From positions 16,976 to 80,975 of the forward strand of contig WGAY01000064.1 of the NCBI GenBank assembly GCA_015494585.1: a DNA stretch of 64,000 nt, in the 5' to 3' direction. Source of the stretch: Candidatus Omnitrophota bacterium. GTDB lineage: Bacteria; Omnitrophota; Gorgyraeia; S143-82. Shown here piece by piece: positions 1 to 64,000 of the stretch. A program made the translations under genes and the position numbers. The notes under the pieces are model-generated. The model was given only the letters and a program-made list of their open reading frames with translations, made no database searches and was not told the origin of the DNA. How positions within the stretch are numbered: position 1 is the first letter of the stretch; the number at the start of each line of letters is the position of its first letter.

Positions 1-1
1 A

Positions 2-313
2 GATAAATATTTTGTCAAAGACGGGGAGAATTTTCGTATTAAAGATGAGATAAAGAAAATGGTACGCTTTTATCATCTAAATCTTACCAATGATACTTTA
101 ATGAGAAGGATAACAAAAAAGGATGTCATCTTCTGCCGTAATGTTATGATTTATTTTGATACACCTGTCAAGAAAAAGGTAGTTAATTACTTCTATGATA
201 TGCTTAGACCAAATGGTTATTTGGTAATAGGCCACTCTGAGTCTCTGCATGATATAACAAGGGCTTTTAAGATAGTGCATTTTCCTGGGGCATTGGCATA
301 CAAAAAAGAGTAA
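2..313 (+). CDS. cheR: Chemotaxis protein methyltransferase CheR, C-terminal fragment (5' end lies outside the window)
   Basis: The frame is open from nt 2. Translation ends ...FCRNVMIYFDTPVKKKVVNYFYDMLRPNGYLVIGHSESL, matching the SAM-methyltransferase C-terminus of CheR. Confidence 0.7.
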   Translation, partial: DKYFVKDGENFRIKDEIKKMVRFYHLNLTNDTLMRRITKKDVIFCRNVMIYFDTPVKKKVVNYFYDMLRPNGYLVIGHSESLHDITRAFKIVHFPGALAYKKE

Positions 314-325
314 AGGAGGACTGTT

Positions 326-700
326 ATGCCAAGGATATTGGTTGTAGACGATTCATCTACTGTTAGAAAGCTAATAATAAATATTCTCAAAAAAGAAGAT
401 TATGAAACAGTTGAGGCAGTGGACGGGGTAGATGCTTTGGAAAAACTTGCCCAGAACGATATAGACCTAATTATTGCAGATTTGAATATGCCGAGGATGA
501 ATGGCTTAGAGCTCATTCGAACTATTCGTCAGGATCCACTATATACAGATATACCTATAGTTATGCTTACTACAGAAGGTAGTGACGAAGATAAGAAGAG
601 AGGGTTTGAAGCGGGAGCAAATGTCTATTTGGTAAAGCCTGCACCTCCTTCCTTGATCCTTTATAAGATAGGGAGTTTACTAGGGGCTAAAGATCAGTAA
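326..700 (+). CDS. cheY: Chemotaxis response regulator CheY (single receiver domain)
   Basis: 124 aa with VVDDS, an acidic pocket and DLNMP...KP receiver motifs. AGGAGG RBS lies upstream. Confidence 0.85.
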   Translation: MPRILVVDDSSTVRKLIINILKKEDYETVEAVDGVDALEKLAQNDIDLIIADLNMPRMNGLELIRTIRQDPLYTDIPIVMLTTEGSDEDKKRGFEAGANVYLVKPAPPSLILYKIGSLLGAKDQ

Positions 701-712
701 GGGGGATAAACT

Positions 713-2623
713 ATGGATGAGATAATCCAGGAGTTTTTGGTAGAGTCGGCGGAGCTTTTAGAACAGTTGGATTCTGACTTGGTTACCCTTGAAGAACGGC
801 CGGATGATTTAGACCTTTTGAACCGTATATTTCGAGCAGCACACACGATAAAGGGTAGTTCTGGCTTCCTTGGATTTACTCAGATTTCTCAACTTACCCA
901 CCATATGGAGGATGTGCTCAACAAACTCCGTAAGGGAGAGATGGTGGTCAACCCTACCATAATGGACGTTATTCTTGAGTCGGTCGATAAATTGAAACTC
1001 CTTTTAGACGAGGTTAAGGAGGGTGGTTCAGGATCAGTAAACACCTCAGAGACCGAGGCTAAGTTGAAAGCAATATTATCAGGGGAAGAGGCCGTTGAAT
1101 CTGATGCGGGTAAGGCAGAAGAAAAGAAAGAAGAGCCAGTAACAGCGGAAATTGATAAGATTAAGGAGGAAGAATCCTCGACATCAGAGGCCCATAAGAC
1201 ATCTCCAGAGGAAGATAAGACAGAAAATAAAGAGGGAAAAGTCGATATTTCCGGTGATGAAAAAAAGGTTGATGAGGGCCTTTCTGCAAAAAGAGAAGCA
1301 GACACGGAAAAATCTGAGGACAAAGCACAGGGAGAAAAGGAACAAAAGAAAGAACAACCACCTGCTGCTAAGCCACAGCCTAAAAAGCCTGTGGCCACCC
1401 ACTCTATTGAGGAGACTATCAGAGTAGATGTCAAAAGACTAGATGCCTTGATGAATCTGGTCGGAGAGCTTGTATTGGTGAGGAATAGACTAGGCCAGCT
1501 AGCAGAGAAAATAGATGCACAGGTTTCTGATACAGCCTTAATAGATACATTTAATAACGCCTTAGTTCAGTTAGGGTTTGTTACTACTGAGATGCAGCTA
1601 TCGGTTATGAAGACTAGGATGCTGCCCGTCCAGAGGGTATTCAATAAGTTTCCAAGGATGGTTCGGGACTTGTGTAGAGAGATGAAGAAAGAAGTAGATT
1701 TGATAATCCATGGAGAAGAGACGGAGCTGGATAAATCTGTTATCGAACATATAGGGGATCCTCTGATACATATATTGAGGAATGCAGTAGATCATGGAAT
1801 AGAGGCTCCGGAGGAAAGGGAAAAGAAGGGAAAGCCTCGCCGCGGAACGATAATTCTATCTGCATATCAGGAAGGGGACCATATTGTTATAGAGGTTGCA
1901 GATGATGGAAAGGGGATAGATATAGAAAAGATAGCGGCTAAGGCGATAGAAAAGGGTATAATAAAGGAATCTGACCTCCAACATATGGGTGAACGGGATA
2001 TTTTGAATTTGATATTTGCACCTGGATTTTCAACTGCAGAGAAAATAACTGATATATCCGGCCGTGGCGTTGGGATGGATGTAGTCAAGACTAATATAGA
2101 GAAATTAAATGGTATCATAGAGATGGATACAGAAGTTGGAAAAGGAACTACCTTGCGTATAAAACTCCCTCTAACGTTGGCGATAATACAGGCCTTGATG
2201 GTGATTTCTAATAAAGACATTTATGCTATCCCACTAGCCTCTGTTCAGGAAATAGTCCATCTAGAAGAAGGTCACATATATACAATAGATCAACAGGCGG
2301 TTGTGCGTATAAGAGATATGGTTATACCGTTGTTGTGTTTGGAAGAGGTTTTTGGGGAGCCAGAAAAAATAGAGGATGCATCCAGGAGGTATGTTGTTAT
2401 AATAGGATTGGTCGAACAAAGGATTGGGTTACTTGTTTCAGATCTATTAGGTCAGCAGGAGGTGGTTATTAAATCATTGGGTGGTTACTTAACGAATGTT
2501 CCGGGTATAGCCGGTGCAACGATTATGGGTGATGGGCGGGTATGTTTGATCCTAGATGTGGCAGGGATCATGCAATTGTCAGCACATAGTGTCAGGAAGG
2601 TGGCAACAGCCTATGGAGGGTGA
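713..2623 (+). CDS. cheA: Chemotaxis histidine kinase CheA (P1 Hpt, long E/K-rich linker, dimerisation, HATPase and CheW-like P5 domains)
   Basis: Hpt motif AAHTIKGSSGFLGF; dimerisation IRVDVKRLDALMNLVGELVL; HATPase N/G boxes (HILRNAVDHGIE, GRGVGMDVV); C-terminal CheW-like domain. Confidence 0.9.
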   Translation: MDEIIQEFLVESAELLEQLDSDLVTLEERPDDLDLLNRIFRAAHTIKGSSGFLGFTQISQLTHHMEDVLNKLRKGEMVVNPTIMDVILESVDKLKLLLDEVKEGGSGSVNTSETEAKLKAILSGEEAVESDAGKAEEKKEEPVTAEIDKIKEEESSTSEAHKTSPEEDKTENKEGKVDISGDEKKVDEGLSAKREADTEKSEDKAQGEKEQKKEQPPAAKPQPKKPVATHSIEETIRVDVKRLDALMNLVGELVLVRNRLGQLAEKIDAQVSDTALIDTFNNALVQLGFVTTEMQLSVMKTRMLPVQRVFNKFPRMVRDLCREMKKEVDLIIHGEETELDKSVIEHIGDPLIHILRNAVDHGIEAPEEREKKGKPRRGTIILSAYQEGDHIVIEVADDGKGIDIEKIAAKAIEKGIIKESDLQHMGERDILNLIFAPGFSTAEKITDISGRGVGMDVVKTNIEKLNGIIEMDTEVGKGTTLRIKLPLTLAIIQALMVISNKDIYAIPLASVQEIVHLEEGHIYTIDQQAVVRIRDMVIPLLCLEEVFGEPEKIEDASRRYVVIIGLVEQRIGLLVSDLLGQQEVVIKSLGGYLTNVPGIAGATIMGDGRVCLILDVAGIMQLSAHSVRKVATAYGG

Positions 2624-3012
2624 TTGTGTCTATATCGGCCCAGGAGCGACGGAAGTATAGTAGGGTAACATCAAGGTTGAAGTTGAGGTATTTAGTACTT
2701 CAAATTCCCATGAAAGGAGGGATGAAGGAAGGTAGGATTATAGATATAAGCGGTGGAGGGGTTGCATTTGTAGCAGATACTCCAGTGGATAAAGATGATG
2801 TGTTGAAAATAGAGATAAATATCCCAGATTACCATAAGGCCTTCCCCATAAGAAGGATTTTTGGCCCTGTTACTTCTTTGGCAAAGGTTGTTAGACAATG
2901 GCAGAATACCAATGGTGAGCATTGCATAGCTGTGAAATTTGTAGATATATATAGTAAACATCAGGAAGATATACTAGAATACGTCTTGAGAAAATTGAAG
3001 AGGAAGAAATAA
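2620..3012 (+). CDS. PilZ-domain protein (putative c-di-GMP receptor), GTG start overlapping the cheA stop
   Basis: 130 aa with the two PilZ c-di-GMP motifs, RxxxR (ERRKYSR) and D/NxSxGG (DISGGGVAF), about 30 aa apart. The GTG at 2620 overlaps the cheA TGA at 2621-2623. Confidence 0.7.
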   Translation: MIVSISAQERRKYSRVTSRLKLRYLVLQIPMKGGMKEGRIIDISGGGVAFVADTPVDKDDVLKIEINIPDYHKAFPIRRIFGPVTSLAKVVRQWQNTNGEHCIAVKFVDIYSKHQEDILEYVLRKLKRKK

Positions 3013-3887
3013 TGCCTAAGGTATCTCCGGAACACCTGGATGCCGTCTGCGAGATGGATAATATTACTCTCGGTGCAGCGGCCGTGAATCTTGAAAAACT
3101 AACTGGTATCCAGGTAAAAATGATAAAGCCAAAGGCCATTGAAACAGACTTTAAATCTGCCTTGGATTCTATTTCTGCTCAGGATAAAGTCTTCCTTTTA
3201 TTCAAGTATGATGAAGGTTATGGTCAAAGTTTTGCTCTGGTATTTTCTGAATCCGATGTATCAGTGCTAATTGAGAAACTTTCTCAATCTCTTGGCGAAA
3301 GTCTTGATCTGGAACAGGGTCTTATGAAAGTGGGAGAACAGGTGGCCCAGGCAATAGGGGATAGTCTTGCAATGCTTATTATGAATAAAAAGATAACATG
3401 TTCTCCTTATGCAGTTTCAAAAGAGGCGCCTAGCGAATTAGGGGATGAGATTGTGTTAGTTGAGATGCAGTTTAGGTTAAATGATGGACAAGTAAATTCT
3501 CTTTTTTGGCACATGCTTTCTGTTGATTTGGCTAATGGCCTTGCTGCAGATATGCTCGGGGAGATAGATGCTCAGCTTCAGGAATTTGAGCAAAAGGCAA
3601 GGCAGGACTCGAAAGAGGAGAAGAAAAAGACTGAGGATCTGATCAGTGTACCTGATATAATGGCAGAGATAAGGGTAAGGTTGGCTCAGAAGAAGATGCT
3701 TTTTTCTGAGTTGTGGGAATTAGGACCGGGAGCGGTTATTGAGTTCCCTCAATATATCTCTCAGCCAGTGGATGTTACTATGAAGGATAAGGTTATTGCT
3801 AAGGCACAGGTGGTTACGGTAGGTGAAAATTTTGGAGTAAGGATAACGGAGGTTAGGGATTATGCCAAAGATATTAGTAGTAGATGA
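3012..3887 (+). CDS. CheC-like phosphatase fused to a FliN/SpoA (surface presentation of antigens) domain, FliY-like
   Basis: N-terminus has a CheC-type motif (DNITLGAAAVNLEKLTG). C-terminus (AVIEFPQYISQPVDVTMKDKVIAKAQVVTVGENFGVRITEV) is a typical FliN/SpoA fold. Confidence 0.6.
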   Translation: MPKVSPEHLDAVCEMDNITLGAAAVNLEKLTGIQVKMIKPKAIETDFKSALDSISAQDKVFLLFKYDEGYGQSFALVFSESDVSVLIEKLSQSLGESLDLEQGLMKVGEQVAQAIGDSLAMLIMNKKITCSPYAVSKEAPSELGDEIVLVEMQFRLNDGQVNSLFWHMLSVDLANGLAADMLGEIDAQLQEFEQKARQDSKEEKKKTEDLISVPDIMAEIRVRLAQKKMLFSELWELGPGAVIEFPQYISQPVDVTMKDKVIAKAQVVTVGENFGVRITEVRDYAKDISSR

Positions 3888-4230
3888 TTCTGCAACAATT
3901 AGAAGAATTATAAAGAATACCCTAGAAAAGATAGGGTATTCGGAGGTAGTTGAGGCTGAAAATGGTATAGATGCCCTTACGAAACTAAAGGAAGGCGATA
4001 TTATCTTGGTCCTTACTGATTGGAATATGCCAGAGATGGATGGAATCACATTAGTGAAATCGATTCGTGCCTCTGATAAGTTTGGTACAGTCCCTATTAT
4101 CATGGTAACTACAGAGGCAGAAAAAAACGAAGTTATGGAGGCATTACAGTTGGGGGTTAATGACTATATTGTCAAACCTTTTACTCCGGATATTTTGAAA
4201 GAAAAAATAGAAAAGGTATTAAATGGTTAG
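3862..4230 (+). CDS. cheY: Chemotaxis response regulator CheY (second copy)
   Basis: 122 aa; VVDDS...DWNMPEMDG...KP receiver motifs. Overlaps the upstream gene by 26 nt. Confidence 0.85.
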   Translation: MPKILVVDDSATIRRIIKNTLEKIGYSEVVEAENGIDALTKLKEGDIILVLTDWNMPEMDGITLVKSIRASDKFGTVPIIMVTTEAEKNEVMEALQLGVNDYIVKPFTPDILKEKIEKVLNG

Positions 4231-4831
4231 GCGCCTGACAGTCCTTGTTATCTGCATATTGGGTCTCGGTATTGTAGGGGGCTGTGTTCGTGAGAAGATG
4301 GATCAATCCTTGCCTCTTCCAACGGCGCCAGATGTGAACTATGAGATTACTCATATTGCTGTACTTCCATTTGGCTCAGATAGTTCAGTTCCAGATGATG
4401 TTAGGGATAAGATCTATAGGGCATTTATAGATTACCTTATACCCCATAGGGGTGTATTCGTTGTCCATCCAGAGATAATATACCGCTTTGTCGATAAAGA
4501 TGCCCCTATCCTCGATGTAGAAAAGGCCGCAATGGTTGGAGATAAATTAGGAGTCAATGGTATAGTTATAGGTTACCTGTCAGATTATTCGGAAAATCCA
4601 TTTCGGATAACCATAGATGCAACTCTTTATCCTATGGTTAATGTCAATAACTATATTTGTACTGGGCACAAATCTTATGATCCGGAAGATATTTATGTCA
4701 TTGCTTCTATGAAGCAATATGCCTCTCGTTTTGAATGGAGTAAACTACCTCTGGGTTGGGAACGGATCAAACTGAATATAGATATTTTTTGTGACTTTGT
4801 GGCCTGGGATATGGTAAAATCTTTCTTTTAG
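4223..4831 (+). CDS. Putative lipoprotein of unknown function, translationally coupled to cheY
   Basis: Signal peptide with lipobox (LGIVGGC). The ATG sits inside the cheY stop region (AAATGGTTAG). No recognisable catalytic motif. Confidence 0.45.
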   Translation: MVRRLTVLVICILGLGIVGGCVREKMDQSLPLPTAPDVNYEITHIAVLPFGSDSSVPDDVRDKIYRAFIDYLIPHRGVFVVHPEIIYRFVDKDAPILDVEKAAMVGDKLGVNGIVIGYLSDYSENPFRITIDATLYPMVNVNNYICTGHKSYDPEDIYVIASMKQYASRFEWSKLPLGWERIKLNIDIFCDFVAWDMVKSFF

Positions 4832-4876
4832 AGGCTATTACAATTCCTTTAATTCAAAAATAAGCGAAGGGTTACG

Positions 4877-6079
4877 ATGAAGAAGCGGGATGTTTTTGAT
4901 TTTTATGGTCATTATATAATGAACACCTACACACGTAGTCCGGTTATCTTTGTGAAAGGCAAGGGATCGCGTTTATGGGATATAGACAATAAGGAATATA
5001 TAGATTTATTTCCGGGATGGGGGGTTTCTGTTTTGGGACATTGTCCGCCGGCGGTGGTAAATGCTATCAGATATCAAGCCAGCCGCCTTATCCACCTTCC
5101 TAATAATTTCCATCATATTTCACAGGCAAAATTGGCAAAGGAAATAGTAATGAGATTGGGTTTTCCTGCAAAGGTATTCTTTTGTAATTCAGGTGCAGAG
5201 GCAGTGGAGGCTGCCTTGAAGCTGGCCAAGGCATGGGGCCAGAGGAAGGGGAAGACTGAGATAATAACCACGGAAAACTCATTCCATGGCCGTACAACTG
5301 GAGCCCTTTCTCTTACAGGCCAGGATATTTATCAGCGGGGGTTTCACCCTCTACTTCCCAATGTGAAACGGGTAAAATTCAATGATATTTCGGCGATTAA
5401 GGAGGCTATTAGTCCTGAGACTGCAGCGATTATTCTTGAACTCATCCAGGGTGAGGGTGGAGTCAACGTGGCTGAAAAAAAATATGTAGAGGCATTGCGC
5501 AAGCTGTGTGATGAGAATGAAATATTGCTGATATTTGATGAGGTACAGACTGGTATAGGTCGTACTGGAAGGTGGTATTGTTTCCAGCATTACGGCGTGG
5601 AACCCGACATAATGACACTGGCAAAGGGCCTCGGCGGTGGTGTACCAATAGGTGCTATGGTGGCTAAGGATGAGATTGCTAAGGCCTTTAAACCAGGTAT
5701 GCATGCGTCTACCTTCGGAGGAGGTCCACTCGTTTGCAAGGCAGGGATTGCTGTATTTAGGACCATTCAGCGTCAACACCTACTGTCAAAGGTTCAGAAG
5801 ACTTCAGAAGAACTGAGGAATCGTTTCTTGGGATGGAAAAAAAGGTGGCCTGAGAAGGTACGAGATGTACGGGGTAAGGGTTATATGTTTGGTATAGAGC
5901 TTAGTTGCCCATGCCGCAAGATAGTGGAGACTGCTTTATCAAGGGGAATATTGGTGAACTGTACGCACAGCAATGTCCTCAGAATAATGCCAGCGCTTAA
6001 TATTAAGCCTAAATATTTGAATAAAGGATTATCTATACTAGAGGAGATATTAGAGGATGAATTTTCTAACCCTAAGTGA
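4877..6079 (+). CDS. argD: Acetylornithine aminotransferase (class III PLP aminotransferase)
   Basis: 400 aa. Class-III aminotransferase signature (GAEAVEAALKLA, DEVQTGIGRTG, TLAKGLGGG). Adjacent to argF. Confidence 0.8.
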   Translation: MKKRDVFDFYGHYIMNTYTRSPVIFVKGKGSRLWDIDNKEYIDLFPGWGVSVLGHCPPAVVNAIRYQASRLIHLPNNFHHISQAKLAKEIVMRLGFPAKVFFCNSGAEAVEAALKLAKAWGQRKGKTEIITTENSFHGRTTGALSLTGQDIYQRGFHPLLPNVKRVKFNDISAIKEAISPETAAIILELIQGEGGVNVAEKKYVEALRKLCDENEILLIFDEVQTGIGRTGRWYCFQHYGVEPDIMTLAKGLGGGVPIGAMVAKDEIAKAFKPGMHASTFGGGPLVCKAGIAVFRTIQRQHLLSKVQKTSEELRNRFLGWKKRWPEKVRDVRGKGYMFGIELSCPCRKIVETALSRGILVNCTHSNVLRIMPALNIKPKYLNKGLSILEEILEDEFSNPK

Positions 6080-6977
6080 TATAGATAAAGATATCTTGTG
6101 GGAGATATTGAAGAGAGCAAGAGTATTAAAGGAACTTCGGGAGCAGGGAATAAGCAGGCTTGATGTACTTTCTGGCAAGATCCTTGCCCTTATATTTGAG
6201 AAACCCTCTACCAGGACAAGACTTTCTTTTGAGACGGCAATATTGGAATTAAATGGAAGTGCAATCTTTATGGGGCCAAATGAAGTAGGACTGGGAAAGA
6301 GAGAGGCTATCTGTGATGTAGCAAGGACAGTAAGTCGTTATGTCCATGGGGTTGTACTGCGAACCTTTGCTCACAAGAACCTGTTGGAATTTGCAGATAA
6401 TGCAACCATTCCTGTAATAAATGCACTTACGGATAGTTTTCACCCATGTCAGGCCCTGGCGGATGTATTTACCATTTGGGAGAGATTTGAATCTTTGGAT
6501 AGAGTTAGGACCTGTTTTATTGGAGATGGCAATAATGTATTGAATTCGTTGTTATTGGCCTCTTCTATCTTTGGATTTCAGCTGGATTTCATTACTCCAA
6601 GCACACAAAGGCCAGCTAAAGATGTTTTGGATAGGGCCTCTGATTTGTCTATTAAGTATAATGGTCGGGTTGTCTTTAAGGAGTTGGATAATTTCAAAGC
6701 ACTTGGTAACTATGATGTGGTCTATACAGATGTGTGGGTAAGTATGGGACAGGAGGCAGAGGCCGAGATTAAGTTAAAGGATTTTATGGGATTTCAGGTA
6801 AATCAAGATTTATTGAGCAAATTAGGGCATCCTCTGGTTATGCATTGTTTACCTGCTCACAGGGGACAAGAGATTACAGATGAGGTTATAGATGGGCCGT
6901 ATTCGGTGGTATTCGATCAGGCAGAAAACAGGATGCATGTTCAAAAAGCGTTGTTGGAGTATATATGGAGAAGCTAG
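6057..6977 (+). CDS. argF: Ornithine carbamoyltransferase
   Basis: STRTR carbamoyl-phosphate motif, HCLP and DVWVSMGQE ornithine-binding motifs; 306 aa. Confidence 0.8.
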   Translation: MNFLTLSDIDKDILWEILKRARVLKELREQGISRLDVLSGKILALIFEKPSTRTRLSFETAILELNGSAIFMGPNEVGLGKREAICDVARTVSRYVHGVVLRTFAHKNLLEFADNATIPVINALTDSFHPCQALADVFTIWERFESLDRVRTCFIGDGNNVLNSLLLASSIFGFQLDFITPSTQRPAKDVLDRASDLSIKYNGRVVFKELDNFKALGNYDVVYTDVWVSMGQEAEAEIKLKDFMGFQVNQDLLSKLGHPLVMHCLPAHRGQEITDEVIDGPYSVVFDQAENRMHVQKALLEYIWRS

Positions 6978-7783
6978 CGATAGTACGTGCTATTGTTGAG
7001 ATAGGGATTCTTTGGTATCTCTTCTATAGAATAATGCAGTTTCTCGAAGGGACGCGTGCCTTTTATGTTATTCGCGGGATCGTTATCCTGGCGGTATTTT
7101 TTATATTGTCTAATTGGCTTGGTCTTTATACGTTGAATTGGTTATTGAGCAAAGTCTTTGGTATTTCTATTCTCGTCTTTGTTATTTTATTTCAACCAGA
7201 ACTTCGTCAAGGCTTGGCCCGTCTTGGTCAGAGTCCTTTTTGGGGAAGGTTTGCCCTTGATAGAAAAGAGATAGAACGAGTAGCAAGAGACATTACTATA
7301 GCAGTTACTCGTTTAGCAGAAAAGAAAATAGGTGCACTAATAGCTATACAGAAGAGCATAGGATTGAAGGGATATAGCGATAGCGGAATAAAATTGGATG
7401 CGATTGTTTCTCCAGAACTGCTTGAAACGATATTCTATCCTGGAAGTCCTCTCCATGATGGTGGGGTTATTATCAAAGAAGATAGAATAGTGGCATCTGC
7501 CTGTCTTTTTCCACTTACAGACAGTGAAAGGCATCCGGATATAAGGGGGACAAGGCATAGGGCGGGAATAGGTATTTCCGAAGAAACCGATGCCCTTTGC
7601 ATTATTGTATCAGAAGAGATGGGTACGATATCTTGGGCTATAAACGGCCATTTAAAGATGGCAGTTACACCTGAGGAGTTATATCGATTTCTAATAAAAA
7701 ATATGGCATCCGATTCCTTTTCGTGGACAGACATGTTTAAGTTTTTTTTCAGGTTTAAGGGTAGGAGAAATGAGGCAAAATAG
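6965..7783 (+). CDS. cdaA: Diadenylate cyclase CdaA (three N-terminal TM helices plus DAC domain)
   Basis: N-terminal hydrophobic helices followed by DAC motifs (LHDGGVII, GTRHRAGIGISEETDALCIIVSEE). Confidence 0.75.
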   Translation: MEKLAIVRAIVEIGILWYLFYRIMQFLEGTRAFYVIRGIVILAVFFILSNWLGLYTLNWLLSKVFGISILVFVILFQPELRQGLARLGQSPFWGRFALDRKEIERVARDITIAVTRLAEKKIGALIAIQKSIGLKGYSDSGIKLDAIVSPELLETIFYPGSPLHDGGVIIKEDRIVASACLFPLTDSERHPDIRGTRHRAGIGISEETDALCIIVSEEMGTISWAINGHLKMAVTPEELYRFLIKNMASDSFSWTDMFKFFFRFKGRRNEAK

Positions 7784-7879
7784 GTGGAGCAATATAGGTC
7801 TGCTGGTAATCTCATTCTTAATGGCATTGTTGGTATGGTATTATGTAAATTTCAGGGTTATGAATCTGTGAGTTAAATT

Positions 7880-8722
7880 GTGATTTTATCCACTATGAAG
7901 ATCCGTCTGGTAGATTCTGAAAATGTCAAATCAATGATCCATAGCCTTTCCCAGCTTTCTATTTCTACTATATGCATTTCGGGTTCCTGTCCGAATAGAC
8001 CCTTGTGTTTTTCCTCTAAGAGGGTATCTGTGCTTATTCTTGGGCAGACCTGTACCAGGACCTGTAGGTTCTGTGGTGTTAGAAAGGCTGTAGAAGGGGA
8101 TAAAGATTTTTCCTATGAGATAGAAGCTATCTCTAATCTGGTGGAAAGGTTGGGCCTTGAGTTTTTAGTTATTACATCTGTAACTCGAGATGACCTGCCT
8201 GATTATGGAGCCGGGCACTTCATTGAGATAGTCAATATTTTAAAGCAAAGATATCCCTATTTAAAAATAGAGCTCTTGATTCCAGATTTTCTAAGCGATG
8301 AGAAGATTCTTCATAATATAGCATCCCTGAAGGTAGAAATTATAGGCCATAATATGGAGACAATTGAGAGACTCTATCCTATTATTCGCCCGTTATCGGA
8401 TTATAAGAGGTCTCTAAATGTTATAAGATTTCTTGCAGAACATTCTAGCGCTATGGTGAAGTCTTCTATAATGCTGGGGTTGGGTGAAGAGTTTTCAGAA
8501 ATAATGGGTGTATTAAGAGACATATACAATACTGGATGCCGAGCAATTTGTGTGGGGCAATATCTGCCGCCGAAAAATGGGCTTAATTATCCGGTATTAA
8601 AGTATTATAATGAAAAAGAGTTTTTGTATATCAGGGAAAGGGCATTAGAGATGGGTTTTACTTTTGTATGGTCAGGGCCATTTGTTAGAAGTAGTTTTGT
8701 AGGGGGGGATAGTGGCGACTAA
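7880..8722 (+). CDS. lipA: Lipoyl synthase (radical SAM)
   Basis: Auxiliary cluster motif CxxxxCPNxxxC (CISGSCPNRPLC) and radical-SAM CTRTCRFC. GTG start; the alternative ATG is at 7895. Confidence 0.7.
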   Translation: MILSTMKIRLVDSENVKSMIHSLSQLSISTICISGSCPNRPLCFSSKRVSVLILGQTCTRTCRFCGVRKAVEGDKDFSYEIEAISNLVERLGLEFLVITSVTRDDLPDYGAGHFIEIVNILKQRYPYLKIELLIPDFLSDEKILHNIASLKVEIIGHNMETIERLYPIIRPLSDYKRSLNVIRFLAEHSSAMVKSSIMLGLGEEFSEIMGVLRDIYNTGCRAICVGQYLPPKNGLNYPVLKYYNEKEFLYIRERALEMGFTFVWSGPFVRSSFVGGDSGD

Positions 8723-9698
8723 TGTACATCTAGACATAGGTTCTTCATCAGTGAAGGCAATGGTAGGAAGGCGTAAAGGTAGTAAATTTATTGTAGATGC
8801 AGTATCTATTGTAGGCTATGATACAGGCATAGATATATTTAAGAATCTATCTTCTGCGATAAAGGATGTCCTTTGGGAATTAGATATTAGACGGGCTGTC
8901 CTGAATGTCTCAATACCTTCTAGTTATTTTTTATTTAGGTATGCTAGTTTTCCCAATATACCCAAAAGGAAGTTAGAGGCAGTGGTCGTATCTGAGGCAT
9001 CTAGGTACATACCCAGCCGCATAAGAGATGCAATTATAGAAGCTGTTCCATTTGATGAGGGCAATCTTGTAAAGAGGCCGGTTTTGTTGGTGGCAATAGA
9101 TAGAGACGTCCTTATATCGTTTGAGAGGGCGATTTATACTGCTGGTTATAGGGCTAGACTGATAACTTTTGAGGCTGCATTGACCGCCAATTTGGTATCT
9201 CTTGTATATCCTTTAGAAGAGAAGCCTATATGTGTTGTGGATATAGGAAAGAGTTCGACAAATATAATGATATTGGATGAAGATAAGATAAATTTTATCC
9301 GCACGGTTATGATAGGTGGAGTGGATATAGATAACCTTATTAGAGATAGGCTGGATGTAGCAATAGATGTAGCCGAGACGATTAAAAAGGGAGAAAGTGC
9401 GGTTGCTGATGTAGTTACCCTTGCCAATAGGGTCTTGAATCATCTTGCCGATGAGATATATATTTCAGTTGACTATTATGAGAGCCAGTTCGGTGAAATG
9501 CCGGAAAAATTAATATTAACTGGAGGGAGCGCTAATTTAAGGGGGTTATTGGAATTTTTGGCAGATAGGTTGGACTTTGATATTCAGTTGCTTAATTTCC
9601 CTGAAAGCAGGCTCCTATCCTCGGATCCTGAAGTTCATAATTTTATTATTAGCCACTTACAAGAACTTATCCCTGTACTTGGAATGATGACCATATGA
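8712..9698 (+). CDS. pilM: Type IV pilus assembly protein PilM-like (actin-fold ATPase family)
   Basis: 328 aa. N-terminal [13 protein letters not shown] actin-like phosphate-1 motif and overall PilM-like size. No pilNOPQ follows. Confidence 0.55.
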
Positions 9699-10258
9699 TA
9701 GACAAAGAGAAGATACAAAAAGGAGTTAGGTTAATCCTGGAGGGTATAGGGGAGAACCCCGATAGGGCAGAGTTACTAAAGACCCCTCAACGAGTGGCGG
9801 ATATGTTTGAGGAGATATTCTCAGGTATAGGTGTTGATGCAGCCTCTGTTTTGGATGTTGCCTTGGAGGAACGGCACGACGAAATCGTACTCATAAGGGA
9901 TATATCTTTCCATTCAATGTGTGAACATCACCTCTTGCCGTTTATGGGCAGGATTCATATAGCCTATCTGCCTGGTGGGGGCAGAATTGCTGGTTTGAGT
10001 AAAATAATAAAAGTGGCTGAACTTTTTTCAAAAAGACCTCAATTACAGGAGAGACTTACTACACAGATTGCTGAGAGCATAGAAACCAGATTAAGACCCA
10101 TTGGTGTAATGGTGGTCATAGAGGCAGAGCATTTGTGTATGAGTATGAGGGGCGTAAAGAAACCAGGCTCTTTGGTTATTACCAGCGCAGTAAGGGGCAT
10201 CTTTAGAGAGAATGAAAAAACCCGCAATGAGGTATTGAGCCTTTTAATCAGGAGGTGA
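9695..10258 (+). CDS. folE: GTP cyclohydrolase I
   Basis: 187 aa. Conserved [12 protein letters not shown] zinc/active-site motif and RPQLQERLT segment. Confidence 0.85.
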
Positions 10259-10262
10259 ATGT

Positions 10263-10820
10263 ATGATAAGTATAATTATAGACGCCTTGGTCTTGATAGT
10301 AGTTATAATGTCCGTATTAAGCACTGTAAAGCGGGGGCTTCTAGTTGGTATATACAATATATTTGCGGTAGTATTTATCCTGCTGTTTACACTACATTTC
10401 TATCCACGTGTTACGGATATTGTAAAGGTTAAGATGCCGGTTTTACCTGTTGGCTTTGGCGATTTTGTTGCCTTTGGATTGTTGTTTACTGGTCTGATGA
10501 TAGTAATACGGCTATTTCGAGAGTTACTGCTATTCTTTCTTGCGGGTAGTCAGGTAAGCCTCTTTGAGAAGTTATTCGGTATAATCTTGGGGTCTATTAC
10601 TGGTATATTAAGTGCCTCTCTTTTTACCTTTTGGATATACCTATCTCCCTGGAAGGGCATGGAGGGTTCGCTTGAAAAGACTAGATTAGCCAAACACATA
10701 TATAGCCTGCCTGCCTATGTATATACCTTGAGTTCTGACTATATTATTCGACCCTATTTGAATAGGGGTTTTGTCCCAAACAAGCTCGTCTACATAAAAG
10801 ACTTAAAAAAGAAGAAGTGA
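10263..10820 (+). CDS. cvpA: CvpA-family membrane protein (colicin V production protein family)
   Basis: 185 aa. Four predicted TM helices; N-terminal IIDALVLIVVIMSVLSTVKRG resembles CvpA. Confidence 0.5.
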   Translation: MISIIIDALVLIVVIMSVLSTVKRGLLVGIYNIFAVVFILLFTLHFYPRVTDIVKVKMPVLPVGFGDFVAFGLLFTGLMIVIRLFRELLLFFLAGSQVSLFEKLFGIILGSITGILSASLFTFWIYLSPWKGMEGSLEKTRLAKHIYSLPAYVYTLSSDYIIRPYLNRGFVPNKLVYIKDLKKKK

Positions 10821-10842
10821 TATATTTTGGGATGAGGGAGCT

Positions 10843-11511
10843 TTGTATATGGATGTAAATGTTGTTTTCTTAGCTACCTCCTGTTTTGGGGCGGGGATGC
10901 TGGCTAGTCTGACGCCCTGTGTCTATCCGGTTATTCCCTTAATAATAGGCTTTATTGGAACCAATGCAAAAAACTGGAAAGAAGTCTTTTTGTATTCGCT
11001 GGGATTTATCCTGGGACTTAGCAGTGTATATACAGGTCTTGGATTATTGGCTGGATTAGCAGGAGTTTTTCTAGGCAGATGGGCTGGTAGTCCTTGGATA
11101 TATTTGTTTATGGCAAGTGTCTGCTTTATTGGGGCATTTCATTATTGGGATATAATTAAACTGCCTTTCCTTAGACTTTCCCAAAAGGTAGAGGAGGAAT
11201 TAGGCTTTATAGAGTCATTGATACTCGGAGCAGGGGCTGGTATTATGGCAACGGCTTGTAGTACTCCTATTGTGCTCACCATATTGTCTTATATAGCCGG
11301 CAAACAGATGGGGCCATTACTAGGTGCCATCCTATTATTTGTGTTTTCCCTGGGTATGGGAAGTATATATCTGTTAATTTCGGTTCTTGTCGGTGCGATG
11401 AAGTCAATACCCAGACCCGGCAACTGGATGAAACTAATTTATTCGCTTTTTGCTTGGCTTTTGTTCTCATTGGGGGTATATTTTACATTTAGGGCAGGGA
11501 GGTTATGGTGA
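10843..11511 (+). CDS. ccdA: Cytochrome c-type biogenesis / disulfide reductase transmembrane protein CcdA (DsbD beta-domain family)
   Basis: Six predicted TM helices. Conserved Cys in TM1 (LTPCVYPVIPL) and TM4 (TACSTPIV), typical of the CcdA/DsbD core. Confidence 0.65.
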   Translation: MYMDVNVVFLATSCFGAGMLASLTPCVYPVIPLIIGFIGTNAKNWKEVFLYSLGFILGLSSVYTGLGLLAGLAGVFLGRWAGSPWIYLFMASVCFIGAFHYWDIIKLPFLRLSQKVEEELGFIESLILGAGAGIMATACSTPIVLTILSYIAGKQMGPLLGAILLFVFSLGMGSIYLLISVLVGAMKSIPRPGNWMKLIYSLFAWLLFSLGVYFTFRAGRLW

Positions 11512-12023
11512 GGTATATAGTATTGATTATATTTTCGGTAATGCTTAGTTTCGGGATATTTCTGCGGCTTGCTTATGGACAGGTCCTGGATGACAGGATA
11601 AAGGCCCCTGAGTTTCGTTTATCTCCTGTCAATGTCCAGACGGTGCAAGATTGTATCATCGGCAAGGCCCTTGAGGACAAGGAATTTACTGTAATATTGT
11701 TCTGGACGACCTGGTGTCCACATTGTGCAAGGGCAATCGTTGATGTTAACGATTATAATAGCCAATATGGAAACAAGGTAAAGTTTTGTGGCGTTGCCTT
11801 AGAGCAGGATGTGGGAAAGGTAAGAAATTACCTTAAGGCCAGGGGGATAACCTTTCCTGTAGGGATAGATAGAGATGGAGTTATTGGATATATGTACGGA
11901 ATTCGTGGTGTACCTACAATAGTTGTTATAGATAAAGATGGATATGTCTTTGACTATGGATTTAGTATCAGGGGTATAATGAATCGAATAATCAGCAAAT
12001 TGGGCCAGACGAAAAATAATTAG
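11505..12023 (+). CDS. TlpA/ResA-like membrane-anchored thioredoxin (thiol:disulfide oxidoreductase)
   Basis: N-terminal anchor and WCPHC active site. Directly follows ccdA with a 7-nt overlap. Confidence 0.65.
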   Translation: MVRYIVLIIFSVMLSFGIFLRLAYGQVLDDRIKAPEFRLSPVNVQTVQDCIIGKALEDKEFTVILFWTTWCPHCARAIVDVNDYNSQYGNKVKFCGVALEQDVGKVRNYLKARGITFPVGIDRDGVIGYMYGIRGVPTIVVIDKDGYVFDYGFSIRGIMNRIISKLGQTKNN

Positions 12024-12036
12024 GTAAATCTAAACT

Positions 12037-13599
12037 ATGCAGTATAAAGTAGAACTTTACGACACAACCTTAAGAGATGGCTCTCAGAGTGAAGGGGTTT
12101 CTTTCTCTGTAGAGGATAAGTTGAGGATTACAAAGAAACTCGATGAGCTTGGTATACATTATATAGAAGGTGGATGGCCTGGCTCTAACCCAAAGGATAT
12201 GGAATATTTTAAAAGGGTTAAAAGCCTGCCTCTCAAATCTACAAAGGTTGTTGCCTTTGGCTCTACACGAAGGGCTGACAATCCTGCTAGTAAAGACAGA
12301 AACCTAAAAGCATTCTTGCAAAGCGGGGTGGAAATAGTAACCATCTTTGGCAAGACCTGGGATCTGCATGTGAAAGACGTATTTAAGATATCCCTGTCTG
12401 AAAATTTGAAGATGATAGAGGATTCTATAAGATACTTGGTCCGCCATGATATCAGGGTTTTTTACGACGCAGAGCACTTTTTCGATGGATACAAGGACAA
12501 TCCTGGTTACGCCCTTGATACCTTGAAAGCCGCTGAAGAAGCCGGGGCCGAGATAATTGTGCTTTGCGATACCAACGGTGGAACCTTACCTTCAGAAGTG
12601 GTTAATATAATAAATGAAGTAAAGGCAAAGCTTTCTGTCCCTATTGGAATACACGCCCACAATGATTGTGGGCTTGCAGTAGCTAATTCCATTGCTGCGG
12701 TTGAATGCGGTGCTATGCAGGTGCAGGGGACGATGAATGGTTATGGCGAACGTTGCGGGAATGCCAATCTTACCACGATTATCGGTGTGCTTGGCGCGAA
12801 GTTAAAGGTCCCTACCATCAAGAAGCGAACCCTGGCCAGACTCACGGAAGTGAGCCATTTCATAGCAGAGGTGGCTAATATGCAGCTGCCCAATAACCAT
12901 CCTTTTGTGGGCAGGAGTGCCTTTGCCCATAAAGGTGGTGTGCACATAAACGCAGTAATGAAAAATCCTCGCACGTATGAACACATCAATCCAGAAGTTG
13001 TGGGTAATGAAAGGCGCATACTGGTCTCTGAATTGGCGGGCAGGTCCTCCTTATCGGTGCGTGCTAAGGAGATGGATATAGAATTAGATAGAAAGTCACC
13101 AGAAGCAGATAAGGTTATGGCCTTGCTCCAGCGTCTGGAGTATGAGGGTTATCATTTTGAGGTGGCAGAGGCATCTTTTAAGGTCTTGCTGCATCGAGAA
13201 GTAAAAAAGAGAACTCCATTTTTTGATTTGCTTGGGTTTAGGGTAATAGTTGAGAAACGTAAAGATGGAGAGATCCTGACAGAGGCCACTGTCAAGATAA
13301 AGGTAAAGGATAAGGTCGAATATACAGTAGCCGAAGGGGATGGTCCGGTTAATGCCCTCGATTTTGCCCTCAGACAGGCCTTGAAAAAATTCTATCCACA
13401 GATAGAAGATATGCACTTGACTGATTTTAAGGTCAGAGTCCTTGACGGTAGTGAAGGAACGGCTGCAAAGGTCAGGGTCTTGATACAGTCTCAGGATAGC
13501 AAAGAATCTTGGACAACTATAGGTGTTTCAGAGAATATCATAGAGGCATCTTGGCAGGCCTTGATCGATAGTGTTGAATATAAACTTATTAAAGGGTAA
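12037..13599 (+). CDS. Citramalate synthase / 2-isopropylmalate synthase family (LeuA/CimA, with C-terminal regulatory domain)
   Basis: 520 aa. [24 protein letters not shown] metallolyase start, HAHND and HxH motifs, C-terminal LeuA-dimer domain. The size fits CimA better than LeuA. Confidence 0.75.
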
Positions 13600-13620
13600 T
13601 TTCCTACTTATATTTTTTTC

Positions 13621-13648
13621 TTGACATGCCTTGCTTTGCCTTATAAAA
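13621..13648 (+). promoter_or_regulatory. Putative sigma70-type promoter for tRNA-Thr/rpmG/tRNA-Trp/secE/nusG
   Basis: TTGACA at 13621-13626, then a 15-16 nt spacer and TATAAA/ATAAAA about 30 nt upstream of the tRNA-Thr 5' end. Confidence 0.4.
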
Positions 13649-13678
13649 TCAAGGCTTATCCGTGCCGGGATTTATTGT

Positions 13679-13751
13679 GCCCACGTAGCTCAGTAGGCAG
13701 AGCACATCCTTGGTAAGGATGAGGTCACCGGTTCAAATCCGGTCGTGGGCT
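13679..13751 (+). tRNA. tRNA-Thr (anticodon GGT)
   Basis: Cloverleaf read by eye. 7-bp acceptor stem GCCCACG/CGTGGGC, D-arm AGCTCAGTAGGCAGAGC, anticodon loop TTGGTAA, T-arm GGTTCAAATCC, discriminator T. Confidence 0.9.
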
Positions 13752-13774
13752 TGAACAAGAAAGGGTAGTTAGGT

Positions 13775-13930
13775 ATGAGAGAGCCGATTTCTTTGGAATG
13801 TACTGAATGCAAAAACCGGAATTATCATTATATGAAGAATAAGCGTACTAATACGGAGCGGTTGGAGCTACGCAAATATTGTAAGTATTGCCGTAAACAT
13901 ACGGTACACAGAGAGGTGAAGAAAAAATAG
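13775..13930 (+). CDS. rpmG: 50S ribosomal protein L33 (Zn-ribbon form)
   Basis: 51-aa [54 protein letters not shown] with CxxC...CxxC. Not in the ORF track because it is under 60 aa. Confidence 0.85.
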
Positions 13931-14002
13931 GCCTGTAGCTCTAACTGGCAGAGCGGCGGTCTCCAAAACCGCGGGTTGGGGGTTCGAATCCCTCCAGGCC
14001 TG
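13929..14002 (+). tRNA. tRNA-Trp (anticodon CCA)
   Basis: Acceptor AGGCCTG/CAGGCCT, anticodon loop CTCCAAA, T-arm GGTTCGAATCC. The 5' end overlaps the rpmG stop codon. Confidence 0.88.
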
Positions 14003-14021
14003 GTAAAGAAACGGCTGGATT

Positions 14022-14207
14022 ATGGTAGGAAAGGTAAGGGATTTTATAGGAGCAGTAAGGGCAGAGTTCAAGCGGGTTTCATGGCCGTCTCGCAGGCAGC
14101 TCCTGGTTTCATCGTCCCTGGTCTTGTTTGTGACATTTTTGTTAGCGGCCTATTTGGGAATAGTCGATTATATTATATTAAAGGTAATTAATTTTATGTT
14201 GAGGTAG
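14022..14207 (+). CDS. secE: Preprotein translocase subunit SecE
   Basis: 61 aa with a single C-terminal TM helix; conserved position between tRNA-Trp and nusG. Confidence 0.8.
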   Translation: MVGKVRDFIGAVRAEFKRVSWPSRRQLLVSSSLVLFVTFLLAAYLGIVDYIILKVINFMLR

Positions 14208-14211
14208 TTTT

Positions 14212-14742
14212 ATGGCAAGACGCTGGTACGTACTGCATACACAAACTGGATCTGAGTATAAGGTTAAGGCCTTGTTGGAACACAGGATAAAGACCTTGGG
14301 TTTGGGAGATAAGGTTTCGAAGGTATTTATCCCTACAGAACAGGTTTCTGAGGTTAAGAAGGGACAGAAGAGGATAACCGAGAGAAAATTTTTCCCAGGA
14401 TATATATTGGTAGAGGTGGATCTAGATGAAGAGACCTGGTATGCAATAAGGAATACCCCTGGAGTTACTGGTTTTATAGGGGCTGGCAATAAGCCGACAC
14501 CTCTTACAGAAAAAGAGGTTAATGAGATTATGCGTCGCAGTGAGGAGGCCCAGGAGAAACCAACGCCTAAGGTTATGTTCTTCCCCGGAGAGGCAGTACG
14601 CGTAGTAGAAGGTCCGTTTCTTAATTTTAGTGGCGTTATAGATGAGGTATATCCAGATAAAGGAAAGGTAAAGGTCTCTGTCGCTATATTTGGAAGGACA
14701 ACGCCAGTGGAGCTAGAGTTTTGGCAGGTAGAAAAGATTTAG
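14212..14742 (+). CDS. nusG: Transcription termination/antitermination factor NusG
   Basis: RWYVLHTQTGSEYKV NGN domain and C-terminal KOW (GEAVRVVEGPF). Confidence 0.9.
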   Translation: MARRWYVLHTQTGSEYKVKALLEHRIKTLGLGDKVSKVFIPTEQVSEVKKGQKRITERKFFPGYILVEVDLDEETWYAIRNTPGVTGFIGAGNKPTPLTEKEVNEIMRRSEEAQEKPTPKVMFFPGEAVRVVEGPFLNFSGVIDEVYPDKGKVKVSVAIFGRTTPVELEFWQVEKI

Positions 14743-14758
14743 TATAAGGAGATAGGTT

Positions 14759-15187
14759 ATGGCAAAGAACGTTGTTGCTCAGATAAAACTTCAGATACCA
14801 GCAGGACAAGCTACACCTGCGCCGCCAGTTGGCCCTGCACTGGGCCAGCATGGAGTCAATATCGGTGCCTTTGTTAAGGATTTTAATGATAAGACCAGGG
14901 ATAAAGAGCCGGGTCTTATTCTTCCTGTAGTCATAAATGTCTATGAAGATCGGAGTTTTGATTTTATTATAAAAAGTCCTCCCACCTCTGTGTTAATAAA
15001 AAAGGCCTGCGCTATAGCAAAGGCCTCTGGCACTGCGGGCAGGGAGACTATTGCCCAGATAACAAGGGACAAAGTAGAAGAGATTGCCAAACAAAAGATG
15101 CAAGATATGAATGCTATGGATCTGGAGGCAGCGGTTAGAATGGTTGAAGGAACGGCAAGGAGCATGGGAATAAAGGTGGTTGATTAG
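14759..15187 (+). CDS. rplK: 50S ribosomal protein L11
   Basis: 142 aa matching the uL11 family; position nusG-rplK-rplA. Confidence 0.95.
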
Positions 15188-15188
15188 T

Positions 15189-15869
15189 ATGAAAAGGAGC
15201 AAAAGATATCAATCCCAATTAGCAGAAATAGACCCCACCAGGGTCTATCCTATTGAAGAGGCTATAAAGGTCTTAAAAGAGGCCCAGCCAAAAGTAAAGT
15301 TTGACGAGACGGTTGAGTTGAGTATTAATCTCAATGTTGACCCGCGCAAACCGGATCAATTAATACGAGGAGCAGTTGTGCTTCCCTATGGTATTGGCAA
15401 GACCGTTAAGGTTGCTGTGATTTGCTCTGGAGAGGCAGAAAAGCAGGCCCAGCAGGCTGGGGCTGATTTTGTTGGAGGTAAGGACTTGATAGATAAGGTT
15501 TCAAAGGGATGGCTTGATTTTGATACCCTTATAGCCACCCCTGATATGATGCGCGAGCTTAGTAAGCTAGGGAGGATTCTTGGGCCAAGAGGCTTAATGC
15601 CTTCTCCCAAGACCGGCACGGTTACTCAGGATGTTGCGAAGGCAGTGAAAGAGGCCAAGGCAGGTCGTGTTGAGTTTAAGACAGATAAACAGGGTTGTAT
15701 AAATGTTGGTGTGGGAAAAATATCTTTCCCTGTTGAACATCTGGTCGAGAATATAAATTACATCATAGAAAGGATAAAAGAGCTCAGGCCGCAGGCTGTA
15801 AAGGGAAATCTTATAAAGGGTGCATACGTCTCTACGTCTATGGGGCCTGGTCTCAAAATTGCTGTGTAA
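15189..15869 (+). CDS. rplA: 50S ribosomal protein L1
   Basis: uL1 family. ATG at 15189 with AAGGTGG RBS; the ORF-track start at 15180 is an upstream TTG. Confidence 0.93.
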   Translation: MKRSKRYQSQLAEIDPTRVYPIEEAIKVLKEAQPKVKFDETVELSINLNVDPRKPDQLIRGAVVLPYGIGKTVKVAVICSGEAEKQAQQAGADFVGGKDLIDKVSKGWLDFDTLIATPDMMRELSKLGRILGPRGLMPSPKTGTVTQDVAKAVKEAKAGRVEFKTDKQGCINVGVGKISFPVEHLVENINYIIERIKELRPQAVKGNLIKGAYVSTSMGPGLKIAV

Positions 15870-15886
15870 ATCAAGGAGATTGGGTT

Positions 15887-16423
15887 ATGTCAGCAGTTGC
15901 AATTGGAAGGTTAGTCCGCGAACAGATTGTGGAAGAAGTTGCCACCTCTCTTCAGGAGAGTAAAGGGGCAGTGGTTGTCAGTTATGCAGGCGTCAGTGCC
16001 AAGTCCTTGAATGATTTTCGTCGCAGGTTAAAGGAAAAAGGCGCCAGAATGCTGGTTGTAAAAAATTCCCTATCGAAGATAGCCGCTGAAAAGGCAGGCA
16101 TTCCTGAACTTTCGGAGTTCTGTACAGGGCAGTCGGCCTTGTTGTTCCCCTGTGAAGATACTATTGAATTTTCTAAGATTGTCTCTGATTTTGCGGCGGA
16201 AAACAAGGATATCGTCGAAATATTCGGCGGAGTTATAGAAGGCAAGCGCCTTTCAAAGGACGATTTAAATGCTATGAGCAAACTGCCTTCGAAGGATTAT
16301 CTATATGGCCAGGTTGTCGGTGCAATTTCAGCTCCTCTATCTGGATTGGTTGGTGCCCTTAGCGGGGTTATCAGGAACCTTATTTATGTAATAAAGGCAA
16401 TAGAGGAAAAACAGTCTAAGTAA
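15887..16423 (+). CDS. rplJ: 50S ribosomal protein L10
   Basis: 178 aa uL10 family, upstream of rplL. Confidence 0.9.
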
Positions 16424-16439
16424 ATGGAGGTGTAAGGAA

Positions 16440-16829
16440 ATGGCAAGTGAGAAGCTTACCCAGATTATTGACGAAATCAGCTCTTTAAGTGTGCTGGAAC
16501 TCTCTGAGTTGGTCAAGGCATTAGAAGACAAGTTTGGTGTTCAAGCAGCGGCTCCTGTTATGGCTATGGCTCCAGGTATGGCCGCAGGTGCTGGTGCAGC
16601 TGCTGCAGAGGAAGAAAAGACCTCCTTTGATGTGGTATTAAAAGAGGTCGGACCTAACAAGATTCAGGTAATAAAGGAGATACGTGCTATAACCAATCTT
16701 GGTTTAAAAGAGGCAAAAGAACTCGTTGATAAGGCTCCGGCAAAGGTAAAAGAAGGTGTCTCAAAGGACGAGGCAGAAGAAATTAAGTCAAAGCTTACCG
16801 CTGCTGGTGCGGTTGTTGAACTGGAATAA
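16440..16829 (+). CDS. rplL: 50S ribosomal protein L7/L12
   Basis: 129 aa; Ala-rich hinge and conserved C-terminal domain ([12 protein letters not shown]). Confidence 0.95.
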
Positions 16830-16836
16830 TCTTAAT

Positions 16837-16880
16837 ACACGGCCCTGTTTTCTATAGCAGGGCTTCGTGTATTTAATTTT
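16837..16880 (+). terminator. rplL-rpoB intergenic hairpin (partial terminator/attenuator)
   Basis: ACACGGCCCTG-N10-CAGGGCTTCGTGT imperfect stem-loop, followed by ATTTAATTTT. Confidence 0.4.
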
Positions 16881-16920
16881 GATATTTGTAGTATTAAAAA
16901 ATAAAAATACCTGGAGGGAT

Positions 16921-19900
16921 ATGAAAAGGATAAGTTTTGGCAAGGTAAAAGAACAGGCAAAGATTCCCTATCTCTTGGATCTTCAAGTCAGTTCTTTTGA
17001 AAACTTCCTACAAATGAACGTCGCCCCGAATAAGAGAAAGAATCAGGGACTGGAGGCGGTCTTTAGAGAGATATTCCCTATAGATGTGCCGGATAAAGGT
17101 GTTAGACTGGAGTATGTTTCTTATACAGTGAGTTTCCCTCGTTATTCTATGGATGAGGCCAAGCGCCGAGGGGTTACCTATTCCGCTCCACTGCGTGTCA
17201 GATTCAGGATTGTTACCGATGAGGAGGCAAGGGAGCAAGATGTCTATATGGGCGAGATCCCGCTAGTAACCCCTAATGCCTCCTATATTATTAATGGGGA
17301 TGAGCGTGTAATAGTGAACCAGCTTCAGCGTTCTCCAGGCGTATTTTTCTTAGAGGAAGAGCATCCCAGTGGCAAGCCAACCTATCTGTCCAGGATTATA
17401 CCCCATAGAGGGGCTTGGCTTGATTTTCACTTCGATTATTCTGAGGCCCTAGTGGTGCAGATAGATAGGCGTAGAACCTTTAACGGAGCGGATATCCTTC
17501 GTATGTTTGGCTATTCTACCAATGACGATATTATCAAGGCATTGGGCGATGATGAACTTATAAAAGGTTTTGAACCTACCCTTAAAAAGAGTCATAATAA
17601 CGATATAGAGTCTGCCTTGCTTGAACTACACCGCAAGATGAGGCCTACGGAACCTTCTACTTTAGAGATAGCTCAGAACCTGTTTCATCGTATGTTTTAC
17701 GACCCCAGGTATTATGACCTGGGTGAGGTTGGTGCCTTTATAGTTAATCGGAAACTGGGGATAAGAGTTCCTTCAGGTAAGCGGGTGCTGACACCGGACA
17801 TCGTCCTTGAATCTGTAAAGTATCTTTTAAGACTTCAGTTGGGCATTTCAGGAACGCCTGATGATATAGACCATCTTGGCAACAGACGGGTCAAACTCAC
17901 TGGAGAGCTCCTCCAGGAACAGGTCAGGATTGCTCTTGTCAGGATGGAGAGGGCAATTAGGGAGAGGATATCTATCCTTTCTGAGGAGGATATTAAGAAA
18001 TTAATGCCCCAGCAGATTATCAATTACAAATTCCTTTATAACCAGATACACGATTTTTATGCCCGCAGTCCGCTTTCTCAGTTTATGGATCAGGTGAATC
18101 CTTTAGCCGAGACGACCCACAAGCGTCGTCTGAGTGCCCTTGGGCCTGGTGGCCTTTCAAGGGAAAGGGCGGGTTTTGAAGTCAGGGATATACATCCCTC
18201 TCACTATGGAAGGATATGTCCGATAGAAACACCAGAAGGTCCTAATATCGGGCTCATCAATTCAATTGCCTGCTATGCAAAGGTCAATAAGCTAGGTTTT
18301 CTTGAAACACCTTATATAAAAGTAGAGAATGGTAAAGTCACAAATAAGATAGAATATCTGACTGCAGATGCCGAAGAGGACAAGATTATCGCTAATGCAA
18401 ATACCCCGATAGATGAAAACGGGCGTCTGGTAGGTCCGCTTGTGTCCTGTCGGCACAAAGGGGATTTCCCTCAGGTTCCGCCTGAGAAGGTGGATTACAT
18501 AGATGTTTCTCCGAAGCAGCTGGTCTCTGTTGCGGCGAGTCTTATTCCATTTTTGGAGCACGATGATGCCAACCGTGCCTTGATGGGGTCAAATATGCAG
18601 AGGCAGGCAGTGCCTCTTATGAAAACCGAGCCGCCTTTGGTTGGTACGGGAATGGAGGCAAAGGTTGCCAGGGATTCTGGTGCGGTTGTCGTTGCGAAAG
18701 AGGCAGGAGAGGTTGTCTATGTCGATGCAAATAGGATTGTTATAAAAGGACGCAGTGGAGAGATAGAATATAGGCTGCACAAATTCGAGCGTTCCAATAC
18801 CAATACCTGTATTAATCAGAAACCAATAGTTATTCCAGGACAGAAGGTAAAGCGAGGCCAGGTAATTGCAGATGGACAGGCAACTGCCGGTGGAGAGCTT
18901 GCCTTAGGTAAAAACGTCTTGGTGGCCTTTATGCCCTGGAGGGGATACAACTTCGAAGACGCAATCGTTATAAGCGAAAATGTTGTAAAAGAAGACACCT
19001 ATACCTCTATCCATATAGACGAGTTTGAGATAGAGGCACGGGAAACCAGACTCGGCAATGAGGAGATAACCCGCGATATTCCAGGTCTTAGTGAAGAGGC
19101 CTTAAAGGACCTGGATGAAAATGGTATTATACGCATCGGTGCTGAGGTTAAACCAGGTACAGTATTGGTGGGCAAGATTACACCCCAGACTGAAAAAGAA
19201 CTATCTCCTGAAGAAAGGCTTTTAAGAGCGATATTCGGGACAAAGGCAGGCGATGTAAAGAACACATCGTTAATTGCCTCTCCTGGTGTAGAGGGTGTAG
19301 TGGTCAGGGTTGAGGTCTTTGAACGCAAGGACCCCAAGAAGAAGACCAAGAAAGACCGCCAGATGGAAAGTGCAAAGATAAAGGAAATAGAGGCCCTTTA
19401 TGAAAAAAAACTAGCGAGCCTTGAAAAGACGAAACAAGAGATGTTACAGGAGATACTGGGAATAAGTGCTAGAAAGGCCAGTGTGATGGACCTGGATGCA
19501 CTTGAAGGCATGAAAATAAATGAGGAAGAATATGAAGAGGCCCGGGAGGTGTTGCTGAATTACGAGGAAAACAAGAGGGCCTTACTTACAGATAAACAAC
19601 TGGAGATAAATCAGGTCAAGTATGGCGATGACCTGAAACCCGGTGTATTAAAGAAGGTCGTTGTCTATGTTGCTACTAAGAGACGGCTTTCAGTTGGTGA
19701 TAAATTAGCAGGCCGACATGGTAATAAGGGTGTTATTGCTACTATTGTCCCTCAAGAAGATATGCCGTTTCTGGCTGATGGTACGCCTGTAGATGTTGTG
19801 TTGAATCCGTTGGGCGTACCTTCTCGTATGAACGTCGGACAAATACTCGAGACCCATCTAGGATGGGCGGCTAAACTTCTTGGACTAAACTTTTCCTGTC

Positions 19901-20388
19901 CTGTCTTTGATGGGGCCTCAGAAGAAGAGATAAAGGAATATATGCGTCAGGCCGGGCTTCCTGAATACGGCAAGGTTACGGTATACGATGGCTATACTGG
20001 TGAGCCATTCGATCAGGAGGTAACGGTTGGCTATATGTATATAATGAAACTGATACATATGGTTGCAGAGAAGATACACGCTCGTGCAATAGGTCCATAT
20101 TCATTGATTACCCAGCAGCCGCTTGGCGGCAAGGCCCAATTCGGTGGACAGAGATTCGGTGAGATGGAGGTATGGGCCCTGGAAGGTTATGGTGCGGCCG
20201 CAACCCTTCACGAGATGCTCACAGTAAAGAGTGACGACGTCGAGGGCAGGACAAGGCTTTATGAGTCTATCGTAAAGGGCGAACCGCATCTTGAGGGTGG
20301 GACCCCTGAATCCTTTAATGTGTTGATGCGTGAGATAAGAGGTTTGGGACTTGACATAAAAGCGGAGAAGGAGAGACATGTTATTTAG
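16921..20388 (+). CDS. rpoB: DNA-directed RNA polymerase subunit beta
   Basis: Start chosen at ATG 16921 ([12 protein letters not shown]...) after GGAGGG; the track ORF begins at an in-frame upstream ATG, 16867. Conserved beta motifs throughout. Confidence 0.95.
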
Positions 20389-23300
20389 TACAAAGACCGG
20401 ATTTGATCGTATAACTATCAAGATTGCTTCTCCTGAGGCTATTCGTTCCTGGTCCTATGGCGAGGTAAAGAAACCAGAGACGATTAACTACAGGACACTT
20501 AGGCCTGAAAAGGATGGCCTGTTTTGCGAGAGGATATTTGGTCCTGTTAAGGACTGGGAATGTAACTGCGGTAAGTATAAAGGGATGAAATATAAGGGTG
20601 TTGTATGCGATCGCTGTGGTGTCGAGATTACCCGTTCAACTGTCAGGCGTGAGAGAATGGGGCATATCCAGCTGGCTGCACCGGTGGTCCATATCTGGTT
20701 CTTCAAGGTAGTACCAAGCAGGCTGAGTGCGCTTTTGGGGATTACCTATAGGAATCTGGAAAAGATTATCTATTATGAAGAATTCATTGTAATAGATCCA
20801 GGAGATACTCCTCTTGCAAAGGGAGAGATGCTTACTATAGAGAGGTACTACGACTGTGTCGATAGGTACGGTGAGGGTAGTTTTGTTGCAAAAATAGGCG
20901 CGGAGGCCATTCGAGATCTCCTCATCGAGCTGGATATAGATAAAAAGATAAAAGAGATAAAAAAGCAGGTTGAAAAAGGTGGACAGAATGTAAAGAAACT
21001 TCTAAAGATATTGGCTATTCTCGAGGATTTCAGACGTTCTGGCAATGAACCAGAGTGGCTGGTTATGGATGTTTTGCCAGTGGTCCCACCTGATTTGCGT
21101 CCCTTAGTTCCCCTTGATGGAGGAAGATTTGCAACCAGCGATCTAAATGACCTCTATAGAAGAGTGATAAACCGCAATAACAGGTTGAAGAAGTTACTAG
21201 CGTTAAATGCTCCGGATATCATTATTAGAAATGAAAAGCGAATGCTTCAAGAGGCAGTAGATGCCTTATTTGATAATGGCAGGCACGGAAGGCCTGCGCT
21301 TGGCGCAAACAACAGGCCTTTGAAGTCATTGGCAGATATGCTCAAAGGTAAGCAGGGCAGGTTCAGACAGAATCTCCTAGGTAAAAGGGTGGATTACTCC
21401 GGCAGGTCTGTAATCGTCGTTGGTCCTAATCTCAAGATAAATGAGTGTGGTCTTCCTAAAGAAATGGCCCTTGAATTATTTGAGCCGTTTATAATAAGAA
21501 AGTTGAGGGAGCGCGGAATTGTCCATACCGTCAAAAGTGCGCGTAAAATGGTAGAACGTACGAAGATGGAGGTATGGGATATACTTGAAGAGGTGATACA
21601 GGACCACTATGTGCTTTTGAATCGTGCTCCAACACTCCATAGACTTAGTATTCAAGCATTTCAGCCCAAACTCGTAGAAGGTAAGTCAATAAGACTGCAT
21701 CCTCTGGTATGCGCTGCCTTTAATGCTGACTTTGATGGTGACCAGATGGCAGTCCATGTACCCCTGTCTCTGGAGGCCCAGGCCGAGGCAAGGGTAATAA
21801 TGAATGCCGCAAGGAACCTATTTTCTCCTGCAAATGGCAGGGCAATTGCAACCCCCAGTCAGGATATGGTACTGGGTATTGCATATATGACTAGAGAGAA
21901 TCCCGGGGCCAAAGGTGAGGGAATGGTCTTTGCGGATGAAGATGAGGTCCTCACGGCGTATTTGGATAGAGAAGTAGACTTGCATGCCAAGATAAAGGTG
22001 AGGATAAAAGGGCCTTATTATAAGCAAGAAGACTTCCCATCTGATAAGACACAGATAATAGACACCACGGTTGGCAGGGTAGTATTTAATTCCTACCTGC
22101 CGAAGGAGTTCCCATTCGTTAATCTGCCAATGGATAAAGGCAAGCTTGCCCAGTTAGTCAAAGATATATATGATGCCCTCGGGCATGAAGTTACTGTAAA
22201 TGTCCTGGATAGGATAAAGGAATTAGGCTTCAATGAGGCCACCTATTCAGGCCTTTCTATTTCCATTACTGACCTCAATATACCCAAGGAAAAGGAAAGA
22301 TTGATTGCCAGTGCACAGAAAGAGGCCAAGAGGATAGAAGAACAATATAAAAAGGGTCTCATTACAGAGGGAGAGCGCTACAGCAAGATTATAGACATAT
22401 GGACACATACTACAGAGGAAGTTTCAGATTATGTATTTAAGGAATTCGATAAGTTTAATCCATTATTCTTAATGGCTGATTCTGGTGCGCGTGGTTCCAA
22501 ACTCCAGATTAGGCAGCTTGCAGGTATGCGTGGCCTTATGGCTAAACCATCAGGTGAGATTATTGAAAATCCGATAGTGGCGAACTTCCGTGAGGGACTT
22601 AACGTATTGGAATACTTCCTTTCTGCGCACGGTGCGCGAAAGGGACTTGCCGACACGGCCTTAAAAACAGCAGATGCTGGCTACCTTACCAGAAGGTTAG
22701 TCGATGTCTCTCAGGATGTCATCGTATTGGAAGAGGACTGCGGTACACTTAACGGTATAGCAGTCAGTGCGATTGTTGAAGGTGATGAAGAGGTCGTCAG
22801 CCTTGAGGAAAGGATTATCGGAAGGACTGCACTTGACAATATCGTTGATGTTATCACGGATGAGGTAATAGTCAAGGCGGGTGAGGAGATCACAGAAGAA
22901 AGAGCGAGGAAAATAAAAGAGGCGGGTATAGAGACGGTCAGGATACGCAGTGTGCTTACCTGTGAATCTCAGCGTGGTGTCTGTGCTAAATGTTATGGCC
23001 GTAATCTTGCGACAGGAAAATTGGTTGAAGTCGGTGAGGCGGTCGGCATTGTTGCTGCCCAGTCTATTGGTGAGCCTGGCACGCAGCTTACAATGCGTAC
23101 CTTCCACATAGGTGGAACCGCTAGCCGTGTCGTTGAAAAGTCAACGATAGAGCCCAAACACGACGGTGTTATCACCTACCATGGTTTGAGGGTTGCTAAA
23201 AAGGCCGAAGGTTATGTTGTATTAAATAGAAATGGTTCCATTAGCATAAACGACAAATCTGGAAGGGAGTTTGAGAGATATCCAGTTCCTCAGGGAGCCC

Positions 23301-24394
23301 TTATTCTTGCCAAGGATAAATCTCCAGTCAAGGCAAAAGAGACAATAGTAAGGTGGGATCCGTATACCCAACCAATCCTTTCAGAGGTGGATGGCAAGGT
23401 GCGCTATGAAGACATCATTGAAAACGTTACTATAAAACAGCAGGTTAACGAGATATCTGGGATAAAAGAAAGAATAGTCCTAGAACACAGAGCAGATTAC
23501 CATCCCCAGATAGTGATAGTGAATAATAAAGGAGAAACGGTTGGGATTTATCCTATTCCAAGTGGAGCCCACATCCTTGTGGATGAGGGCCAGAAGATAG
23601 AGGCAGGAGATATCCTTGCCAAGCAGCCGAAGGTCGTTATAAAGACCAGGGATATTACCGGTGGTCTTCCAAGAGTTGCAGAACTCTTTGAAGCAAGAAA
23701 ACCAAAGGATCCGGCCATTATCAGTGAGATAGATGGATATGTTGAATTTGGTGAGAATAAGAAGGGACAGCGAAAGATAATAGTGAAGAGCCCTTCAGGT
23801 ATGGTGAAAGAATATACACTGCCACCGGGCAAACACCCAACTGTATATAAGGGTGATTATATAACTGCTGGCCAGCAGCTGACCGATGGCCCGGTTGTAT
23901 TGCAGGACATATTGCGCATCTGTGGTGATAGAGTCTTGCAAGAGTATCTAGTAAATGAAATCCAAGAGGTCTATCGCCTTCAGGGGGTTAAGATAAATGA
24001 TAAACATATTGAAGTAATCATCAGGCAGATGCTTAGAAAGGTTCAGGTAGAGGATCCTGGTGATAGTGACCTCTTGGCAGGTGACTATGTTGATAAACAC
24101 ACGCTCCTTGCAATCAACAAGGAACTGATAAAACAGGGTAAAAAGCCGGCCTCTTATGCACCGCTTCTGCTTGGTATTACCAAGGCAGCATTGCATACCG
24201 AGAGCTTTATCTCTGCTGCAAGCTTCCAGGAGACAGCAAGGGTCTTGACAGAAGCGGCCTGGGCTGGTAAAACAGATAGTCTTCATGGATTAAAGGAGAA
24301 CGTTATCGTCGGACATGTGATTCCGGCAGGAACTGGCGCAAAGGCAAATATCGTCGCTGCCGAGGATGAGGATCTAGAAGAGATACCATTGTGA
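20378..24394 (+). CDS. rpoC: DNA-directed RNA polymerase subunit beta'
   Basis: 1338 aa. Zn finger [26 protein letters not shown] and catalytic NADFDGDQM. Confidence 0.95.
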
Positions 24395-24417
24395 TAAGTT
24401 AAGGAGGAAAGGAAGAT

Positions 24418-24792
24418 ATGCCAACGATCAATCAGCTGGTAAGAATCGGAAGGAAACCGAAGCCAAAGAAGTCAAAGTCTCCTGCATTAAAGGCATGCCC
24501 TCAAAGGAGAGGTGTGTGTGTGCAGGTCAGGACAATGACACCTAAAAAACCAAACTCAGCATTAAGAAAGATAGCAAGGGTTAGATTGACAACCGGAATA
24601 GAGGTTACTGCCTATATACCTGGTGAAGGCCATAACCTTCAGGAGCACTCTATTGTGCTTGTAAGGGGTGGACGTGTTAAGGACTTGCCAGGTGTCAGGT
24701 ATCATATAGTCCGCGGTGCTCTTGATACTGCGGGAGTAGAGGGCAGGAAGAAGTCAAGGTCGCTCTACGGAACCAAGCGACCTAAGAAATAA
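24418..24792 (+). CDS. rpsL: 30S ribosomal protein S12
   Basis: 124 aa uS12 ([10 protein letters not shown]). Confidence 0.95.
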
Positions 24793-24806
24793 GGAGATAT
24801 GCTGAT

Positions 24807-25274
24807 ATGAGGAGAAGACGAGCTGAAAGACGACAGATATTACCGGATCCAGTTTATAAGAGTCAGAGAGTTGCCAAGTTTATTAATATGATAATGGTGA
24901 ACGGTAAAAAAAGCCTAGCGCAAAAGATAGTATACTCTGCGCTCAAAGCGCTTGGTGAAAAGACAGGAGAGGATGAATTAAAGGCCTTTTATAAGGCCTT
25001 GGATAATGTGAGGCCACGTGTTGAGGTCAGGCCCAGGCGCGTTGGAGGTGCTACCTATCAGATTCCAATGGAAGTGCCTGATTATCGCGGCTATTTCCTT
25101 GCAATGAAGTGGATACGCGACCTTGCCCGTGCGAGAAAGGGCAAACCAATGCACGAAAAATTGGCAGATGAATTGTTGTCTGCATATAAGGGTGAAGGTG
25201 GAGCTGTAAAGAAAAAAGATGACACTCATAAAATGGCAGAGGCAAACAAGGCCTTTGCCCACTTTAGATGGTAA
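24807..25274 (+). CDS. rpsG: 30S ribosomal protein S7
   Basis: 155 aa uS7. Confidence 0.95.
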
Positions 25275-25286
25275 GGAGAGGGAAGT

Positions 25287-27374
25287 ATGCCAAGAGAAAT
25301 GCCATTAGATAAGATACGCAATATCGGAATAATAGCGCACATAGACGCTGGTAAGACGACTACCACTGAAAGGATTTTGTTTTATACCGGTCGTGTGCAT
25401 AAGATAGGCGAAGTCCACGATGGAACAGCTACGACTGATTGGATGGAGCAGGAGAGGGAAAGGGGTATTACTATCACCTCTGCAAGTACTAGTTGTCGCT
25501 GGCGTGATTGCCAAATAAATATAATAGATACTCCTGGGCACGTTGACTTTACTGTCGAAGTAGAGCGTTCGTTAAAAGTGTTAGACGGAGCAGTTGTCGT
25601 GTTCTGTGCTGTTGGGGGTGTTCAGCCTCAGACAGAGACAGTATGGCGCCAGGCGGATAAATATAGCGTTCCACGAATTGCCTTTGTAAACAAGATGGAT
25701 AGAATTGGCGCTGACTTTTACGAGGTGTTAAACCAGATGCATGAACGCCTTGGCAGCCATGCCGCTCCAATCCAACTTCCCATTGGTAAAGAAGATTCGT
25801 TTAAGGGTGTAATTGACCTTGTTGAGTGGAATATGCGCATCTATAAAGACGACCTTGGCAAGGAAATGGAGATATTGGATATAAGCGATGACTTACTGGA
25901 AGAGGCAAGGAAGTGGAAGGACAACCTCATAGAGAGGTTGGGCGAGGTTGACGATACGATAATGGAAAAGTATCTTGAGGGTGAGGAGATATCAAAAGAA
26001 GAGCTGAAAGCGGCTATCCGCAGGACAGTCGTAAAAAATAAATTCTGCCCCGTGTTGTGTGGAACAGCACTTAAGAACAAAGGCGTTCAGCTCTTGTTAG
26101 ATGCGGTATGCGATTATCTGCCTTCGCCTATAGATATTCCGGCAATAAAAGGACAGAATCCAAAGACAGGAGAATATGAGGAAAGAGTCCCTTCAGATGA
26201 GGCCCCGTTCTGTGGACTTGCATTTAAGATAATGACAGATCCATATGTCGGTAAATTAACCTATGTACGCGTATATTCTGGGACACTTTCATCTGGAGTA
26301 TATGTCTATAACTCTACCCGCCGTGCCAAGGAACGCGTTTCTAAGATCGTCAGGATGCATGCGAACAGGCAGGAGATAGTAAAAGAGATATTTACCGGTG
26401 ACATAGTAGCCTTTGTCGGTTTAAAAGAAACACGCACGGGTGATACCCTTTGCGATGAGCAATATCCCATCATACTTGAATCTATGAAATTCCCAGAGCC
26501 GGTTATATCTCTATCTATTGAGCCAAAGACAAAGGCAGATCAGGATAAACTTGCAATGGCGTTGAAAAAGTTTGAGGAAGAAGATCCCACGTTTCAGGTT
26601 CGTTACAATGCTGAAACCGGCCAGACCCTTATCTCTGGCATGGGACAGCTCCATTTGGAGATTATCGTTGATAGGATGAAAAGGGAATTCAATGTAGATG
26701 CCAATATCGGGACACCAGAGGTCGCTTATAGAGAGACGATATTAAAGTCCGTAAAGAGCGAAGGCAAGTATATCCAGCAGTCTGGTGGACGCGGACAATA
26801 TGGGCACGTTGTTGTTGAAATAGAGCCAGGAGAGAGAGGTTCTGGCATAGAGTTTGTGGATAAGATCAAAGGCGGTGTTATCCCTAAGGAATACATCCCA
26901 GCGGTCAAAGATGGTATTTTAAGTGAGGCGCAAAATGGTGTTCTCGCTGGTTATCCACTTACAGATATAAAAGTTACCTTGATAGACGGTTCCTTCCACG
27001 AGGTCGACTCCTCGGAATTTGCCTTTAAACTTGCTGCCTCAATAGCATTAAGTGATGGTGCAAAAAAGGCGGGCCTTGTGTTGCTGGAGCCGATAATGGA
27101 TATAGAGGTTACAGTCCCTGAGGAATATATGGGCACGGTTATTGGTGATTTAAATAGCCGTAGGTGTAAGATTACTTCTCTGGGACAGAGAGGCCATTTA
27201 AAGGTTGTCAGGGGCGATATCCCTCTTGCAGAGACTTTTGACTATGCTAATGTATTGAGATCCTTGACACAGGGCCGAGGAACGTATACAATGGAGCCTT
27301 CATACTATGCTGAGGTTCCGTCTAATGTTGCGGAAAAGATTATAGGGAAAAGAAACGCAGGTAAAAGCGAATAA
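25287..27374 (+). CDS. fusA: Elongation factor G
   Basis: 695 aa. G1 [21 protein letters not shown]. Confidence 0.95.
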
Positions 27375-27396
27375 AAAACAGCAGGAGGTGTAGGAG

Positions 27397-28599
27397 ATGG
27401 CAAAAGAAAAATTTGTGCGTACCAAGCCACACGTGAACATTGGTACAATCGGCCACGTTGACCATGGTAAGACGACATTGACTTCAGCTATCACAAAGAT
27501 ACTTGCCCAGAGGGGAATGGCAGAGGCAAGGGAATATGATCAGATAGATAACGCACCCGAGGAAAAGCAGAGGGGCGTTACCATAAACATTGCTCACGTT
27601 GAGTACCAGACAGACAAGCGCCACTATGCACACATCGACTGCCCTGGCCACGCCGACTATATCAAAAATATGATTACTGGTGCAGCCCAGATGGATGGCT
27701 CTATATTGGTCGTTGCTGCAACCGACGGACCAATGCCTCAGACAAGAGAGCACATCCTCCTTGCTCGTCAGGTTAACGTTCCTGCTATCGTTGTCTTTAT
27801 GAACAAAGTGGATCAGGTTGACGATCCAGAGCTTCTAGACCTGGTTGAAATGGAGATAAGGGAGCTCTTGAGTAAATATGAATATCCTGGTGATGATGTC
27901 CCAATTATCAGGGGTAGTGCATTAAAGGCAATGGAGTGCGGCTGTGGTAAGGATGATTGTCCTAACTGTAAGCCAATAATCGAGCTTATGAATGCAGTTG
28001 ATGAATACATCCCTGACCCTGTTCGTGAGATAGACAAGCCATTCCTTATGGCAGTTGAGGACGTATTCTCCATCTCTGGTCGTGGAACCGTTGCCACAGG
28101 TAGGATAGAGAGGGGTATTGTCAAGGTCGGTGACGAGGTTGAGGTCGTTGGCTTTGACAATAAGATAGGCAAGACAGTTGTTACCGGTATAGAGATGTTC
28201 CGCAAGATACTCGATGAAGGTCAGGCCGGTGATAATGTTGGTCTTCTTTTAAGAGGTGTTGACAAAAAGGACCTCAAGAGAGGTATGGTATTAGCAGCAC
28301 CTGGCAGCATTACCCCTCATACTAAGTTTAAGGGACAGGTTTACGTCCTTAGCAAGGAAGAGGGTGGACGTCACAAACCATTCTTCAATGGTTACAGGCC
28401 TCAGTTCTACTTCCGTACGACTGACGTTACCGGTACAATAAAACTGCCTGAGGGCGTTGAGATGGTTATGCCGGGTGATAACGTCACCTTTGAGGTAGAA
28501 TTAATAGCTCCAGTCGCCCTTGAAAAGGAGCTAAGGTTTGCGATCCGTGAAGGCGGAAAGACTATAGGTAAAGGCGTTGTTACTGAGATCATTGAATAA
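27397..28599 (+). CDS. tuf: Elongation factor Tu (with an unusual Cys4 insertion in domain I)
   Basis: 400 aa. [32 protein letters not shown] insertion after SALKAME. Confidence 0.95.
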
Positions 28600-28632
28600 A
28601 CTGAAAAAAGTAAAAGGCGGTTGTTCTTTATC

Positions 28633-28941
28633 ATGGCAGAGCAGAGAATAAGGATAAAATTAAGGTCTTACGAGCACAGGATACTCGATCGTTCTGTAAA
28701 AGAGATAGTTGCATCTGCTCAGCGGACAGGCGCAAAGGTTGTTGGGCCTATACCTCTTCCCACGAAGAAAGAGGTCTATACCGTGCTTCGGTCACCGGTT
28801 ATAGATAAGAAATCAAGGGAACAGTTTGAGGTAAGGACACATAAAAGGTTGCTTGAGATAGTCAGCCCGACGGCCAAGACAATAGATGCGCTGAAGAAGT
28901 TGAATCTTCCCGCTGGCGTAGATGTAGAAATAAAGATGTAA
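28633..28941 (+). CDS. rpsJ: 30S ribosomal protein S10
   Basis: ATG at 28633 ([10 protein letters not shown]...); the track start at 28621 is an upstream TTG. Confidence 0.93.
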
Positions 28942-28962
28942 TTGGTTCGATTTGGATATGGA

Positions 28963-28998
28963 CTTTAAGGCGCAGAGGATTTCCTCTGCGCCTTAAGG
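28963..28998 (+). promoter_or_regulatory. Very stable perfect hairpin in the 120-nt rpsJ-rplC spacer (putative RNA regulatory/processing element)
   Basis: TTAAGGCGCAGAGGA / TCCTCTGCGCCTTAA, 15-16 bp perfect inverted repeat with a 2-4 nt loop. No downstream T-run. Confidence 0.5.
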
Positions 28999-29061
28999 AA
29001 TTGTCTTATCAGCCTGGTGGTCTATAGGACTGTCAGGTTGCGCTGGACAGAGGAGGTTTTT

Positions 29062-29688
29062 ATGATAGAGGGTTTATATGGTAGAAAACTGGGTATGACC
29101 CAGATATTCGATGAAGACGGCAGGCTCTTGCCGGTTACGGTTATAGAGATATTTCCTGCCCAGGTCCTGGCAGTTAAGAAGTTTCCTTCTGGAAAGGTCA
29201 ACGTCCAGATAGCCTTTGGTGAGACAAAGGAAAAGCATATCTCAAAGCCAGTCCTTGGTATATTCAAAAAATTAGGATTAGAGCCTAAGAGATATATAAA
29301 AGAGGTAGCATTGAAAGGCGAGAGCGAACCAGAGATTGGTCAGGAGATTTCGATAGACTTGTTTGAAGAGGTTAAGAAAGTTGATGTTATAGGTCGCTCT
29401 AAGGGACGTGGTTTCCAGGGCGGTGTTAAGCGCTGGGGATGGTCCGGCGGGCCTGATACCCATGGTTCTATGTCTCACAGGGTAATCGGTTCCCTTGGGC
29501 CAGGTACTTATCCTGGAAGGGTTATAAAGGGAAGACACCTTCCTGGTCATATGGGGAATGAGCGTGTAACAGTGCAGAATCTAAAAGTGTTGCAGATAGA
29601 TAAGGACAACAATGTCCTTATTATAAAGGGTTCTGTACCTGGTGCGATTAAGTCTATGGTATTTGTTCGCAAGGCCAAAAAGGCCTGA
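29062..29688 (+). CDS. rplC: 50S ribosomal protein L3
   Basis: ATG at 29062 after AGGAGG (MIEGLYGRKLGMTQIF...). Confidence 0.93.
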   Translation: MIEGLYGRKLGMTQIFDEDGRLLPVTVIEIFPAQVLAVKKFPSGKVNVQIAFGETKEKHISKPVLGIFKKLGLEPKRYIKEVALKGESEPEIGQEISIDLFEEVKKVDVIGRSKGRGFQGGVKRWGWSGGPDTHGSMSHRVIGSLGPGTYPGRVIKGRHLPGHMGNERVTVQNLKVLQIDKDNNVLIIKGSVPGAIKSMVFVRKAKKA

Positions 29689-29714
29689 TTGTCCTTGGAA
29701 GGAGAGGTGCTGAG

Positions 29715-30365
29715 ATGGAAATAGAGGTGAAAGATATACAGGGAACACCACAAGGAAAAAAGACAGTAAACATGACAGAGATACCTGTAAAGGGGAGTGG
29801 AAATAATTCTCTTTACTTCTATGTCAAGGCCTACCTTGCGAATCAAAGGGCAGGTACTGCATCTACCAAGACCAGGGGAGAGGTCTCTGGTGGTGGTAGG
29901 AAACCCTGGAGACAGAAAGGAACAGGTCGTGCAAGGGTTGGTTCTATAAGGTCGCCTCTCTGGCGTGGTGGTGGTATAACCTTTGGCCCAAAGCCAAGGG
30001 ACTTTGGTGAGAAAATATCGCGTTCTCTGAGACTTTCTGCCTATAGGGCTGCCTTAAAGAAGGCAATAGAGGATGAAAAGATAACTATAGTTAAAGGATT
30101 AGATGCTGATTCTATTAAGACAAAGGATTTTTATAATAGACTTTCTTCTCTTGGTGTAAAACCGGGGATTGATAATTGTCTTATCGTTGTCAATCAAATC
30201 AGTAATAATTTATATCTCTCGTCTCGTAACATTCCTGATGTGTGGGTGTTGCTTGCAAAAGATGTTAATCCCTATGACTTGTTATGGGCGGAGAAGATAT
30301 TGGTAGATGAAGAGGCCTGGGAAGTGCTTTGGAATAGAATTCAAAAGAAAGGGATTGACAAATGA
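29715..30365 (+). CDS. rplD: 50S ribosomal protein L4
   Basis: 216 aa uL4 (GGGRKPWRQKGTGRAR). Confidence 0.93.
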   Translation: MEIEVKDIQGTPQGKKTVNMTEIPVKGSGNNSLYFYVKAYLANQRAGTASTKTRGEVSGGGRKPWRQKGTGRARVGSIRSPLWRGGGITFGPKPRDFGEKISRSLRLSAYRAALKKAIEDEKITIVKGLDADSIKTKDFYNRLSSLGVKPGIDNCLIVVNQISNNLYLSSRNIPDVWVLLAKDVNPYDLLWAEKILVDEEAWEVLWNRIQKKGIDK

Positions 30366-30646
30366 AGACAAAGTACGATATAATCAAATTCTTATACCAA
30401 TCAGAGAAGGCAGTGGCTCAAGAAGGCTACAACAAATACACTTTTGTCGTGCCTAAAAGTGTAAATAAGATAGAGATACGCAATGCAGTGGAAGAAATAT
30501 TTAACGTAAAGGTCAAGCAGGTCAATACGATGATTATGCCGGGAAAGCCTAAGAGATTAAGATTCGGCCAGGAAGGCCATACCGGCGAATGGAAGAAGGC
30601 AATAGTTACTCTGGAAAAGGGACATAAAATAGAAACAGGAAGTTGA
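30362..30646 (+). CDS. rplW: 50S ribosomal protein L23
   Basis: 94 aa uL23. Confidence 0.92.
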
Positions 30647-30648
30647 TT

Positions 30649-31488
30649 ATGGGTATAAAGAGATTTAGGCCAGTTACACCGTCAAGACGCTGGATGACGG
30701 GATATACCTTTGAAGAGATAACAAAGACAGAGCCAGAAAAGTCTTTGCTTGCACCTTTAAAGAAGACCGGCGGAAGGAATGTCTATGGCCGCATTACGAT
30801 GAGGCATAGAGGCGGTGGCCATAAGAGGAGATACAGGATAATAGATTTCAAGAGAAATAAATTTGATATGCCCGCAAAAGTTGTCTCTATAGAGTATGAC
30901 CCCAATAGAACAGCAAGGATTGCATTGCTTGAATATGAAGATGGTGAGAAGAGGTACATAATAGCCCCGGTTGGACTTAAAGTGGGTGATACGGTTGTGA
31001 GTTCAAAGACTCAGCCAGTAGAGGTAAAACCAGGTAATGCAATGCCATTGAGATTTATTCCACTTGGAACTGTGCTTAATAGCCTGGAACTTTCTCCTGG
31101 AAAAGGTGGGCAGATTGCCCGTTCGGCTGGCTCTAGTGTGCAATTAATGGCAAAAGAAGGCAAATATGCTCACATAAGGATGCCGTCAGGAGAGGTAAGA
31201 TTGTTCTTGCAGGATTGTCTTGCGGTTATTGGACAAGTAAGCAATCCAGAGAAGGATTCAATCTCTATTGGGAAGGCGGGAAGAAAACGTTGGCTTGGAC
31301 GCAGGCCAATTGTCCGTGGTGTTGCGATGAATCCGATAGACCATCCACATGGTGGTGGTGAAGGACGCGCTCCTCAGGGTAACCCTCATCCTGTTAGCCC
31401 ATGGGGATGGATTACTAAGGGTAAGAAGACGCGCAAGCCTAAGGCATCGGATAGACTTATTGTCCGAAGGAGAAAGAGTAAGAAATAA
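30649..31488 (+). CDS. rplB: 50S ribosomal protein L2
   Basis: ATG at 30649. uL2 ([30 protein letters not shown]). Confidence 0.95.
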
Positions 31489-31503
31489 TTAAGGAGATAG
31501 AAT

Positions 31504-31791
31504 ATGGCACGATCCTTAAAGAAAGGGCCTTTTGTTGATGCTAAATTGCTCAAAAAGGTAATGAAGGCAAAGGAGACAGGCGATAGGTCTCCTATAAAGA
31601 CCTGGTCCCGCAGGTCAGATATAGTCCCTGAATTTGTTGGCCATACGTTTTCTGTCTATGACGGCCACAAATTCGTTTCGGTCTATGTTACAGAAAATAT
31701 GGTTGGCCATAAATTAGGGGAGTTTGTTCCCACACGCAAGTTCATAAATCACGGCGGTGTTAAGGCCAAGAAGGCAATGGCCAAGAAGTAA
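31504..31791 (+). CDS. rpsS: 30S ribosomal protein S19
   Basis: 95 aa uS19. Confidence 0.95.
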
Positions 31792-31803
31792 AGAGAGGTT
31801 GAG

Positions 31804-32223
31804 ATGGTTGCGAGCGCAAGGGCAAAATATATAAGAATGTCACCTCGGAAATTGAGATACGTAGTTGATACATTAAGAAATAGAAGCATACTTGAGGCAG
31901 AGCAGGTATTGCTCGGTATAAACAAAAGGGGCAAATATCCTGTATATAAAGTGATAAAGTCAGCGGTAAGCAATGCCCTTCAGAAAAATATTCCATTAGA
32001 AGCTCTTTATATATCAAAGATAACCGTTGATCCCGGCCCCATATGGAAGAGATACCGTGCAGGTACAATGGGCAGGGCAATGCCAATAAGGAAGAGGACG
32101 TCTCATATTACAGTGGAATTAGATGTGCGTTATCCTGAGATGCCGCTTCCCTCACAGGGCCTTGATGAAGATGTAGATAAGACAGAACAACAAGCACAAC
32201 AGGAACAAGGAGAAAAGGAATAG
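31804..32223 (+). CDS. rplV: 50S ribosomal protein L22 (with acidic/Gln-rich C-terminal tail)
   Basis: 139 aa uL22. Confidence 0.92.
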   Translation: MVASARAKYIRMSPRKLRYVVDTLRNRSILEAEQVLLGINKRGKYPVYKVIKSAVSNALQKNIPLEALYISKITVDPGPIWKRYRAGTMGRAMPIRKRTSHITVELDVRYPEMPLPSQGLDEDVDKTEQQAQQEQGEKE

Positions 32224-32224
32224 T

Positions 32225-32899
32225 ATGGGACAGAAAGTACATCCATTTGTATTAAGGGTAGGCTATATTAAAGACTGGCGGTCTCGTTGGTTTGCAAAAG
32301 GCGATGCGTTTGTTAAGTATGTTATAGAAGATAGGAAAATACGCGATTACATTCGCAAGAAATTGCGCCATGCAGCTGTTAGTAGGGTTGAGATAGAGAG
32401 ATATGGTGAAAACAATTTAAAGGTTATTATTTATACCGCAAGGCCTGGTGTTATTATCGGTAGGAAAGGGGCTGAGATAGAGAAACTTCGCGCGGAGCTT
32501 GAAAAAATAGCCCCAGATGAAGAGATAAAGATAGACACAGAAGAAGTTAGTGTACCAGAGGTGGATTCTCAGATAGTAGGAGATAATATAGCATATCAGA
32601 TAGAGAAGAGGATTCCTTATAAGCGCGCAGTGAAAAGGGCAATAGAGCAGGCAATGCAGGCAGGGGCAGAAGGGATAAAGATAGAGATAGGCGGCCGTTT
32701 GGGAGGAGCAGAGATCGCAAGGACAGAAAAATACAGGGCAGGGAAGGTGCCTTTGTCAACCCTTAAGGCAGATATAGATTATTCACTTTCTGAGGCTCAG
32801 ACGACCTATGGAACTATTGGTATAAAGGTATGGATATATCATGGTGAGGCAAAACCATTGAAAGAGATATTTAAAGAGCAGATGGAGATGTTTGTATAA
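32225..32899 (+). CDS. rpsC: 30S ribosomal protein S3
   Basis: 224 aa uS3 (KH domain). Confidence 0.95.
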   Translation: MGQKVHPFVLRVGYIKDWRSRWFAKGDAFVKYVIEDRKIRDYIRKKLRHAAVSRVEIERYGENNLKVIIYTARPGVIIGRKGAEIEKLRAELEKIAPDEEIKIDTEEVSVPEVDSQIVGDNIAYQIEKRIPYKRAVKRAIEQAMQAGAEGIKIEIGGRLGGAEIARTEKYRAGKVPLSTLKADIDYSLSEAQTTYGTIGIKVWIYHGEAKPLKEIFKEQMEMFV

Positions 32900-32911
32900 G
32901 GAGGATAGATT

Positions 32912-33328
32912 ATGCCACTTATGCCGAGTCGCGTTAAATACAGAAAGCATCAGAGGAAAAAAAGACGTGGAATAGCAACAAGGGGTAGCCGGCTTGTCTT
33001 TGGCGAGTTCGGCATAAAGGCACTTGAAAATGCCTGGCTTACCTCTACGCAGATAGAGGCGGCTCGTGTTGCTATCAGCAGGAAATTAAAAAGGGGTGGC
33101 AAGGTCTGGATAAATGTGTTCCCAGATAAATCCTATTCCAAGAAGCCTGCTGAGACACGTATGGGTAAAGGTAAGGGTGCGCCTGAAGGTTGGGTTGCGG
33201 TTATTAGAAGGGGAAAGATTTTGTTTGAGATAGCAGGAGTCCCTGAGGACCTTGCAAGGGAAGCAATCAGGACAGCTTCTTATAAGTTGCCGTTTAAGAC
33301 GAAGTTTGTAACCAGAAATATGGAGTGA
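32912..33328 (+). CDS. rplP: 50S ribosomal protein L16
   Basis: 138 aa uL16. Confidence 0.95.
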
Positions 33329-33332
33329 TGAG

Positions 33333-33536
33333 ATGAAGGCAAGAGACCTAAGGGAAATGGATGACCAGATGCTTTTGGATAAGCTAAATGCTTTAAAGAA
33401 GCAATTATTTGAAATAAGGTTTAAACATGGGATAACTGGTGCGGACAAGCCGCATTTATTTAAGTCCATAAAAAGGGACATAGCAAGGATATTGACTATT
33501 TTAAACGAGAGAAGACTGCAAACTCAGGAGAAGTAA
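33333..33536 (+). CDS. rpmC: 50S ribosomal protein L29
   Basis: 67 aa uL29. Confidence 0.9.
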   Translation: MKARDLREMDDQMLLDKLNALKKQLFEIRFKHGITGADKPHLFKSIKRDIARILTILNERRLQTQEK

Positions 33537-33538
33537 TT

Positions 33539-33781
33539 ATGCGTGAGAGGAAGCGTATTTTAGAAGGAGTTGTTGTTAGTGATAAAATGAAAAAGACGAG
33601 GGTCGTCCTTGTTGAACGTATGTTTTCCCATCCTATATATAAAAAGAGGGTAAAGGTGCGTAAAAAATATAAGATTCACGATGAAAAGGAAGTTGCAAAG
33701 AAAGGGGACAGGGTAAGATTTATTGAGACCCGTCCTATTTCGAAGGAGAAGTGCTGGAGGCTTCTGGAGGTGCTGAAATGA
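33539..33781 (+). CDS. rpsQ: 30S ribosomal protein S17
   Basis: 80 aa uS17. Confidence 0.92.
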
Positions 33782-34146
33782 TACAGATGAGGACGCGCCT
33801 TAATGTTGCTGATAATAGTGGGGCAAAGAAGGTCGCCTGTATTGGGGTTTTGCATAAAAAGAATTCCCGTTACGCTCAGGTTGGCGATGTCATAACCTGT
33901 TCAGTGAAAGAGGCCCTGCCAAATGCGCCAATAAAAAAGGGCGCTGTTGTCAAGGCAGTGGTTGTCAGGCAGAAATTTCCTATTCGCAGAAAAGATGGCT
34001 CTGTGGTTAGGTTTGATTCAAATGCGGTTGTGATAATAGATAATCAAGGCAATCCCAGAGGAACGCGTGTATTTGGTCCGATTGCAAGGGAGTTGAGAGA
34101 TAGGAACTTTATGAAGATAGTATCTCTGGCACCAGAGGTCCTGTGA
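33778..34146 (+). CDS. rplN: 50S ribosomal protein L14
   Basis: ATG at 33778 ([18 protein letters not shown]...); the track start at 33751 is upstream. Confidence 0.93.
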
Positions 34147-34155
34147 GGTGATATT

Positions 34156-34479
34156 ATGGCATTAAAGTATAAGAAGGTAAAAAGAGAAGATACAGTTGTT
34201 GTTATAGCTGGGAAGGATAAGGGCAAAAGGGGGCGCGTTTTGCGCGTTGACAGGGAAAAGGGAAGGGTCCTTGTTGAAGGAGTAAATAAGGTAAAAAGGC
34301 ACATGAAGAAGTACAGCGAAGAGCTCCCTGGTGGGATTATAGAGGTTGAGATGCCTTTGAATATATCTAATGTGATGGTGTTTTGTTCAGAGTGCAACAG
34401 AGGTGTTCGTGTAGGCTTTAGAGTGGAGGAAGACGGCTCAAAGACCCGCATTTGCAAGTCATGCGGGTCGGTCCTTTAA
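34156..34479 (+). CDS. rplX: 50S ribosomal protein L24 (variant with C-terminal CxxC...CxxC Zn ribbon)
   Basis: KOW motif GKDKGKRG. The C-terminus CSECNRG...CKSCGSVL replaces the Cys-free tail seen in E. coli L24. Confidence 0.92.
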   Translation: MALKYKKVKREDTVVVIAGKDKGKRGRVLRVDREKGRVLVEGVNKVKRHMKKYSEELPGGIIEVEMPLNISNVMVFCSECNRGVRVGFRVEEDGSKTRICKSCGSVL

Positions 34480-34491
34480 GGAGGAATAACA

Positions 34492-35043
34492 ATGGTAGAG
34501 CTTCCCAGAATGGCTAAGAAATATAAAGAAGAAGTAATTCCAGAGATGATGAACCGCTTTGGCTATAAATCAGTAATGCAGGTTCCAAGGATAGAGAAGA
34601 TAGTTATAAATATGGGTATAGGAGAAGGCGCGCGCGATATAAAGGTATTGGAGAAGGCAATGGATGAGCTTGCAATGATAACCGGCCAGAGGCCTTCTAT
34701 TAGGCGTGCGAGGAAGGCAATATCCAATTTTAAAATAAGAAAGGGAATGCCTATTGGCTGTAAGGTTACATTAAGGCGCGCAAGGATGTATGAATTTCTT
34801 GATAGGTTTATAAATGTTATCCTGCCGCGTTTGAGGGACTTTAGAGGTGTCCCTCGCAATTCGTTTGACGGCAGGGGTAATTATAATTTAGGCATATCTG
34901 AGCAGACTATATTCCCTGAATTGGACCTTGATAAGGTTGACAGGGTTCAGGGCATGGATATAGCATTTGTTACTACTGCAAAGACAGACGAAGAGGCAAT
35001 GGCGTTATTAGAACTGATGGGAATGCCGTTTAGAAAGAGATAA
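34492..35043 (+). CDS. rplE: 50S ribosomal protein L5
   Basis: 183 aa uL5; strong AAGGAGG RBS before 34492. Confidence 0.93.
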
Positions 35044-35061
35044 TCTTACAGGAGGATATAG

Positions 35062-35247
35062 ATGGCAAAGAAGGCAATGGTTGAAAAGTGGAAAAGAGGG
35101 CCTAAGTACAAAGTTCGCAGATATAACCGCTGCAGGATATGCGGCAGGCCAAGGGGATATTTAAGTAGATTTGGGCTTTGCAGGATATGTTTTAGAGAGA
35201 TGGCATGGAGAGGAGAGATACCGGGTGTGAGGCATGCCAGCTGGTAA
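35062..35247 (+). CDS. rpsN: 30S ribosomal protein S14 type Z (zinc-binding)
   Basis: 61 aa with CRICGR...CRIC. Confidence 0.93.
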
Positions 35248-35260
35248 GGAGGGAATTTAG

Positions 35261-35656
35261 ATGAGCGTAAGTGACCCTATTGCAGATATGCTGACAGCTA
35301 TTAGAAATGCTGCGATGGCAAAAAAGGAAAAGATATCAATAGCTGCTTCTAATTTAAAGAAGAAAATACTGGATATATTTAAGAATCATGGATACATTCG
35401 TGGTTATAAAGAGATAGAAGATGGCAAACAGGGAATACTTGAGGTTCACCTTAGATATATTGAAGGCGAACCTGCGTTTACTGAGGTTGTCAGAATATCA
35501 AAGCCAGGAAGGCGAATTTATGTCTCTGCAGAGGATGTTCCCAATATAAAAAGAGGGATAGGGATTGCGGTTATATCTACATCAAAGGGAGTGATTACAA
35601 ATAAAGAGGCCAAAAAGCTTAATATCGGAGGAGAATACATCTGTTATATCTACTAA
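35261..35656 (+). CDS. rpsH: 30S ribosomal protein S8
   Basis: 131 aa uS8. Confidence 0.95.
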   Translation: MSVSDPIADMLTAIRNAAMAKKEKISIAASNLKKKILDIFKNHGYIRGYKEIEDGKQGILEVHLRYIEGEPAFTEVVRISKPGRRIYVSAEDVPNIKRGIGIAVISTSKGVITNKEAKKLNIGGEYICYIY

Positions 35657-35667
35657 GGAGAATAGCT

Positions 35668-36213
35668 ATGTCAAGGATAGGCAAGAAACCAGTTTCAATA
35701 CCTGATAAGGTCAAGGTAAGTGTTGATAAAGCGAATGTGGTTACAGTTGAAGGGCCTAAAGGTAAATTGACCCTGCAGGTTTCACCCAGAATAAAGATAA
35801 TAGTTGAGGATTCTACTGTGAGGGTTGAGAGGCCTACTGACCTTAAGATGGATAGGGCAATGCATGGGCTTTACCGTAGCCTTATAAATAATATGATAAT
35901 TGGTGTTACTCAAGGATACAAGAAAGAGCTTGAGATGGTTGGTGTTGGTTATAAGGCTCAGGTGAAGGGCAAGGAATTGGTTTTAGAGGTTGGTTATTCC
36001 CATCCAGTTAATTATCCTATACCTGAAGGGATTTCTATTCAAACGCCTAAACCAACCCAGATAGTAATAGAAGGTATAGATAAGCAGCAGGTCGGCCAGG
36101 TTGCTGCAGAGATAAGAAAGGTAAGGCCGCCTGAGCCATATAAGGGCAAGGGGATTAAATATGCTGGCGAGAGGATACGGCGCAAGGCGGGCAAGGCCGC
36201 TGGCAAAAAATAA
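35668..36213 (+). CDS. rplF: 50S ribosomal protein L6
   Basis: 181 aa uL6. Confidence 0.95.
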   Translation: MSRIGKKPVSIPDKVKVSVDKANVVTVEGPKGKLTLQVSPRIKIIVEDSTVRVERPTDLKMDRAMHGLYRSLINNMIIGVTQGYKKELEMVGVGYKAQVKGKELVLEVGYSHPVNYPIPEGISIQTPKPTQIVIEGIDKQQVGQVAAEIRKVRPPEPYKGKGIKYAGERIRRKAGKAAGKK

Positions 36214-36224
36214 TTTTTAGGAGG

Positions 36225-36605
36225 ATGCTGAAAATGGCAAGGTCTTCAAAGATTAAGATATTAAAGAGGAAAAAAAGACACAGACATATCTTGAAAAAGA
36301 TGTCTGGCACGGCAACCAGACCAAGGGTAGTTGTTCGCAGAAGCCTGAAGCACTTCTACGCTCAGGCCGTTGATGATGAAAAAGGGGTTGTCCTTACTGG
36401 TGCATCAACCTTATCACCTGAAATAAGGGCAGAGATTTCTTATGGCGGCAACAAGGTTGCAGCTGGTAAGGTTGGCGAGCTTATGGCAAAGAGGCTTAAG
36501 GAAAAAGGGATAGAAAAGATCGCCTTTGACCGCGCAGGTTACAGGTATCACGGCAGGGTTAGAGAGTGTGCAGAGGCAATGAGGAAAGGAGGAATTGAGT
36601 TCTAA
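36225..36605 (+). CDS. rplR: 50S ribosomal protein L18
   Basis: 126 aa uL18. Confidence 0.93.
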   Translation: MLKMARSSKIKILKRKKRHRHILKKMSGTATRPRVVVRRSLKHFYAQAVDDEKGVVLTGASTLSPEIRAEISYGGNKVAAGKVGELMAKRLKEKGIEKIAFDRAGYRYHGRVRECAEAMRKGGIEF

Positions 36606-37117
36606 TGGCTGAACAGCAGAATCAAACCCAGGCGCAGGATGAAATAGTATACGAAAAGGTGCTTCAGATAAAAAGGCTAACAAAGGTAACGACCGGCGGC
36701 AAGAAGCTTTCTTTTTCTGCATTGGTTGTCGTTGGCAATGGAAAAGGCAAGGTTGGATATGCATTGGGCAAGGCAAACGAGGTAATAGATGCGATCAAAA
36801 AGGGACTGCAGAAGGCAAAAAATAATATGGTATGGATACCTGTAAAAGGGCATACAATTCCTCATGACGTTATCGGTGAGTTTGGTGCATCAAAGGTAGT
36901 TATGAAGCCTGCCTCTCGTGGTACTGGTATTATTGCAGGTGAGGTGGTTCGCTCTCTGTGCGAGGCAGCAGGAATACAGGATATATTGACAAAGTCATTA
37001 AAATCAAATACACCGGTTAACCTATTAAAGGCAGCAATGGCTGGCTTTGCAAAGCTAAAGATGTCTATGCCGCCGCAGTTGAGTGACGATGAAAAGGTAG
37101 AAGGAAAAGGAGAATAG
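36605..37117 (+). CDS. rpsE: 30S ribosomal protein S5
   Basis: 170 aa uS5. Confidence 0.95.
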   Translation: MAEQQNQTQAQDEIVYEKVLQIKRLTKVTTGGKKLSFSALVVVGNGKGKVGYALGKANEVIDAIKKGLQKAKNNMVWIPVKGHTIPHDVIGEFGASKVVMKPASRGTGIIAGEVVRSLCEAAGIQDILTKSLKSNTPVNLLKAAMAGFAKLKMSMPPQLSDDEKVEGKGE

Positions 37118-37120
37118 GAA

Positions 37121-37564
37121 ATGAGACTCTGTGATATAAAAAGACCACGCAAGGCAAATTCTTCCGCAAAGAGGGTTGGCAGGGGAGTTGGCTCGGGGAT
37201 GGATAAGACCTCAGGCCGTGGTCACAAAGGCGCAAAGGCAAGATCAGGGCCAGGTATGTATCTTGGGTTTGAAGGTGGACAGATGCCCCTTATACGCAGG
37301 ATCCCAAAACGCGGGTTTAATAATGCTGCATTTGCAAATAGATTTTCTATAATAAATGTCTCAAGACTCTCAGCGGTTTTTTCTGCTAATGATGTTGTTG
37401 ACCCTGAGGTATTGATAAAGAAGGGCCTTGCAAAGAAGCGCAGCAAGATAAAGATCCTTGGCAATGGTGAGATAAACATCCCCCTGACAGTAAAGGCTCA
37501 TAAGATATCAAAATCAGCTGCACAAAAGATAGAGGCAGCAGGGGGAAAGGTAGAAATTATATAA
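37121..37564 (+). CDS. rplO: 50S ribosomal protein L15 (directly after rpsE; no rpmD/L30 gene in between)
   Basis: 147 aa uL15. Confidence 0.93.
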   Translation: MRLCDIKRPRKANSSAKRVGRGVGSGMDKTSGRGHKGAKARSGPGMYLGFEGGQMPLIRRIPKRGFNNAAFANRFSIINVSRLSAVFSANDVVDPEVLIKKGLAKKRSKIKILGNGEINIPLTVKAHKISKSAAQKIEAAGGKVEII

Positions 37565-37603
37565 AACCTATACCTGTCTATGTGGCGGGTTTCGGATTAA
37601 TTT

Positions 37604-38935
37604 ATGTTTAAATCATTCGTCAATATATTCAAGATTGAAGACCTCAGGAAGAAACTACTGATTACCCTGGGGCTTTTGATTATATACAGAATTGGGGCAT
37701 ATATCCCTATTCCTGGAATTGATAGCCTGCGCCTTGCCCAGATATTTGACAATATGGCTAAACAGGCAGGTGGTGGCCTGTTTGGCCTGATGAACCTGTT
37801 CTCTGGCGGTGCGTTGCGAAGGGCAACGATATTTGCACTTGGCGTAATGCCGTATATCTCTGTTTCTATTATCCTTCAGCTCCTTACCCCGGTTATTCCC
37901 CATTTAGAGCAGCTCTCAAAAGAGGGGGCAATGGGATATAGGAAGATACTTCAATATACCCGCTATGGTACAATTCTCCTATGTTTGCTTCAGGCATACT
38001 TTATTGCCTTGTTTTTAGAAAACGGTATCATGGGCGAGAGCGTTGTTCTCTTTCCGGGCTGGGGATTCAGAATAATGGCGATGATATCTCTGACCACTGG
38101 CACTGCATTTATAATGTGGCTTGGAGAGCAGATACAGGAATACGGTATTGGAAATGGCATATCCCTTATTATTACTGCAGGTATACTTTCGCGAATGCCA
38201 GCAGCGGTGTTTCAGCTCTATACCTTGGTCAGGACGAATCAAATCCGCCCTGAGATAGTCGTATTTTTGTTGATTATGCTATTTGTGGTGGTTGTTGCGG
38301 TTACTGCCATTACTCAGGGACAGAGAAAGATACCTGTCCAGTATGCAAGGCGGGTTTCTGGCACAAAGACAGTTGGCGGCCAGTCCTCTTATATTCCATT
38401 AAGGGTAAACCAGGCCAGCGTTATGCCGATTATATTTGCCCAGTCGGTTTTGATGTTTCCCGCGACACTTGCGAGTTTTGGCCTGAAGATGGGCGTGGAT
38501 AAGGTTGCAGCATTATTGCGTAGAGGCGATACACTTTATATTATTCTCTATTCTGCATTGATTATATTTTTCACATTTTTCTATACCCAGATTATATTCA
38601 AACCAATAGACATAGCGGATAATCTCAAAAAATACGGTGGATTTGTCCCTGGTATTCGTCCGGGGATGCCAACGGCTGAGTATCTTTACGATATAATGAT
38701 AAAGATAACCACACTTGGTGCTGTGTTTCTGGCGATTATTGCCATTATTCCGATGCTTTTGAGCAAGGGGTTGCACATACCCTATTTGGTTGCCCAGTTC
38801 TTTGGAGGCACAGGTATATTGATAGTTGTCGGCGTGCTTCTAGATACAATAAGGCAGATAGAGTCCCATCTATTGATGAGGCATTATGATGGATTTGTAA
38901 GGTCTGGAAGGATAAGGGGGAGGAGATTCGGATGA
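37604..38935 (+). CDS. secY: Preprotein translocase subunit SecY
   Basis: 443 aa, 10 TM helices, conserved SecY segments. Confidence 0.95.
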   Translation: MFKSFVNIFKIEDLRKKLLITLGLLIIYRIGAYIPIPGIDSLRLAQIFDNMAKQAGGGLFGLMNLFSGGALRRATIFALGVMPYISVSIILQLLTPVIPHLEQLSKEGAMGYRKILQYTRYGTILLCLLQAYFIALFLENGIMGESVVLFPGWGFRIMAMISLTTGTAFIMWLGEQIQEYGIGNGISLIITAGILSRMPAAVFQLYTLVRTNQIRPEIVVFLLIMLFVVVVAVTAITQGQRKIPVQYARRVSGTKTVGGQSSYIPLRVNQASVMPIIFAQSVLMFPATLASFGLKMGVDKVAALLRRGDTLYIILYSALIIFFTFFYTQIIFKPIDIADNLKKYGGFVPGIRPGMPTAEYLYDIMIKITTLGAVFLAIIAIIPMLLSKGLHIPYLVAQFFGGTGILIVVGVLLDTIRQIESHLLMRHYDGFVRSGRIRGRRFG

Positions 38936-39579
38936 ATTTGGTATTATTAGGCCCACCGGGAGCAGGTAAAGGCACTCAGGCAGAGATATTAAGGGATAGG
39001 CTTTCTTTAGAGCACCTTTCTACCGGGGATATACTTCGATCGGAGATGAAGAAAGAAACTGAATTAGGTAAAAAGGCAAAGGAATATGTAGAGAGTGGGA
39101 AATTAGTCCCTGATAAGATAATAGTTGGGATGATTGCCGAGAGGCTTGCAAACATTTCTCCTGATAAAAAGGGTTTTTTGTTGGATGGTTTTCCAAGGAC
39201 AGTTGCACAGGCAGAGGAATTGGATAAGATTTTAGATGATATGGGCAAAAAATTGGATGCAGTTCTATATCTAAGGGTCTCCTGGGAGGTCGTGAAAGAA
39301 CGACTTACAGGAAGGCTTATCTGCAGAGGCTGTGGTGCCATCTACCATAAAAAGAATAAACCTCCCAAGAAGGATATGGTTTGTGATATCTGTGGAGAAG
39401 AGCTCTATCAACGTTCCGATGATAATGAGATCGTTATCAAGAATAGATTTGACGTGTATAACGAGCAGACAGCACCACTTATAGAGTACTATAAGGAGAG
39501 ATCTCTATTAAAAGAAATTAACAGCGAAGTTTCGGCTGAAGATACCTACACTCAAATCATCTCTGTTCTGGGATTATAA
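38932..39579 (+). CDS. adk: Adenylate kinase (Zn-binding lid)
   Basis: GPPGAGKGTQ P-loop. Lid CRGCG...CDICG. Confidence 0.95.
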   Translation: MNLVLLGPPGAGKGTQAEILRDRLSLEHLSTGDILRSEMKKETELGKKAKEYVESGKLVPDKIIVGMIAERLANISPDKKGFLLDGFPRTVAQAEELDKILDDMGKKLDAVLYLRVSWEVVKERLTGRLICRGCGAIYHKKNKPPKKDMVCDICGEELYQRSDDNEIVIKNRFDVYNEQTAPLIEYYKERSLLKEINSEVSAEDTYTQIISVLGL

Positions 39580-39727
39580 AAAACTAATCAGTTTTTTGTG
39601 TATACATATGTAGCCTATTGGATCGTGTGATAGTTTACAACATTGTAAAAATAATTATTTTGAAAATCATTCATTTATGATAGAATGTAAAAATTTTCAG
39701 CGTGAAAGGTAAAAAGATAAAGAAATT

Positions 39728-40474
39728 ATGGTCCGATTAAAAAGCCCTGAAGATATAGAGAAGATAAGACAAGCAGGGCAGATTATTAATTTGGTCTTTG
39801 AAATATTGAAAGGGAAAATTCGGCCGGAGATAGATACACTTTCCTTAGATAATTTGATAGAGGATTTTATTCGATCTCATAATGCCCGACCTGCCTTTAA
39901 AGGTTATAGGGGATATCCGGCGGCCAGTTGTATTTCTGTAAATGATGAAGTGGTCCATGGCATTCCTTCAAGGGACAAGGTCCTTAAAGATGGGGATATT
40001 GTTGGTATAGATATTGGAGTGGAGTTAGGTGGCTACTATGCCGATGCAGCCTATACCTTTGGCGTTGGTTCTGTAGCAGAAGAGGATAAGCGATTAATGG
40101 AGGCCACCTATAATGCATTAATGAATGCGATAAACAAGGCCAAGACAGCCAAGTATATAGGGGATATTTCTTATACGATACAGCGGACAGTTGAAAAGGC
40201 GGGTTTTTCGGTTGTAAGAGATTTTATTGGGCATGGTGTGGGCTTTGAGATACATGAACCTCCTTCTGTCCCTAATTATGGACGACCAGGGACAGGTGAG
40301 AGGATAAGGCCGGGTCTAGTTATAGCTATCGAGCCCATGGTCAATGCGGGGACCTGGGAGGTAGATATAGATAGAGAAGACAAATGGACAGTGCGTACGA
40401 AAGATAGAAAAAAAAGCGCTCATTACGAACATACTATTGCAATTTTGGAAAAAGGAGTTATAATTTTAACTTAA
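39728..40474 (+). CDS. map: Methionine aminopeptidase type I
   Basis: 248 aa. Metal ligands (D..D..H..E..E pattern; HGIP, GDIVGIDIG, HGVG, EPM). Confidence 0.93.
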   Translation: MVRLKSPEDIEKIRQAGQIINLVFEILKGKIRPEIDTLSLDNLIEDFIRSHNARPAFKGYRGYPAASCISVNDEVVHGIPSRDKVLKDGDIVGIDIGVELGGYYADAAYTFGVGSVAEEDKRLMEATYNALMNAINKAKTAKYIGDISYTIQRTVEKAGFSVVRDFIGHGVGFEIHEPPSVPNYGRPGTGERIRPGLVIAIEPMVNAGTWEVDIDREDKWTVRTKDRKKSAHYEHTIAILEKGVIILT

Positions 40475-40501
40475 TATCTTGCGTCCAGTAAGAAGGAGAT
40501 T

Positions 40502-40723
40502 ATGGGTAAAAAGGACGATGTAATAGAGCTTGATGGTACAATTGTAGAGTGTTTACCGAATGTAATGTTCAGGGTTGAACTCGAGAATGGCCACAGAGTC
40601 TTGGCACATGTGGCTGGTAAGATGCGGATGCATTTTATAAAGATTGTTCCAGGAGATAAAGTGAGGGTGGAATTGACCCCTTATGACCTGAATAGGGGCA
40701 GGATAGTATATAGGTATAAATAA
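40502..40723 (+). CDS. infA: Translation initiation factor IF-1
   Basis: 73 aa S1-like OB fold. Confidence 0.95.
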
Positions 40724-40750
40724 GTTGAATAGATATTTTGGAGGTAGGAT

Positions 40751-40864
40751 ATGAAGGTAAGGTCTTCAGTAAAGAAGATATGCGCTAAGTGCAGAATCAT
40801 AAAGAGAAAAGGTGTGGTTAGGGTGATATGTGAAGACCCTGCCCATAAGCAGCGACAGGGATAA
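40751..40864 (+). CDS. rpmJ: 50S ribosomal protein L36 (Zn-ribbon form)
   Basis: 37-aa [40 protein letters not shown]; under 60 aa so absent from the track. Confidence 0.9.
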
Positions 40865-40876
40865 GGAGGTTTTTGT

Positions 40877-41251
40877 ATGCCAAGGATCTTAGGAGTTGAT
40901 ATACCAAAAGATAAGACTATATGGATTTCTCTTACTTATATCTATGGTATTGGGAGAAAGCGTTCCTCTGATATATTAAGGCAGGCACAGATAGACCCAG
41001 GTCGAAGGGCCAAAGATTTGTCTGAAGAGGAGATTGCCAGGATAACAGAGATTATCCAGCGTAATTATAAGGTGGAAGGGGACTTGCGCAGAGAGGTCTC
41101 ACAGAATATCAAGAGATTGATGGAGATTAATTGTTACCGCGGCACAAGGCATAAAAAAGGCCTTCCTGTGAGAGGCCAGAGGACCTGTACAAATGCTCGC
41201 ACAAGGAAAGGGCCGAGAGGCAATATGCTCAAGAGGGCAAAGAAAAAATAA
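40877..41251 (+). CDS. rpsM: 30S ribosomal protein S13
   Basis: 124 aa uS13. Confidence 0.95.
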
Positions 41252-41273
41252 GCAACCATAGGAGAGAGGAAGT

Positions 41274-41669
41274 ATGGCACAGAGACGAAGAGGTCAAAGG
41301 AGAAAGAAGAAGGTAATAAAGGGAATAACTTCAGCAATAGTTCATGTAAAGGCAACGTTCAATAATACTATTATTACCCTGACGGATAAAGATGGCAATG
41401 CCCTTATATCTGCATCTTCTGGTATGATGGGCTTTTCTGGATCCAAGAAATCGACCCCGTTTGCCGCACAACAGGTTGCTTCTGAGGTGATAAGGCGTGC
41501 AAAAGAGGCAGGCATCCAGGAGGTTGAAATATGGGTCAAGGGTCCGGGGGCTGGTCGAGATGCCACGATAAAGTCTTTTAATGTATCAGGTTTGAAGGTT
41601 ACTCGTGTGCGGGATCTGAGCCCGGTTCCCCATAATGGCTGTAGACCTAAGAAGAAGAGAAGGGTCTAG
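41274..41669 (+). CDS. rpsK: 30S ribosomal protein S11
   Basis: 131 aa uS11. Confidence 0.95.
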   Translation: MAQRRRGQRRKKKVIKGITSAIVHVKATFNNTIITLTDKDGNALISASSGMMGFSGSKKSTPFAAQQVASEVIRRAKEAGIQEVEIWVKGPGAGRDATIKSFNVSGLKVTRVRDLSPVPHNGCRPKKKRRV

Positions 41670-41723
41670 TGACGGGTAGGTCGTGAATATTTGGATATTT
41701 ATAAGGTAATTGAGGAGGTATAG

Positions 41724-42350
41724 ATGGGTAGGTATCTGGAGGCGAAGTGCAGGATATGCCGGCGCATTGGCTCTAAGTTGTTTTTAAAGGGCCCGCGCTG
41801 TTATACGGATAAATGTGCGCTGTCGCGTAGGCCTTATGCCCCTGGCCAGCATGGTCGTATGCGTAGCAAATTGTCTAACTATGGTCTTCAGTTAAGAGAA
41901 AAACAGAAGGTAAAGAGAATGTATGGTATCCTTGAGAGGCAGTTTCGTAGATATTTTGAGATTGCCCAGAGAAAAAAAGGAGTAACAGGTACCTTGCTCT
42001 TGCAGCTATTGGAGCGCAGGCTGGATAATGTGGTCTATCAGTCCGGATTTGCAACTTCTAGGAACAGTGCCAGGCAGATTGTCAGGCATAATTGGGTATA
42101 TGTGAACGGTAAGAGGGTAAATATTCCATCCTATATAGTTAGAGAAGGTGACGAGATTACCTTTAAAAATAGTGAGCGAGTTAAAAAGAATCTAAAAGAC
42201 TTCAAAGAGATGTCAAAGAAACATCAAGTTCCACTTTGGCTTTTGGTTGACGATGAAAAATTTACTATAAAGGTTGTAAGACTACCAGAGAGAGAAGATA
42301 TGCCTGCAGATATAAAGGAACAGATGATAGTCGAGTTGTACTCCAAATAA
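41724..42350 (+). CDS. rpsD: 30S ribosomal protein S4 (Zn-binding N-terminus)
   Basis: 208 aa uS4. CRICRR...CYTDKC. Confidence 0.95.
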   Translation: MGRYLEAKCRICRRIGSKLFLKGPRCYTDKCALSRRPYAPGQHGRMRSKLSNYGLQLREKQKVKRMYGILERQFRRYFEIAQRKKGVTGTLLLQLLERRLDNVVYQSGFATSRNSARQIVRHNWVYVNGKRVNIPSYIVREGDEITFKNSERVKKNLKDFKEMSKKHQVPLWLLVDDEKFTIKVVRLPEREDMPADIKEQMIVELYSK

Positions 42351-42408
42351 AAATCTGCGAATTATTTTCTTTTTTTGTGCGTTAGATTAAATTAAGGAGG
42401 TAATAGGA

Positions 42409-43419
42409 ATGGGGATAAAATGGCGCGAGTTTCAGATGCCAAAGAGAATAATTACAGAAGAACATACCCCTACCTACGGCAGGTTTGTAGCCGAGCCTCT
42501 CGAGAGAGGGTATGGGGTTACCTTTGGCAATTCCCTGAGAAGGATGCTTCTCTCGTGTATAGATGGTGCAGCAGTTACCTCTGTTAAGTTTGATGGTGCC
42601 CTGCACGAGTTTTCTGCAATAGATGGAGTGCTGGAGGATGTAACCGACATAATCCTTAATATAAAACGGTTAGTCTTTAAAGCCCATGGCAGCTTTCCTA
42701 AAAAAGTCTATATAAAGAAAGAAGGACCTGGAGATGTTACGGGTGCGGATATAGTTACCGATGAGACGGTTGAGGTCGTCAATAAGGACCTGCATATTGC
42801 CACTATTACAAATAATATAGAATTTAACGTAGAAATGGAAATAGAACGCGGCAGGGGATATTTGCCTGCGGATATGAATAAGAAAAACAGACCTATAGGG
42901 ACTATAGGGGTTGATGCTATATTTACTCCTGTGCAAAAGGTGAGTTATAGGGTTGAAAACACACGTGTGGGCCAGCAAACAGATTACGATAAGTTGATAA
43001 TAGAGGTCTTTACAAATGGGGCTATCGAACCAAAAGAGGCTTTGGTATATTCCGCGACTGTTTTGCGTAAATATCTCGACATATTTTCTGAATTGGGAAC
43101 AATAGAAGAGGAAGAGGGAACGGACGATGAGACCCTCCTTTCTCCTGAGGAAAAGGAGTTGGCAGAAAAGTTGAATATGCCAATCAGTGAGCTTGAGCTT
43201 TCTGTCAGAAGCACAAATTGCCTTGCCCAGGCAAATATAAAGACTATTGGTGAGCTGGTTATGAAAGAGGAACAGGAGATGCTTTCCTATAGAAATTTTG
43301 GGAAAAAATCCCTGAATGAGATAAAAGATGTACTTGCAAAGATGGGTCTTTCTTTGGGTATGAAGGTTGATCCTCGGATTTATAAGTTGGAGACATCGGA
43401 AGAACAAGAGGAAAATTAA
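42409..43419 (+). CDS. rpoA: DNA-directed RNA polymerase subunit alpha
   Basis: 336 aa. [18 protein letters not shown]; C-terminal alpha-CTD. Confidence 0.95.
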
Positions 43420-43431
43420 GGAGAAAGGGAT

Positions 43432-43914
43432 ATGAGGCACAGGATTAAGTCAAATCATCTCAGTAGGAATAAAGGGGCAAGAAAGGCGGTATTGCGTCAT
43501 ACGGCTAAGGCCTTATTGTTAAATCAGCGTATAAAAACCCGTTTGAGATTAGCTAAGGAGGTACGCAAGTTAGTGGAGAGACTTATTACCTTGGGAAAGA
43601 AGAATACACTGGCTGCCCGCAGGAAGGCAAATGAGGTCTTGAACGATCGCAAGTTAGTCAAACTCCTGTTTGATGAGATTGCACCTAAATTTGAGAATAG
43701 GGCCGGGGGTTATACCCGTATATACAAATTGGCAGATATCAGAAAAGGTGACGGGTCTTCTTATTGTATATTGGAACTTACCGAGTTCTATAAGGCTCCT
43801 GTTGAGATAAAGGAAGAACGGCCCGCAGAAGTAGAGAAACGTACTGTACTGGGCGGGTTGAGGTCCTTGTTTAGAAAGAAGAGGAAAAAAGACTCTAATG
43901 AGTCAAGTGAGTGA
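43432..43914 (+). CDS. rplQ: 50S ribosomal protein L17
   Basis: 160 aa bL17 with basic C-terminal tail. Confidence 0.92.
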   Translation: MRHRIKSNHLSRNKGARKAVLRHTAKALLLNQRIKTRLRLAKEVRKLVERLITLGKKNTLAARRKANEVLNDRKLVKLLFDEIAPKFENRAGGYTRIYKLADIRKGDGSSYCILELTEFYKAPVEIKEERPAEVEKRTVLGGLRSLFRKKRKKDSNESSE

Positions 43915-43927
43915 GAGGTGAGATGTT

Positions 43928-44140
43928 ATGAAAAAGGGAATACATCCAGATTATATGGAGTGCACAATAACCTGTGCCTGTGGGAATGTCATCCATACCC
44001 GCGCGACCAGGCCGGGTATAAGGGTGGAGATATGTTCGAATTGCCATCCATTCTTTACCGGGAAACAGAAGTTTGTTGATACGGCAGGAAGGGTGGAAAA
44101 ATTTGTAAAGAAATACGGAAAGAAATACTTAGAGAAATAG
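43928..44140 (+). CDS. rpmE: 50S ribosomal protein L31 type A (Zn-binding)
   Basis: 70 aa with CAC...CSNCH. Confidence 0.9.
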
Positions 44141-44269
44141 ATAGACCTGCCTGCATAGAATGTCCTGGATAGCCTGTCCCTATGGGCGATAGGGGACGAA
44201 AATCGTCATTTCTGGTCTTTGTGCATTTGGGGGACGTGTTGTATAATAAGTTGAATTAGGAGGTCTGCT

Positions 44270-45421
44270 ATGAATTTTTCTAATAGGCTTGGTATGCTCG
44301 GTACGTATCTTTTTGCTGAGATTGATAGGGCAAAGAGGGAAGCAAAGAAGGCCGGTAAAGATGTAATAGACCTTGGTATTGGGGATCCGGATATGCCGAC
44401 TCCGGATTTTATCATAGAGTCAATGTGCAAGGCGGTACGAGATCCTGTCAATCACCGCTATGCAATGGATCAAGGATTGCCTGAGTTAAGAGAAGCCATT
44501 GCCGATTGGTACTATAGGCGCCTGCGAGTAAAGCTGGATCCTGAAAAAGAGGTTCTGCCTTTGATAGGATCAAAAGAGGGGATTGCCCATCTTCCGTTTG
44601 CTGTAAATAATCCTGGAGATGTTAATCTAGTCCCAAGTCCCTGTTATCCTCCTTATAAGAACGCCAGTATATTGGCCGGTGCTCAGGTGTTTGAGTTGCC
44701 ATTACTTGAGGAGAATGGGTTTTTACCTGATCTGGGAAATATACCGACAGAGATGTTACAGAAGGCGAAATTATTGTTTTTAAATTATCCTAATAATCCC
44801 ACGTCTGCTGTTGCTGATTATGAGTTTTTTACGCGCGTCCTTGCTCTGGCAGAAAAATACGACTTTATTGTGGTACAAGATATGGCCTATTCTGAGATAG
44901 TCTATGACGGTTACAGGGCGATAAGCATCCTGGAAGTGGATAAAGAAAAGCGTCGTAGCGTGGAATTCCATTCCCTTTCTAAGACCTATAATATGACTGG
45001 CTGGAGGCTAGGATGGGTATGTGGGAATCAAGAGGTTATTTCTGCCCTGGCAAAATTCAAATCGAATATCGATTCAGGTATATTCCAGGCCATCCAGTTG
45101 GCCGGCATAACTGCACTGAAGGATGGTGATGAATTTATAGCCCGTATGCAGCAGGTATATAAAGGCCGCAGAGATGTTTTGGTTGAGGGCTTGCGTTCAA
45201 TTGGGTTTGATGTTTCTTCTCCCAAAGCTACCTTTTATGTATGGATGCGCATTGGTGGCAGTTCTATAGATTTTGCAAAGCGAGTTTTGGAGGAAGCACA
45301 TATTATATGTACTCCAGGGATTGGTTTTGGTAAGAGTGGGGAGGGATATGTACGTTTCGCCCTCACCCTTGGAGAAGAAAGATTGGAGGAGGCAGTAGAT
45401 CGTCTGAGGAAAATAGTATGA
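44270..45421 (+). CDS. dapL: LL-diaminopimelate aminotransferase (DapL-type class I aminotransferase)
   Basis: 383 aa. N-terminal FSNRLGMLGTYLFAEID, GIGDPD and PLP-lysine SLSKTYNMTGWRLGW, characteristic of DapL. Confidence 0.75.
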   Translation: MNFSNRLGMLGTYLFAEIDRAKREAKKAGKDVIDLGIGDPDMPTPDFIIESMCKAVRDPVNHRYAMDQGLPELREAIADWYYRRLRVKLDPEKEVLPLIGSKEGIAHLPFAVNNPGDVNLVPSPCYPPYKNASILAGAQVFELPLLEENGFLPDLGNIPTEMLQKAKLLFLNYPNNPTSAVADYEFFTRVLALAEKYDFIVVQDMAYSEIVYDGYRAISILEVDKEKRRSVEFHSLSKTYNMTGWRLGWVCGNQEVISALAKFKSNIDSGIFQAIQLAGITALKDGDEFIARMQQVYKGRRDVLVEGLRSIGFDVSSPKATFYVWMRIGGSSIDFAKRVLEEAHIICTPGIGFGKSGEGYVRFALTLGEERLEEAVDRLRKIV

Positions 45422-46347
45422 TCGGAGATAGGTTGTATCATTTTGGTTGTGTTTTGATTTTCTTTGTTCTGTTAGTGGTTGGACTGACATTAAGAGGGCT
45501 TGCTAAGGATGTCAATATGGATTTTGACGACAACCTTGTAGAGCAGACGATAAAAGATTTTAGTGTAAGTGGTATTAATGATTCTGCAAAGACCCGCTGG
45601 GATATGCATGGCGATACAGCGCGCATAAAGGATAATCTCCTTGAAGTGGACAATGTCAAGGTCACGGGATTTTCTGATGGGGTGCGTGTAGATGTGGTTT
45701 CTGAAAAGGGATATTATAATAGAGATAAGGGGGTGGTTCTTCTATCCAAGGATGTTAAAGCGGTTTCTTCTACGGGTGCGAAGTTGGTTACTGATACAGC
45801 TGTCTGGGATACAAAAAAGAATACCTTGGAGACTGATGATAGGGTTACAATTACTCAGGATGATAAGGGTGCTGTTTTGAAGGGTAAAGGGGGCCATGTT
45901 GAGCTGGATAAAAATGTGGCTGTCATTCGTTCCGATGTAGAGGCTCAGATGTACAGGTCTTCTGCCAAAGAGATGGGGTTACCGGTTGGAGGAGAAAGTA
46001 AGGAGAAAAAACGGCATAAGACGATTATTCGTTGTAAAGGTCCTCTAGAGGTGAGATATAGGGATAAAATAGCTGTGTTTAATAATAATGTTGTTGTCGA
46101 GGACGAAGAAGCCAAGATATATGCTGACAAATTGACGGTTTATTTCAATAACGATGATAATCGCATCTCTAAGATTATAGGGGAAGGCAATGTGCGCATT
46201 GTGAAAGGCGATAACGTAACCGAGAGTGAAAAGGCTATCTATGATGTAGAGAATGAATCCTTGACAATGGTGGGCGAACCCAAGGTACTTTTCTACTCCG
46301 GAGAGGAGATAGGCAGTGCATCTTTTAAGGACCGAAAATTTAATTAA
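45418..46347 (+). CDS. LptC/LptA-like fusion: N-terminal membrane anchor plus extended OstA-like beta-jellyroll periplasmic region (LPS transport)
   Basis: 309 aa. One N-terminal TM helix; the repetitive beta-strand-rich region is about twice LptC length. Immediately upstream of lptB, as in the lptC-lptA-lptB order. Confidence 0.55.
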   Translation: MIGDRLYHFGCVLIFFVLLVVGLTLRGLAKDVNMDFDDNLVEQTIKDFSVSGINDSAKTRWDMHGDTARIKDNLLEVDNVKVTGFSDGVRVDVVSEKGYYNRDKGVVLLSKDVKAVSSTGAKLVTDTAVWDTKKNTLETDDRVTITQDDKGAVLKGKGGHVELDKNVAVIRSDVEAQMYRSSAKEMGLPVGGESKEKKRHKTIIRCKGPLEVRYRDKIAVFNNNVVVEDEEAKIYADKLTVYFNNDDNRISKIIGEGNVRIVKGDNVTESEKAIYDVENESLTMVGEPKVLFYSGEEIGSASFKDRKFN

Positions 46348-47038
46348 GGTCTATAGCGGCAGGCGGGTGGTTAATGAGGTAAACATTGAGATACGCAGGG
46401 GAGAGATTGTCGGCCTTCTTGGACCAAATGGTGCAGGGAAAACCACCACCTTTTATATGGTGGTAGGGATTGTAAGACCTGATCGCGGTAAGGTCCTATT
46501 CGACGATAGGGATATTACTAATTATCCTATTCATAAACGCGCAAGGTTGGGTATGGCCTATTTGCCTCAGGAGTCTTCAGTGTTTAAAAATCTTACCGTA
46601 GAGGAAAATGTCTTGGCCATATTGGAGACATTGAATATACCTAGAAAAGAAAGATATAGAAGGGCAAAGGAGGCATTGGCTGAGCTTAATCTGCTACACC
46701 TAGCAAAGAGTAAGTGTTATATGCTTTCGGGTGGGGAGAGGCGCAGGCTTGAGATTACTCGGGCCCTTTTGACTAATCCGATGTTTTTATTATTGGATGA
46801 GCCTTTTTCAGGTATTGATCCCATTGTTGTCTATGAGGCCCAACAGATTATTTTGGGGCTCAAAAGGCGTGGGCTGGGAATCCTACTTACCGACCACAAT
46901 GTCAGAGAGACCCTTTCTATTACTGATAGGGCCTATCTCATCGCCGAAGGTAGGATATTGTTTGAGGGCAAGCCACAGGATCTGGTCAATAACCCAGAGG
47001 CCAGGAGGATGTATTTGGGTAAGGATTTTAAGTTATAG
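46316..47038 (+). CDS. lptB: LPS export ABC transporter ATP-binding protein LptB
   Basis: Walker A GPNGAGKTT, signature LSGGERRRLEI, Walker B LLLDEP; 240 aa. The start may lie at a later in-frame codon. Confidence 0.85.
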   Translation: MHLLRTENLIKVYSGRRVVNEVNIEIRRGEIVGLLGPNGAGKTTTFYMVVGIVRPDRGKVLFDDRDITNYPIHKRARLGMAYLPQESSVFKNLTVEENVLAILETLNIPRKERYRRAKEALAELNLLHLAKSKCYMLSGGERRRLEITRALLTNPMFLLLDEPFSGIDPIVVYEAQQIILGLKRRGLGILLTDHNVRETLSITDRAYLIAEGRILFEGKPQDLVNNPEARRMYLGKDFKL

Positions 47039-47056
47039 TGGAAAGGAAGGGATAGG

Positions 47057-47890
47057 ATGAGCCGTGTGCGCCAAAGTGTGGTTGCGGGCAAGTTTTATCC
47101 CGCCAGTGTCTCTGCCCTGACCGAGTGGATTAAGTCTCAGGTCAGAGGATCTGTGTCCCAATTAGTAGTTGCTGCAATAGCCCCGCATGCGGGTTATGTA
47201 TTTTCAGGAGACCTTGCTGTTAAGACGCTCTCTGGAATCGGTCCGAAAGATGTCTTTGTATTGCTTGGGCCAAATCATACTGGACTTGGAAATACTGTAG
47301 CTCTGTCTGGATCAGATACATGGCAGACACCGTTTGGTGATATCAAGGTCGATGTGGATCTAAGAGAGGAGATGCTTTCTATCAATGGAATCACTATAGA
47401 CGATATTGCACACCTATATGAGCATTCCCTTGAGGTCTTTTTGCCTATGTTGAAGTTTCTCTATCCTTCAGCTAGAATATTGCCCGTGACTATAAAGGGC
47501 GATAGGGAAAAGGATTTTTTTATAACATTAGGCAAATCCCTTTTTCCGTTGTATAATAAATACAAAAAGAAGGTGGCATGGATTGTAAGTTCTGATATGA
47601 ATCACTATGAAAATCAGAAAGTTACGCTATTTAAAGACAAACTTGCTATAGATAAAATCCTAAATCTTGATTATCAGGGCCTCTGGGAAGAGGTTGAAAA
47701 GCATAAGATTTCAATGTGTGGTATACACCCTGCTATGGTCTTACTTTCTATGTTAGAGGAAGATGGGGATAACATAGAAGTAGATCTAGTTGGCCATAAG
47801 ACCAGTGGTGATGTGCTGGGCGATTATGAACAGGTGGTAGGTTATATGGGATGTTTATTTCTGCATAAAGGGGCAAAGGAGGGGTTATGA
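47057..47890 (+). CDS. MEMO1-family protein (AmmeMemoRadiSam system protein B-like)
   Basis: 277 aa. N-terminal RQSVVAGKFYPAS and APHAGYVFSG motifs typical of the Memo/AMMECR1-associated family. Confidence 0.7.
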   Translation: MSRVRQSVVAGKFYPASVSALTEWIKSQVRGSVSQLVVAAIAPHAGYVFSGDLAVKTLSGIGPKDVFVLLGPNHTGLGNTVALSGSDTWQTPFGDIKVDVDLREEMLSINGITIDDIAHLYEHSLEVFLPMLKFLYPSARILPVTIKGDREKDFFITLGKSLFPLYNKYKKKVAWIVSSDMNHYENQKVTLFKDKLAIDKILNLDYQGLWEEVEKHKISMCGIHPAMVLLSMLEEDGDNIEVDLVGHKTSGDVLGDYEQVVGYMGCLFLHKGAKEGL

Positions 47891-48696
47891 CGAAAAGGGA
47901 AACTTTTCTGTTTAGTCTACTGACTATCTTCTTTATTGCTGCGATTGGTGCATTGGTATATTTTGTTGTTCAGTACCTTAACATAAAGGTCGAAAACTCA
48001 AAGATCCTTCAGAATATACGCCAGGTAAAGAATACCCTGGAGCTGACGAAGGAAGAGGTAAAGTCTCGCGATAGGAAGATAGAGGAATTGAAGGATCAGA
48101 TATCAAAGTTTAAGAATAAGGTTATTTCCTTAAAGAAAGAGATTACAGGGCTTGAGAAAGAGAAGCAAGAATTAATAGAGGATATGGATGCACTAAAGGA
48201 AAAATTTTCAGATGTGGATGCTGCTCTCGAGGAAAAGAGTAATCAGATATGGCGTCTCAAAAAGGAACTTATGCGTACCCGTGGCCGTTTGTTTGCTGTT
48301 GAGGAGTATCTTCAGGGTCTAATGAAGGCAAAAAGCTCACCTGTTGTTACTGGAAGGCAGGGCTCCCCTTCGGCCTCTACGGGTTCAACTAGTTCTGAAG
48401 AACAGGTTTCTTTGGGCAAGATTGTGGTTGCTTCCGGACAGGGGACATCTGATGCCGCAGGTGCTGCTGTGTCTGCCAGGGTCTTATCAATTAATACCAA
48501 GTATGGATTTGCCATATTTGCCATGGATAAATCTGTCCAACCGCATGTCGGATGGCATGTCAGGGTTGAGCTTAGTGATGGGAAAAGCTTTGTAGGGGTA
48601 ATAGATACAGTTAGGCGAAATATGGTTACTATGGATATACCTAAGAATATAGATATAGCAATTGGAGATAGAGTTCAAATCGTAGTGTTGAATTAA
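47887..48696 (+). CDS. Hypothetical membrane-anchored coiled-coil protein with C-terminal beta-rich domain
   Basis: N-terminal TM helix, about 130-aa heptad-rich region (KEEVKSRDRKIEELKDQISKFKNKVISLKKEITGLEKEKQELIED...), Ser/Thr/Gly linker, about 100-aa C-terminal beta domain. Confidence 0.45.
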   Translation: MTKRETFLFSLLTIFFIAAIGALVYFVVQYLNIKVENSKILQNIRQVKNTLELTKEEVKSRDRKIEELKDQISKFKNKVISLKKEITGLEKEKQELIEDMDALKEKFSDVDAALEEKSNQIWRLKKELMRTRGRLFAVEEYLQGLMKAKSSPVVTGRQGSPSASTGSTSSEEQVSLGKIVVASGQGTSDAAGAAVSARVLSINTKYGFAIFAMDKSVQPHVGWHVRVELSDGKSFVGVIDTVRRNMVTMDIPKNIDIAIGDRVQIVVLN

Positions 48697-50012
48697 TGCG
48701 TTCTTGTATAGTTGTTCCATCCGATAAGTCCATTTCACATAGGGCATTGATATTTTCGGCCATCTCTAATGGTAGGATAGAGATAGAGAATCTCCTTTTT
48801 GCGGAAGATTGTCTGTCAACAGCCGATGTATTATCTAGGTTGGGAATTTCTATTTCTCTTTCTAAAAAGTTGCGTAGGGCAGTTGTTATTGGTAAGGGAA
48901 AGTTTGGTTTTACAATGCCTAGGGAAACACTCTTTGCTGGCAATTCTGGAACGACTATGCGGATTATGACGGGCCTTTTGGCAGGTCAGGCGTTTGATTC
49001 TGTTATTGATGGGGATGCATCCCTCAGAAGACGTCCTATGCTCAGGGTGATAAGCCCGCTGCTTGAAATGGGGGCTAGGATTCGTGGACGTGTAGCCAGG
49101 ATTAAAGGGAGAAGGGATGTCTTTGCCCCCCTTGAGATAGAGGGTAGCCGACTGATTGGTAGGCGGATTGTCTCTAATGTTGCCAGTGCCCAAGTAAAGA
49201 CTGCGGTTATCCTAGCTGGATTGTGTGCGGAAGGCCGAACATATTACAGAGAGCCTATCTTATCTCGAGATCATACCGAACGTTTACTTAAGGACTTTGG
49301 AATACATTTGATCCGTCGTAAGGGGTGGATTATTGTAGACGGCGGCAGAAATCTTATCTCCCCAGGAAGGATATTTGTTCCTGGGGATATATCTTCTGCA
49401 GCCTTTTTTATGGGTTATGCGGCTATAAGTCCCTCTACAGAAGTGGTAATAAAGAGGGTGGGAATAAATCCGTCGCGTCTGGGCGTCGTCCGTGTATTTA
49501 AGAGGATGGGTGTTAAAATAACATTTTTAAATAAAGTAAATTCTCCTGAACCTTACGCCGATATTGTGGTAAAATCATCTAATTTGAAGGCTGTACAGGT
49601 AAAGGCCGAAGAGATACCATCTTTGATAGATGAGGTTCCTATTATTGCGGTTGTTGCTGCATTTGCCAAGGGCAAGACGCAGATAGAGGGAGTAGATGAG
49701 CTAAGGGTAAAGGAAAGCGATAGGCTTTATGCACTTGCCTATAACCTTGGCAAATTTGGCATTCGGGTCGATATAAAACAGAGAAAGACGCGTACGGACT
49801 TGATTATCCATGGCGGAAGAGGGTTTTCAAGACCTAAAGGAATGGTAAAGTCTTTCTCTGACCACAGGATTGCAATGAGTATGGCGGTATTGCTCGCTAG
49901 ATTAGGGTTGCCCATTGAGAAGTTAGATAATAGAGATTGTACGGCAATCTCGTATCCTGAATTTTGGGACACGCTGGAAGCGGTAACTAAAGGAGTGGAT
50001 TATGAATTTTAG
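48696..50012 (+). CDS. aroA: 3-phosphoshikimate 1-carboxyvinyltransferase (EPSP synthase)
   Basis: 438 aa. VPSDKSISHRALIFSA N-terminal motif; LFAGNSGTTMR. Confidence 0.8.
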   Translation: MRSCIVVPSDKSISHRALIFSAISNGRIEIENLLFAEDCLSTADVLSRLGISISLSKKLRRAVVIGKGKFGFTMPRETLFAGNSGTTMRIMTGLLAGQAFDSVIDGDASLRRRPMLRVISPLLEMGARIRGRVARIKGRRDVFAPLEIEGSRLIGRRIVSNVASAQVKTAVILAGLCAEGRTYYREPILSRDHTERLLKDFGIHLIRRKGWIIVDGGRNLISPGRIFVPGDISSAAFFMGYAAISPSTEVVIKRVGINPSRLGVVRVFKRMGVKITFLNKVNSPEPYADIVVKSSNLKAVQVKAEEIPSLIDEVPIIAVVAAFAKGKTQIEGVDELRVKESDRLYALAYNLGKFGIRVDIKQRKTRTDLIIHGGRGFSRPKGMVKSFSDHRIAMSMAVLLARLGLPIEKLDNRDCTAISYPEFWDTLEAVTKGVDYEF

Positions 50013-51063
50013 GCACCTCCTGCACAGAATAATGGGCAAGTTGGGGGGGATCTTCGCAACGGATATAGGGATAGATCTTGGTACTGCCAATACCCTGGTT
50101 TACGTAAGGGGTGACGGAATAGTCCTGTGCGAGCCATCGGTAGTTGCTGTTTCCAAAGATACCCATGAGGTGCTTAAGGTCGGTGCAGAGGCAAAGGATA
50201 TGCTAGGTCGTACGCCTGGTAATATTATGGCAATAAGGCCCTTGAAGGAAGGGGTTATTGCAGATTTCGACGCTACAGAGGCCATGCTTAGACGGTTTAT
50301 TGAGAAGGCCAATCCGAGAAAGTATCTGGCTAGTCCGAGGGTGGTAGTGGCCATCCCTTCTGGCATTACAGAGGTTGAAAAGCGCGCGGTTAAAGAATCT
50401 GCTCAACGGGCTGGAGCAAGGGAGGTGTTTTTGATAGAGGAACCAATGGCAGCGGCTATTGGTGTTGGTTTGCCTATTGCAGATCCCTCTGGGAACATGA
50501 TTATAGACATAGGTGGTGGGACGACAGAGATAGCGGTTATTTCTCTTTCCGGTATAGTCTATTCTACTTCGATAAAGATGGGTGGTGATAAATGGGATGT
50601 GGCGATACTGGAGCATGTAAAAAAGACCTATAATCTGCTTATTGGTGAGCGCACGGCCGAGATGATAAAGATAAAAATAGGTTCTGCCTATCCGGTGGAT
50701 AAAGAGACGACACTTGATATACGAGGCAGGGATATGGTAACTGGTCTGCCAAAGACAGTAACGATATCTTCGGAAGAGATAAGGGAGGCATTAAAGGACC
50801 ATGTACACAAGATTATAGACGCCGTGCGCCTGGCCCTTGAAAAGACTCCTCCTGAGTTGTCTGCCGACCTTATCGATAAAGGAATTGTGCTTGCAGGTGG
50901 AGGGGCCTTGCTCAAAGGTATAGACCGATTGATTGCCGAGGAAACCGGATTGCCTGTTATTATTGCTGACGATCCCATTACCGCTGTTGCTGTTGGTACG
51001 GGCAAGGTTTTAGAAGAAGAGGAGTTTCTGTGGAGGGTTACCGTTCCTGTGCGCTATGAATAG
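50002..51063 (+). CDS. mreB: Rod shape-determining protein MreB
   Basis: IGIDLGTANTLVYVRG, DIGGGTTEIAVISL. The true start may be the internal Met at about 50032. Confidence 0.9.
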   Translation: MNFRHLLHRIMGKLGGIFATDIGIDLGTANTLVYVRGDGIVLCEPSVVAVSKDTHEVLKVGAEAKDMLGRTPGNIMAIRPLKEGVIADFDATEAMLRRFIEKANPRKYLASPRVVVAIPSGITEVEKRAVKESAQRAGAREVFLIEEPMAAAIGVGLPIADPSGNMIIDIGGGTTEIAVISLSGIVYSTSIKMGGDKWDVAILEHVKKTYNLLIGERTAEMIKIKIGSAYPVDKETTLDIRGRDMVTGLPKTVTISSEEIREALKDHVHKIIDAVRLALEKTPPELSADLIDKGIVLAGGGALLKGIDRLIAEETGLPVIIADDPITAVAVGTGKVLEEEEFLWRVTVPVRYE

Positions 51064-51967
51064 TTTTTGTCCGGATCCAATGCAATTGGTCGGTAATACT
51101 CCTGTTGTGCATCTTAAAAAAGATGTGTTCATTCATCTATTCCCTGAACTGAAGTTTATAGAAAGGGCACCCTTTGAGATATACGCTAAGCTAGAGAAAT
51201 ACAATCCCCTTGGCAGTGTAAAGGATAGGCCCGTTTTATATATGATGAAAGACTTGATTGATAAAGGGGAATTGCACCCTGGTATGTCTGTGGTTGAGCC
51301 TACTTCTGGGAATACCGGTATTGCTATTGCCTGGATGTCTTCTCTGCTTGGCCTAAAGGCGGTAATCGTAATGCCTGAGTCTATGTCTGAGCAGCGAAAA
51401 AGGATACTGCGGCTCCTCGGTGCAGAGCTTATTTTGACAAAGGCCAACCTTGGTATGCAAGGGGCTATAGAGGAGGCAGCTCGGCTGCTTGAAAGGGATG
51501 ACGATGCTGTCACACTTGGCCAATTCACCAATCCCCTCAACTCTCTTGCCCATTATAAGACCACTGGGCCTGAGATATGGTCTCAATTGGGAGGTGAGGT
51601 TGCAGTGGTGGTAGCTGGAATAGGGACGGGAGGGACCATTTCAGGGACGGGCAGATTCCTTAAAGAGAAGGATGAGAAGATAAGGGTTATTGGCGTAGAG
51701 CCCAGCAGCTTTCCGCATCGTATACAGGGTATAGGGGCGGGTTTTGTGCCAGAAATATTAGATAAATCGGTAATAGATGATATTGTTAAGGTAGATGATA
51801 CCTATGTCCTGGAGATCTTTGAGATATTCCCTAAGATTTCTGGTTTGTTGGTTGGCCTTTCTTCCTGTGCTGTGTTGGTGGGATTGCGTAACTTCTTATT
51901 GGATAACAGGGCTATTGTGGGCAATATCCTGCTGATTTTTCCTGATACAGGCGAACGATATTTATGA
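51056..51967 (+). CDS. Cysteine synthase-family PLP enzyme (CysK/CysM-like), inserted between mreB and mreC
   Basis: PLP-lysine motif NPLGSVKDRP, GIGTGGTISG glycine loop, TSGNTG. Compared with canonical CysK there is an N-terminal insertion and a shortened C-terminus. Confidence 0.7.
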   Translation: MNSFCPDPMQLVGNTPVVHLKKDVFIHLFPELKFIERAPFEIYAKLEKYNPLGSVKDRPVLYMMKDLIDKGELHPGMSVVEPTSGNTGIAIAWMSSLLGLKAVIVMPESMSEQRKRILRLLGAELILTKANLGMQGAIEEAARLLERDDDAVTLGQFTNPLNSLAHYKTTGPEIWSQLGGEVAVVVAGIGTGGTISGTGRFLKEKDEKIRVIGVEPSSFPHRIQGIGAGFVPEILDKSVIDDIVKVDDTYVLEIFEIFPKISGLLVGLSSCAVLVGLRNFLLDNRAIVGNILLIFPDTGERYL

Positions 51968-52282
51968 ATTTATAAACTAAAAGCTCAAAACGCAAAACTA
52001 AAAACACAACTCAAAGCTCAAAACTATTTTTTAACATGGGATACAAAGAAAGCGGAGTTAAGGGAGGCAAAATCGGAGTGCAAGAATTGGCAGCTCAGCT
52101 GACGATGAAGAGAAGAGAAAGAAAGGATAAAATAAAGAGATTTAAATTTTAAGCTGTGGATTTGACTTTTGAGATTTTAGATTTGAGTTATATTTGGATA
52201 AGAAAAGAGATGGTTGATTAAACAAGCGATGGAAGATAAAGGATTCTAACGTATAATTCGGAATAAATTATTAGGTTAAATA

Positions 52283-53059
52283 GTGAATATAAAACGATTA
52301 TTAATCTATTCCTTTGTTATTCTATTTCTGGGGATTACGTTGCGCTTGGTTATGCCTTCATTTCTAAGCGGCCTTTCCTCGCCTATGGGTTCTATAAGAA
52401 GGGCGAGTAATCTAGTATTGGGACTGTTGCATTACCCCCGGATATATAAGGAATATCAAAGACTCCTTGCTAAGGATAGAGAGATTAGTTTTTACGAGAA
52501 TTACAATCAGTCCTTAAAGGAGGAAAATAAACGCCTAAGGGCCATGCTCAATATGCCGCCGACCGCTGGTTTTGATTACATATTCGCCGATGTTATCGCA
52601 AGTCCCTTATCTGGTAAAGGAGACTTTTTTTATATAGATGCAGGTAAGGATAAGGGGGTAAGGGTTGGAATGGGGGTTATCTTGTCTGGCTATGTTGTTG
52701 CTGGCAGGGTGGTCGAGGTGAGAAAACATATTTCGAAGGTATCGTTTTTATGGAATGTAAATTTTTCCTGTGCTGCCATGGATGAGTTTTCTAAAGAAGA
52801 AGGAGTGGTCGTTGGCGGCAGGCCTGTGCGTCTTAGGTTTCTGAGTCAGAAGAGCCATGTAGAGGTAGGTGATGTAGTAAGGACATCTGTATTGAGTCTA
52901 TTTTTTCCGCCGGGATCGCTTATAGGTGAAATTGTAGGTTTTAAGTGCAAGCCAGGACAAGTGGAGTGTTTTGCGGAGATTCGTCCGTGTATAGAAGGAA
53001 TGTCTATTTATCAGGTTATAGTACTGTCTCCCAGAAGAGATACGGGTTTATTAGAATAA
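52283..53059 (+). CDS. mreC: Rod shape-determining protein MreC
   Basis: N-terminal TM, coiled-coil region (KEENKRLRAMLN), two beta-domains with G/V-rich motifs; precedes mreD-like and PBP2. GTG start. Confidence 0.75.
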   Translation: MNIKRLLIYSFVILFLGITLRLVMPSFLSGLSSPMGSIRRASNLVLGLLHYPRIYKEYQRLLAKDREISFYENYNQSLKEENKRLRAMLNMPPTAGFDYIFADVIASPLSGKGDFFYIDAGKDKGVRVGMGVILSGYVVAGRVVEVRKHISKVSFLWNVNFSCAAMDEFSKEEGVVVGGRPVRLRFLSQKSHVEVGDVVRTSVLSLFFPPGSLIGEIVGFKCKPGQVECFAEIRPCIEGMSIYQVIVLSPRRDTGLLE

Positions 53060-53100
53060 TCCTTTTATTTTGCCTCTTTCTCTTTGATATCTCTTCAGGG

Positions 53101-53397
53101 ATGCCCATATCTTTTTCTTTTCTATATGCTACTTTAATATCTGATTTTTGGTTGATAATCTTATGGGCGTTACTGTGTGATGCATTTGTGGGAGGTTTCC
53201 CTGTTTATCTGCCTATAGGATTGTTAATATCCCTTGTTGTTTGTAAGGTAAAAAAGATCTGGATAAGATTTATTTCCCTGACTATTTTGCTATGGGTGGT
53301 TTCTCCAATGTCTATGATGCCGTCAGGTTGGGGTTTGGCGCTGACTCTCTTTATATATGGGGCTTGGTCAGTCTATGGACAAGATATTGAGAATTAA
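53101..53397 (+). CDS. MreD-like small membrane protein (start uncertain)
   Basis: Three TM helices in the mreD position between mreC and PBP2. 98 aa from ATG 53101; the frame is open for another 52 codons upstream with no clear start codon. Confidence 0.35.
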   Translation: MPISFSFLYATLISDFWLIILWALLCDAFVGGFPVYLPIGLLISLVVCKVKKIWIRFISLTILLWVVSPMSMMPSGWGLALTLFIYGAWSVYGQDIEN

Positions 53398-55099
53398 CAT
53401 ACTACGCTGGACAATAGTTGGGATGTGGTTTTTATTGTCTATGGGCCTGTTTCATTTACAGGTTTTGCGTTGGCAGTATTACTATAAAAAGAGCCAGGAG
53501 AACTTTGTCAGAATGATTCCTTTGCCTGCACCCCGTGGGGATATTCTCGATAGAAAGATGCGCGTGCTGGCCTATAATACCCTTGCCTTTGATGTTGCGA
53601 TAAACCCACAAGCAAAGGATAGGGAGATCGCTTTTAAGGTCCTGGCGCGCTTATTGGATATTTCCATAGATAAACTCAAAAAAGAATATAAAAAAAATTA
53701 TCTTGCTCCCTTTATTCCGGTAGTAATCTATAGAGACATACCCAAAAAGCTTGCCCTAAAAATAGAGGAGTTGAGGTTTGTTTATCCTCAGATAACTGTT
53801 TTGATAAGACCCAAAAGGGTCTATCCCTGGGGAGAGGTTGTTTCACATGTACTGGGATATGTACGACCTATAGATAAACAGCGCCTGCGTCTTTTGAAAA
53901 AATACGGCTACTCCAGGCGCGATGAGGTGGGCTACACCGGAGTAGAGGAGGAGTATGACCCTTATTTGAAGGGCCGTCCTGGGCTGGTAAAGATTGCAGT
54001 AGATAGTCGCGGAAGAAAAGTAGAATTGTTATCCGAGAAGCTGCCTGAAAAAGGGCAAAGCCTTGTATTGACGATAGACAAGGATATCCAGGAGATTGTG
54101 TTCAATCACCTAAAAGGCCATAATGGCAGTGTAATTATGATGGACCCTTTTTCGGGTGAGGTCCTGGCAATGGTGAACTGGCCTTCCTATGATAATAACC
54201 TGTTCCTATCTGGCAGCGACAATCAGAAAAAGACGGCCATCCTCAAGGACCAATCCTTTCCCTTGCTTAACCGTGCTATGGCTGGTCTTTATCCGCCTGG
54301 TTCAACCTTTAAGATACTGATGGCCGCGGCCGCACTTGATTCTGGCATCATTAACATTAATACGAGATTTTACTGCCCCGGATTTGTTAAATTGGGTGGA
54401 GTGCGGTTTGGGTGTGTGCATATTCATAAAGATGAGAATGTAATTGAGGCGCTTGCCCATTCCTGTAATGTCTTTTTTTATAATCTTGGTGTCAAGCTTG
54501 GTGTGGATAATATCGATCTATATGCGGAGCGCCTTGGTGTGGGAAGAAAGACGGAAATAGACCTGCCAGGTGAAAAGAATGGCCTGTTGCCAGGGAGGAG
54601 ATGGAAGCAACAGACCCTGCATCAAGGCTGGTTTGAGGGTGATACCCTCAATCTCTCTATTGGTCAAGGGTATCTATTAATGACCCCGATCCAGGTCCTT
54701 ATGCTGGGTGCAGTGGTTGCCAATGGGGGATTTATAGTAAGACCTTTTGTAGTCAAATATTCAGGAGATTACGAAGTAAATTACACTAGCAAAAAAGACA
54801 CAGGTATTCCTAGAGAGGTTTGGAAAATAGTTGAAAACGGTCTGGAATCTGCCGTATCCTTTTCGGATGGCACGGCGCACATTTTGTCTTCCATAGATGG
54901 GGTGCGGGTGGCTGGTAAGACAGGTACTGCGCAGAGTAAGCCTGGTAGGCCTGCCCATGGGTGGTTCGTCGGATTTTTCCCGGTAGAACGGCCTAAGTAT
55001 GCCGTGGTCATATTTTTGGAATACGGAAAGAGTAGTTATTATGCCTGTGAGCTTTTGAAAGAAATAATAGAAGAGATGGTGACTAAGGGATTAGTTTAG
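53357..55099 (+). CDS. mrdA: Penicillin-binding protein 2 (elongasome transpeptidase)
   Basis: 580 aa. N-terminal anchor, dimerisation domain, transpeptidase STFK (PGSTFKIL), SCN (AHSCNVFF), KTGT (GKTGTAQ). Confidence 0.88.
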   Translation: MGLGQSMDKILRINILRWTIVGMWFLLSMGLFHLQVLRWQYYYKKSQENFVRMIPLPAPRGDILDRKMRVLAYNTLAFDVAINPQAKDREIAFKVLARLLDISIDKLKKEYKKNYLAPFIPVVIYRDIPKKLALKIEELRFVYPQITVLIRPKRVYPWGEVVSHVLGYVRPIDKQRLRLLKKYGYSRRDEVGYTGVEEEYDPYLKGRPGLVKIAVDSRGRKVELLSEKLPEKGQSLVLTIDKDIQEIVFNHLKGHNGSVIMMDPFSGEVLAMVNWPSYDNNLFLSGSDNQKKTAILKDQSFPLLNRAMAGLYPPGSTFKILMAAAALDSGIININTRFYCPGFVKLGGVRFGCVHIHKDENVIEALAHSCNVFFYNLGVKLGVDNIDLYAERLGVGRKTEIDLPGEKNGLLPGRRWKQQTLHQGWFEGDTLNLSIGQGYLLMTPIQVLMLGAVVANGGFIVRPFVVKYSGDYEVNYTSKKDTGIPREVWKIVENGLESAVSFSDGTAHILSSIDGVRVAGKTGTAQSKPGRPAHGWFVGFFPVERPKYAVVIFLEYGKSSYYACELLKEIIEEMVTKGLV

Positions 55100-55144
55100 A
55101 CAGCACTTTATTTGAAGAGGAAATGTGAGGCTGATAGTATATTT

Positions 55145-55171
55145 CTTTTTTCCTTTGTTCCTTGATATAAT
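55145..55171 (+). promoter_or_regulatory. Putative promoter with extended -10 (TGaTATAAT) upstream of the nif3-like gene
   Basis: TGATATAAT at 55163-55171; weak T-rich -35. Confidence 0.35.
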
Positions 55172-55288
55172 GGCTAGAGGAAAATGTTAAGGTATCGAGG
55201 GATTGAGGAAGAAGATAATTTGGAGGTTAGATCATAGAAAGGCTATATCTGTGTAAAGAGGATTTGCATAATCTGAGGTGAAACGAGG

Positions 55289-55322
55289 TTAGGCTATAAA
55301 TATACTTAGGCTATAAATATAC
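55289..55322 (+). repeat. Perfect 17-bp tandem direct repeat (TTAGGCTATAAATATAC x2) immediately upstream of the nif3-like RBS
   Basis: Two identical adjacent copies at 55289-55305 and 55306-55322. Each contains TATAAATAT. Confidence 0.8.
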
Positions 55323-55341
55323 AAAGAAAGGAGATGTAGAT

Positions 55342-56301
55342 ATGAGGCTTAGGCAACTATACGATAAGGTGATAGAGATAGGGATTGAACATGATCCAAG
55401 GGATGGGGATAGCATTGAGGCAGTGATGGCCAGGTGGGAGAAGGCCTATAGCCAGTTGTCTGATAAAGAAAAGGAATTTTTTGATAAGGAATTATTAAGG
55501 CATCCATTTGCGGATACCCGCATACTCAATGGTACCGGAGAGGAGGAGATAGAATCGGTCTTTGTCGGGATAGATATCGATGTCTCTGAGGTCGTATTGG
55601 TGGATAGAATGAGGGAGAAGGGCGAAAGGATAGACGCGCTAATATCCCACCACCCATCGGCTCGAGCCTGGGCCCAGTTTTACGAGGTGATGGATATGCA
55701 GACCGATATATTAGAGCACCTTGGTGTCAATCCTGTTGTCTCTGAAAAGTTGCTTCAGGAGCGCAAGGCCCAGGTTAAGAGGAAGGTAATGCCTGCCAAT
55801 CATTTTCGAGGTATCTCAGCGGCTCAGATACTGCAGATCCCCTGGATGTGTGCCCATACCCCGGCAGACAACTGTGTCTACGACTATCTAAAAGAATTGT
55901 TCGAAAGGCAGGCGCCTCGCAGCGTGGGCGATATCATAGATATACTCTATGAGATTCCAGAATATCAGGAAGGCGCCAGGCGCGGAAGCCCTCCAGTTAT
56001 ATTACTGGGGAATAAATCTAACCGGGCAGGCAAAGTCGCCCTTGAAATGACTGGCGGGACAGAGCCCTCAGTTGAAAATTATCAGTATCTTGCTCAGTCT
56101 GGAACCGGAACTATTGTCGGTATGCACTTCAGTGAAGAGCACTATAAAAAGGCAAAGGAGGCCCGTCTGAACCTTATCGTTGCCGGGCATATGGCAAGTG
56201 ATACCCTTGGGATGAACCTGCTCCTAGACGAGATAGAGGCATCGCTTGGCCACTTGAATATCCTATCAGGCTCAGGATTCTACAGGATAAGCCATAGGTA
56301 G
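55342..56301 (+). CDS. Nif3-family dinuclear metal centre protein (GTP cyclohydrolase 1 type 2 homolog), tentative
   Basis: LISHHPS (HHP) motif and C-terminal VAGHMASDTLGM resembling the NIF3 GHYxTE metal-ligand segment. Weak N-terminal match. Confidence 0.5.
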   Translation: MRLRQLYDKVIEIGIEHDPRDGDSIEAVMARWEKAYSQLSDKEKEFFDKELLRHPFADTRILNGTGEEEIESVFVGIDIDVSEVVLVDRMREKGERIDALISHHPSARAWAQFYEVMDMQTDILEHLGVNPVVSEKLLQERKAQVKRKVMPANHFRGISAAQILQIPWMCAHTPADNCVYDYLKELFERQAPRSVGDIIDILYEIPEYQEGARRGSPPVILLGNKSNRAGKVALEMTGGTEPSVENYQYLAQSGTGTIVGMHFSEEHYKKAKEARLNLIVAGHMASDTLGMNLLLDEIEASLGHLNILSGSGFYRISHR

Positions 56302-56331
56302 TGATTGCTTACAGGCATAAGGGGTAATTTT

Positions 56332-57210
56332 ATGCGCATAACTGTACTGGGGGCCGATGGCCAGCTCGGGACGGATGTCCTTGATTTGCTTTCGAAGGAT
56401 TTGCCTGTCAACGGCCTTACAAGAGAGGACTTTGATGCCACTGATAGGGATGTCTTTAGACAGCTGAGGCCGCTTTTGGAGAATAGCGATATAGTGATAA
56501 ACTGTGTCGCCTATACGGATGTCGACAGGGCAGAAGAGGAGGAGGCCCTGGCCTATAGGCTAAATGCAGAATTCCCTAAGGGTCTGGCAAAAATATTGGG
56601 GAGCTCTAATAAGCTATTATTTCACATAAGCACTGATTATGTCTTTTCAGGACGTTTGGGGCGGCCTTATAGAGAAGATGATACTCCTGATCCGATCAAT
56701 GTTTACGGGAAGACAAAGCTGGCAGGTGAAAGGGCCGTCTTGAGCTTATGTCCCAGACACTTTATATTTAGGACGGCTGGTTTGTTTGGTAAGGCAGGGC
56801 CAAGCGGCAAATCAGGCAATTTTATAGACACGATAATAAAGCTCGCCAGAGAAAGGGCTTTGCTAAAGGTCGTTGATGATCAGCTAACCAGTCCCACCCA
56901 TACCTTGGATGTGGCCAGGGCAATAAAAGTCTTTATTGAAAAGGGTGTTGGAGAATACGGAATATTTAATGTGGTAAGCAGTGGATATTGTTCGTGGTAT
57001 AAATTAGCGAATTATATTGTGCAGCGGCTTGGCATAGAGACGCAGGTTGTTCCGGTCTCTTCGGACGAGTTTCCCAGACCAGCAGCCAGACCGAAGTTTT
57101 CTGCCCTTGATAATTCGAAGGTATCGAAATGGTATAATATGCCTTACTGGCAGGATGCAGTAGAGGAGTATCTCAGGATAAAGATGTTGCTGCCGAAAGG
57201 AGAGAGATAG
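56332..57210 (+). CDS. dTDP-4-dehydrorhamnose reductase-like NAD(P)-dependent epimerase/reductase (RmlD family)
   Basis: MRITVLGADGQLG Rossmann start; size and YxxxK region typical of RmlD. ATG 56332 preferred over the track start at 56305. Confidence 0.65.
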   Translation: MRITVLGADGQLGTDVLDLLSKDLPVNGLTREDFDATDRDVFRQLRPLLENSDIVINCVAYTDVDRAEEEEALAYRLNAEFPKGLAKILGSSNKLLFHISTDYVFSGRLGRPYREDDTPDPINVYGKTKLAGERAVLSLCPRHFIFRTAGLFGKAGPSGKSGNFIDTIIKLARERALLKVVDDQLTSPTHTLDVARAIKVFIEKGVGEYGIFNVVSSGYCSWYKLANYIVQRLGIETQVVPVSSDEFPRPAARPKFSALDNSKVSKWYNMPYWQDAVEEYLRIKMLLPKGER

Positions 57211-58016
57211 TGCCGGAGCTGCCTGAAGTAGAAATAATAGTAAGACGTATAAGGAAGGTATTTCTAGGATCGGTTGTCTCTGATATTGTTTTGCCTTCTA
57301 AAAGGGCTATATCTTCAATGGGCAAGTTGCGTCAGAGACTAGTGGGCCAGAGGTTAGAAGATGTCTTAAGACGAGGCAAGGCGATGGTCTTGAAGATAGG
57401 CCAGGGTTTTCTCATCGTCCACCTGCGTTTGAATGGTCAGGTCTGCATTGTACGTGATATGCCCAGATATTGCATCTTTGGGATGTTGTTTGAGGAAAAG
57501 GAGTATAATCTCTATATATGTGATTTTCGAGGCCTTGCCCAGGTAAAGTGGGTCGAAGACATCGATGAGGAGGAATTTATTAAGGGCCTTGGTCCGGATG
57601 TCCTCTATGACGATCTGCCCTTTGATTACTTCTATGATAGGCTCAAGAGGAATAGAGGGAGTATAAAGACCCTGCTTATGGATCAGCGTTTTATCTCGGG
57701 TATAGGGAATATCTACGCAGTCGAGGCCTTGTTTCGGGCAGGTATATCGCCACATAGGCCGGCCTCTTCTCTGTCTCGAGAAGAAGCAAAGAGGCTGCAT
57801 AGGGCCGTAAAGGAGGTAATTTCCTTGGCCGTAAAGAGGGCAGCAGTCCCTGAAAAGTACCTCAAGGACGATTCGCATAGTCCTGCAAAGAAGGCCTCCT
57901 GGGAGTTCTTCGTATATGGCAGAGAAGGACAGGAATGCAGGGTTTGTGGTGGTAAGATAAAGAAGATGAAGATAGCAGGTAGAGGGACATACTTTTGTCC
58001 GAATTGTCAGGTATGA
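57210..58016 (+). CDS. mutM: Formamidopyrimidine-DNA glycosylase
   Basis: N-terminal MPELPEVE catalytic Pro2/Glu3; C-terminal zinc finger CRVCGGKIKKMKIAGRGTYFCPNCQ. Confidence 0.88.
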   Translation: MPELPEVEIIVRRIRKVFLGSVVSDIVLPSKRAISSMGKLRQRLVGQRLEDVLRRGKAMVLKIGQGFLIVHLRLNGQVCIVRDMPRYCIFGMLFEEKEYNLYICDFRGLAQVKWVEDIDEEEFIKGLGPDVLYDDLPFDYFYDRLKRNRGSIKTLLMDQRFISGIGNIYAVEALFRAGISPHRPASSLSREEAKRLHRAVKEVISLAVKRAAVPEKYLKDDSHSPAKKASWEFFVYGREGQECRVCGGKIKKMKIAGRGTYFCPNCQV

Positions 58017-58017
58017 T

Positions 58018-59106
58018 ATGGATGGATTGTTCAGGATCATAGATGCCAATATCAATAGGGCGCAAGAGGGCCTCAGGGTAATTGAGGATTTCTATCGTTA
58101 CCGATTTGACGAGGAGGATAAAGAGGCCCATAAGAGGCTGCGCACCCTGCGTCACAGGTTCTCAGAGGTTGCAAGGTCCCTGACAGAGTCCTACCCACTC
58201 CTGAAAGAGAGGGATACGGATTCGGATGAGGGCAGGTCTAATAGCATTTCTTCCTATCGAGAGAAATCTGATCTGGTTTATGCCAATTTTCAGAGGGTTA
58301 AGCAGGCATTGCGGGTTATCGAGGAGGCTATGCGGCTTGTGCCTGATATAGGTGCCTCAGAGCTGGTGCGGGAGATTCGATTTCTTGTCTACGATTTGGA
58401 GAGAGAGCTGCTGGGGGCGGATATCGATAGCAGTGGCCTGGATAGGAGGGGATTGTTGCGCAAGACAGAGGGCACCGTTAGGCTATATCTTATATATGAT
58501 CTTGACCTACTTAAGGGGATGGGCGTTGAGAATAAGAGGCTGTATGGGTTTGCTAGGGAATTATTAGAGGCAGGAGTCGATATCCTTCAGCTCCGCTTTT
58601 CATCGGATATAGATGATGCCCTGGTACTGGATCTGGCGAAGGCGCTGGTGGCTATGACCGAGGGGACAGATAGGCTTATTTTCGTAAATAATCGTGCGGA
58701 TATAGCCAGGCTCTCTGCTGCGAACCTCCACATCGGCCAGAGGGACATTCCCCCTGCCGATGCAAGGAGGATAGTCTCTGAGACAACGCTGATAGGGCTT
58801 TCCTGTCATTCAGATGAAGAGATATTGAAGGCCCAGGAATTGCCTGTAGATTATTTTACTATTGGACCTATATTCAAAACGGCTACTAAACCGGATTACA
58901 AACCAGTAGGGATTAAGTTGGTGGAAAGGTGGCATAGATTAGAGAAACCCTTTGTCGTAATAGGTGGCATAACACTGGAAAATCTTTCCCCTATATTGGA
59001 GTTTGGTCCAATGGCAGTGTGCGTGTGCAGGGATATACTCTGCGCCGAGGATCCGCTTGTCAGGGTGAGGCAGTATAAGGCAGTGCTTTCCTCGATTGAA
59101 AAATAG
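58018..59106 (+). CDS. thiE: Thiamine-phosphate synthase with about 150-aa N-terminal extension of unknown function
   Basis: The C-terminal 210 aa carry the ThiE/TMP-TENI fold (LIGLSCHSDEE, GPIFKTATKPD, VVIGGI). The N-terminal 150 aa are helical and charged. Confidence 0.65.
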   Translation: MDGLFRIIDANINRAQEGLRVIEDFYRYRFDEEDKEAHKRLRTLRHRFSEVARSLTESYPLLKERDTDSDEGRSNSISSYREKSDLVYANFQRVKQALRVIEEAMRLVPDIGASELVREIRFLVYDLERELLGADIDSSGLDRRGLLRKTEGTVRLYLIYDLDLLKGMGVENKRLYGFARELLEAGVDILQLRFSSDIDDALVLDLAKALVAMTEGTDRLIFVNNRADIARLSAANLHIGQRDIPPADARRIVSETTLIGLSCHSDEEILKAQELPVDYFTIGPIFKTATKPDYKPVGIKLVERWHRLEKPFVVIGGITLENLSPILEFGPMAVCVCRDILCAEDPLVRVRQYKAVLSSIEK

Positions 59107-59118
59107 TCTATTTTTTGT

Positions 59119-59146
59119 TTGACATCCAATGCCCTGTGTGTAAAAT
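59119..59146 (+). promoter_or_regulatory. Near-consensus sigma70 promoter for the Mrp/Mbh-type operon
   Basis: TTGACA (59119-59124), 16-nt spacer, TAAAAT (59141-59146); 32 nt upstream of the first gene. Confidence 0.55.
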
Positions 59147-59178
59147 AAGATAAATTTTCGGAGAGCAGGGGAACGTTT

Positions 59179-59511
59179 ATGGTGATTAAGTTTGTGATAT
59201 TTTTCCCAATCTACCTGATAGTCTTGCTCATAGAGATGCTAAGGGCAAATCTAGATGTAGCAATGCGGGTCATTAACCCTTCTCTGCCGATAAATCCCGG
59301 TATTGTTGAATTTAAGACAACATTAAAGTCCGATCTTTTGAAATTTATATTGGCAAATTCCATTACCCTGACGCCAGGTACGCTCACAATGGATGTGAAG
59401 GATAACTCTTTTTTCGTACACTGGATAGATGTAAAGGGGAATTCCGGAGATGACTATAGGCGTGCCATCTGTGGCAGGCTTGAGTCGATATTGAAGAGGA
59501 TAGAAGGATGA
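59179..59511 (+). CDS. Na+/H+ antiporter subunit E-like (MrpE/MnhE/MbhA-like)
   Basis: 110 aa; N-terminal TM helix and conserved NLDVAMRVINPSLPINPGIVEF segment of MrpE. Confidence 0.7.
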   Translation: MVIKFVIFFPIYLIVLLIEMLRANLDVAMRVINPSLPINPGIVEFKTTLKSDLLKFILANSITLTPGTLTMDVKDNSFFVHWIDVKGNSGDDYRRAICGRLESILKRIEG

Positions 59512-59747
59512 GTGCATTTCTGATAATAGTAACCATTGGCGTTGTGTTTGCTGGCCTGCGTTTTATTTTGGGGCCGCGGTTTTTCGATAGGATGGTGGCT
59601 GTAGATATCCTGACTACTATACTGGTATCAGCAATGGTGGTCCTGGCGGTTGTGCTGGGTGAGAGGATATTTCTGGATGTGGCGCTGGCGCTGGCAGCCG
59701 TGTCTTTTGTGGCGATGGTTGTGTTGGGAAGGTTTATCGAGGGATGA
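59508..59747 (+). CDS. Antiporter subunit F-like (MrpF/MnhF)
   Basis: 79 aa with three short TM helices; position after the E-like gene. Confidence 0.65.
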   Translation: MSAFLIIVTIGVVFAGLRFILGPRFFDRMVAVDILTTILVSAMVVLAVVLGERIFLDVALALAAVSFVAMVVLGRFIEG

Positions 59748-60055
59748 ATACGATAGGTAATGTGTTGATTATCATAGGCGGCCTATTTATGGCGCTTTCT
59801 GGTTTGGGGATACTTCGTATGCCAGATGTCTACAACCGCCTTCAGGCTGGTACGAAGGCCTCTACCCTGGGTGCGATATGTACGGTTGTTGGGGTTATGT
59901 TTTTGAGGCCAGGGTGGTGGCTGGAGTTGCTGGTGGTGCTTATTTTGCTTTTGTTGGGCGCGCCAGTGGCATCTTCGGTATTGGCTAGGGCGGTCCACTC
60001 AGAGACCGACTACAAAGCAGTGCTGGTAAAAGATGATCTAAAGGAGAAGGAATAA
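59744..60055 (+). CDS. Antiporter subunit G-like (MrpG/MnhG)
   Basis: 103 aa. LSGLGILRMPDVYNRLQAGTKASTLG motif typical of MrpG. Confidence 0.7.
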   Translation: MNTIGNVLIIIGGLFMALSGLGILRMPDVYNRLQAGTKASTLGAICTVVGVMFLRPGWWLELLVVLILLLLGAPVASSVLARAVHSETDYKAVLVKDDLKEKE

Positions 60056-60279
60056 TGCCTTATCTGGATGTAGTGGTGATAGTGTTAACGGGTATCTTTG
60101 CAGGGATAGCGGTCCTCTCAACGAGCCGCATTACTGCTGTGCTTTCCCTGGCGGTAATGAGCATAGGGTTGACCGCCAGCTTCTATCTCCTGCAGGCCCC
60201 TGATGTGGCTATGGCCGAGGCAGTAGTAGGGGCAGGGCTCTCTACGGGTCTGTTTTTATTTGCTATAAGGAGACTGTGA
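60055..60279 (+). CDS. Small membrane subunit, MrpB N-terminal-domain-like (MbhD-like)
   Basis: 74 aa, two TM helices; precedes the MrpB-like gene. Confidence 0.5.
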   Translation: MPYLDVVVIVLTGIFAGIAVLSTSRITAVLSLAVMSIGLTASFYLLQAPDVAMAEAVVGAGLSTGLFLFAIRRL

Positions 60280-60989
60280 TGCTGGAGGGGATGAATAGGA
60301 AGTACAACATATCTGGGATAATAGCAATTCTTGGGGTGATTTTTTTCTGCGGCACATTGGCAAAGCTGCTCTATACCGAGGTCCCCTTTGGAAAGGATAA
60401 AATGAATGTGGCCAAGGAATATGTAAAGATGGGCGCAAACTCCACGGGTGCCCAGAATATGGTTACCTCTGTAGTCCTTTCTTTCAGGGCATTGGACACG
60501 CTGGGCGAGGTGACTGTATTGTTTGCCTCTTCTATGGCAGTCGGCCTCTTGCTCCTGCCGGGTGGGATTATGTGGCGGAGGAAAGAGAATTTTGTCCTCG
60601 CATTTGCGAGCAAGTGGATGCCCTACCTCATAGGACTTATCGGTATCTATATCGTCCTTCAGGGACATCTGACACCAGGGGGAGGATTCCAGGGAGGTGT
60701 TATTATCGCAACCGGTATAATGCTCTATTTCCTGCTTTCAGGGGTAGAGATGAAGAGGGATAGGCTGGTCCATATCCTGGAGGCCCTTATGGGTGCGGGA
60801 TTCGTTGGCATTGGTCTCTGGGGCCTCTATAAGAATGGTTCGTTCTTGTATAATTTTCTCCCTCAGGGCAAGGTGGGCGAATTATTTAGCGCAGGTATAC
60901 TGCCTATGCTATATATATTGATAGGGATAAAGGTGGCGAGTGAATTTACGGCTATACTGGCCAGGTTTACCAGCAAGAACGAGGAATAG
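60276..60989 (+). CDS. Antiporter subunit B-like (MrpB/MnhB/MbhE-like)
   Basis: 237 aa polytopic membrane protein. GANSTGAQNMVTSVVLSFRALDTLGEVTVLF resembles MnhB. Confidence 0.65.
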   Translation: MMLEGMNRKYNISGIIAILGVIFFCGTLAKLLYTEVPFGKDKMNVAKEYVKMGANSTGAQNMVTSVVLSFRALDTLGEVTVLFASSMAVGLLLLPGGIMWRRKENFVLAFASKWMPYLIGLIGIYIVLQGHLTPGGGFQGGVIIATGIMLYFLLSGVEMKRDRLVHILEALMGAGFVGIGLWGLYKNGSFLYNFLPQGKVGELFSAGILPMLYILIGIKVASEFTAILARFTSKNEE

Positions 60990-60991
60990 CT

Positions 60992-61348
60992 ATGAATCTG
61001 GACTTTTATGCATTATCCATATTTTTGATAGGCGCAGGGTTGGCAGGAATATTCCTTAACCGGGATTTTGTAAAGATTCTGGTCAGCATATCTGTACTGG
61101 AGTCAGGGGTCAATCTGTTGCTTATAAGCATTGGTTATGTCCAGGGGAGACTGGCGCCGATATTGTTTTCGCAAGAATTAAAGGCCTCAGCAGTAGGCAA
61201 GGTGGTCGATCCGGTTCCTCAGGCGCTTGTGCTTACGGCGATTGTTATAGGCCTTGGCTTGTTGGCCTTTGGATTGTCCCTGGCGATATGGATGGCAAAG
61301 AACTTCGAGACAACCGATGTCTCTGAACTCAAGAGATTAAGAGGGTAG
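60992..61348 (+). CDS. Antiporter subunit C-like (MrpC / NuoK family)
   Basis: 118 aa, three TM helices. LESGVNLLLIS motif typical of NuoK/MrpC. Confidence 0.75.
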   Translation: MNLDFYALSIFLIGAGLAGIFLNRDFVKILVSISVLESGVNLLLISIGYVQGRLAPILFSQELKASAVGKVVDPVPQALVLTAIVIGLGLLAFGLSLAIWMAKNFETTDVSELKRLRG

Positions 61349-61350
61349 TT

Positions 61351-62817
61351 ATGGAGAAGTTTCTCGTGCTTGTATTCGTTTTACCGCTTATTGCGGGATT
61401 TGTTTCCTATATAGCTGGTTTAAAGGGGAATCACCTTTCTAAGATATTTACGGCCATTGTACTTTTGACCAATCTTGTCCTTAGTTATAAGATCTTCAAA
61501 TATGTAATGGCCTCTGCAGACAATCGCATCATTGCCGTGTTTTCAGGGTGGATGCCGCCCCTTGGTATAAACTTTTATGCAGATAGTATAGCGGTTATAT
61601 TCTTACTGTTTGCGAATCTATTGGCCTTTGCCTCATTATTCAGTGCAAAGCTCAGCTATTCGAATAGATTCCATGGCCTGATATTGCTCCTTACCGCGGC
61701 ATTAAATGGCCTGATATTAAGCGGCGATATATTCAATATATTCGTCTTTTTTGAGATACTCTGCCTTGTTTCGTTTGCCCTGGTTGCCTATTACAGGAAA
61801 GCGGAGTCCATAGAGGCCTCTGTAAAGTATTTCGTCCTGGGCAGCATTGCCTCAGCGATGCTCTTGATAGGGATTGCCCTTATATATGCTAAGACCGGCA
61901 CCCTCAATTTGGCCCAGATTGCAGATATGGCGCCTCAGTGGAGTGGATTGTTCAAGGCGGTTGTATTTGGGCTCCTACTGGTTGGTTTTGGGGTGGAGGC
62001 CGGCATCTTTCCGATGAATGCCTGGCTCTTCGATGCCCACCCAGCCGCCCCTTATCCGGTTTCTGCACTGCTTTCTGGGATTGTGATAGAGGTGGCACTC
62101 TATTTATTCTTGAGGATAAAATCTCTATTTTTTGTGGATCCTTTATTCAGTCTCGTTTTGTTACTCCTGGGTCTGGTTACCTTTGCTGTTTCAGAACTGG
62201 TGGGCTTTTATCAGAGGGATGTAAAGAGATTGCTTGCCTATTCATCGGCAGGCCAGATAGGGCTTATGCTTATGGCCTTTTCTCTGCCCACAAAGATAGG
62301 GATGTTTGCAGGGCTGTTGTTGTTTATAAATCACCTGTTGGCAAAGGGCCTTCTGTTTATATCGGTTGGCTCGATGTCTGATAGATCAGGGGACAGAGAT
62401 ATAGATAGGTTTTCAGAATCTGCCAGTTTTGTTGATAAGGTCGCAGTCCTGGCAGGGGGGCTTTCTCTCCTGGGCGTGCCACCCTCTATTGGATTTATGG
62501 GCAAGGTCCTCCTGTTCATTGCCCTGGTAAAGGCAGGATTCCTTGCCTTTGCTCTATGCCTTATTCCTTTCGTTGTACTGGAGGCCCTTTATGTGATGCG
62601 TCTAGTAGGCCGTACCCTTGCCTCCAGTGGAGATGGCCGTATAGAATGCCCTGGACAGGTCGTTGTGCAGTGGGTATTTACCTTTATCATAATTGTATTA
62701 CCCATTATCGTCAGCAGGATGTCTATTCAGACAGATAAGCTGAACCTAAATGGGTTTAATAAACAGGACTATCTCTATGGGATGGCTTCTCAGCTATTAA
62801 AAGGAGACAGGTTATGA
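61351..62817 (+). CDS. Proton/cation-translocating antiporter-like subunit (MrpD / NuoN-M family)
   Basis: 488 aa with about 14 TM helices; conserved NuoL/M/N-type core. Confidence 0.8.
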   Translation: MEKFLVLVFVLPLIAGFVSYIAGLKGNHLSKIFTAIVLLTNLVLSYKIFKYVMASADNRIIAVFSGWMPPLGINFYADSIAVIFLLFANLLAFASLFSAKLSYSNRFHGLILLLTAALNGLILSGDIFNIFVFFEILCLVSFALVAYYRKAESIEASVKYFVLGSIASAMLLIGIALIYAKTGTLNLAQIADMAPQWSGLFKAVVFGLLLVGFGVEAGIFPMNAWLFDAHPAAPYPVSALLSGIVIEVALYLFLRIKSLFFVDPLFSLVLLLLGLVTFAVSELVGFYQRDVKRLLAYSSAGQIGLMLMAFSLPTKIGMFAGLLLFINHLLAKGLLFISVGSMSDRSGDRDIDRFSESASFVDKVAVLAGGLSLLGVPPSIGFMGKVLLFIALVKAGFLAFALCLIPFVVLEALYVMRLVGRTLASSGDGRIECPGQVVVQWVFTFIIIVLPIIVSRMSIQTDKLNLNGFNKQDYLYGMASQLLKGDRL

Positions 62818-64000
62818 TGTTGCTCGATATGATAAAGGCAGACAACCTTGCTTTCTTCTTTTCTGTACTAACAATAGGATTCTTCGTTGCCAATACTATA
62901 TTTCTGATATTTTCAGGAATAAAGAAAGGAATTGTATTAAATACAATCCTTAGCCTATTTTTAACGATGGTCTTGCTGATGCTCTACGCCACACACAATA
63001 TCGTGATATTCTTCGCCCTCTGGGAGATGGCCACCTGGTTGACCTATCTTTTGGCAAACAACCCCAAAAAGTCCAGTAAATACCTTTGGGCATCGCTTCT
63101 GGCCGAGTTCTTTATGCTTATCGCAGTGGCAAGGACAGTGGCCTATGGTTCATATGACATTGCAATGGTAGCTCATGTGGATCCGCTGAATCTTATAATG
63201 TTCTGTCTGCCGTTTATCGTAAAAAGCGGGATACTTCCATTTAACTTCTGGGTGACAGACCTTTACACGGGTTCAGATAAAAGATTTGTTGCCTATTTAT
63301 CCGCTATTATCGGCAAACTGGGTATCTTTGGCATTTTGCGGGTATTCCTATTGAGCCCTGGCCTTATTCCTGAATGGTTTATCTATACATTTATTTATCT
63401 GGCCGGCATCACTGCTGTTTGGGCCACCTTTAAGGCCGTTGGGAGCGAGGATGCAATTGAGTCTCTTTCCTTTTCAAGTCTCTCTCAAGTTGCATTTATC
63501 TTCGCCTCTGTATTATTAATGAATAAATCCGCCCTGATAGGTGGGTTGGTCCATTATCTGAATCATATGTTGATAAAGATGGGGATGTTTATGGCAGTCG
63601 TATACATATGGGCCAAGACCGGTACTACTGAATTCAAACGCTTGGGAGACTTTGTGTCGAAGATGCCCTTTAGCTTTCTGTTCTTCCTTATGCTTGGAAT
63701 ATCCCTGGCAGGTGTTCCGCCCATGGGAGGTGTTATATCCAAGTGGTTTATGTACGAAGGATTCATCGAAGAGTCAAAGTTATTGGCGGTCTTGTTGTTC
63801 TTCGTGGCCGGGGTAGGCTCGTTCCTTTATGTCTATCGACTCCTTCATTCTATATTTTTGGGAAGAAAGAAGCCAAGTATAGGCCTGGTAAGTGAGATGA
63901 ATATACTGGCCATACTCCCCCTGGCGGCGAGCGCGCTTATCAGCTTCCTTATCGGGGTATATAGCAGGCCGTTTATCCGTTTTGCTGCAAAGGCCCTAGG
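62814..64000 (+). CDS. Second antiporter-like subunit (MrpD/MrpA / NuoL-M family), 3' end outside the window
   Basis: ATGATG start overlapping the previous stop. The frame is open to the window end with repeated TM helices; absent from the track because no stop lies within the window. Confidence 0.7.
   Translation, partial: MMLLDMIKADNLAFFFSVLTIGFFVANTIFLIFSGIKKGIVLNTILSLFLTMVLLMLYATHNIVIFFALWEMATWLTYLLANNPKKSSKYLWASLLAEFFMLIAVARTVAYGSYDIAMVAHVDPLNLIMFCLPFIVKSGILPFNFWVTDLYTGSDKRFVAYLSAIIGKLGIFGILRVFLLSPGLIPEWFIYTFIYLAGITAVWATFKAVGSEDAIESLSFSSLSQVAFIFASVLLMNKSALIGGLVHYLNHMLIKMGMFMAVVYIWAKTGTTEFKRLGDFVSKMPFSFLFFLMLGISLAGVPPMGGVISKWFMYEGFIEESKLLAVLLFFVAGVGSFLYVYRLLHSIFLGRKKPSIGLVSEMNILAILPLAASALISFLIGVYSRPFIRFAAKAL

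Follow-up and report, generated by a model that had tools for sequence, protein, structure and literature searches.

Cell-shape genes are canonically ordered mreB-mreC-mreD-pbp2, with or without rodA as the last member. The cysteine synthase CysK moonlights in other bacteria, where it binds CysE, CymR or CdiA-CT; the related CysM forms no complex with CysE. To our knowledge, supply of the kind provided by FN1220 of Fusobacterium nucleatum is the only known type of direct link between the CysK family and cell shape. FN1220 (CysK1) is a lanthionine synthase that is essential for peptidoglycan and for rod morphology (PMC9600241). In the Arabidopsis thaliana enzyme AtOAS-TL, residues K217, H221 and K222, which bind serine acetyltransferase (SAT), lie in a loop that closes over the active site (PMC3388911).

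We describe herein a locus of two related uncultivated Omnitrophota species in which a gene for a CysK-like protein lies between mreB and mreC. The arrangement probably reflects a local change of gene order that placed a CysK-type gene after mreB, and the product is likely an ordinary enzyme with no function in the elongasome.

Results

Organization of the locus

The 64-kb stretch of DNA analyzed here (the window) carries mreB, a CysK-family gene, a spacer, mreC, an mreD-like open reading frame (ORF) and pbp2 in that order along the + strand, in the region 50,002-55,099 (Table 1). Layout and coordinates agree with a preliminary description of this DNA, as does an overlap of 8 nt, ATGAATAG, between the end of mreB and the start of the CysK-like ORF; the spacer, however, previously put at 316 nt, counts 315 nt. 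All members of the canonical cluster except rodA, which no longer follows pbp2 in the window species, keep their usual order and orientation, but a metabolic gene and a spacer split mreB from mreC. The gap between the two is 1219 nt, compared with a median of 34 nt at 51 measured loci elsewhere, which bears out the earlier statement that mreB and mreC are normally contiguous.

Table 1. Features of the locus (positions refer to the window)
Feature	Position	Strand	Basis
aroA (3-phosphoshikimate 1-carboxyvinyltransferase)	48696..50012	+	TIGR01356, 358 bits vs cutoff 287
mreB	50002..51063	+	PF06723, 492 bits; NF010539, 521 bits
CysK-family (O-acetylserine sulfhydrylase-like) PLP enzyme gene, 303 aa; inserted gene	51056..51967	+	PF00291, 216 bits
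Lineage-specific insertion, residues ~22-37, KDVFIHLFPELKFIER	51119..51166	+	alignments; predicted two short helices
Lys56 codon, predicted PLP Schiff-base lysine, SVKDR motif	51221..51223	+	invariant column in alignments
T83-S-G-N-T-G88, substrate/asparagine loop	51302..51319	+	invariant in alignments
G190-T-G-G-T194, glycine-rich PLP-phosphate loop	51623..51637	+	invariant in 47-sequence closest-homolog alignment
Truncated lid loop, S217-S-F-P-H-R-I-Q-G-I226	51704..51733	+	gap in PDB and homolog alignments
S269-S270-C271, PLP-N1 serine motif	51860..51868	+	homolog alignments
Non-coding spacer, 315 nt	51968..52282		between CysK-like gene and mreC
A/C-rich, G-poor 48-nt element directly after stop codon	51968..52015	+	94% identity to sister species
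AT-rich variable spacer middle	52016..52187	.	unalignable with sister species
Conserved 3' spacer part, mreC upstream region	52188..52282	+	86% identity to sister species over 96 nt
mreC	52283..53059	+	PF04085, 87 bits
mreD-like small membrane protein	53101..53397	+	position between mreC and pbp2; hydrophobicity; gene call in L001/L002
pbp2 (mrdA)	53357..55099	+	TIGR03423, 540 bits vs cutoff 455

Upstream, the 3' end of aroA overlaps the start of mreB by 11 nt; the MurA model gave only 34 bits on the aroA product. Another member of this co-directional housekeeping array, likewise upstream, is dapL, whose product scored 573 bits with the LL-diaminopimelate aminotransferase model (cutoff 507), so that biosynthetic genes (aroA and dapL) are mixed with envelope genes. 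MreB and PBP2 passed the cutoffs of their models. Downstream, the mreC product passed that of its Pfam model but stayed under the TIGR00219 cutoff (80.6 vs 92.75), and is 81% identical to its counterpart in the sister species, with a dN/dS of 0.10. The mreD-like ORF, whose exact start is not certain (in its longest form it begins at 52945), found no family match in profile searches, and its identity as MreD rests on position and hydrophobicity; it is 64% identical between the two species (dN/dS 0.15). Neither cysE nor any sulfur-assimilation gene was found within the 64-kb window, nor was cysE found in related loci, and no PADLOC defence or toxin context was detected at the locus.

The last codons of mreB (...TAT GAA TAG) hold the ATG used by the CysK-like gene. 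The mreB 3' end reads TATGAATA(A/G), exactly as in relatives that have no insertion, and the CysK-like protein has an N-terminus of canonical length in alignments. These comparisons show that the ATG pre-existed within the last two codons of mreB (TAT-GAA-stop), and the first codons of the CysK-like gene are therefore host-derived.

A divergent CysK-type enzyme

The CysK-like protein shares the fold-type II PLP fold of both CysK (TIGR01139; A. thaliana OAS-TL, 1z7w/4aec; M. tuberculosis CysK1, 2q3b; T. maritima, 1o58) and CysM (TIGR01138; E. coli, 2bhs/2v03). Its best PDB match had an E value of 1e-65, and its AF2 model (pLDDT 90.4, pTM 0.89) reached Foldseek TM scores of 0.88-0.89 to the OASS structures 4aec, 1z7w and 2q3b. 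Other structural neighbours include beta-cyanoalanine synthase, S-methylcysteine synthase and O-ureidoserine synthase, as well as the CysK:CdiA complex 8zyc.

Alignments of 47 and 11 sequences, with E. coli CysK and CysM included, were inspected for the catalytic motifs. These motifs, of which the Lys and Gly-loop ones had earlier been reported as intact, are indeed all present: SVK56DR, TSGNTG, GQFTNP (Q156-F-T-N-P-L-N162, with the Gln of QFxNPxN), GIGTGGT and SS(C)A. In E. coli CysM, TTG replaces TGG at G192. The PLP lysine and the TSGNTG, GQFTNP, GTGGT and Ser-Ser motifs, together with H(K/R)IQGIGAGF, are held in common with CysK; the catalytic motifs are likewise common to CysM.

Despite this likeness, the protein fell under the curated cutoff of every NCBIfam CysK, CysM and CysKM model: it scored 297.3 bits with TIGR01136 cysKM (cutoff 344.15), 283.3 with TIGR01139 cysK (350.95) and 248.4 with TIGR01138 cysM (394.2), and the SbnA, cysteate synthase, CBS and Cds1 models scored lower than the CysK models. 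Outside the two-species lineage, the highest identity was 51%. When set against bona fide CysK and CysM in a CysM-rooted NJ tree, the protein was placed within CysK and not with CysM, on an accelerated branch. Of 94 columns that are highly conserved in the family, 14 differ from the consensus in this protein, compared with 2.2 on average and 8 at most in other homologs, and most of the 14 departures are fixed in both species. At the SSGA motif, for example, both species have Cys271 where 100% of 45 homologs have Gly, and another 100%-conserved position has changed from Asp to Ala183.

Insertions and deletions further set the protein apart from CysK. The N-terminal insertion noted before is real, comprising ~9-14 residues at ~23-36 in the alignments; AF2 predicted helices at 22-28 and 30-37 with a pLDDT of about 96, and the core of the insertion, IHLFPEL, is invariant in the sister species. 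The second change, which the preliminary description lacked, is a lid loop ~10 residues shorter than in CysK enzymes, with the deletion just before H221-R-IQGIGAGF (HKIQGIG motif). It removes the position of K217 of AtOAS-TL but keeps His221 and Arg222, and residues 220-226 form the sole AF2 segment with a pLDDT below 50. The stretch from EP to (F/Y)(V/L)P measures 13 residues here, 15 in E. coli CysM and 28 in E. coli CysK in the alignment; HRIQGIGAGF, of the CysK type, is kept here in place of the PGIRRW of the CysM type. The protein ends at GERYL, and the supposed shortening of the C-terminus holds relative to its closest homologs, which extend 5-8 residues further, but not relative to T. 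maritima CysK (1o58), whose end lies within 3 residues.

Compared with the sister species, the gene has a dN/dS of 0.098 at a dS of 1.0, comparable to that of aroA (0.118). Its codon usage is native (z=-1.07; GC3 0.444), inside the range of its neighbours. The gene is intact and under purifying selection, with every catalytic motif kept, and can be taken as functional on these grounds. Judged from sequence and modelled structure, its product is a divergent member of the known CysK family.

Distribution and assembly

Independent assemblies of the species, at least four in number (GCA_027101535.1, GCA_027052085.1, ENA ERZ23495249 and Logan SRR10312501), all show the identical order mreB-CysK-like-mreC. 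The sister species, whose CysK-like protein is 82% identical, has the same order across two contigs that can be joined because their ends share exactly 44 nt. Its assembly breaks inside the spacer, where a dispersed repeat explains the break. The concern that the order might be a misassembly, or unique to one assembly, can accordingly be set aside, and the earlier report of a CysK/CysM-family PLP enzyme with unusual indels between mreB and mreC is supported and extended to a related species.

Conservation does not reach beyond these two species. None of 80 other genomes examined carries a CysK-like gene near mreB, and the insertion is absent from all five closer, family-level relatives (MreB identity 86-91%). 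In three of these five, mreB and mreC are 5-73 nt apart, the gap being just 5-8 nt in the closest; in the remaining two of the five, unrelated genes (CBS-domain, DegT, nucleotidyltransferase) follow mreB in place of mreC. An aroA-type gene precedes mreB in each of the five closer relatives, as it does at 18 of 24 loci labelled Omnitrophota. The ancestral order was aroA-mreB-mreC-mreD-pbp2-rodA, with mreB and mreC a few nucleotides apart, and relatives keep this tight version with rodA. Because two relatives have unrelated genes at this site, the junction 3' of mreB is an unstable rearrangement hotspot in this clade and not a conserved functional linkage.

The spacer upstream of mreC

The spacer consists of two conserved ends and a variable middle. 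The 48-nt element that opens it has kept its 94% identity between the two species even though a dS of about 1 puts their synonymous sites close to saturation; it had no Rfam match. The middle has an imperfect inverted repeat (51974-51996/52161-52183) and a non-conserved ORF of 38 aa (52036-52152), and no significant structure (fold z-score 0.27). The sister species instead carries a dispersed repeat of hairpin type there, in two copies. The conserved 3' part contains TATAAT at 52252-52257, which a consensus scan did not call as a promoter; this part may nonetheless be a candidate new promoter or leader for mreC-mreD-pbp2. In the closest relatives mreB and mreC lie only 5-8 nt apart, so this part of the spacer arrived with the insertion.

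Discussion

The explanation that we favor, and hold to be probable, is a local change of gene order. A segment of ~1.2 kb, made up of a CysK-type (fold-type II PLP, O-acetylserine-sulfhydrylase-like) gene and ~315 nt of non-coding DNA, would have entered the genome of the two species' common ancestor directly behind the stop codon of mreB. We infer co-transcription of the CysK-like gene with mreB and translational coupling between the two; the spacer, through its conserved 3' end, would now give mreC-mreD-pbp2 expression signals of their own, including a putative mreC promoter. The choice of site would reflect instability of gene order in a long co-directional housekeeping array. As aroA already overlaps mreB and the array is already mixed, adjacency says little about shared function.

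The protein itself would be a beta-replacement enzyme of the ordinary kind. Most likely it is a cysteine synthase, converting activated serine and sulfide to cysteine. Its catalytic residues, kept under purifying selection, fit a working enzyme. With a lid loop ~10 residues shorter, and hence of CysM-like length, it is probably free-standing, outside the CysE-CysK cysteine synthase complex. Its range of substrates or nucleophiles may be altered: in view of the accelerated branch and the departures from consensus, its reaction could differ from classical O-acetylserine sulfhydrylation.

A stronger version of the last point is that changes in the lid loop and at conserved residues, together with the helical insertion, have retuned the enzyme to a different beta-replacement or beta-elimination reaction, toward another nucleophile or activated serine, toward cysteine desulfhydration to H2S, or toward a lanthionine-type product for the cell wall, any of which would make co-expression with mreB meaningful. 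We consider such neofunctionalization rather unlikely, though several observations point toward it. The protein lies under all equivalog cutoffs, the changed columns are mostly fixed in both species, and the shortened loop shapes the active-site entrance. The varied chemistry of the structural neighbours means that the fold does not fix the reaction, and FN1220, a CysK-family enzyme like the present one, offers a precedent. In the present case, however, the link to cell shape is positional only. Fusobacterium does not make diaminopimelate (DAP; PMC11602996), whereas the DAP-pathway enzyme encoded by dapL in the window implies that the Omnitrophota organism appears to make it, which argues against the lanthionine variant. 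In addition, none of the residues that determine specificity in alternative subfamilies was identified, the models for SbnA, cysteate synthase, CBS and Cds1 all stay below those for CysK, and the insertion occurs in two species only, whose relatives manage without it.

A moonlighting role in the elongasome, whether structural or regulatory, in which the protein would bind MreB or another shape protein and tune its activity, was raised in the preliminary description and found no support; we regard it as highly improbable. In its favor, the two overlapping genes should be co-expressed at comparable levels, the arrangement has been kept in two species over a dS of about 1, the partner-binding loop has been remodelled, a conserved surface insertion is present, and moonlighting of CysK is established in other systems. 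Retention of so tight a start/stop overlap would also fit selected co-expression. MreB, however, is 99% identical between the window species and its sister and has the same C-terminus as in insertion-free relatives, which indicates no co-adaptation. Known CysK partners insert a C-terminal Ile tail into the active site, and no protein of the aroA-mre cluster has one. (Four window proteins do end in Ile, all from unrelated genes; one is a 1173-aa ORF, taken by its size as rpoB.) Also against such a partner are the continued purifying selection on the catalytic residues, the very narrow distribution with unrelated genes in the same slot in relatives, the lack of a PADLOC or toxin context, and a literature search that found no publication linking CysK and MreB.

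It is equally hard to credit that a CysK-type enzyme was recruited to cell-wall elongation, whether to provide a sulfur amino acid for peptidoglycan, in the manner of FN1220 with lanthionine, or to couple sulfur or cysteine status to the activity of MreB. In the latter variant, direct interaction would run through the remodelled lid loop and the lineage-specific helical insertion. In either, translational coupling to mreB would be the selected feature. We found no positive support for a functional tie of the enzyme to wall synthesis or to MreB; if one is true, the locus would be of much greater importance.

Finally, an assembly artefact or a decaying pseudogene, suggested by the metagenomic origin of every sequence and by the contig break within the sister-species spacer, has a negligible chance of being correct, being refuted by the independent assemblies, the exact contig overlap with its repeat-explained break, the intact ORF and its dN/dS.

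Conclusion

The locus is a small case of operon evolution, in which a metabolic gene probably landed inside a highly conserved morphogenetic cluster. By borrowing a pre-existing ATG in the last codons of the upstream gene, the landed gene would be expressed at once, and that one event would also equip the downstream genes with a new upstream region. The short-lid CysK variant may interest enzymologists concerned with formation of the cysteine synthase complex and with substrate range. The mreB-mreC junction is very stable across bacteria, yet it occurs in three different states within one Omnitrophota clade.

Gene order at the mre locus

The ORF map bears out the gene layout of the preliminary description, in which a CysK-family gene lies between mreB and mreC (see table). 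In the window lineage, the 3' end of aroA overlaps mreB by 11 nt. The product of this upstream gene is AroA by score; MurA, which would have given the region a wall-synthesis theme, was ruled out. The mreD-like ORF matched none of the Pfam and NCBIfam models and is fast-evolving, with 64% amino acid identity and a dN/dS of 0.15 relative to the sister species. The + strand carries 76 of the window's 77 called ORFs, with GC skew remaining positive throughout the profiled 46-58 kb stretch. The gene mix comprises chemotaxis, arginine, folate and leucine biosynthesis, dapL, lptC/A, lptB, Memo-like, coiled-coil, aroA, mre, NIF3-like, rmlD, fpg, thiamine and Mrp antiporter genes; judged from ORF sizes only, the 14-44 kb stretch appears to be an rpoBC and ribosomal-protein super-operon.

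Features of the mre region in the window and in related contigs
Feature	Sequence	Position	Strand	Remarks
Memo-like gene	window	47057-47890
Coiled-coil gene	window	47887-48696		269 aa; hydrophobic N-terminal segment
aroA	window	48696-50012	+	AroA model, 358 bits (cutoff 287)
mreB	window	50002-51063	+	PF06723, 492 bits
CysK-like ORF	window	51056-51967	+	PALP domain; 303 aa; PF00291, 216 bits
Spacer	window	51968-52282		315 nt
5' spacer element	window	51968-52015		48 nt; A/C-rich, G-poor; 94% identical to sister at dS ~1
38-aa ORF	window	52036-52152
TATAAT	window	52252-52257		25 nt upstream of mreC GTG
mreC	window	52283-53059	+	PF04085, 87 bits
Substitution cluster in mreC	window	52405-52480		76 nt
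mreD-like ORF	window	52945-53397 or 53101-53397	+	small, hydrophobic; start codon uncertain
pbp2	window	53357-55099	+	TIGR03423, 540 bits (cutoff 455)
NIF3-like gene, rmlD, fpg	window	55100-58016		after pbp2
rodA, MptE-like/Maf_flag10 gene	L100 (sister)	2976-6158		after pbp2
Repeat copies	L005 (sister)	4505-4536, 4622-4631
Repeat copies	L100 (sister)	35-66, 3188-3209
CBS-domain (129 aa), DegT-type aminotransferase and nucleotidyltransferase genes	L104 (relative)	7092-9747		directly after mreB
CBS-domain (129 aa) and DegT-type aminotransferase genes	L105 (relative)	7088-8648		after mreB; L105 ends before nucleotidyltransferase point

A misassembly, which had been raised as a possible cause of the arrangement, is ruled out, since the window order recurs in separate assemblies and in joined contigs of the sister species. 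Four assemblies encode the exact CysK-like protein in an mreB-PALP(-mreC-pbp2) context: the NCBI MAGs GCA_027101535.1 and GCA_027052085.1, one from ENA and one from Logan. The 82%-identical protein of the sister species, P0002, has an aroA-mreB-PALP context in another sample (sister bin from ERZ23491667), on a contig that stops 254 nt past the stop codon. The sole MreC relative found (81% identity) is encoded on a second contig of that sample, which starts 158 nt upstream of mreC. Because the two contig ends share an exact 44-nt overlap, the order in the sister species reads aroA-mreB-cysK-like-spacer (~368 nt)-mreC-mreD-pbp2-rodA.

The sister assembly break falls at a repeat, CCTTCATTCT...CATGCTCCATTCTTCATGCTT, which caused it. 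Copies of CCTTCATTCT(C/T)CATGCTCCATTCTTCATGCTT, together with GA-rich inverted partners, make up hairpin-like units, two of them in the sister cysK-mreC spacer and another in the pbp2-rodA intergenic region; the repeat lies at sites of between-species differences in gene order. This dispersed sequence resembles a REP/MITE-type element. The possibility that the window spacer contains a repeat that acts as a mobile element in this genome was rejected, the motif AAAGCTCAAAAC being found inside the spacer only. Separately, 16 substitutions clustered within mreC set one same-species assembly (L001, GCA_027101535.1) apart from both the window and a second such assembly (L002), the flanking spacer being identical; the cluster may reflect a brief tract of recombination or a segment of MreC that varies among strains.

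Distribution of the insertion

An MreB scan with one genome per species returned 80 loci, the closest of which (64-71% identity) belong to Omnitrophota MAGs; next come Chthoniobacterales and further Verrucomicrobiota. By tblastn mapping, mreC and/or pbp2 follow mreB in most of these loci, with a median mreB-mreC gap of 34 nt (51 measured loci), and a CysK-like gene within 6 kb of mreB was detected in none of the 80. An aroA-type (EPSP-synthase-fold) gene is directly 5' of mreB in 18 of the 24 Omnitrophota-labelled loci (L007-L049 range).

An MreB protein search gave five closer relatives with 86-91% identity, which are related at the family level (AroA 49-56%, MreC 45-47%). Their assemblies are GCA_053939365.1, GCA_054040295.1, GCA_053997015.1, GCA_964469495.1 and GCA_053988655.1. 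Three of the relatives (L102, L103 and L106) show the order coil-aroA-mreB-mreC-mreD-pbp2-rodA, with mreB and mreC separated by 8, 5 and 73 nt, respectively. The other two (L104 and L105; MreB 87-89%) have a CBS-domain gene and a DegT-type aminotransferase gene after mreB and no mreC there; mreC, mreD and pbp2 must be elsewhere in these genomes or missing. The junction following mreB is therefore found in three different states in the clade. Since the relatives' loci lack the CysK-like gene, the insertion is limited to two species, that of the window and its sister: the conservation on which the preliminary description had proposed to check the mreB-cysK-like-mreC arrangement holds for the sister species and fails for the 80 loci and the five relatives. 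A search of 5.8 billion proteins for further members of this sub-lineage recovered the exact protein and the 82% cluster only, and JGI metagenome contigs contained nothing above 44%.

A second breakpoint, specific to the window species, lies directly after pbp2. There, the sister species and L102, L103 and L106 have rodA and then an MptE-like/Maf_flag10 gene, and the window has a NIF3-like gene, rmlD and fpg. No rodA was found in the 64-kb window; for its 14-44 kb stretch, coverage was limited to tblastn searches using E. coli CysK, CysM and CysE.

Insertion junction and start codon

The final 9 nt of mreB, TATGAATA(A/G), do not differ between relatives that carry the insertion and those that lack it, and the MreB C-terminus ...VRYE is common to all relatives compared. 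As the 3' end of mreB is unchanged where the insertion is absent, the ATG of the CysK-like gene is ancestral mreB sequence, and the insert starts right after the mreB stop codon, at position 51064. The encoded protein begins with MNSFCPDPMQLVGNTP (MNSIYPEP... in the sister species), and the length from its N-terminus to GNTP is that of E. coli CysK and the nearest homologs. A nearly whole CysK ORF was joined to a start codon borrowed from mreB. No good Shine-Dalgarno sequence is present at the usual distance from this ATG, a GGAGG lying 18 nt upstream, and the gene is likely expressed through translational coupling to mreB.

The spacer upstream of mreC

The spacer consists of three parts: a conserved first 48 nt, a variable middle and a conserved last 96 nt (86% identical to the sister species). 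The 94% identity of the first part, retained despite near-saturated synonymous sites, suggests a constrained non-coding element; this element had no match in Rfam. In the closest relatives, mreB and mreC are only 5-8 nt apart, so that the region upstream of mreC is new, and its conserved 3' part may represent a replacement promoter or leader for mreC. The TATAAT in this part is a candidate only; consensus scans called neither a terminator nor a sigma-70 promoter in the spacer.

An RNA element in the spacer was ruled out: an Rfam gathering scan of the window returned two tRNAs only, a permissive scan of the spacer returned only a chance-level snoRNA match (E=0.85), and the fold energy was like that of shuffled sequence (z=0.27). 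The 38-aa ORF within the spacer, which has no sister conservation, no Shine-Dalgarno sequence and no PADLOC match, is probably spurious.

A divergent CysK-family enzyme

The inserted protein was best matched by cysteine-synthase models (cysKM 297, cysK 283 and cysM 248 bits), with each score short of its curated cutoff (344, 351 and 394, respectively). Its motifs are intact (PLP lysine K56, TSGNTG, GQFTNPLN, GIGTGGT, Ser-Ser and H221-R-IQGIGAGF), and its AlphaFold model (pLDDT 90.4, pTM 0.89) aligns at TM 0.88-0.89 with O-acetylserine sulfhydrylases from plants, mycobacteria and other sources. In a distance tree, the comparison recommended earlier, the protein and its sister grouped with CysK and not with CysM, on an accelerated branch (root-to-tip 0.67 vs 0.58 +/- 0.017). 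Relative to the sister species, dN/dS is 0.098 (dS 1.0), the values for neighbouring genes being 0.118 (aroA), 0.137 (coiled-coil gene), 0.104 (mreC) and 0.060 (pbp2).

Among 94 columns at least 90% conserved in 45 homologs, 14 are changed in this protein, whereas other family members show 2.2 changes on average and never more than 8. The changes in this protein include Gly of the SSGA motif to Cys271 and Asp to Ala183, and most are common to the sister. Residues ~22-37 are an insertion for which two short helices are predicted; its core, IHLFPEL, is invariant between the two species. A deletion of ~10 residues directly precedes HRIQGIG, in the sole low-confidence segment of the model, and the EP-FVP spacing is 13 residues, compared with 15 in E. 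coli CysM and 28 in E. coli CysK. The enzyme is probably free-standing, and its active site more open. The protein does end early, as had been described, but the shortening is minor, since the C-terminus of T. maritima CysK lies no more than 3 residues from that position. The protein belongs to the CysK family, as a divergent form with a short lid.

Origin and possible role in cell shape

Recent horizontal transfer was rejected on composition, codon usage and GC3 being native-like (window-typical, z=-1.07). The best of the outside homologs share 48-51% identity with the protein, and the gene contexts of the nearest two, P0003 and P0004, have no relation to mre genes. Because AroA of family-level relatives is as diverged as these matches, relocation and an old transfer are indistinguishable, and the gene is either a relocated native gene or a horizontally acquired one; true orthologs from family-level relatives could resemble the outside homologs. 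Neither a second CysK-family gene nor CysE was found in the related loci or in the window, the 14-44 kb stretch being covered by tblastn with the three E. coli queries only. A literature search on cysteine synthesis in Omnitrophota yielded nothing useful.

To our knowledge, the lanthionine synthase CysK1 is the single route from the CysK family to rod shape. In F. nucleatum, CysK1 acts as a lanthionine synthase and provides this link (PMC9600241), and by analogy the CysK-like enzyme could be tied to rod shape via lanthionine; this is less likely, as an LL-DAP aminotransferase is encoded in the window. A moonlighting partnership with the elongasome, structural or regulatory, which the preliminary description held conceivable, has a low probability, with zero support from position, MreB sequence, C-termini, context or literature: no change in MreB accompanies the insertion, no protein of the aroA-mre cluster ends in the C-terminal isoleucine used by known CysK ligands, PADLOC detected no defence or toxin context nearby, and no paper was found connecting CysK moonlighting with MreB. 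Likewise, the adjacency and overlap of aroA with mreB is no ground for a shape function of AroA.

The window, the sister species and all five closer relatives share a coiled-coil gene directly 5' of aroA-mreB; a Memo-like gene comes before it in the first two and in three of the relatives. The relatives' coiled-coil protein has weak matches to crescentin-type (Rod_CreS) and filament models. This protein may be cytoskeleton-associated, and it is more plausibly shape-relevant than the CysK-like gene.

A local rearrangement appears to have placed the CysK-like gene among the mre genes of an Omnitrophota lineage of two species, where it is probably expressed via a captured start codon. The evolutionary interest of the insertion is modest, as the family is already known and only this member is new.

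Follow-up and report, generated by a model that had tools for sequence, protein, structure and literature searches.

Eight genes at the downstream end of the window, a 64,000-nucleotide stretch of contig WGAY01000064.1 from a Candidatus Omnitrophota bacterium, encode proteins resembling subunits of Mrp antiporters, which raises the question of whether they form a plain Na+/H+ antiporter or the ion-pumping arm of an energy-converting redox complex. They are tightly packed on the forward strand between positions 59179 and 64000, and their products are, in order, MrpE, MrpF, MrpG, MbhD, a fused MbhE+MnhB, MrpC/NuoK, and two antiporter-like subunits (Table 1). Each of the eight genes gave a significant Pfam match, and the seven gene junctions comprise four 4-nt overlaps (including that between the genes of subunits A and B), one 1-nt overlap, and two 2-nt gaps; the description of eight consecutive, mostly 4-nt-overlapping genes in the initial annotation is thus accurate. 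Subunit A covers only positions 41 to 145 of the MNHE model and is N-terminally short relative to other bacterial homologues, which have 160 to 168 amino acids in Caldisericum, Thermosipho, and Marispirochaeta. Subunit C scored 75.4 bits against TIGR01300, above the cutoff of 63.1, and subunit D is the counterpart of part of the C-terminal region of MrpA. Subunit H', the N terminus of which is some 85 to 100 residues shorter than in other homologues, is broken off at residue 395 of 528 by the window end, which had been correctly placed within the second large subunit.

Table 1. Features of the antiporter-like module in the window
Feature	Position	Strand	Length	Supporting match
Sigma-70-like promoter motif (TTGACA 59119-59124, 16 nt, TAAAAT 59141-59146)	59119..59146	+		11/12 positions
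Subunit A (MrpE/MbsA-like)	59179..59511	+	110 aa	Pfam MNHE 7.7e-32
Subunit B (MrpF/MbsB-like)	59508..59747	+	79 aa	Pfam MrpF_PhaF 1.7e-13
Subunit C (MrpG/MbsC-like)	59744..60055	+	103 aa	Pfam PhaG_MnhG_YufB 1.6e-22
Subunit D (MbhD/MbsD-like)	60055..60279	+	74 aa	Pfam MbhD 1.9e-16
Subunit E (fused MbhE + MbhF/MrpB, as in MbsE)	60276..60989	+	237 aa	Pfam MbhE 1.9e-8, MnhB 2.7e-21
Subunit G (MrpC/NuoK/MbsG-like)	60992..61348	+	118 aa	Pfam Oxidored_q2/NuoK 1.4e-22
Subunit H (MrpD/MbsH-like, antiporter-type)	61351..62817	+	488 aa	Pfam Proton_antipo_M 4.5e-56
Subunit H' (MbsH'-like, second antiporter-type)	62814..64000, cut by window end	+		Pfam Proton_antipo_M 2.4e-27

The promoter-like motif lies in the 72-nt gap downstream of a thiD2-thiE gene and is the sole match of its quality between positions 57000 and 64000, in agreement with the near-consensus promoter previously claimed ahead of the module. 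A relative (L007), whose encoded proteins share 66 to 89% identity with those of the window, has both hexamers at equal spacing upstream of its MrpE gene, with a different spacer sequence. Judging from its sequence, the motif may well act as a promoter, and the operon is apparently transcribed from a single one.

The five genes that follow H' were read from contigs of four other assemblies and not from the window itself. One of these contigs, JALUKU010000019.1, is 99.57% identical to positions 60479 to 64000 of the window (15 mismatches, no gaps), and the three further assemblies have the same downstream layout. In all four, the antiporter genes run with overlaps directly into genes for M (NuoH-like anchor), J (NuoB-like), K (NuoC-like), L (NuoD-like), and N (NuoI-like), and housekeeping genes lie downstream of the gene for N. 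All five Nuo-like gene types that the initial annotation had suggested looking for are present in these proxy contigs, and neither unrelated genes in their place nor an MrpA-type fusion completing an antiporter was observed. These redox genes support its proposal that the order E-F-G-B'-B-C-D-D' represents the membrane arm of an Mbh/Mbx-type complex. The presence of two large subunits (H and H') and of a fused MbhE+F subunit points to the Mbx/MBS rather than the Mbh type, and the hydrogenase option that had been entertained has to be abandoned since the [NiFe] cysteine pairs are missing from the NuoD-like subunit.

The eight genes are best explained as the membrane arm (A, B, C, D, E, G, H, and H') of a 13-subunit bacterial Mbx/MBS-type respiratory complex. 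We consider this explanation as a whole to be rather probable, and the identity as an Mbx/MBS-type complex to be very probable. Support for the Mbx hypothesis comes from the occurrence of the same 13-gene operon, with the fused subunit N described below, in Thermosipho, Caldisericum, Marispirochaeta, and Methylococcales, a gene cluster that has already been described as "mbx-like" in Thermotogae and other bacteria. [quoted passage not shown] For all seven subunits compared, the best solved relative was this MBS structure, with MBH, Mrp, and complex I scoring far lower. Subunit E matched MbsE (6U8Y_E, 235 aa) at 8.9e-39, compared with 3.3e-14 for MbhF and 3.4e-7 for MbhE, and subunit H matched 6U8Y_H at 3.6e-68, compared with 2.8e-48 for MbhH and 5.4e-44 for MrpD. 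A full-length H' proxy matched MbsH' (6U8Y_X) at 3.4e-33, in an alignment that reaches residue 613 of 618 of MbsH' and includes the C-terminal extension. The corresponding E values were 5.6e-50 for M, 4.4e-62 for J, 2.2e-87 for L, and 1.5e-30 for residues 8 to 120 of N. Subunit H keeps the equivalents of MbsH E138, E219, K338, and the TM12 Lys, with K250 replaced by Glu and H330 by Leu; since bacterial H subunits lack equivalents of these last two residues, the pumping stoichiometry may differ. The H' proxy keeps the equivalents of MbsH' E128, K217, K248, and the TM11 His.

The active-site signature is also that of MBS. The alignment of J with MbsJ is gapless, and J has kept the motifs CTGCG, GSC, and AGCMPRPEA, which contain the equivalents of MbsJ C25, C28, C93, and C123. 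Its CxxC loop has the same length as in MbsJ, and the three ligand Cys (C28, C93, and C123 equivalents) are invariant in eight bacterial operons; one of these, that of Thermosipho, has Gly at the position of C25, which is not a ligand. This pattern fits a three-Cys-ligated, site-differentiated cluster. L retains both vestigial Cys of MbsL (C85 and C385 equivalents), one per vestigial motif, and the N-terminal [NiFe] CxxC is absent.

N, the product of the last gene of the operon (601 aa), is a fusion of two domains. The first is NuoI-like and has two [4Fe-4S] sites; the second is NfnB/GltD-like and combines two further [4Fe-4S] sites with sites for FAD and NAD(P)H. Among 40 diverse homologues, all 16 cluster Cys were invariant, and the glycines of the nucleotide-binding motifs (GxGxxG and GGGNVAMD) were invariant or nearly so. 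The AF2 model of N had a pLDDT of 87 and a pTM of 0.83. The fused domain resembles the NfnI large subunit more than GltD both in sequence (4.8e-73 versus 4.2e-54) and in fold comparison (TM score of 0.87 and 35% identity versus 30% identity for GltD). In an Omnitrophota relative (L008), the fusion gene lies apart from any mbx genes, so that the fusion protein may have a further role elsewhere.

The likely function of the complex is ion-pumping sulfane sulfur reduction fed by NAD(P)H and/or ferredoxin; we infer the electron donor and acceptor, the direction of flow, and the ion. NAD(P)H would deliver electrons to the flavin, with ferredoxin possibly feeding the N clusters as a second source, and the electrons would then pass along the four [4Fe-4S] clusters of N to the proximal cluster in J. 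As in Pyrococcus MBS, this cluster would have only three obligatory Cys ligands and would face a chamber built by J, L, M, and a loop of H'. A sulfane-sulfur (polysulfide-type) acceptor would be reduced there, and this reaction would be coupled, via M and the charged axis that runs through H' and H, to H+ pumping and, in the distal Mrp-like module, to Na+/H+ exchange. The specific direction from NAD(P)H to sulfane sulfur is proposed tentatively. The standard potentials of NAD(P)H (approximately -320 mV) and polysulfide (approximately -260 mV) leave little energy for two pumps unless cellular ratios shift these potentials.

Electron transfer from ferredoxin to NAD(P)+ releases more energy, which favors a reading of the same complex as an ion-translocating ferredoxin:NAD(P)+ oxidoreductase, functionally Rnf-like, in which electrons from reduced ferredoxin would pass through the N clusters to NAD(P)+ at the GltD/NfnB-like domain. 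This role has been assigned to Mbx and bacterial mbx-like complexes in the older literature, with the gltD-like subunit as the site of NAD(P)+ reduction (PMC4758237; bioRxiv 10.1101/322537), and the NAD(P)H/FAD domain is invariantly conserved. Several observations nevertheless make it unlikely. (i) A path from ferredoxin through the N clusters to FAD would bypass the J/L/M junction, which is the point of coupling between the redox and membrane arms in all complex I-type enzymes (PMC7684303). (ii) The ligands of the proximal cluster, like the vestigial cysteines of L, have been conserved in different phyla. (iii) For Pyrococcus Mbx, the original idea of a ferredoxin:NADP+ activity gave way to ferredoxin-dependent sulfane reduction. 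(iv) T. maritima mbxA responds to S0, with a 4.4-fold induction (PMC9431562).

The fused N domain resembles the large subunits of bifurcating NfnB/NfnI more closely than it does GltD. This could indicate flavin-based electron bifurcation or confurcation, in which the NfnB-like FAD would split or merge electrons among NAD(P)H, ferredoxin, and the acceptor site that is coupled to the membrane. Such a mechanism is improbable, since a single cluster chain leaves the flavin and an NfnA/NfnS-like partner ([2Fe-2S] and a second FAD) was absent in and beside the operon at every locus examined. A quinone-reducing, simplified complex I/NDH-1-like enzyme would share the NuoB/C/D/H/I/K-like and antiporter-like subunits, and L scored 212 bits against Thermus Nqo4. 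However, the quinone-site signature is absent from the L alignment, in which Nqo4 His38 and Tyr87 are replaced by Ala and Val, NuoA and NuoJ genes are lacking, and the distal module is of the Mrp type, making this reading very improbable. A plain Mrp-type antiporter with rearranged gene order, to whose Mrp/Mnh/Pha families all eight window genes match, is extremely improbable in the absence of an MrpA-type fused subunit and with all seven compared subunits nearer to MBS than to Mrp chains, and is already contradicted by the continuation into redox genes, given that the proxy contigs match this contig. The same holds for an Mbh-type (group 4) membrane-bound [NiFe] hydrogenase, which is suggested by the mbhA-N-like gene order and by the annotation of similar Omnitrophota clusters as group 4g hydrogenase linked to Mrp (PMC8542988) but is contradicted by the missing Ni-Fe ligands and by L, for which MbsL gave 297 bits and MbhL 132 bits.

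The Mbx/MBS-type complex proposed here can be compared with several known systems. (i) The E, F, G, B, C, and D subunits of the Mrp (Mnh/Pha) antiporter MrpABCDEFG (PDB 7D3U, 6Z16, and 7QRU) are homologous to those encoded here, and the ion paths are presumably shared; Mrp stands alone, with the order A-G and a fused MrpA, whereas here the genes belong to a redox operon and their products resemble MBS chains more closely. (ii) The NfnAB/NfnI large subunit and GltD family (PDB 5JCA_L, 4YLF_B, and 6S6S_G) shares its fold with the C-terminal ~445 residues of N, as well as the motifs for FAD and NAD(P)H and the eight Cys of two [4Fe-4S] sites; here, in contrast, there is no NfnA/NfnS or GltB partner gene, and the domain is placed behind a NuoI-like ferredoxin domain within a membrane complex operon. 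(iii) Pyrococcus furiosus MBH (membrane-bound [NiFe] hydrogenase; PDB 6CFW) has the same gene order A-G and an Mrp-like membrane module followed by NuoH/B/C/D/I-like subunits, but it contains one antiporter-like subunit instead of two, has MbhE and MbhF as separate proteins, and includes MbhI as an additional subunit; MbhL has four Ni-Fe Cys, and the CxxC loop of MbhJ is longer. Subunit J of the present complex scored 212 bits against the MBS chain and 94 bits against the MBH chain. (iv) Pyrococcus MBS likewise has a fused MbhE+F-type subunit E and two antiporter-like subunits, of which H' is extended at its C terminus. It differs in its MbsN, which has 208 aa and is reduced by ferredoxin, whereas N here carries the added FAD/NAD(P)H domain with two extra [4Fe-4S] sites; in addition, the N termini of A and H' are shorter here, K250 and H330 of MbsH are replaced, and the host is a bacterium, probably mesophilic. 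(v) The Thermotogae mbx-like operons, which include that of the 13-subunit MBX of T. maritima and Mesotoga prima Theba_1796-1808 (PMC4758237; PMC9431562; bioRxiv 10.1101/322537), have the same 13-gene layout with the NuoI/gltD-like last subunit (as examined at Thermosipho locus L016) and the same Cys signatures. The host phylum differs (the closest MAGs carry the label Candidatus Omnitrophota), the gene for N is not followed by one for rubrerythrin here, and, relative to Thermosipho, A has 110 instead of 160 aa and H' has 528 instead of 614 aa; the fusion protein is 45% identical to that of Thermosipho over 98% of its length. The window locus would add an Omnitrophota member to this known bacterial mbx-like kind.

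Eight consecutive open reading frames (ORFs) on the + strand covered window positions 59179-64000, and we named their products A, B, C, D, E, G, H, and H' after the subunits of the Pyrococcus MBS (formerly Mbx; PDB 6U8Y). Four of the seven junctions between them were 4-nt overlaps, one was a 1-nt overlap, and two were 2-nt gaps. Pfam and NCBIfam returned exactly the eight families that the initial annotation, made by a model from the sequence, had assigned. The same annotation had placed a near-consensus promoter in front of the module. The motif matches 11 of 12 positions, is the best within 7 kb, and sits in the 72-nt gap 3' of the thiD2-thiE gene. L007 (CAYXYY010000038.1), a close relative whose mbx proteins are 66 to 89% identical to those of the window and its continuation, carries both hexamers at equal spacing before its MrpE gene. 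Since hexamers and spacing are kept there despite a spacer sequence unlike that of the window, the comparison supports a real promoter. The gene directly upstream of subunit A encodes a ThiD2-ThiE (TMP-TENI) fusion and is preceded by genes for Fpg/MutM, an RmlD-like reductase, and a weak NIF3/DUF34-like protein; none of these four shows a functional link to the complex.

Features of the mbx-like locus and of related loci, with scores against chains of solved structures. Families of window genes are from Pfam, with NCBIfam also used for the set; proxy, contig JALUKU010000019.1.
Feature	Location	Strand	Family or description	MBS (6U8Y) chain	Other chains
thiD2-thiE	window 58018-59106		fusion gene
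Promoter-like motif	window 59119-59146	+	TTGACA-16 nt-TAAAAT
A	window 59179-59511	+	MNHE
B	window 59508-59747	+	MrpF
C	window 59744-60055	+	MrpG
D	window 60055-60279	+	MbhD
E	window 60276-60989	+	MbhE + MnhB fusion, 237 aa	MbsE 8.9e-39	MbhF 3.3e-14, MbhE 3.4e-7
G	window 60992-61348	+	MrpC/NuoK
H	window 61351-62817	+	Proton_antipo_M, 488 aa	MbsH 3.6e-68	MbhH 2.8e-48, MrpD 5.4e-44
H'	window 62814-64000 (incomplete); remainder on proxy	+	second Proton_antipo_M, 528 aa in full	MbsH' 3.4e-33, reaching residue 613/618
M	proxy		NuoH-like, 298 aa	MbsM 5.6e-50	MbhM 7.5e-23
J	proxy		NuoB-like, 181 aa	MbsJ 212 bits	NDH NdhK 124 bits, complex I NuoB-type ~100-112 bits, MbhJ 94 bits
K	proxy		NuoC-like, 164 aa
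L	proxy		NuoD-like, 369 aa	MbsL 297 bits	Thermus Nqo4 212 bits, MbhL 132 bits
N	proxy		N-terminal 2x[4Fe-4S] NuoI-like domain, C-terminal Fer4_20 + Pyr_redox_2 (GltD/NfnB type), 601 aa	MbsN 1.5e-30 (N residues 8-120)
A, short	L007 1671-1997
H', short	L007 5339-6910
Fusion gene	L008 9992-11809		NuoI-NfnB type
J	L016 (Thermosipho) 7838-8380
Rubrerythrin-like gene	L016 11862-12374
H + H' fusion	L017 (Marispirochaeta) 3142-6480
L	L017 8762-9982

An H protein of identical sequence is encoded on JALUKU010000019.1 (GCA_027101535.1), which matches window positions 60479-64000 at 99.57% identity (15 mismatches, no gaps). We used this contig as a proxy for the continuation of the window and read M, J, K, L, and N from it. 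The downstream genes overlap or are closely spaced, and N is followed by unrelated genes (hisB, epimerase, fructose-bisphosphate aldolase, and Mla/ABC genes). The layout recurs in three more independent assemblies. Because the eight window genes continue as M-J-K-L-N on the proxy and in these assemblies, we read the cluster as 13 genes in the order A-B-C-D-E-G-H-H'-M-J-K-L-N, which is also found in Thermosipho, Caldisericum, and Marispirochaeta. The initial annotation had proposed an Mbh/Mbx-type membrane arm and had left the choice between this and a plain antiporter to the downstream DNA. NuoH-, NuoB-, NuoC-, NuoD-, and NuoI-like genes are present there, on the proxy as in the three other assemblies, and the MBS gene order together with the best matches to MBS chains supports the Mbx-type reading. 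The opposing case that it named, unrelated downstream genes and an MrpA-type fusion, was not found, since redox genes follow and no MrpA fusion is present.

Among solved structures, 6U8Y was the best match for all seven subunits compared, with wide margins. Both antiporter-like subunits, H and H', are present, and the H' alignment covers, at the sequence level, the region of the C-terminal extension and lateral helix of MbsH'. Three other identities were considered. (i) A quinone-reducing complex I/NDH-1 would be expected to keep the quinone-site residues of Thermus Nqo4, of which His38 is replaced by Ala19 and Tyr87 by Val68 in L; NuoA and NuoJ homologues were absent from the operon (window and proxy genes). 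(ii) In a group 4 [NiFe] hydrogenase (Mbh/Ech), L would carry the L1 motif RxCGxCxxxH, which is replaced by GPNHPGAAGN, and the L2 motif DPCxxCxxH/R, of which a single Cys is left at the C terminus. (iii) A stand-alone Mrp antiporter is at odds with the order E-F-G-(A-C-terminal pieces)-B-C-D-D' in place of mrpABCDEFG, with the lack of an MrpA fusion (NuoL-like + MrpB-like), and with the redox genes directly downstream. We rejected all three because L has neither the Ni-Fe cysteine pairs nor the quinone-site His and Tyr, because MBS chains match best, and because redox genes lie downstream. The data support the view that the cluster is a member, probably from Omnitrophota, of a known bacterial Mbx/MBS kind. 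This settles the question raised initially: the Mrp-like module is no lone antiporter but would serve as the ion pump in an energy-converting redox complex, and the complex is a candidate chemiosmotic energy-conserving site for a probable Omnitrophota bacterium.

The active-site signature points the same way. In the MBS structure, the proximal cluster is held by C28, C93, and C123 of MbsJ, C25 is displaced as a consequence of a CxxC loop that has three residues fewer than in MBH, and MbsL retains two of the four Ni-Fe cysteines, C85 and C385 (PMC7684303). At the sequence level, J matches MbsJ 10-168 gap-free with all four Cys in place (CTGCG, GSC, and AGCMPRPEA). L can be aligned to MbsL at RICVPEPD and at the C-terminal CPPEIDR and lacks an N-terminal CxxC. 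We compared these positions over eight bacterial operons (the window proxy, L007, four Caldisericum-type loci, Thermosipho, and Marispirochaeta). The J counterparts of the three MbsJ ligand Cys and C67 of L (equivalent to MbsL C85) were invariant in all eight; C363 of L (equivalent to MbsL C385) was found in seven and is Tyr in Marispirochaeta, and Thermosipho J has Gly in place of the non-ligand C25 of MbsJ. All signature Cys other than these last two were invariant, as would be expected were a three-Cys cluster of the MBS type the conserved functional element.

Of the pump residues, H keeps the equivalents of MbsH E138, E219, K338, and the TM12 Lys, which are invariant across bacterial homologues, and H' keeps those of MbsH' E128, K217, K248, and the TM11 His. 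At the central axis of H, MbsH K250 is replaced by Glu and H330 by Leu, and both positions vary in bacterial homologues (T/V/F and Q/L, respectively); pumping by bacterial H subunits may differ from that of MbsH. Two subunits of the window and L007 are short compared with those of Caldisericum, Thermosipho, and Marispirochaeta: A has 110 aa versus 160 to 168 aa, and H' has approximately 525 to 528 aa versus 614 to 630 aa, with approximately 85 to 100 N-terminal residues missing. The parts missing from both are N-terminal transmembrane helices. Since metazoan ND2 likewise lacks its first three helices, the shortened H' need not have lost its function. H and H' are fused into one protein in Marispirochaeta aestuarii (1112 aa) and in a Methylococcales MAG (1040 aa).

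The C-terminal ~445 residues of N match NfnI/NfnB large subunits (4.8e-73 and 3e-72) and, more weakly, GltD (4.2e-54). In an alignment of 40 N homologues (40 to 81% identity), all eight Cys of the NuoI-like domain (two [4Fe-4S] sites) and all eight of the Fer4_20 domain were invariant, and the glycines of the FAD and NAD(P)H motifs were invariant or nearly so. The AlphaFold2 model of a 95% identical homologue, P0001 (pLDDT 87, pTM 0.83), had as its best fold match the P. furiosus NfnI large subunit (TM 0.87 on target, rmsd 2.6 Å); no solved chain with both halves of N was among the structural matches. The ~600-aa fusion is widespread at 98% coverage, with sources including Thermosipho, Marispirochaeta, Planctomycetota, KSB1, WOR-3, Cloacimonetes, and Methylococcales, and a genome-contig scan with a single N protein as query gave 10 loci, Caldisericum loci among them. 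It ends the 13-gene operon in Thermosipho ferrireducens, Marispirochaeta aestuarii, the Methylococcales MAG, and Caldisericum. In Thermosipho a rubrerythrin-like gene lies directly 3' of the fusion gene; it is absent from Omnitrophota-type loci. A gene for a 75% identical fusion in a Candidatus Omnitrophota MAG (L008, WGBD01000004.1) is flanked by an LGT-family gene and formate-tetrahydrofolate ligase, and 10 kb to its left and right contain no mbx genes; that genome has either a split operon or a different partner for the fusion protein.

By the N protein, the nearest genomes are MAGs titled Candidatus Omnitrophota (95% and 75%) and Planctomycetia (81%), followed by Caldisericaceae (46 to 49%). 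L007 is titled "uncultured Planctomycetia," the other close relatives of the window and proxy set are titled Omnitrophota, and one of these labels is probably wrong. The remainder of the window has bacterial gene content (separate rpoB and rpoC, EF-G/EF-Tu, MreB, PBP2, Fpg, and CheA), together with tRNA-Thr, tRNA-Trp, and a long ribosomal-protein region. Over window positions 1-64000, all credible ORFs of at least 150 aa lie on the + strand, four - strand ORFs overlapping longer + strand ones, and GC skew stays above zero in all 2-kb bins (+0.06 to +0.37).

A route for electrons through such a complex can be proposed from what the sequences show, namely, the set of subunits, the residues that bind cofactors, a catalytic-site signature of the MBS type, and the conserved pump residues. 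Electrons from NAD(P)H would enter at the FAD of N and pass via its four [4Fe-4S] clusters to the proximal cluster of J, and a sulfane-type acceptor would be reduced in the J/L/M chamber; energy from this reduction would power H+ pumping by H' and H together with Na+/H+ exchange by the Mrp-like module. At N, ferredoxin may be an additional donor. The identical machine could instead run with the flavoprotein in the reverse role, from ferredoxin to NAD(P)+. We ranked this second direction lower because electrons on that path would skip the coupling site, even though this site is conserved, and because the analogous idea was dropped for Pyrococcus. It is favored, however, by standard potentials, and we therefore hold the direction from NAD(P)H to sulfane sulfur only tentatively, with a little less than half of our confidence. 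A bifurcating variant is possible, but no gene for an NfnA/NfnS-like small-subunit partner (FAD + [2Fe-2S]) was found in or beside the operon at the loci examined; one may lie elsewhere in the genome.

Previous work had already made the bacterial fusion visible. Clusters resembling mbx were described with a gltD-related flavoprotein in place of NuoI, often followed by rubrerythrin, and the flavoprotein was proposed as the site of NAD(P)+ reduction (PMC4758237); the Thermosipho locus has exactly this layout, rubrerythrin included. The Mesotoga Mbx (Theba_1796-1808) was treated as an NADP:ferredoxin oxidoreductase (bioRxiv 10.1101/322537). Once the Pyrococcus enzyme had been shown to be a ferredoxin-dependent sulfane reductase (PMC7684303), the T. 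maritima MBX, whose mbxA is induced 4.4-fold by S0, was proposed to be sulfur reducing (PMC9431562). This induction is the sole, indirect indication that a bacterial member may couple ferredoxin-dependent sulfane-sulfur reduction to ion translocation. Similar clusters of Omnitrophota MAGs were annotated "group 4g hydrogenase, Mrp-linked" (PMC8542988). In the literature searched, we found no biochemical characterization of any bacterial Mbx member, no link between Omnitrophota and Mbx, and, for a Mrp-based "ion-translocating ferredoxin:NADH oxidoreductase," only mentions of Rnf. What the fused NAD(P)H flavoprotein does is a question for the whole bacterial family and is not peculiar to the window locus.

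It is conceivable, if on balance doubtful, that the fused NfnB-like domain makes the complex a pyridine-nucleotide-driven MBS. If so, it would be (i) an ion-pumping NAD(P)H:sulfane-sulfur oxidoreductase or a reversible/bifurcating NAD(P)H/ferredoxin enzyme, (ii) a second, independent case in which a complex I-type Q-module and pump acquired an NAD(P)H dehydrogenase, the added module of N being analogous to NuoEFG, and (iii) widespread in anaerobic bacteria of many phyla, Omnitrophota included. Knowledge of donor and acceptor would show whether pyridine-nucleotide input joined the complex I ancestor more than once, and metabolic reconstructions would gain, such clusters now being labeled Mrp, hydrogenase, NADH dehydrogenase, or glutamate synthase small chain. 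Among known systems, the NfnAB transhydrogenase shares its large-subunit-like domain with N but pairs it with NfnA/NfnS, a pairing not seen in or beside the operon at the loci examined. In number and order of genes, the cluster equals both the Pyrococcus MBS (Mbx; PMC7684303) and the "13-subunit MBX" of T. maritima (PMC9431562). Whereas archaeal MbsN is not fused, the bacterial N studied here is fused to an NfnB-like domain.
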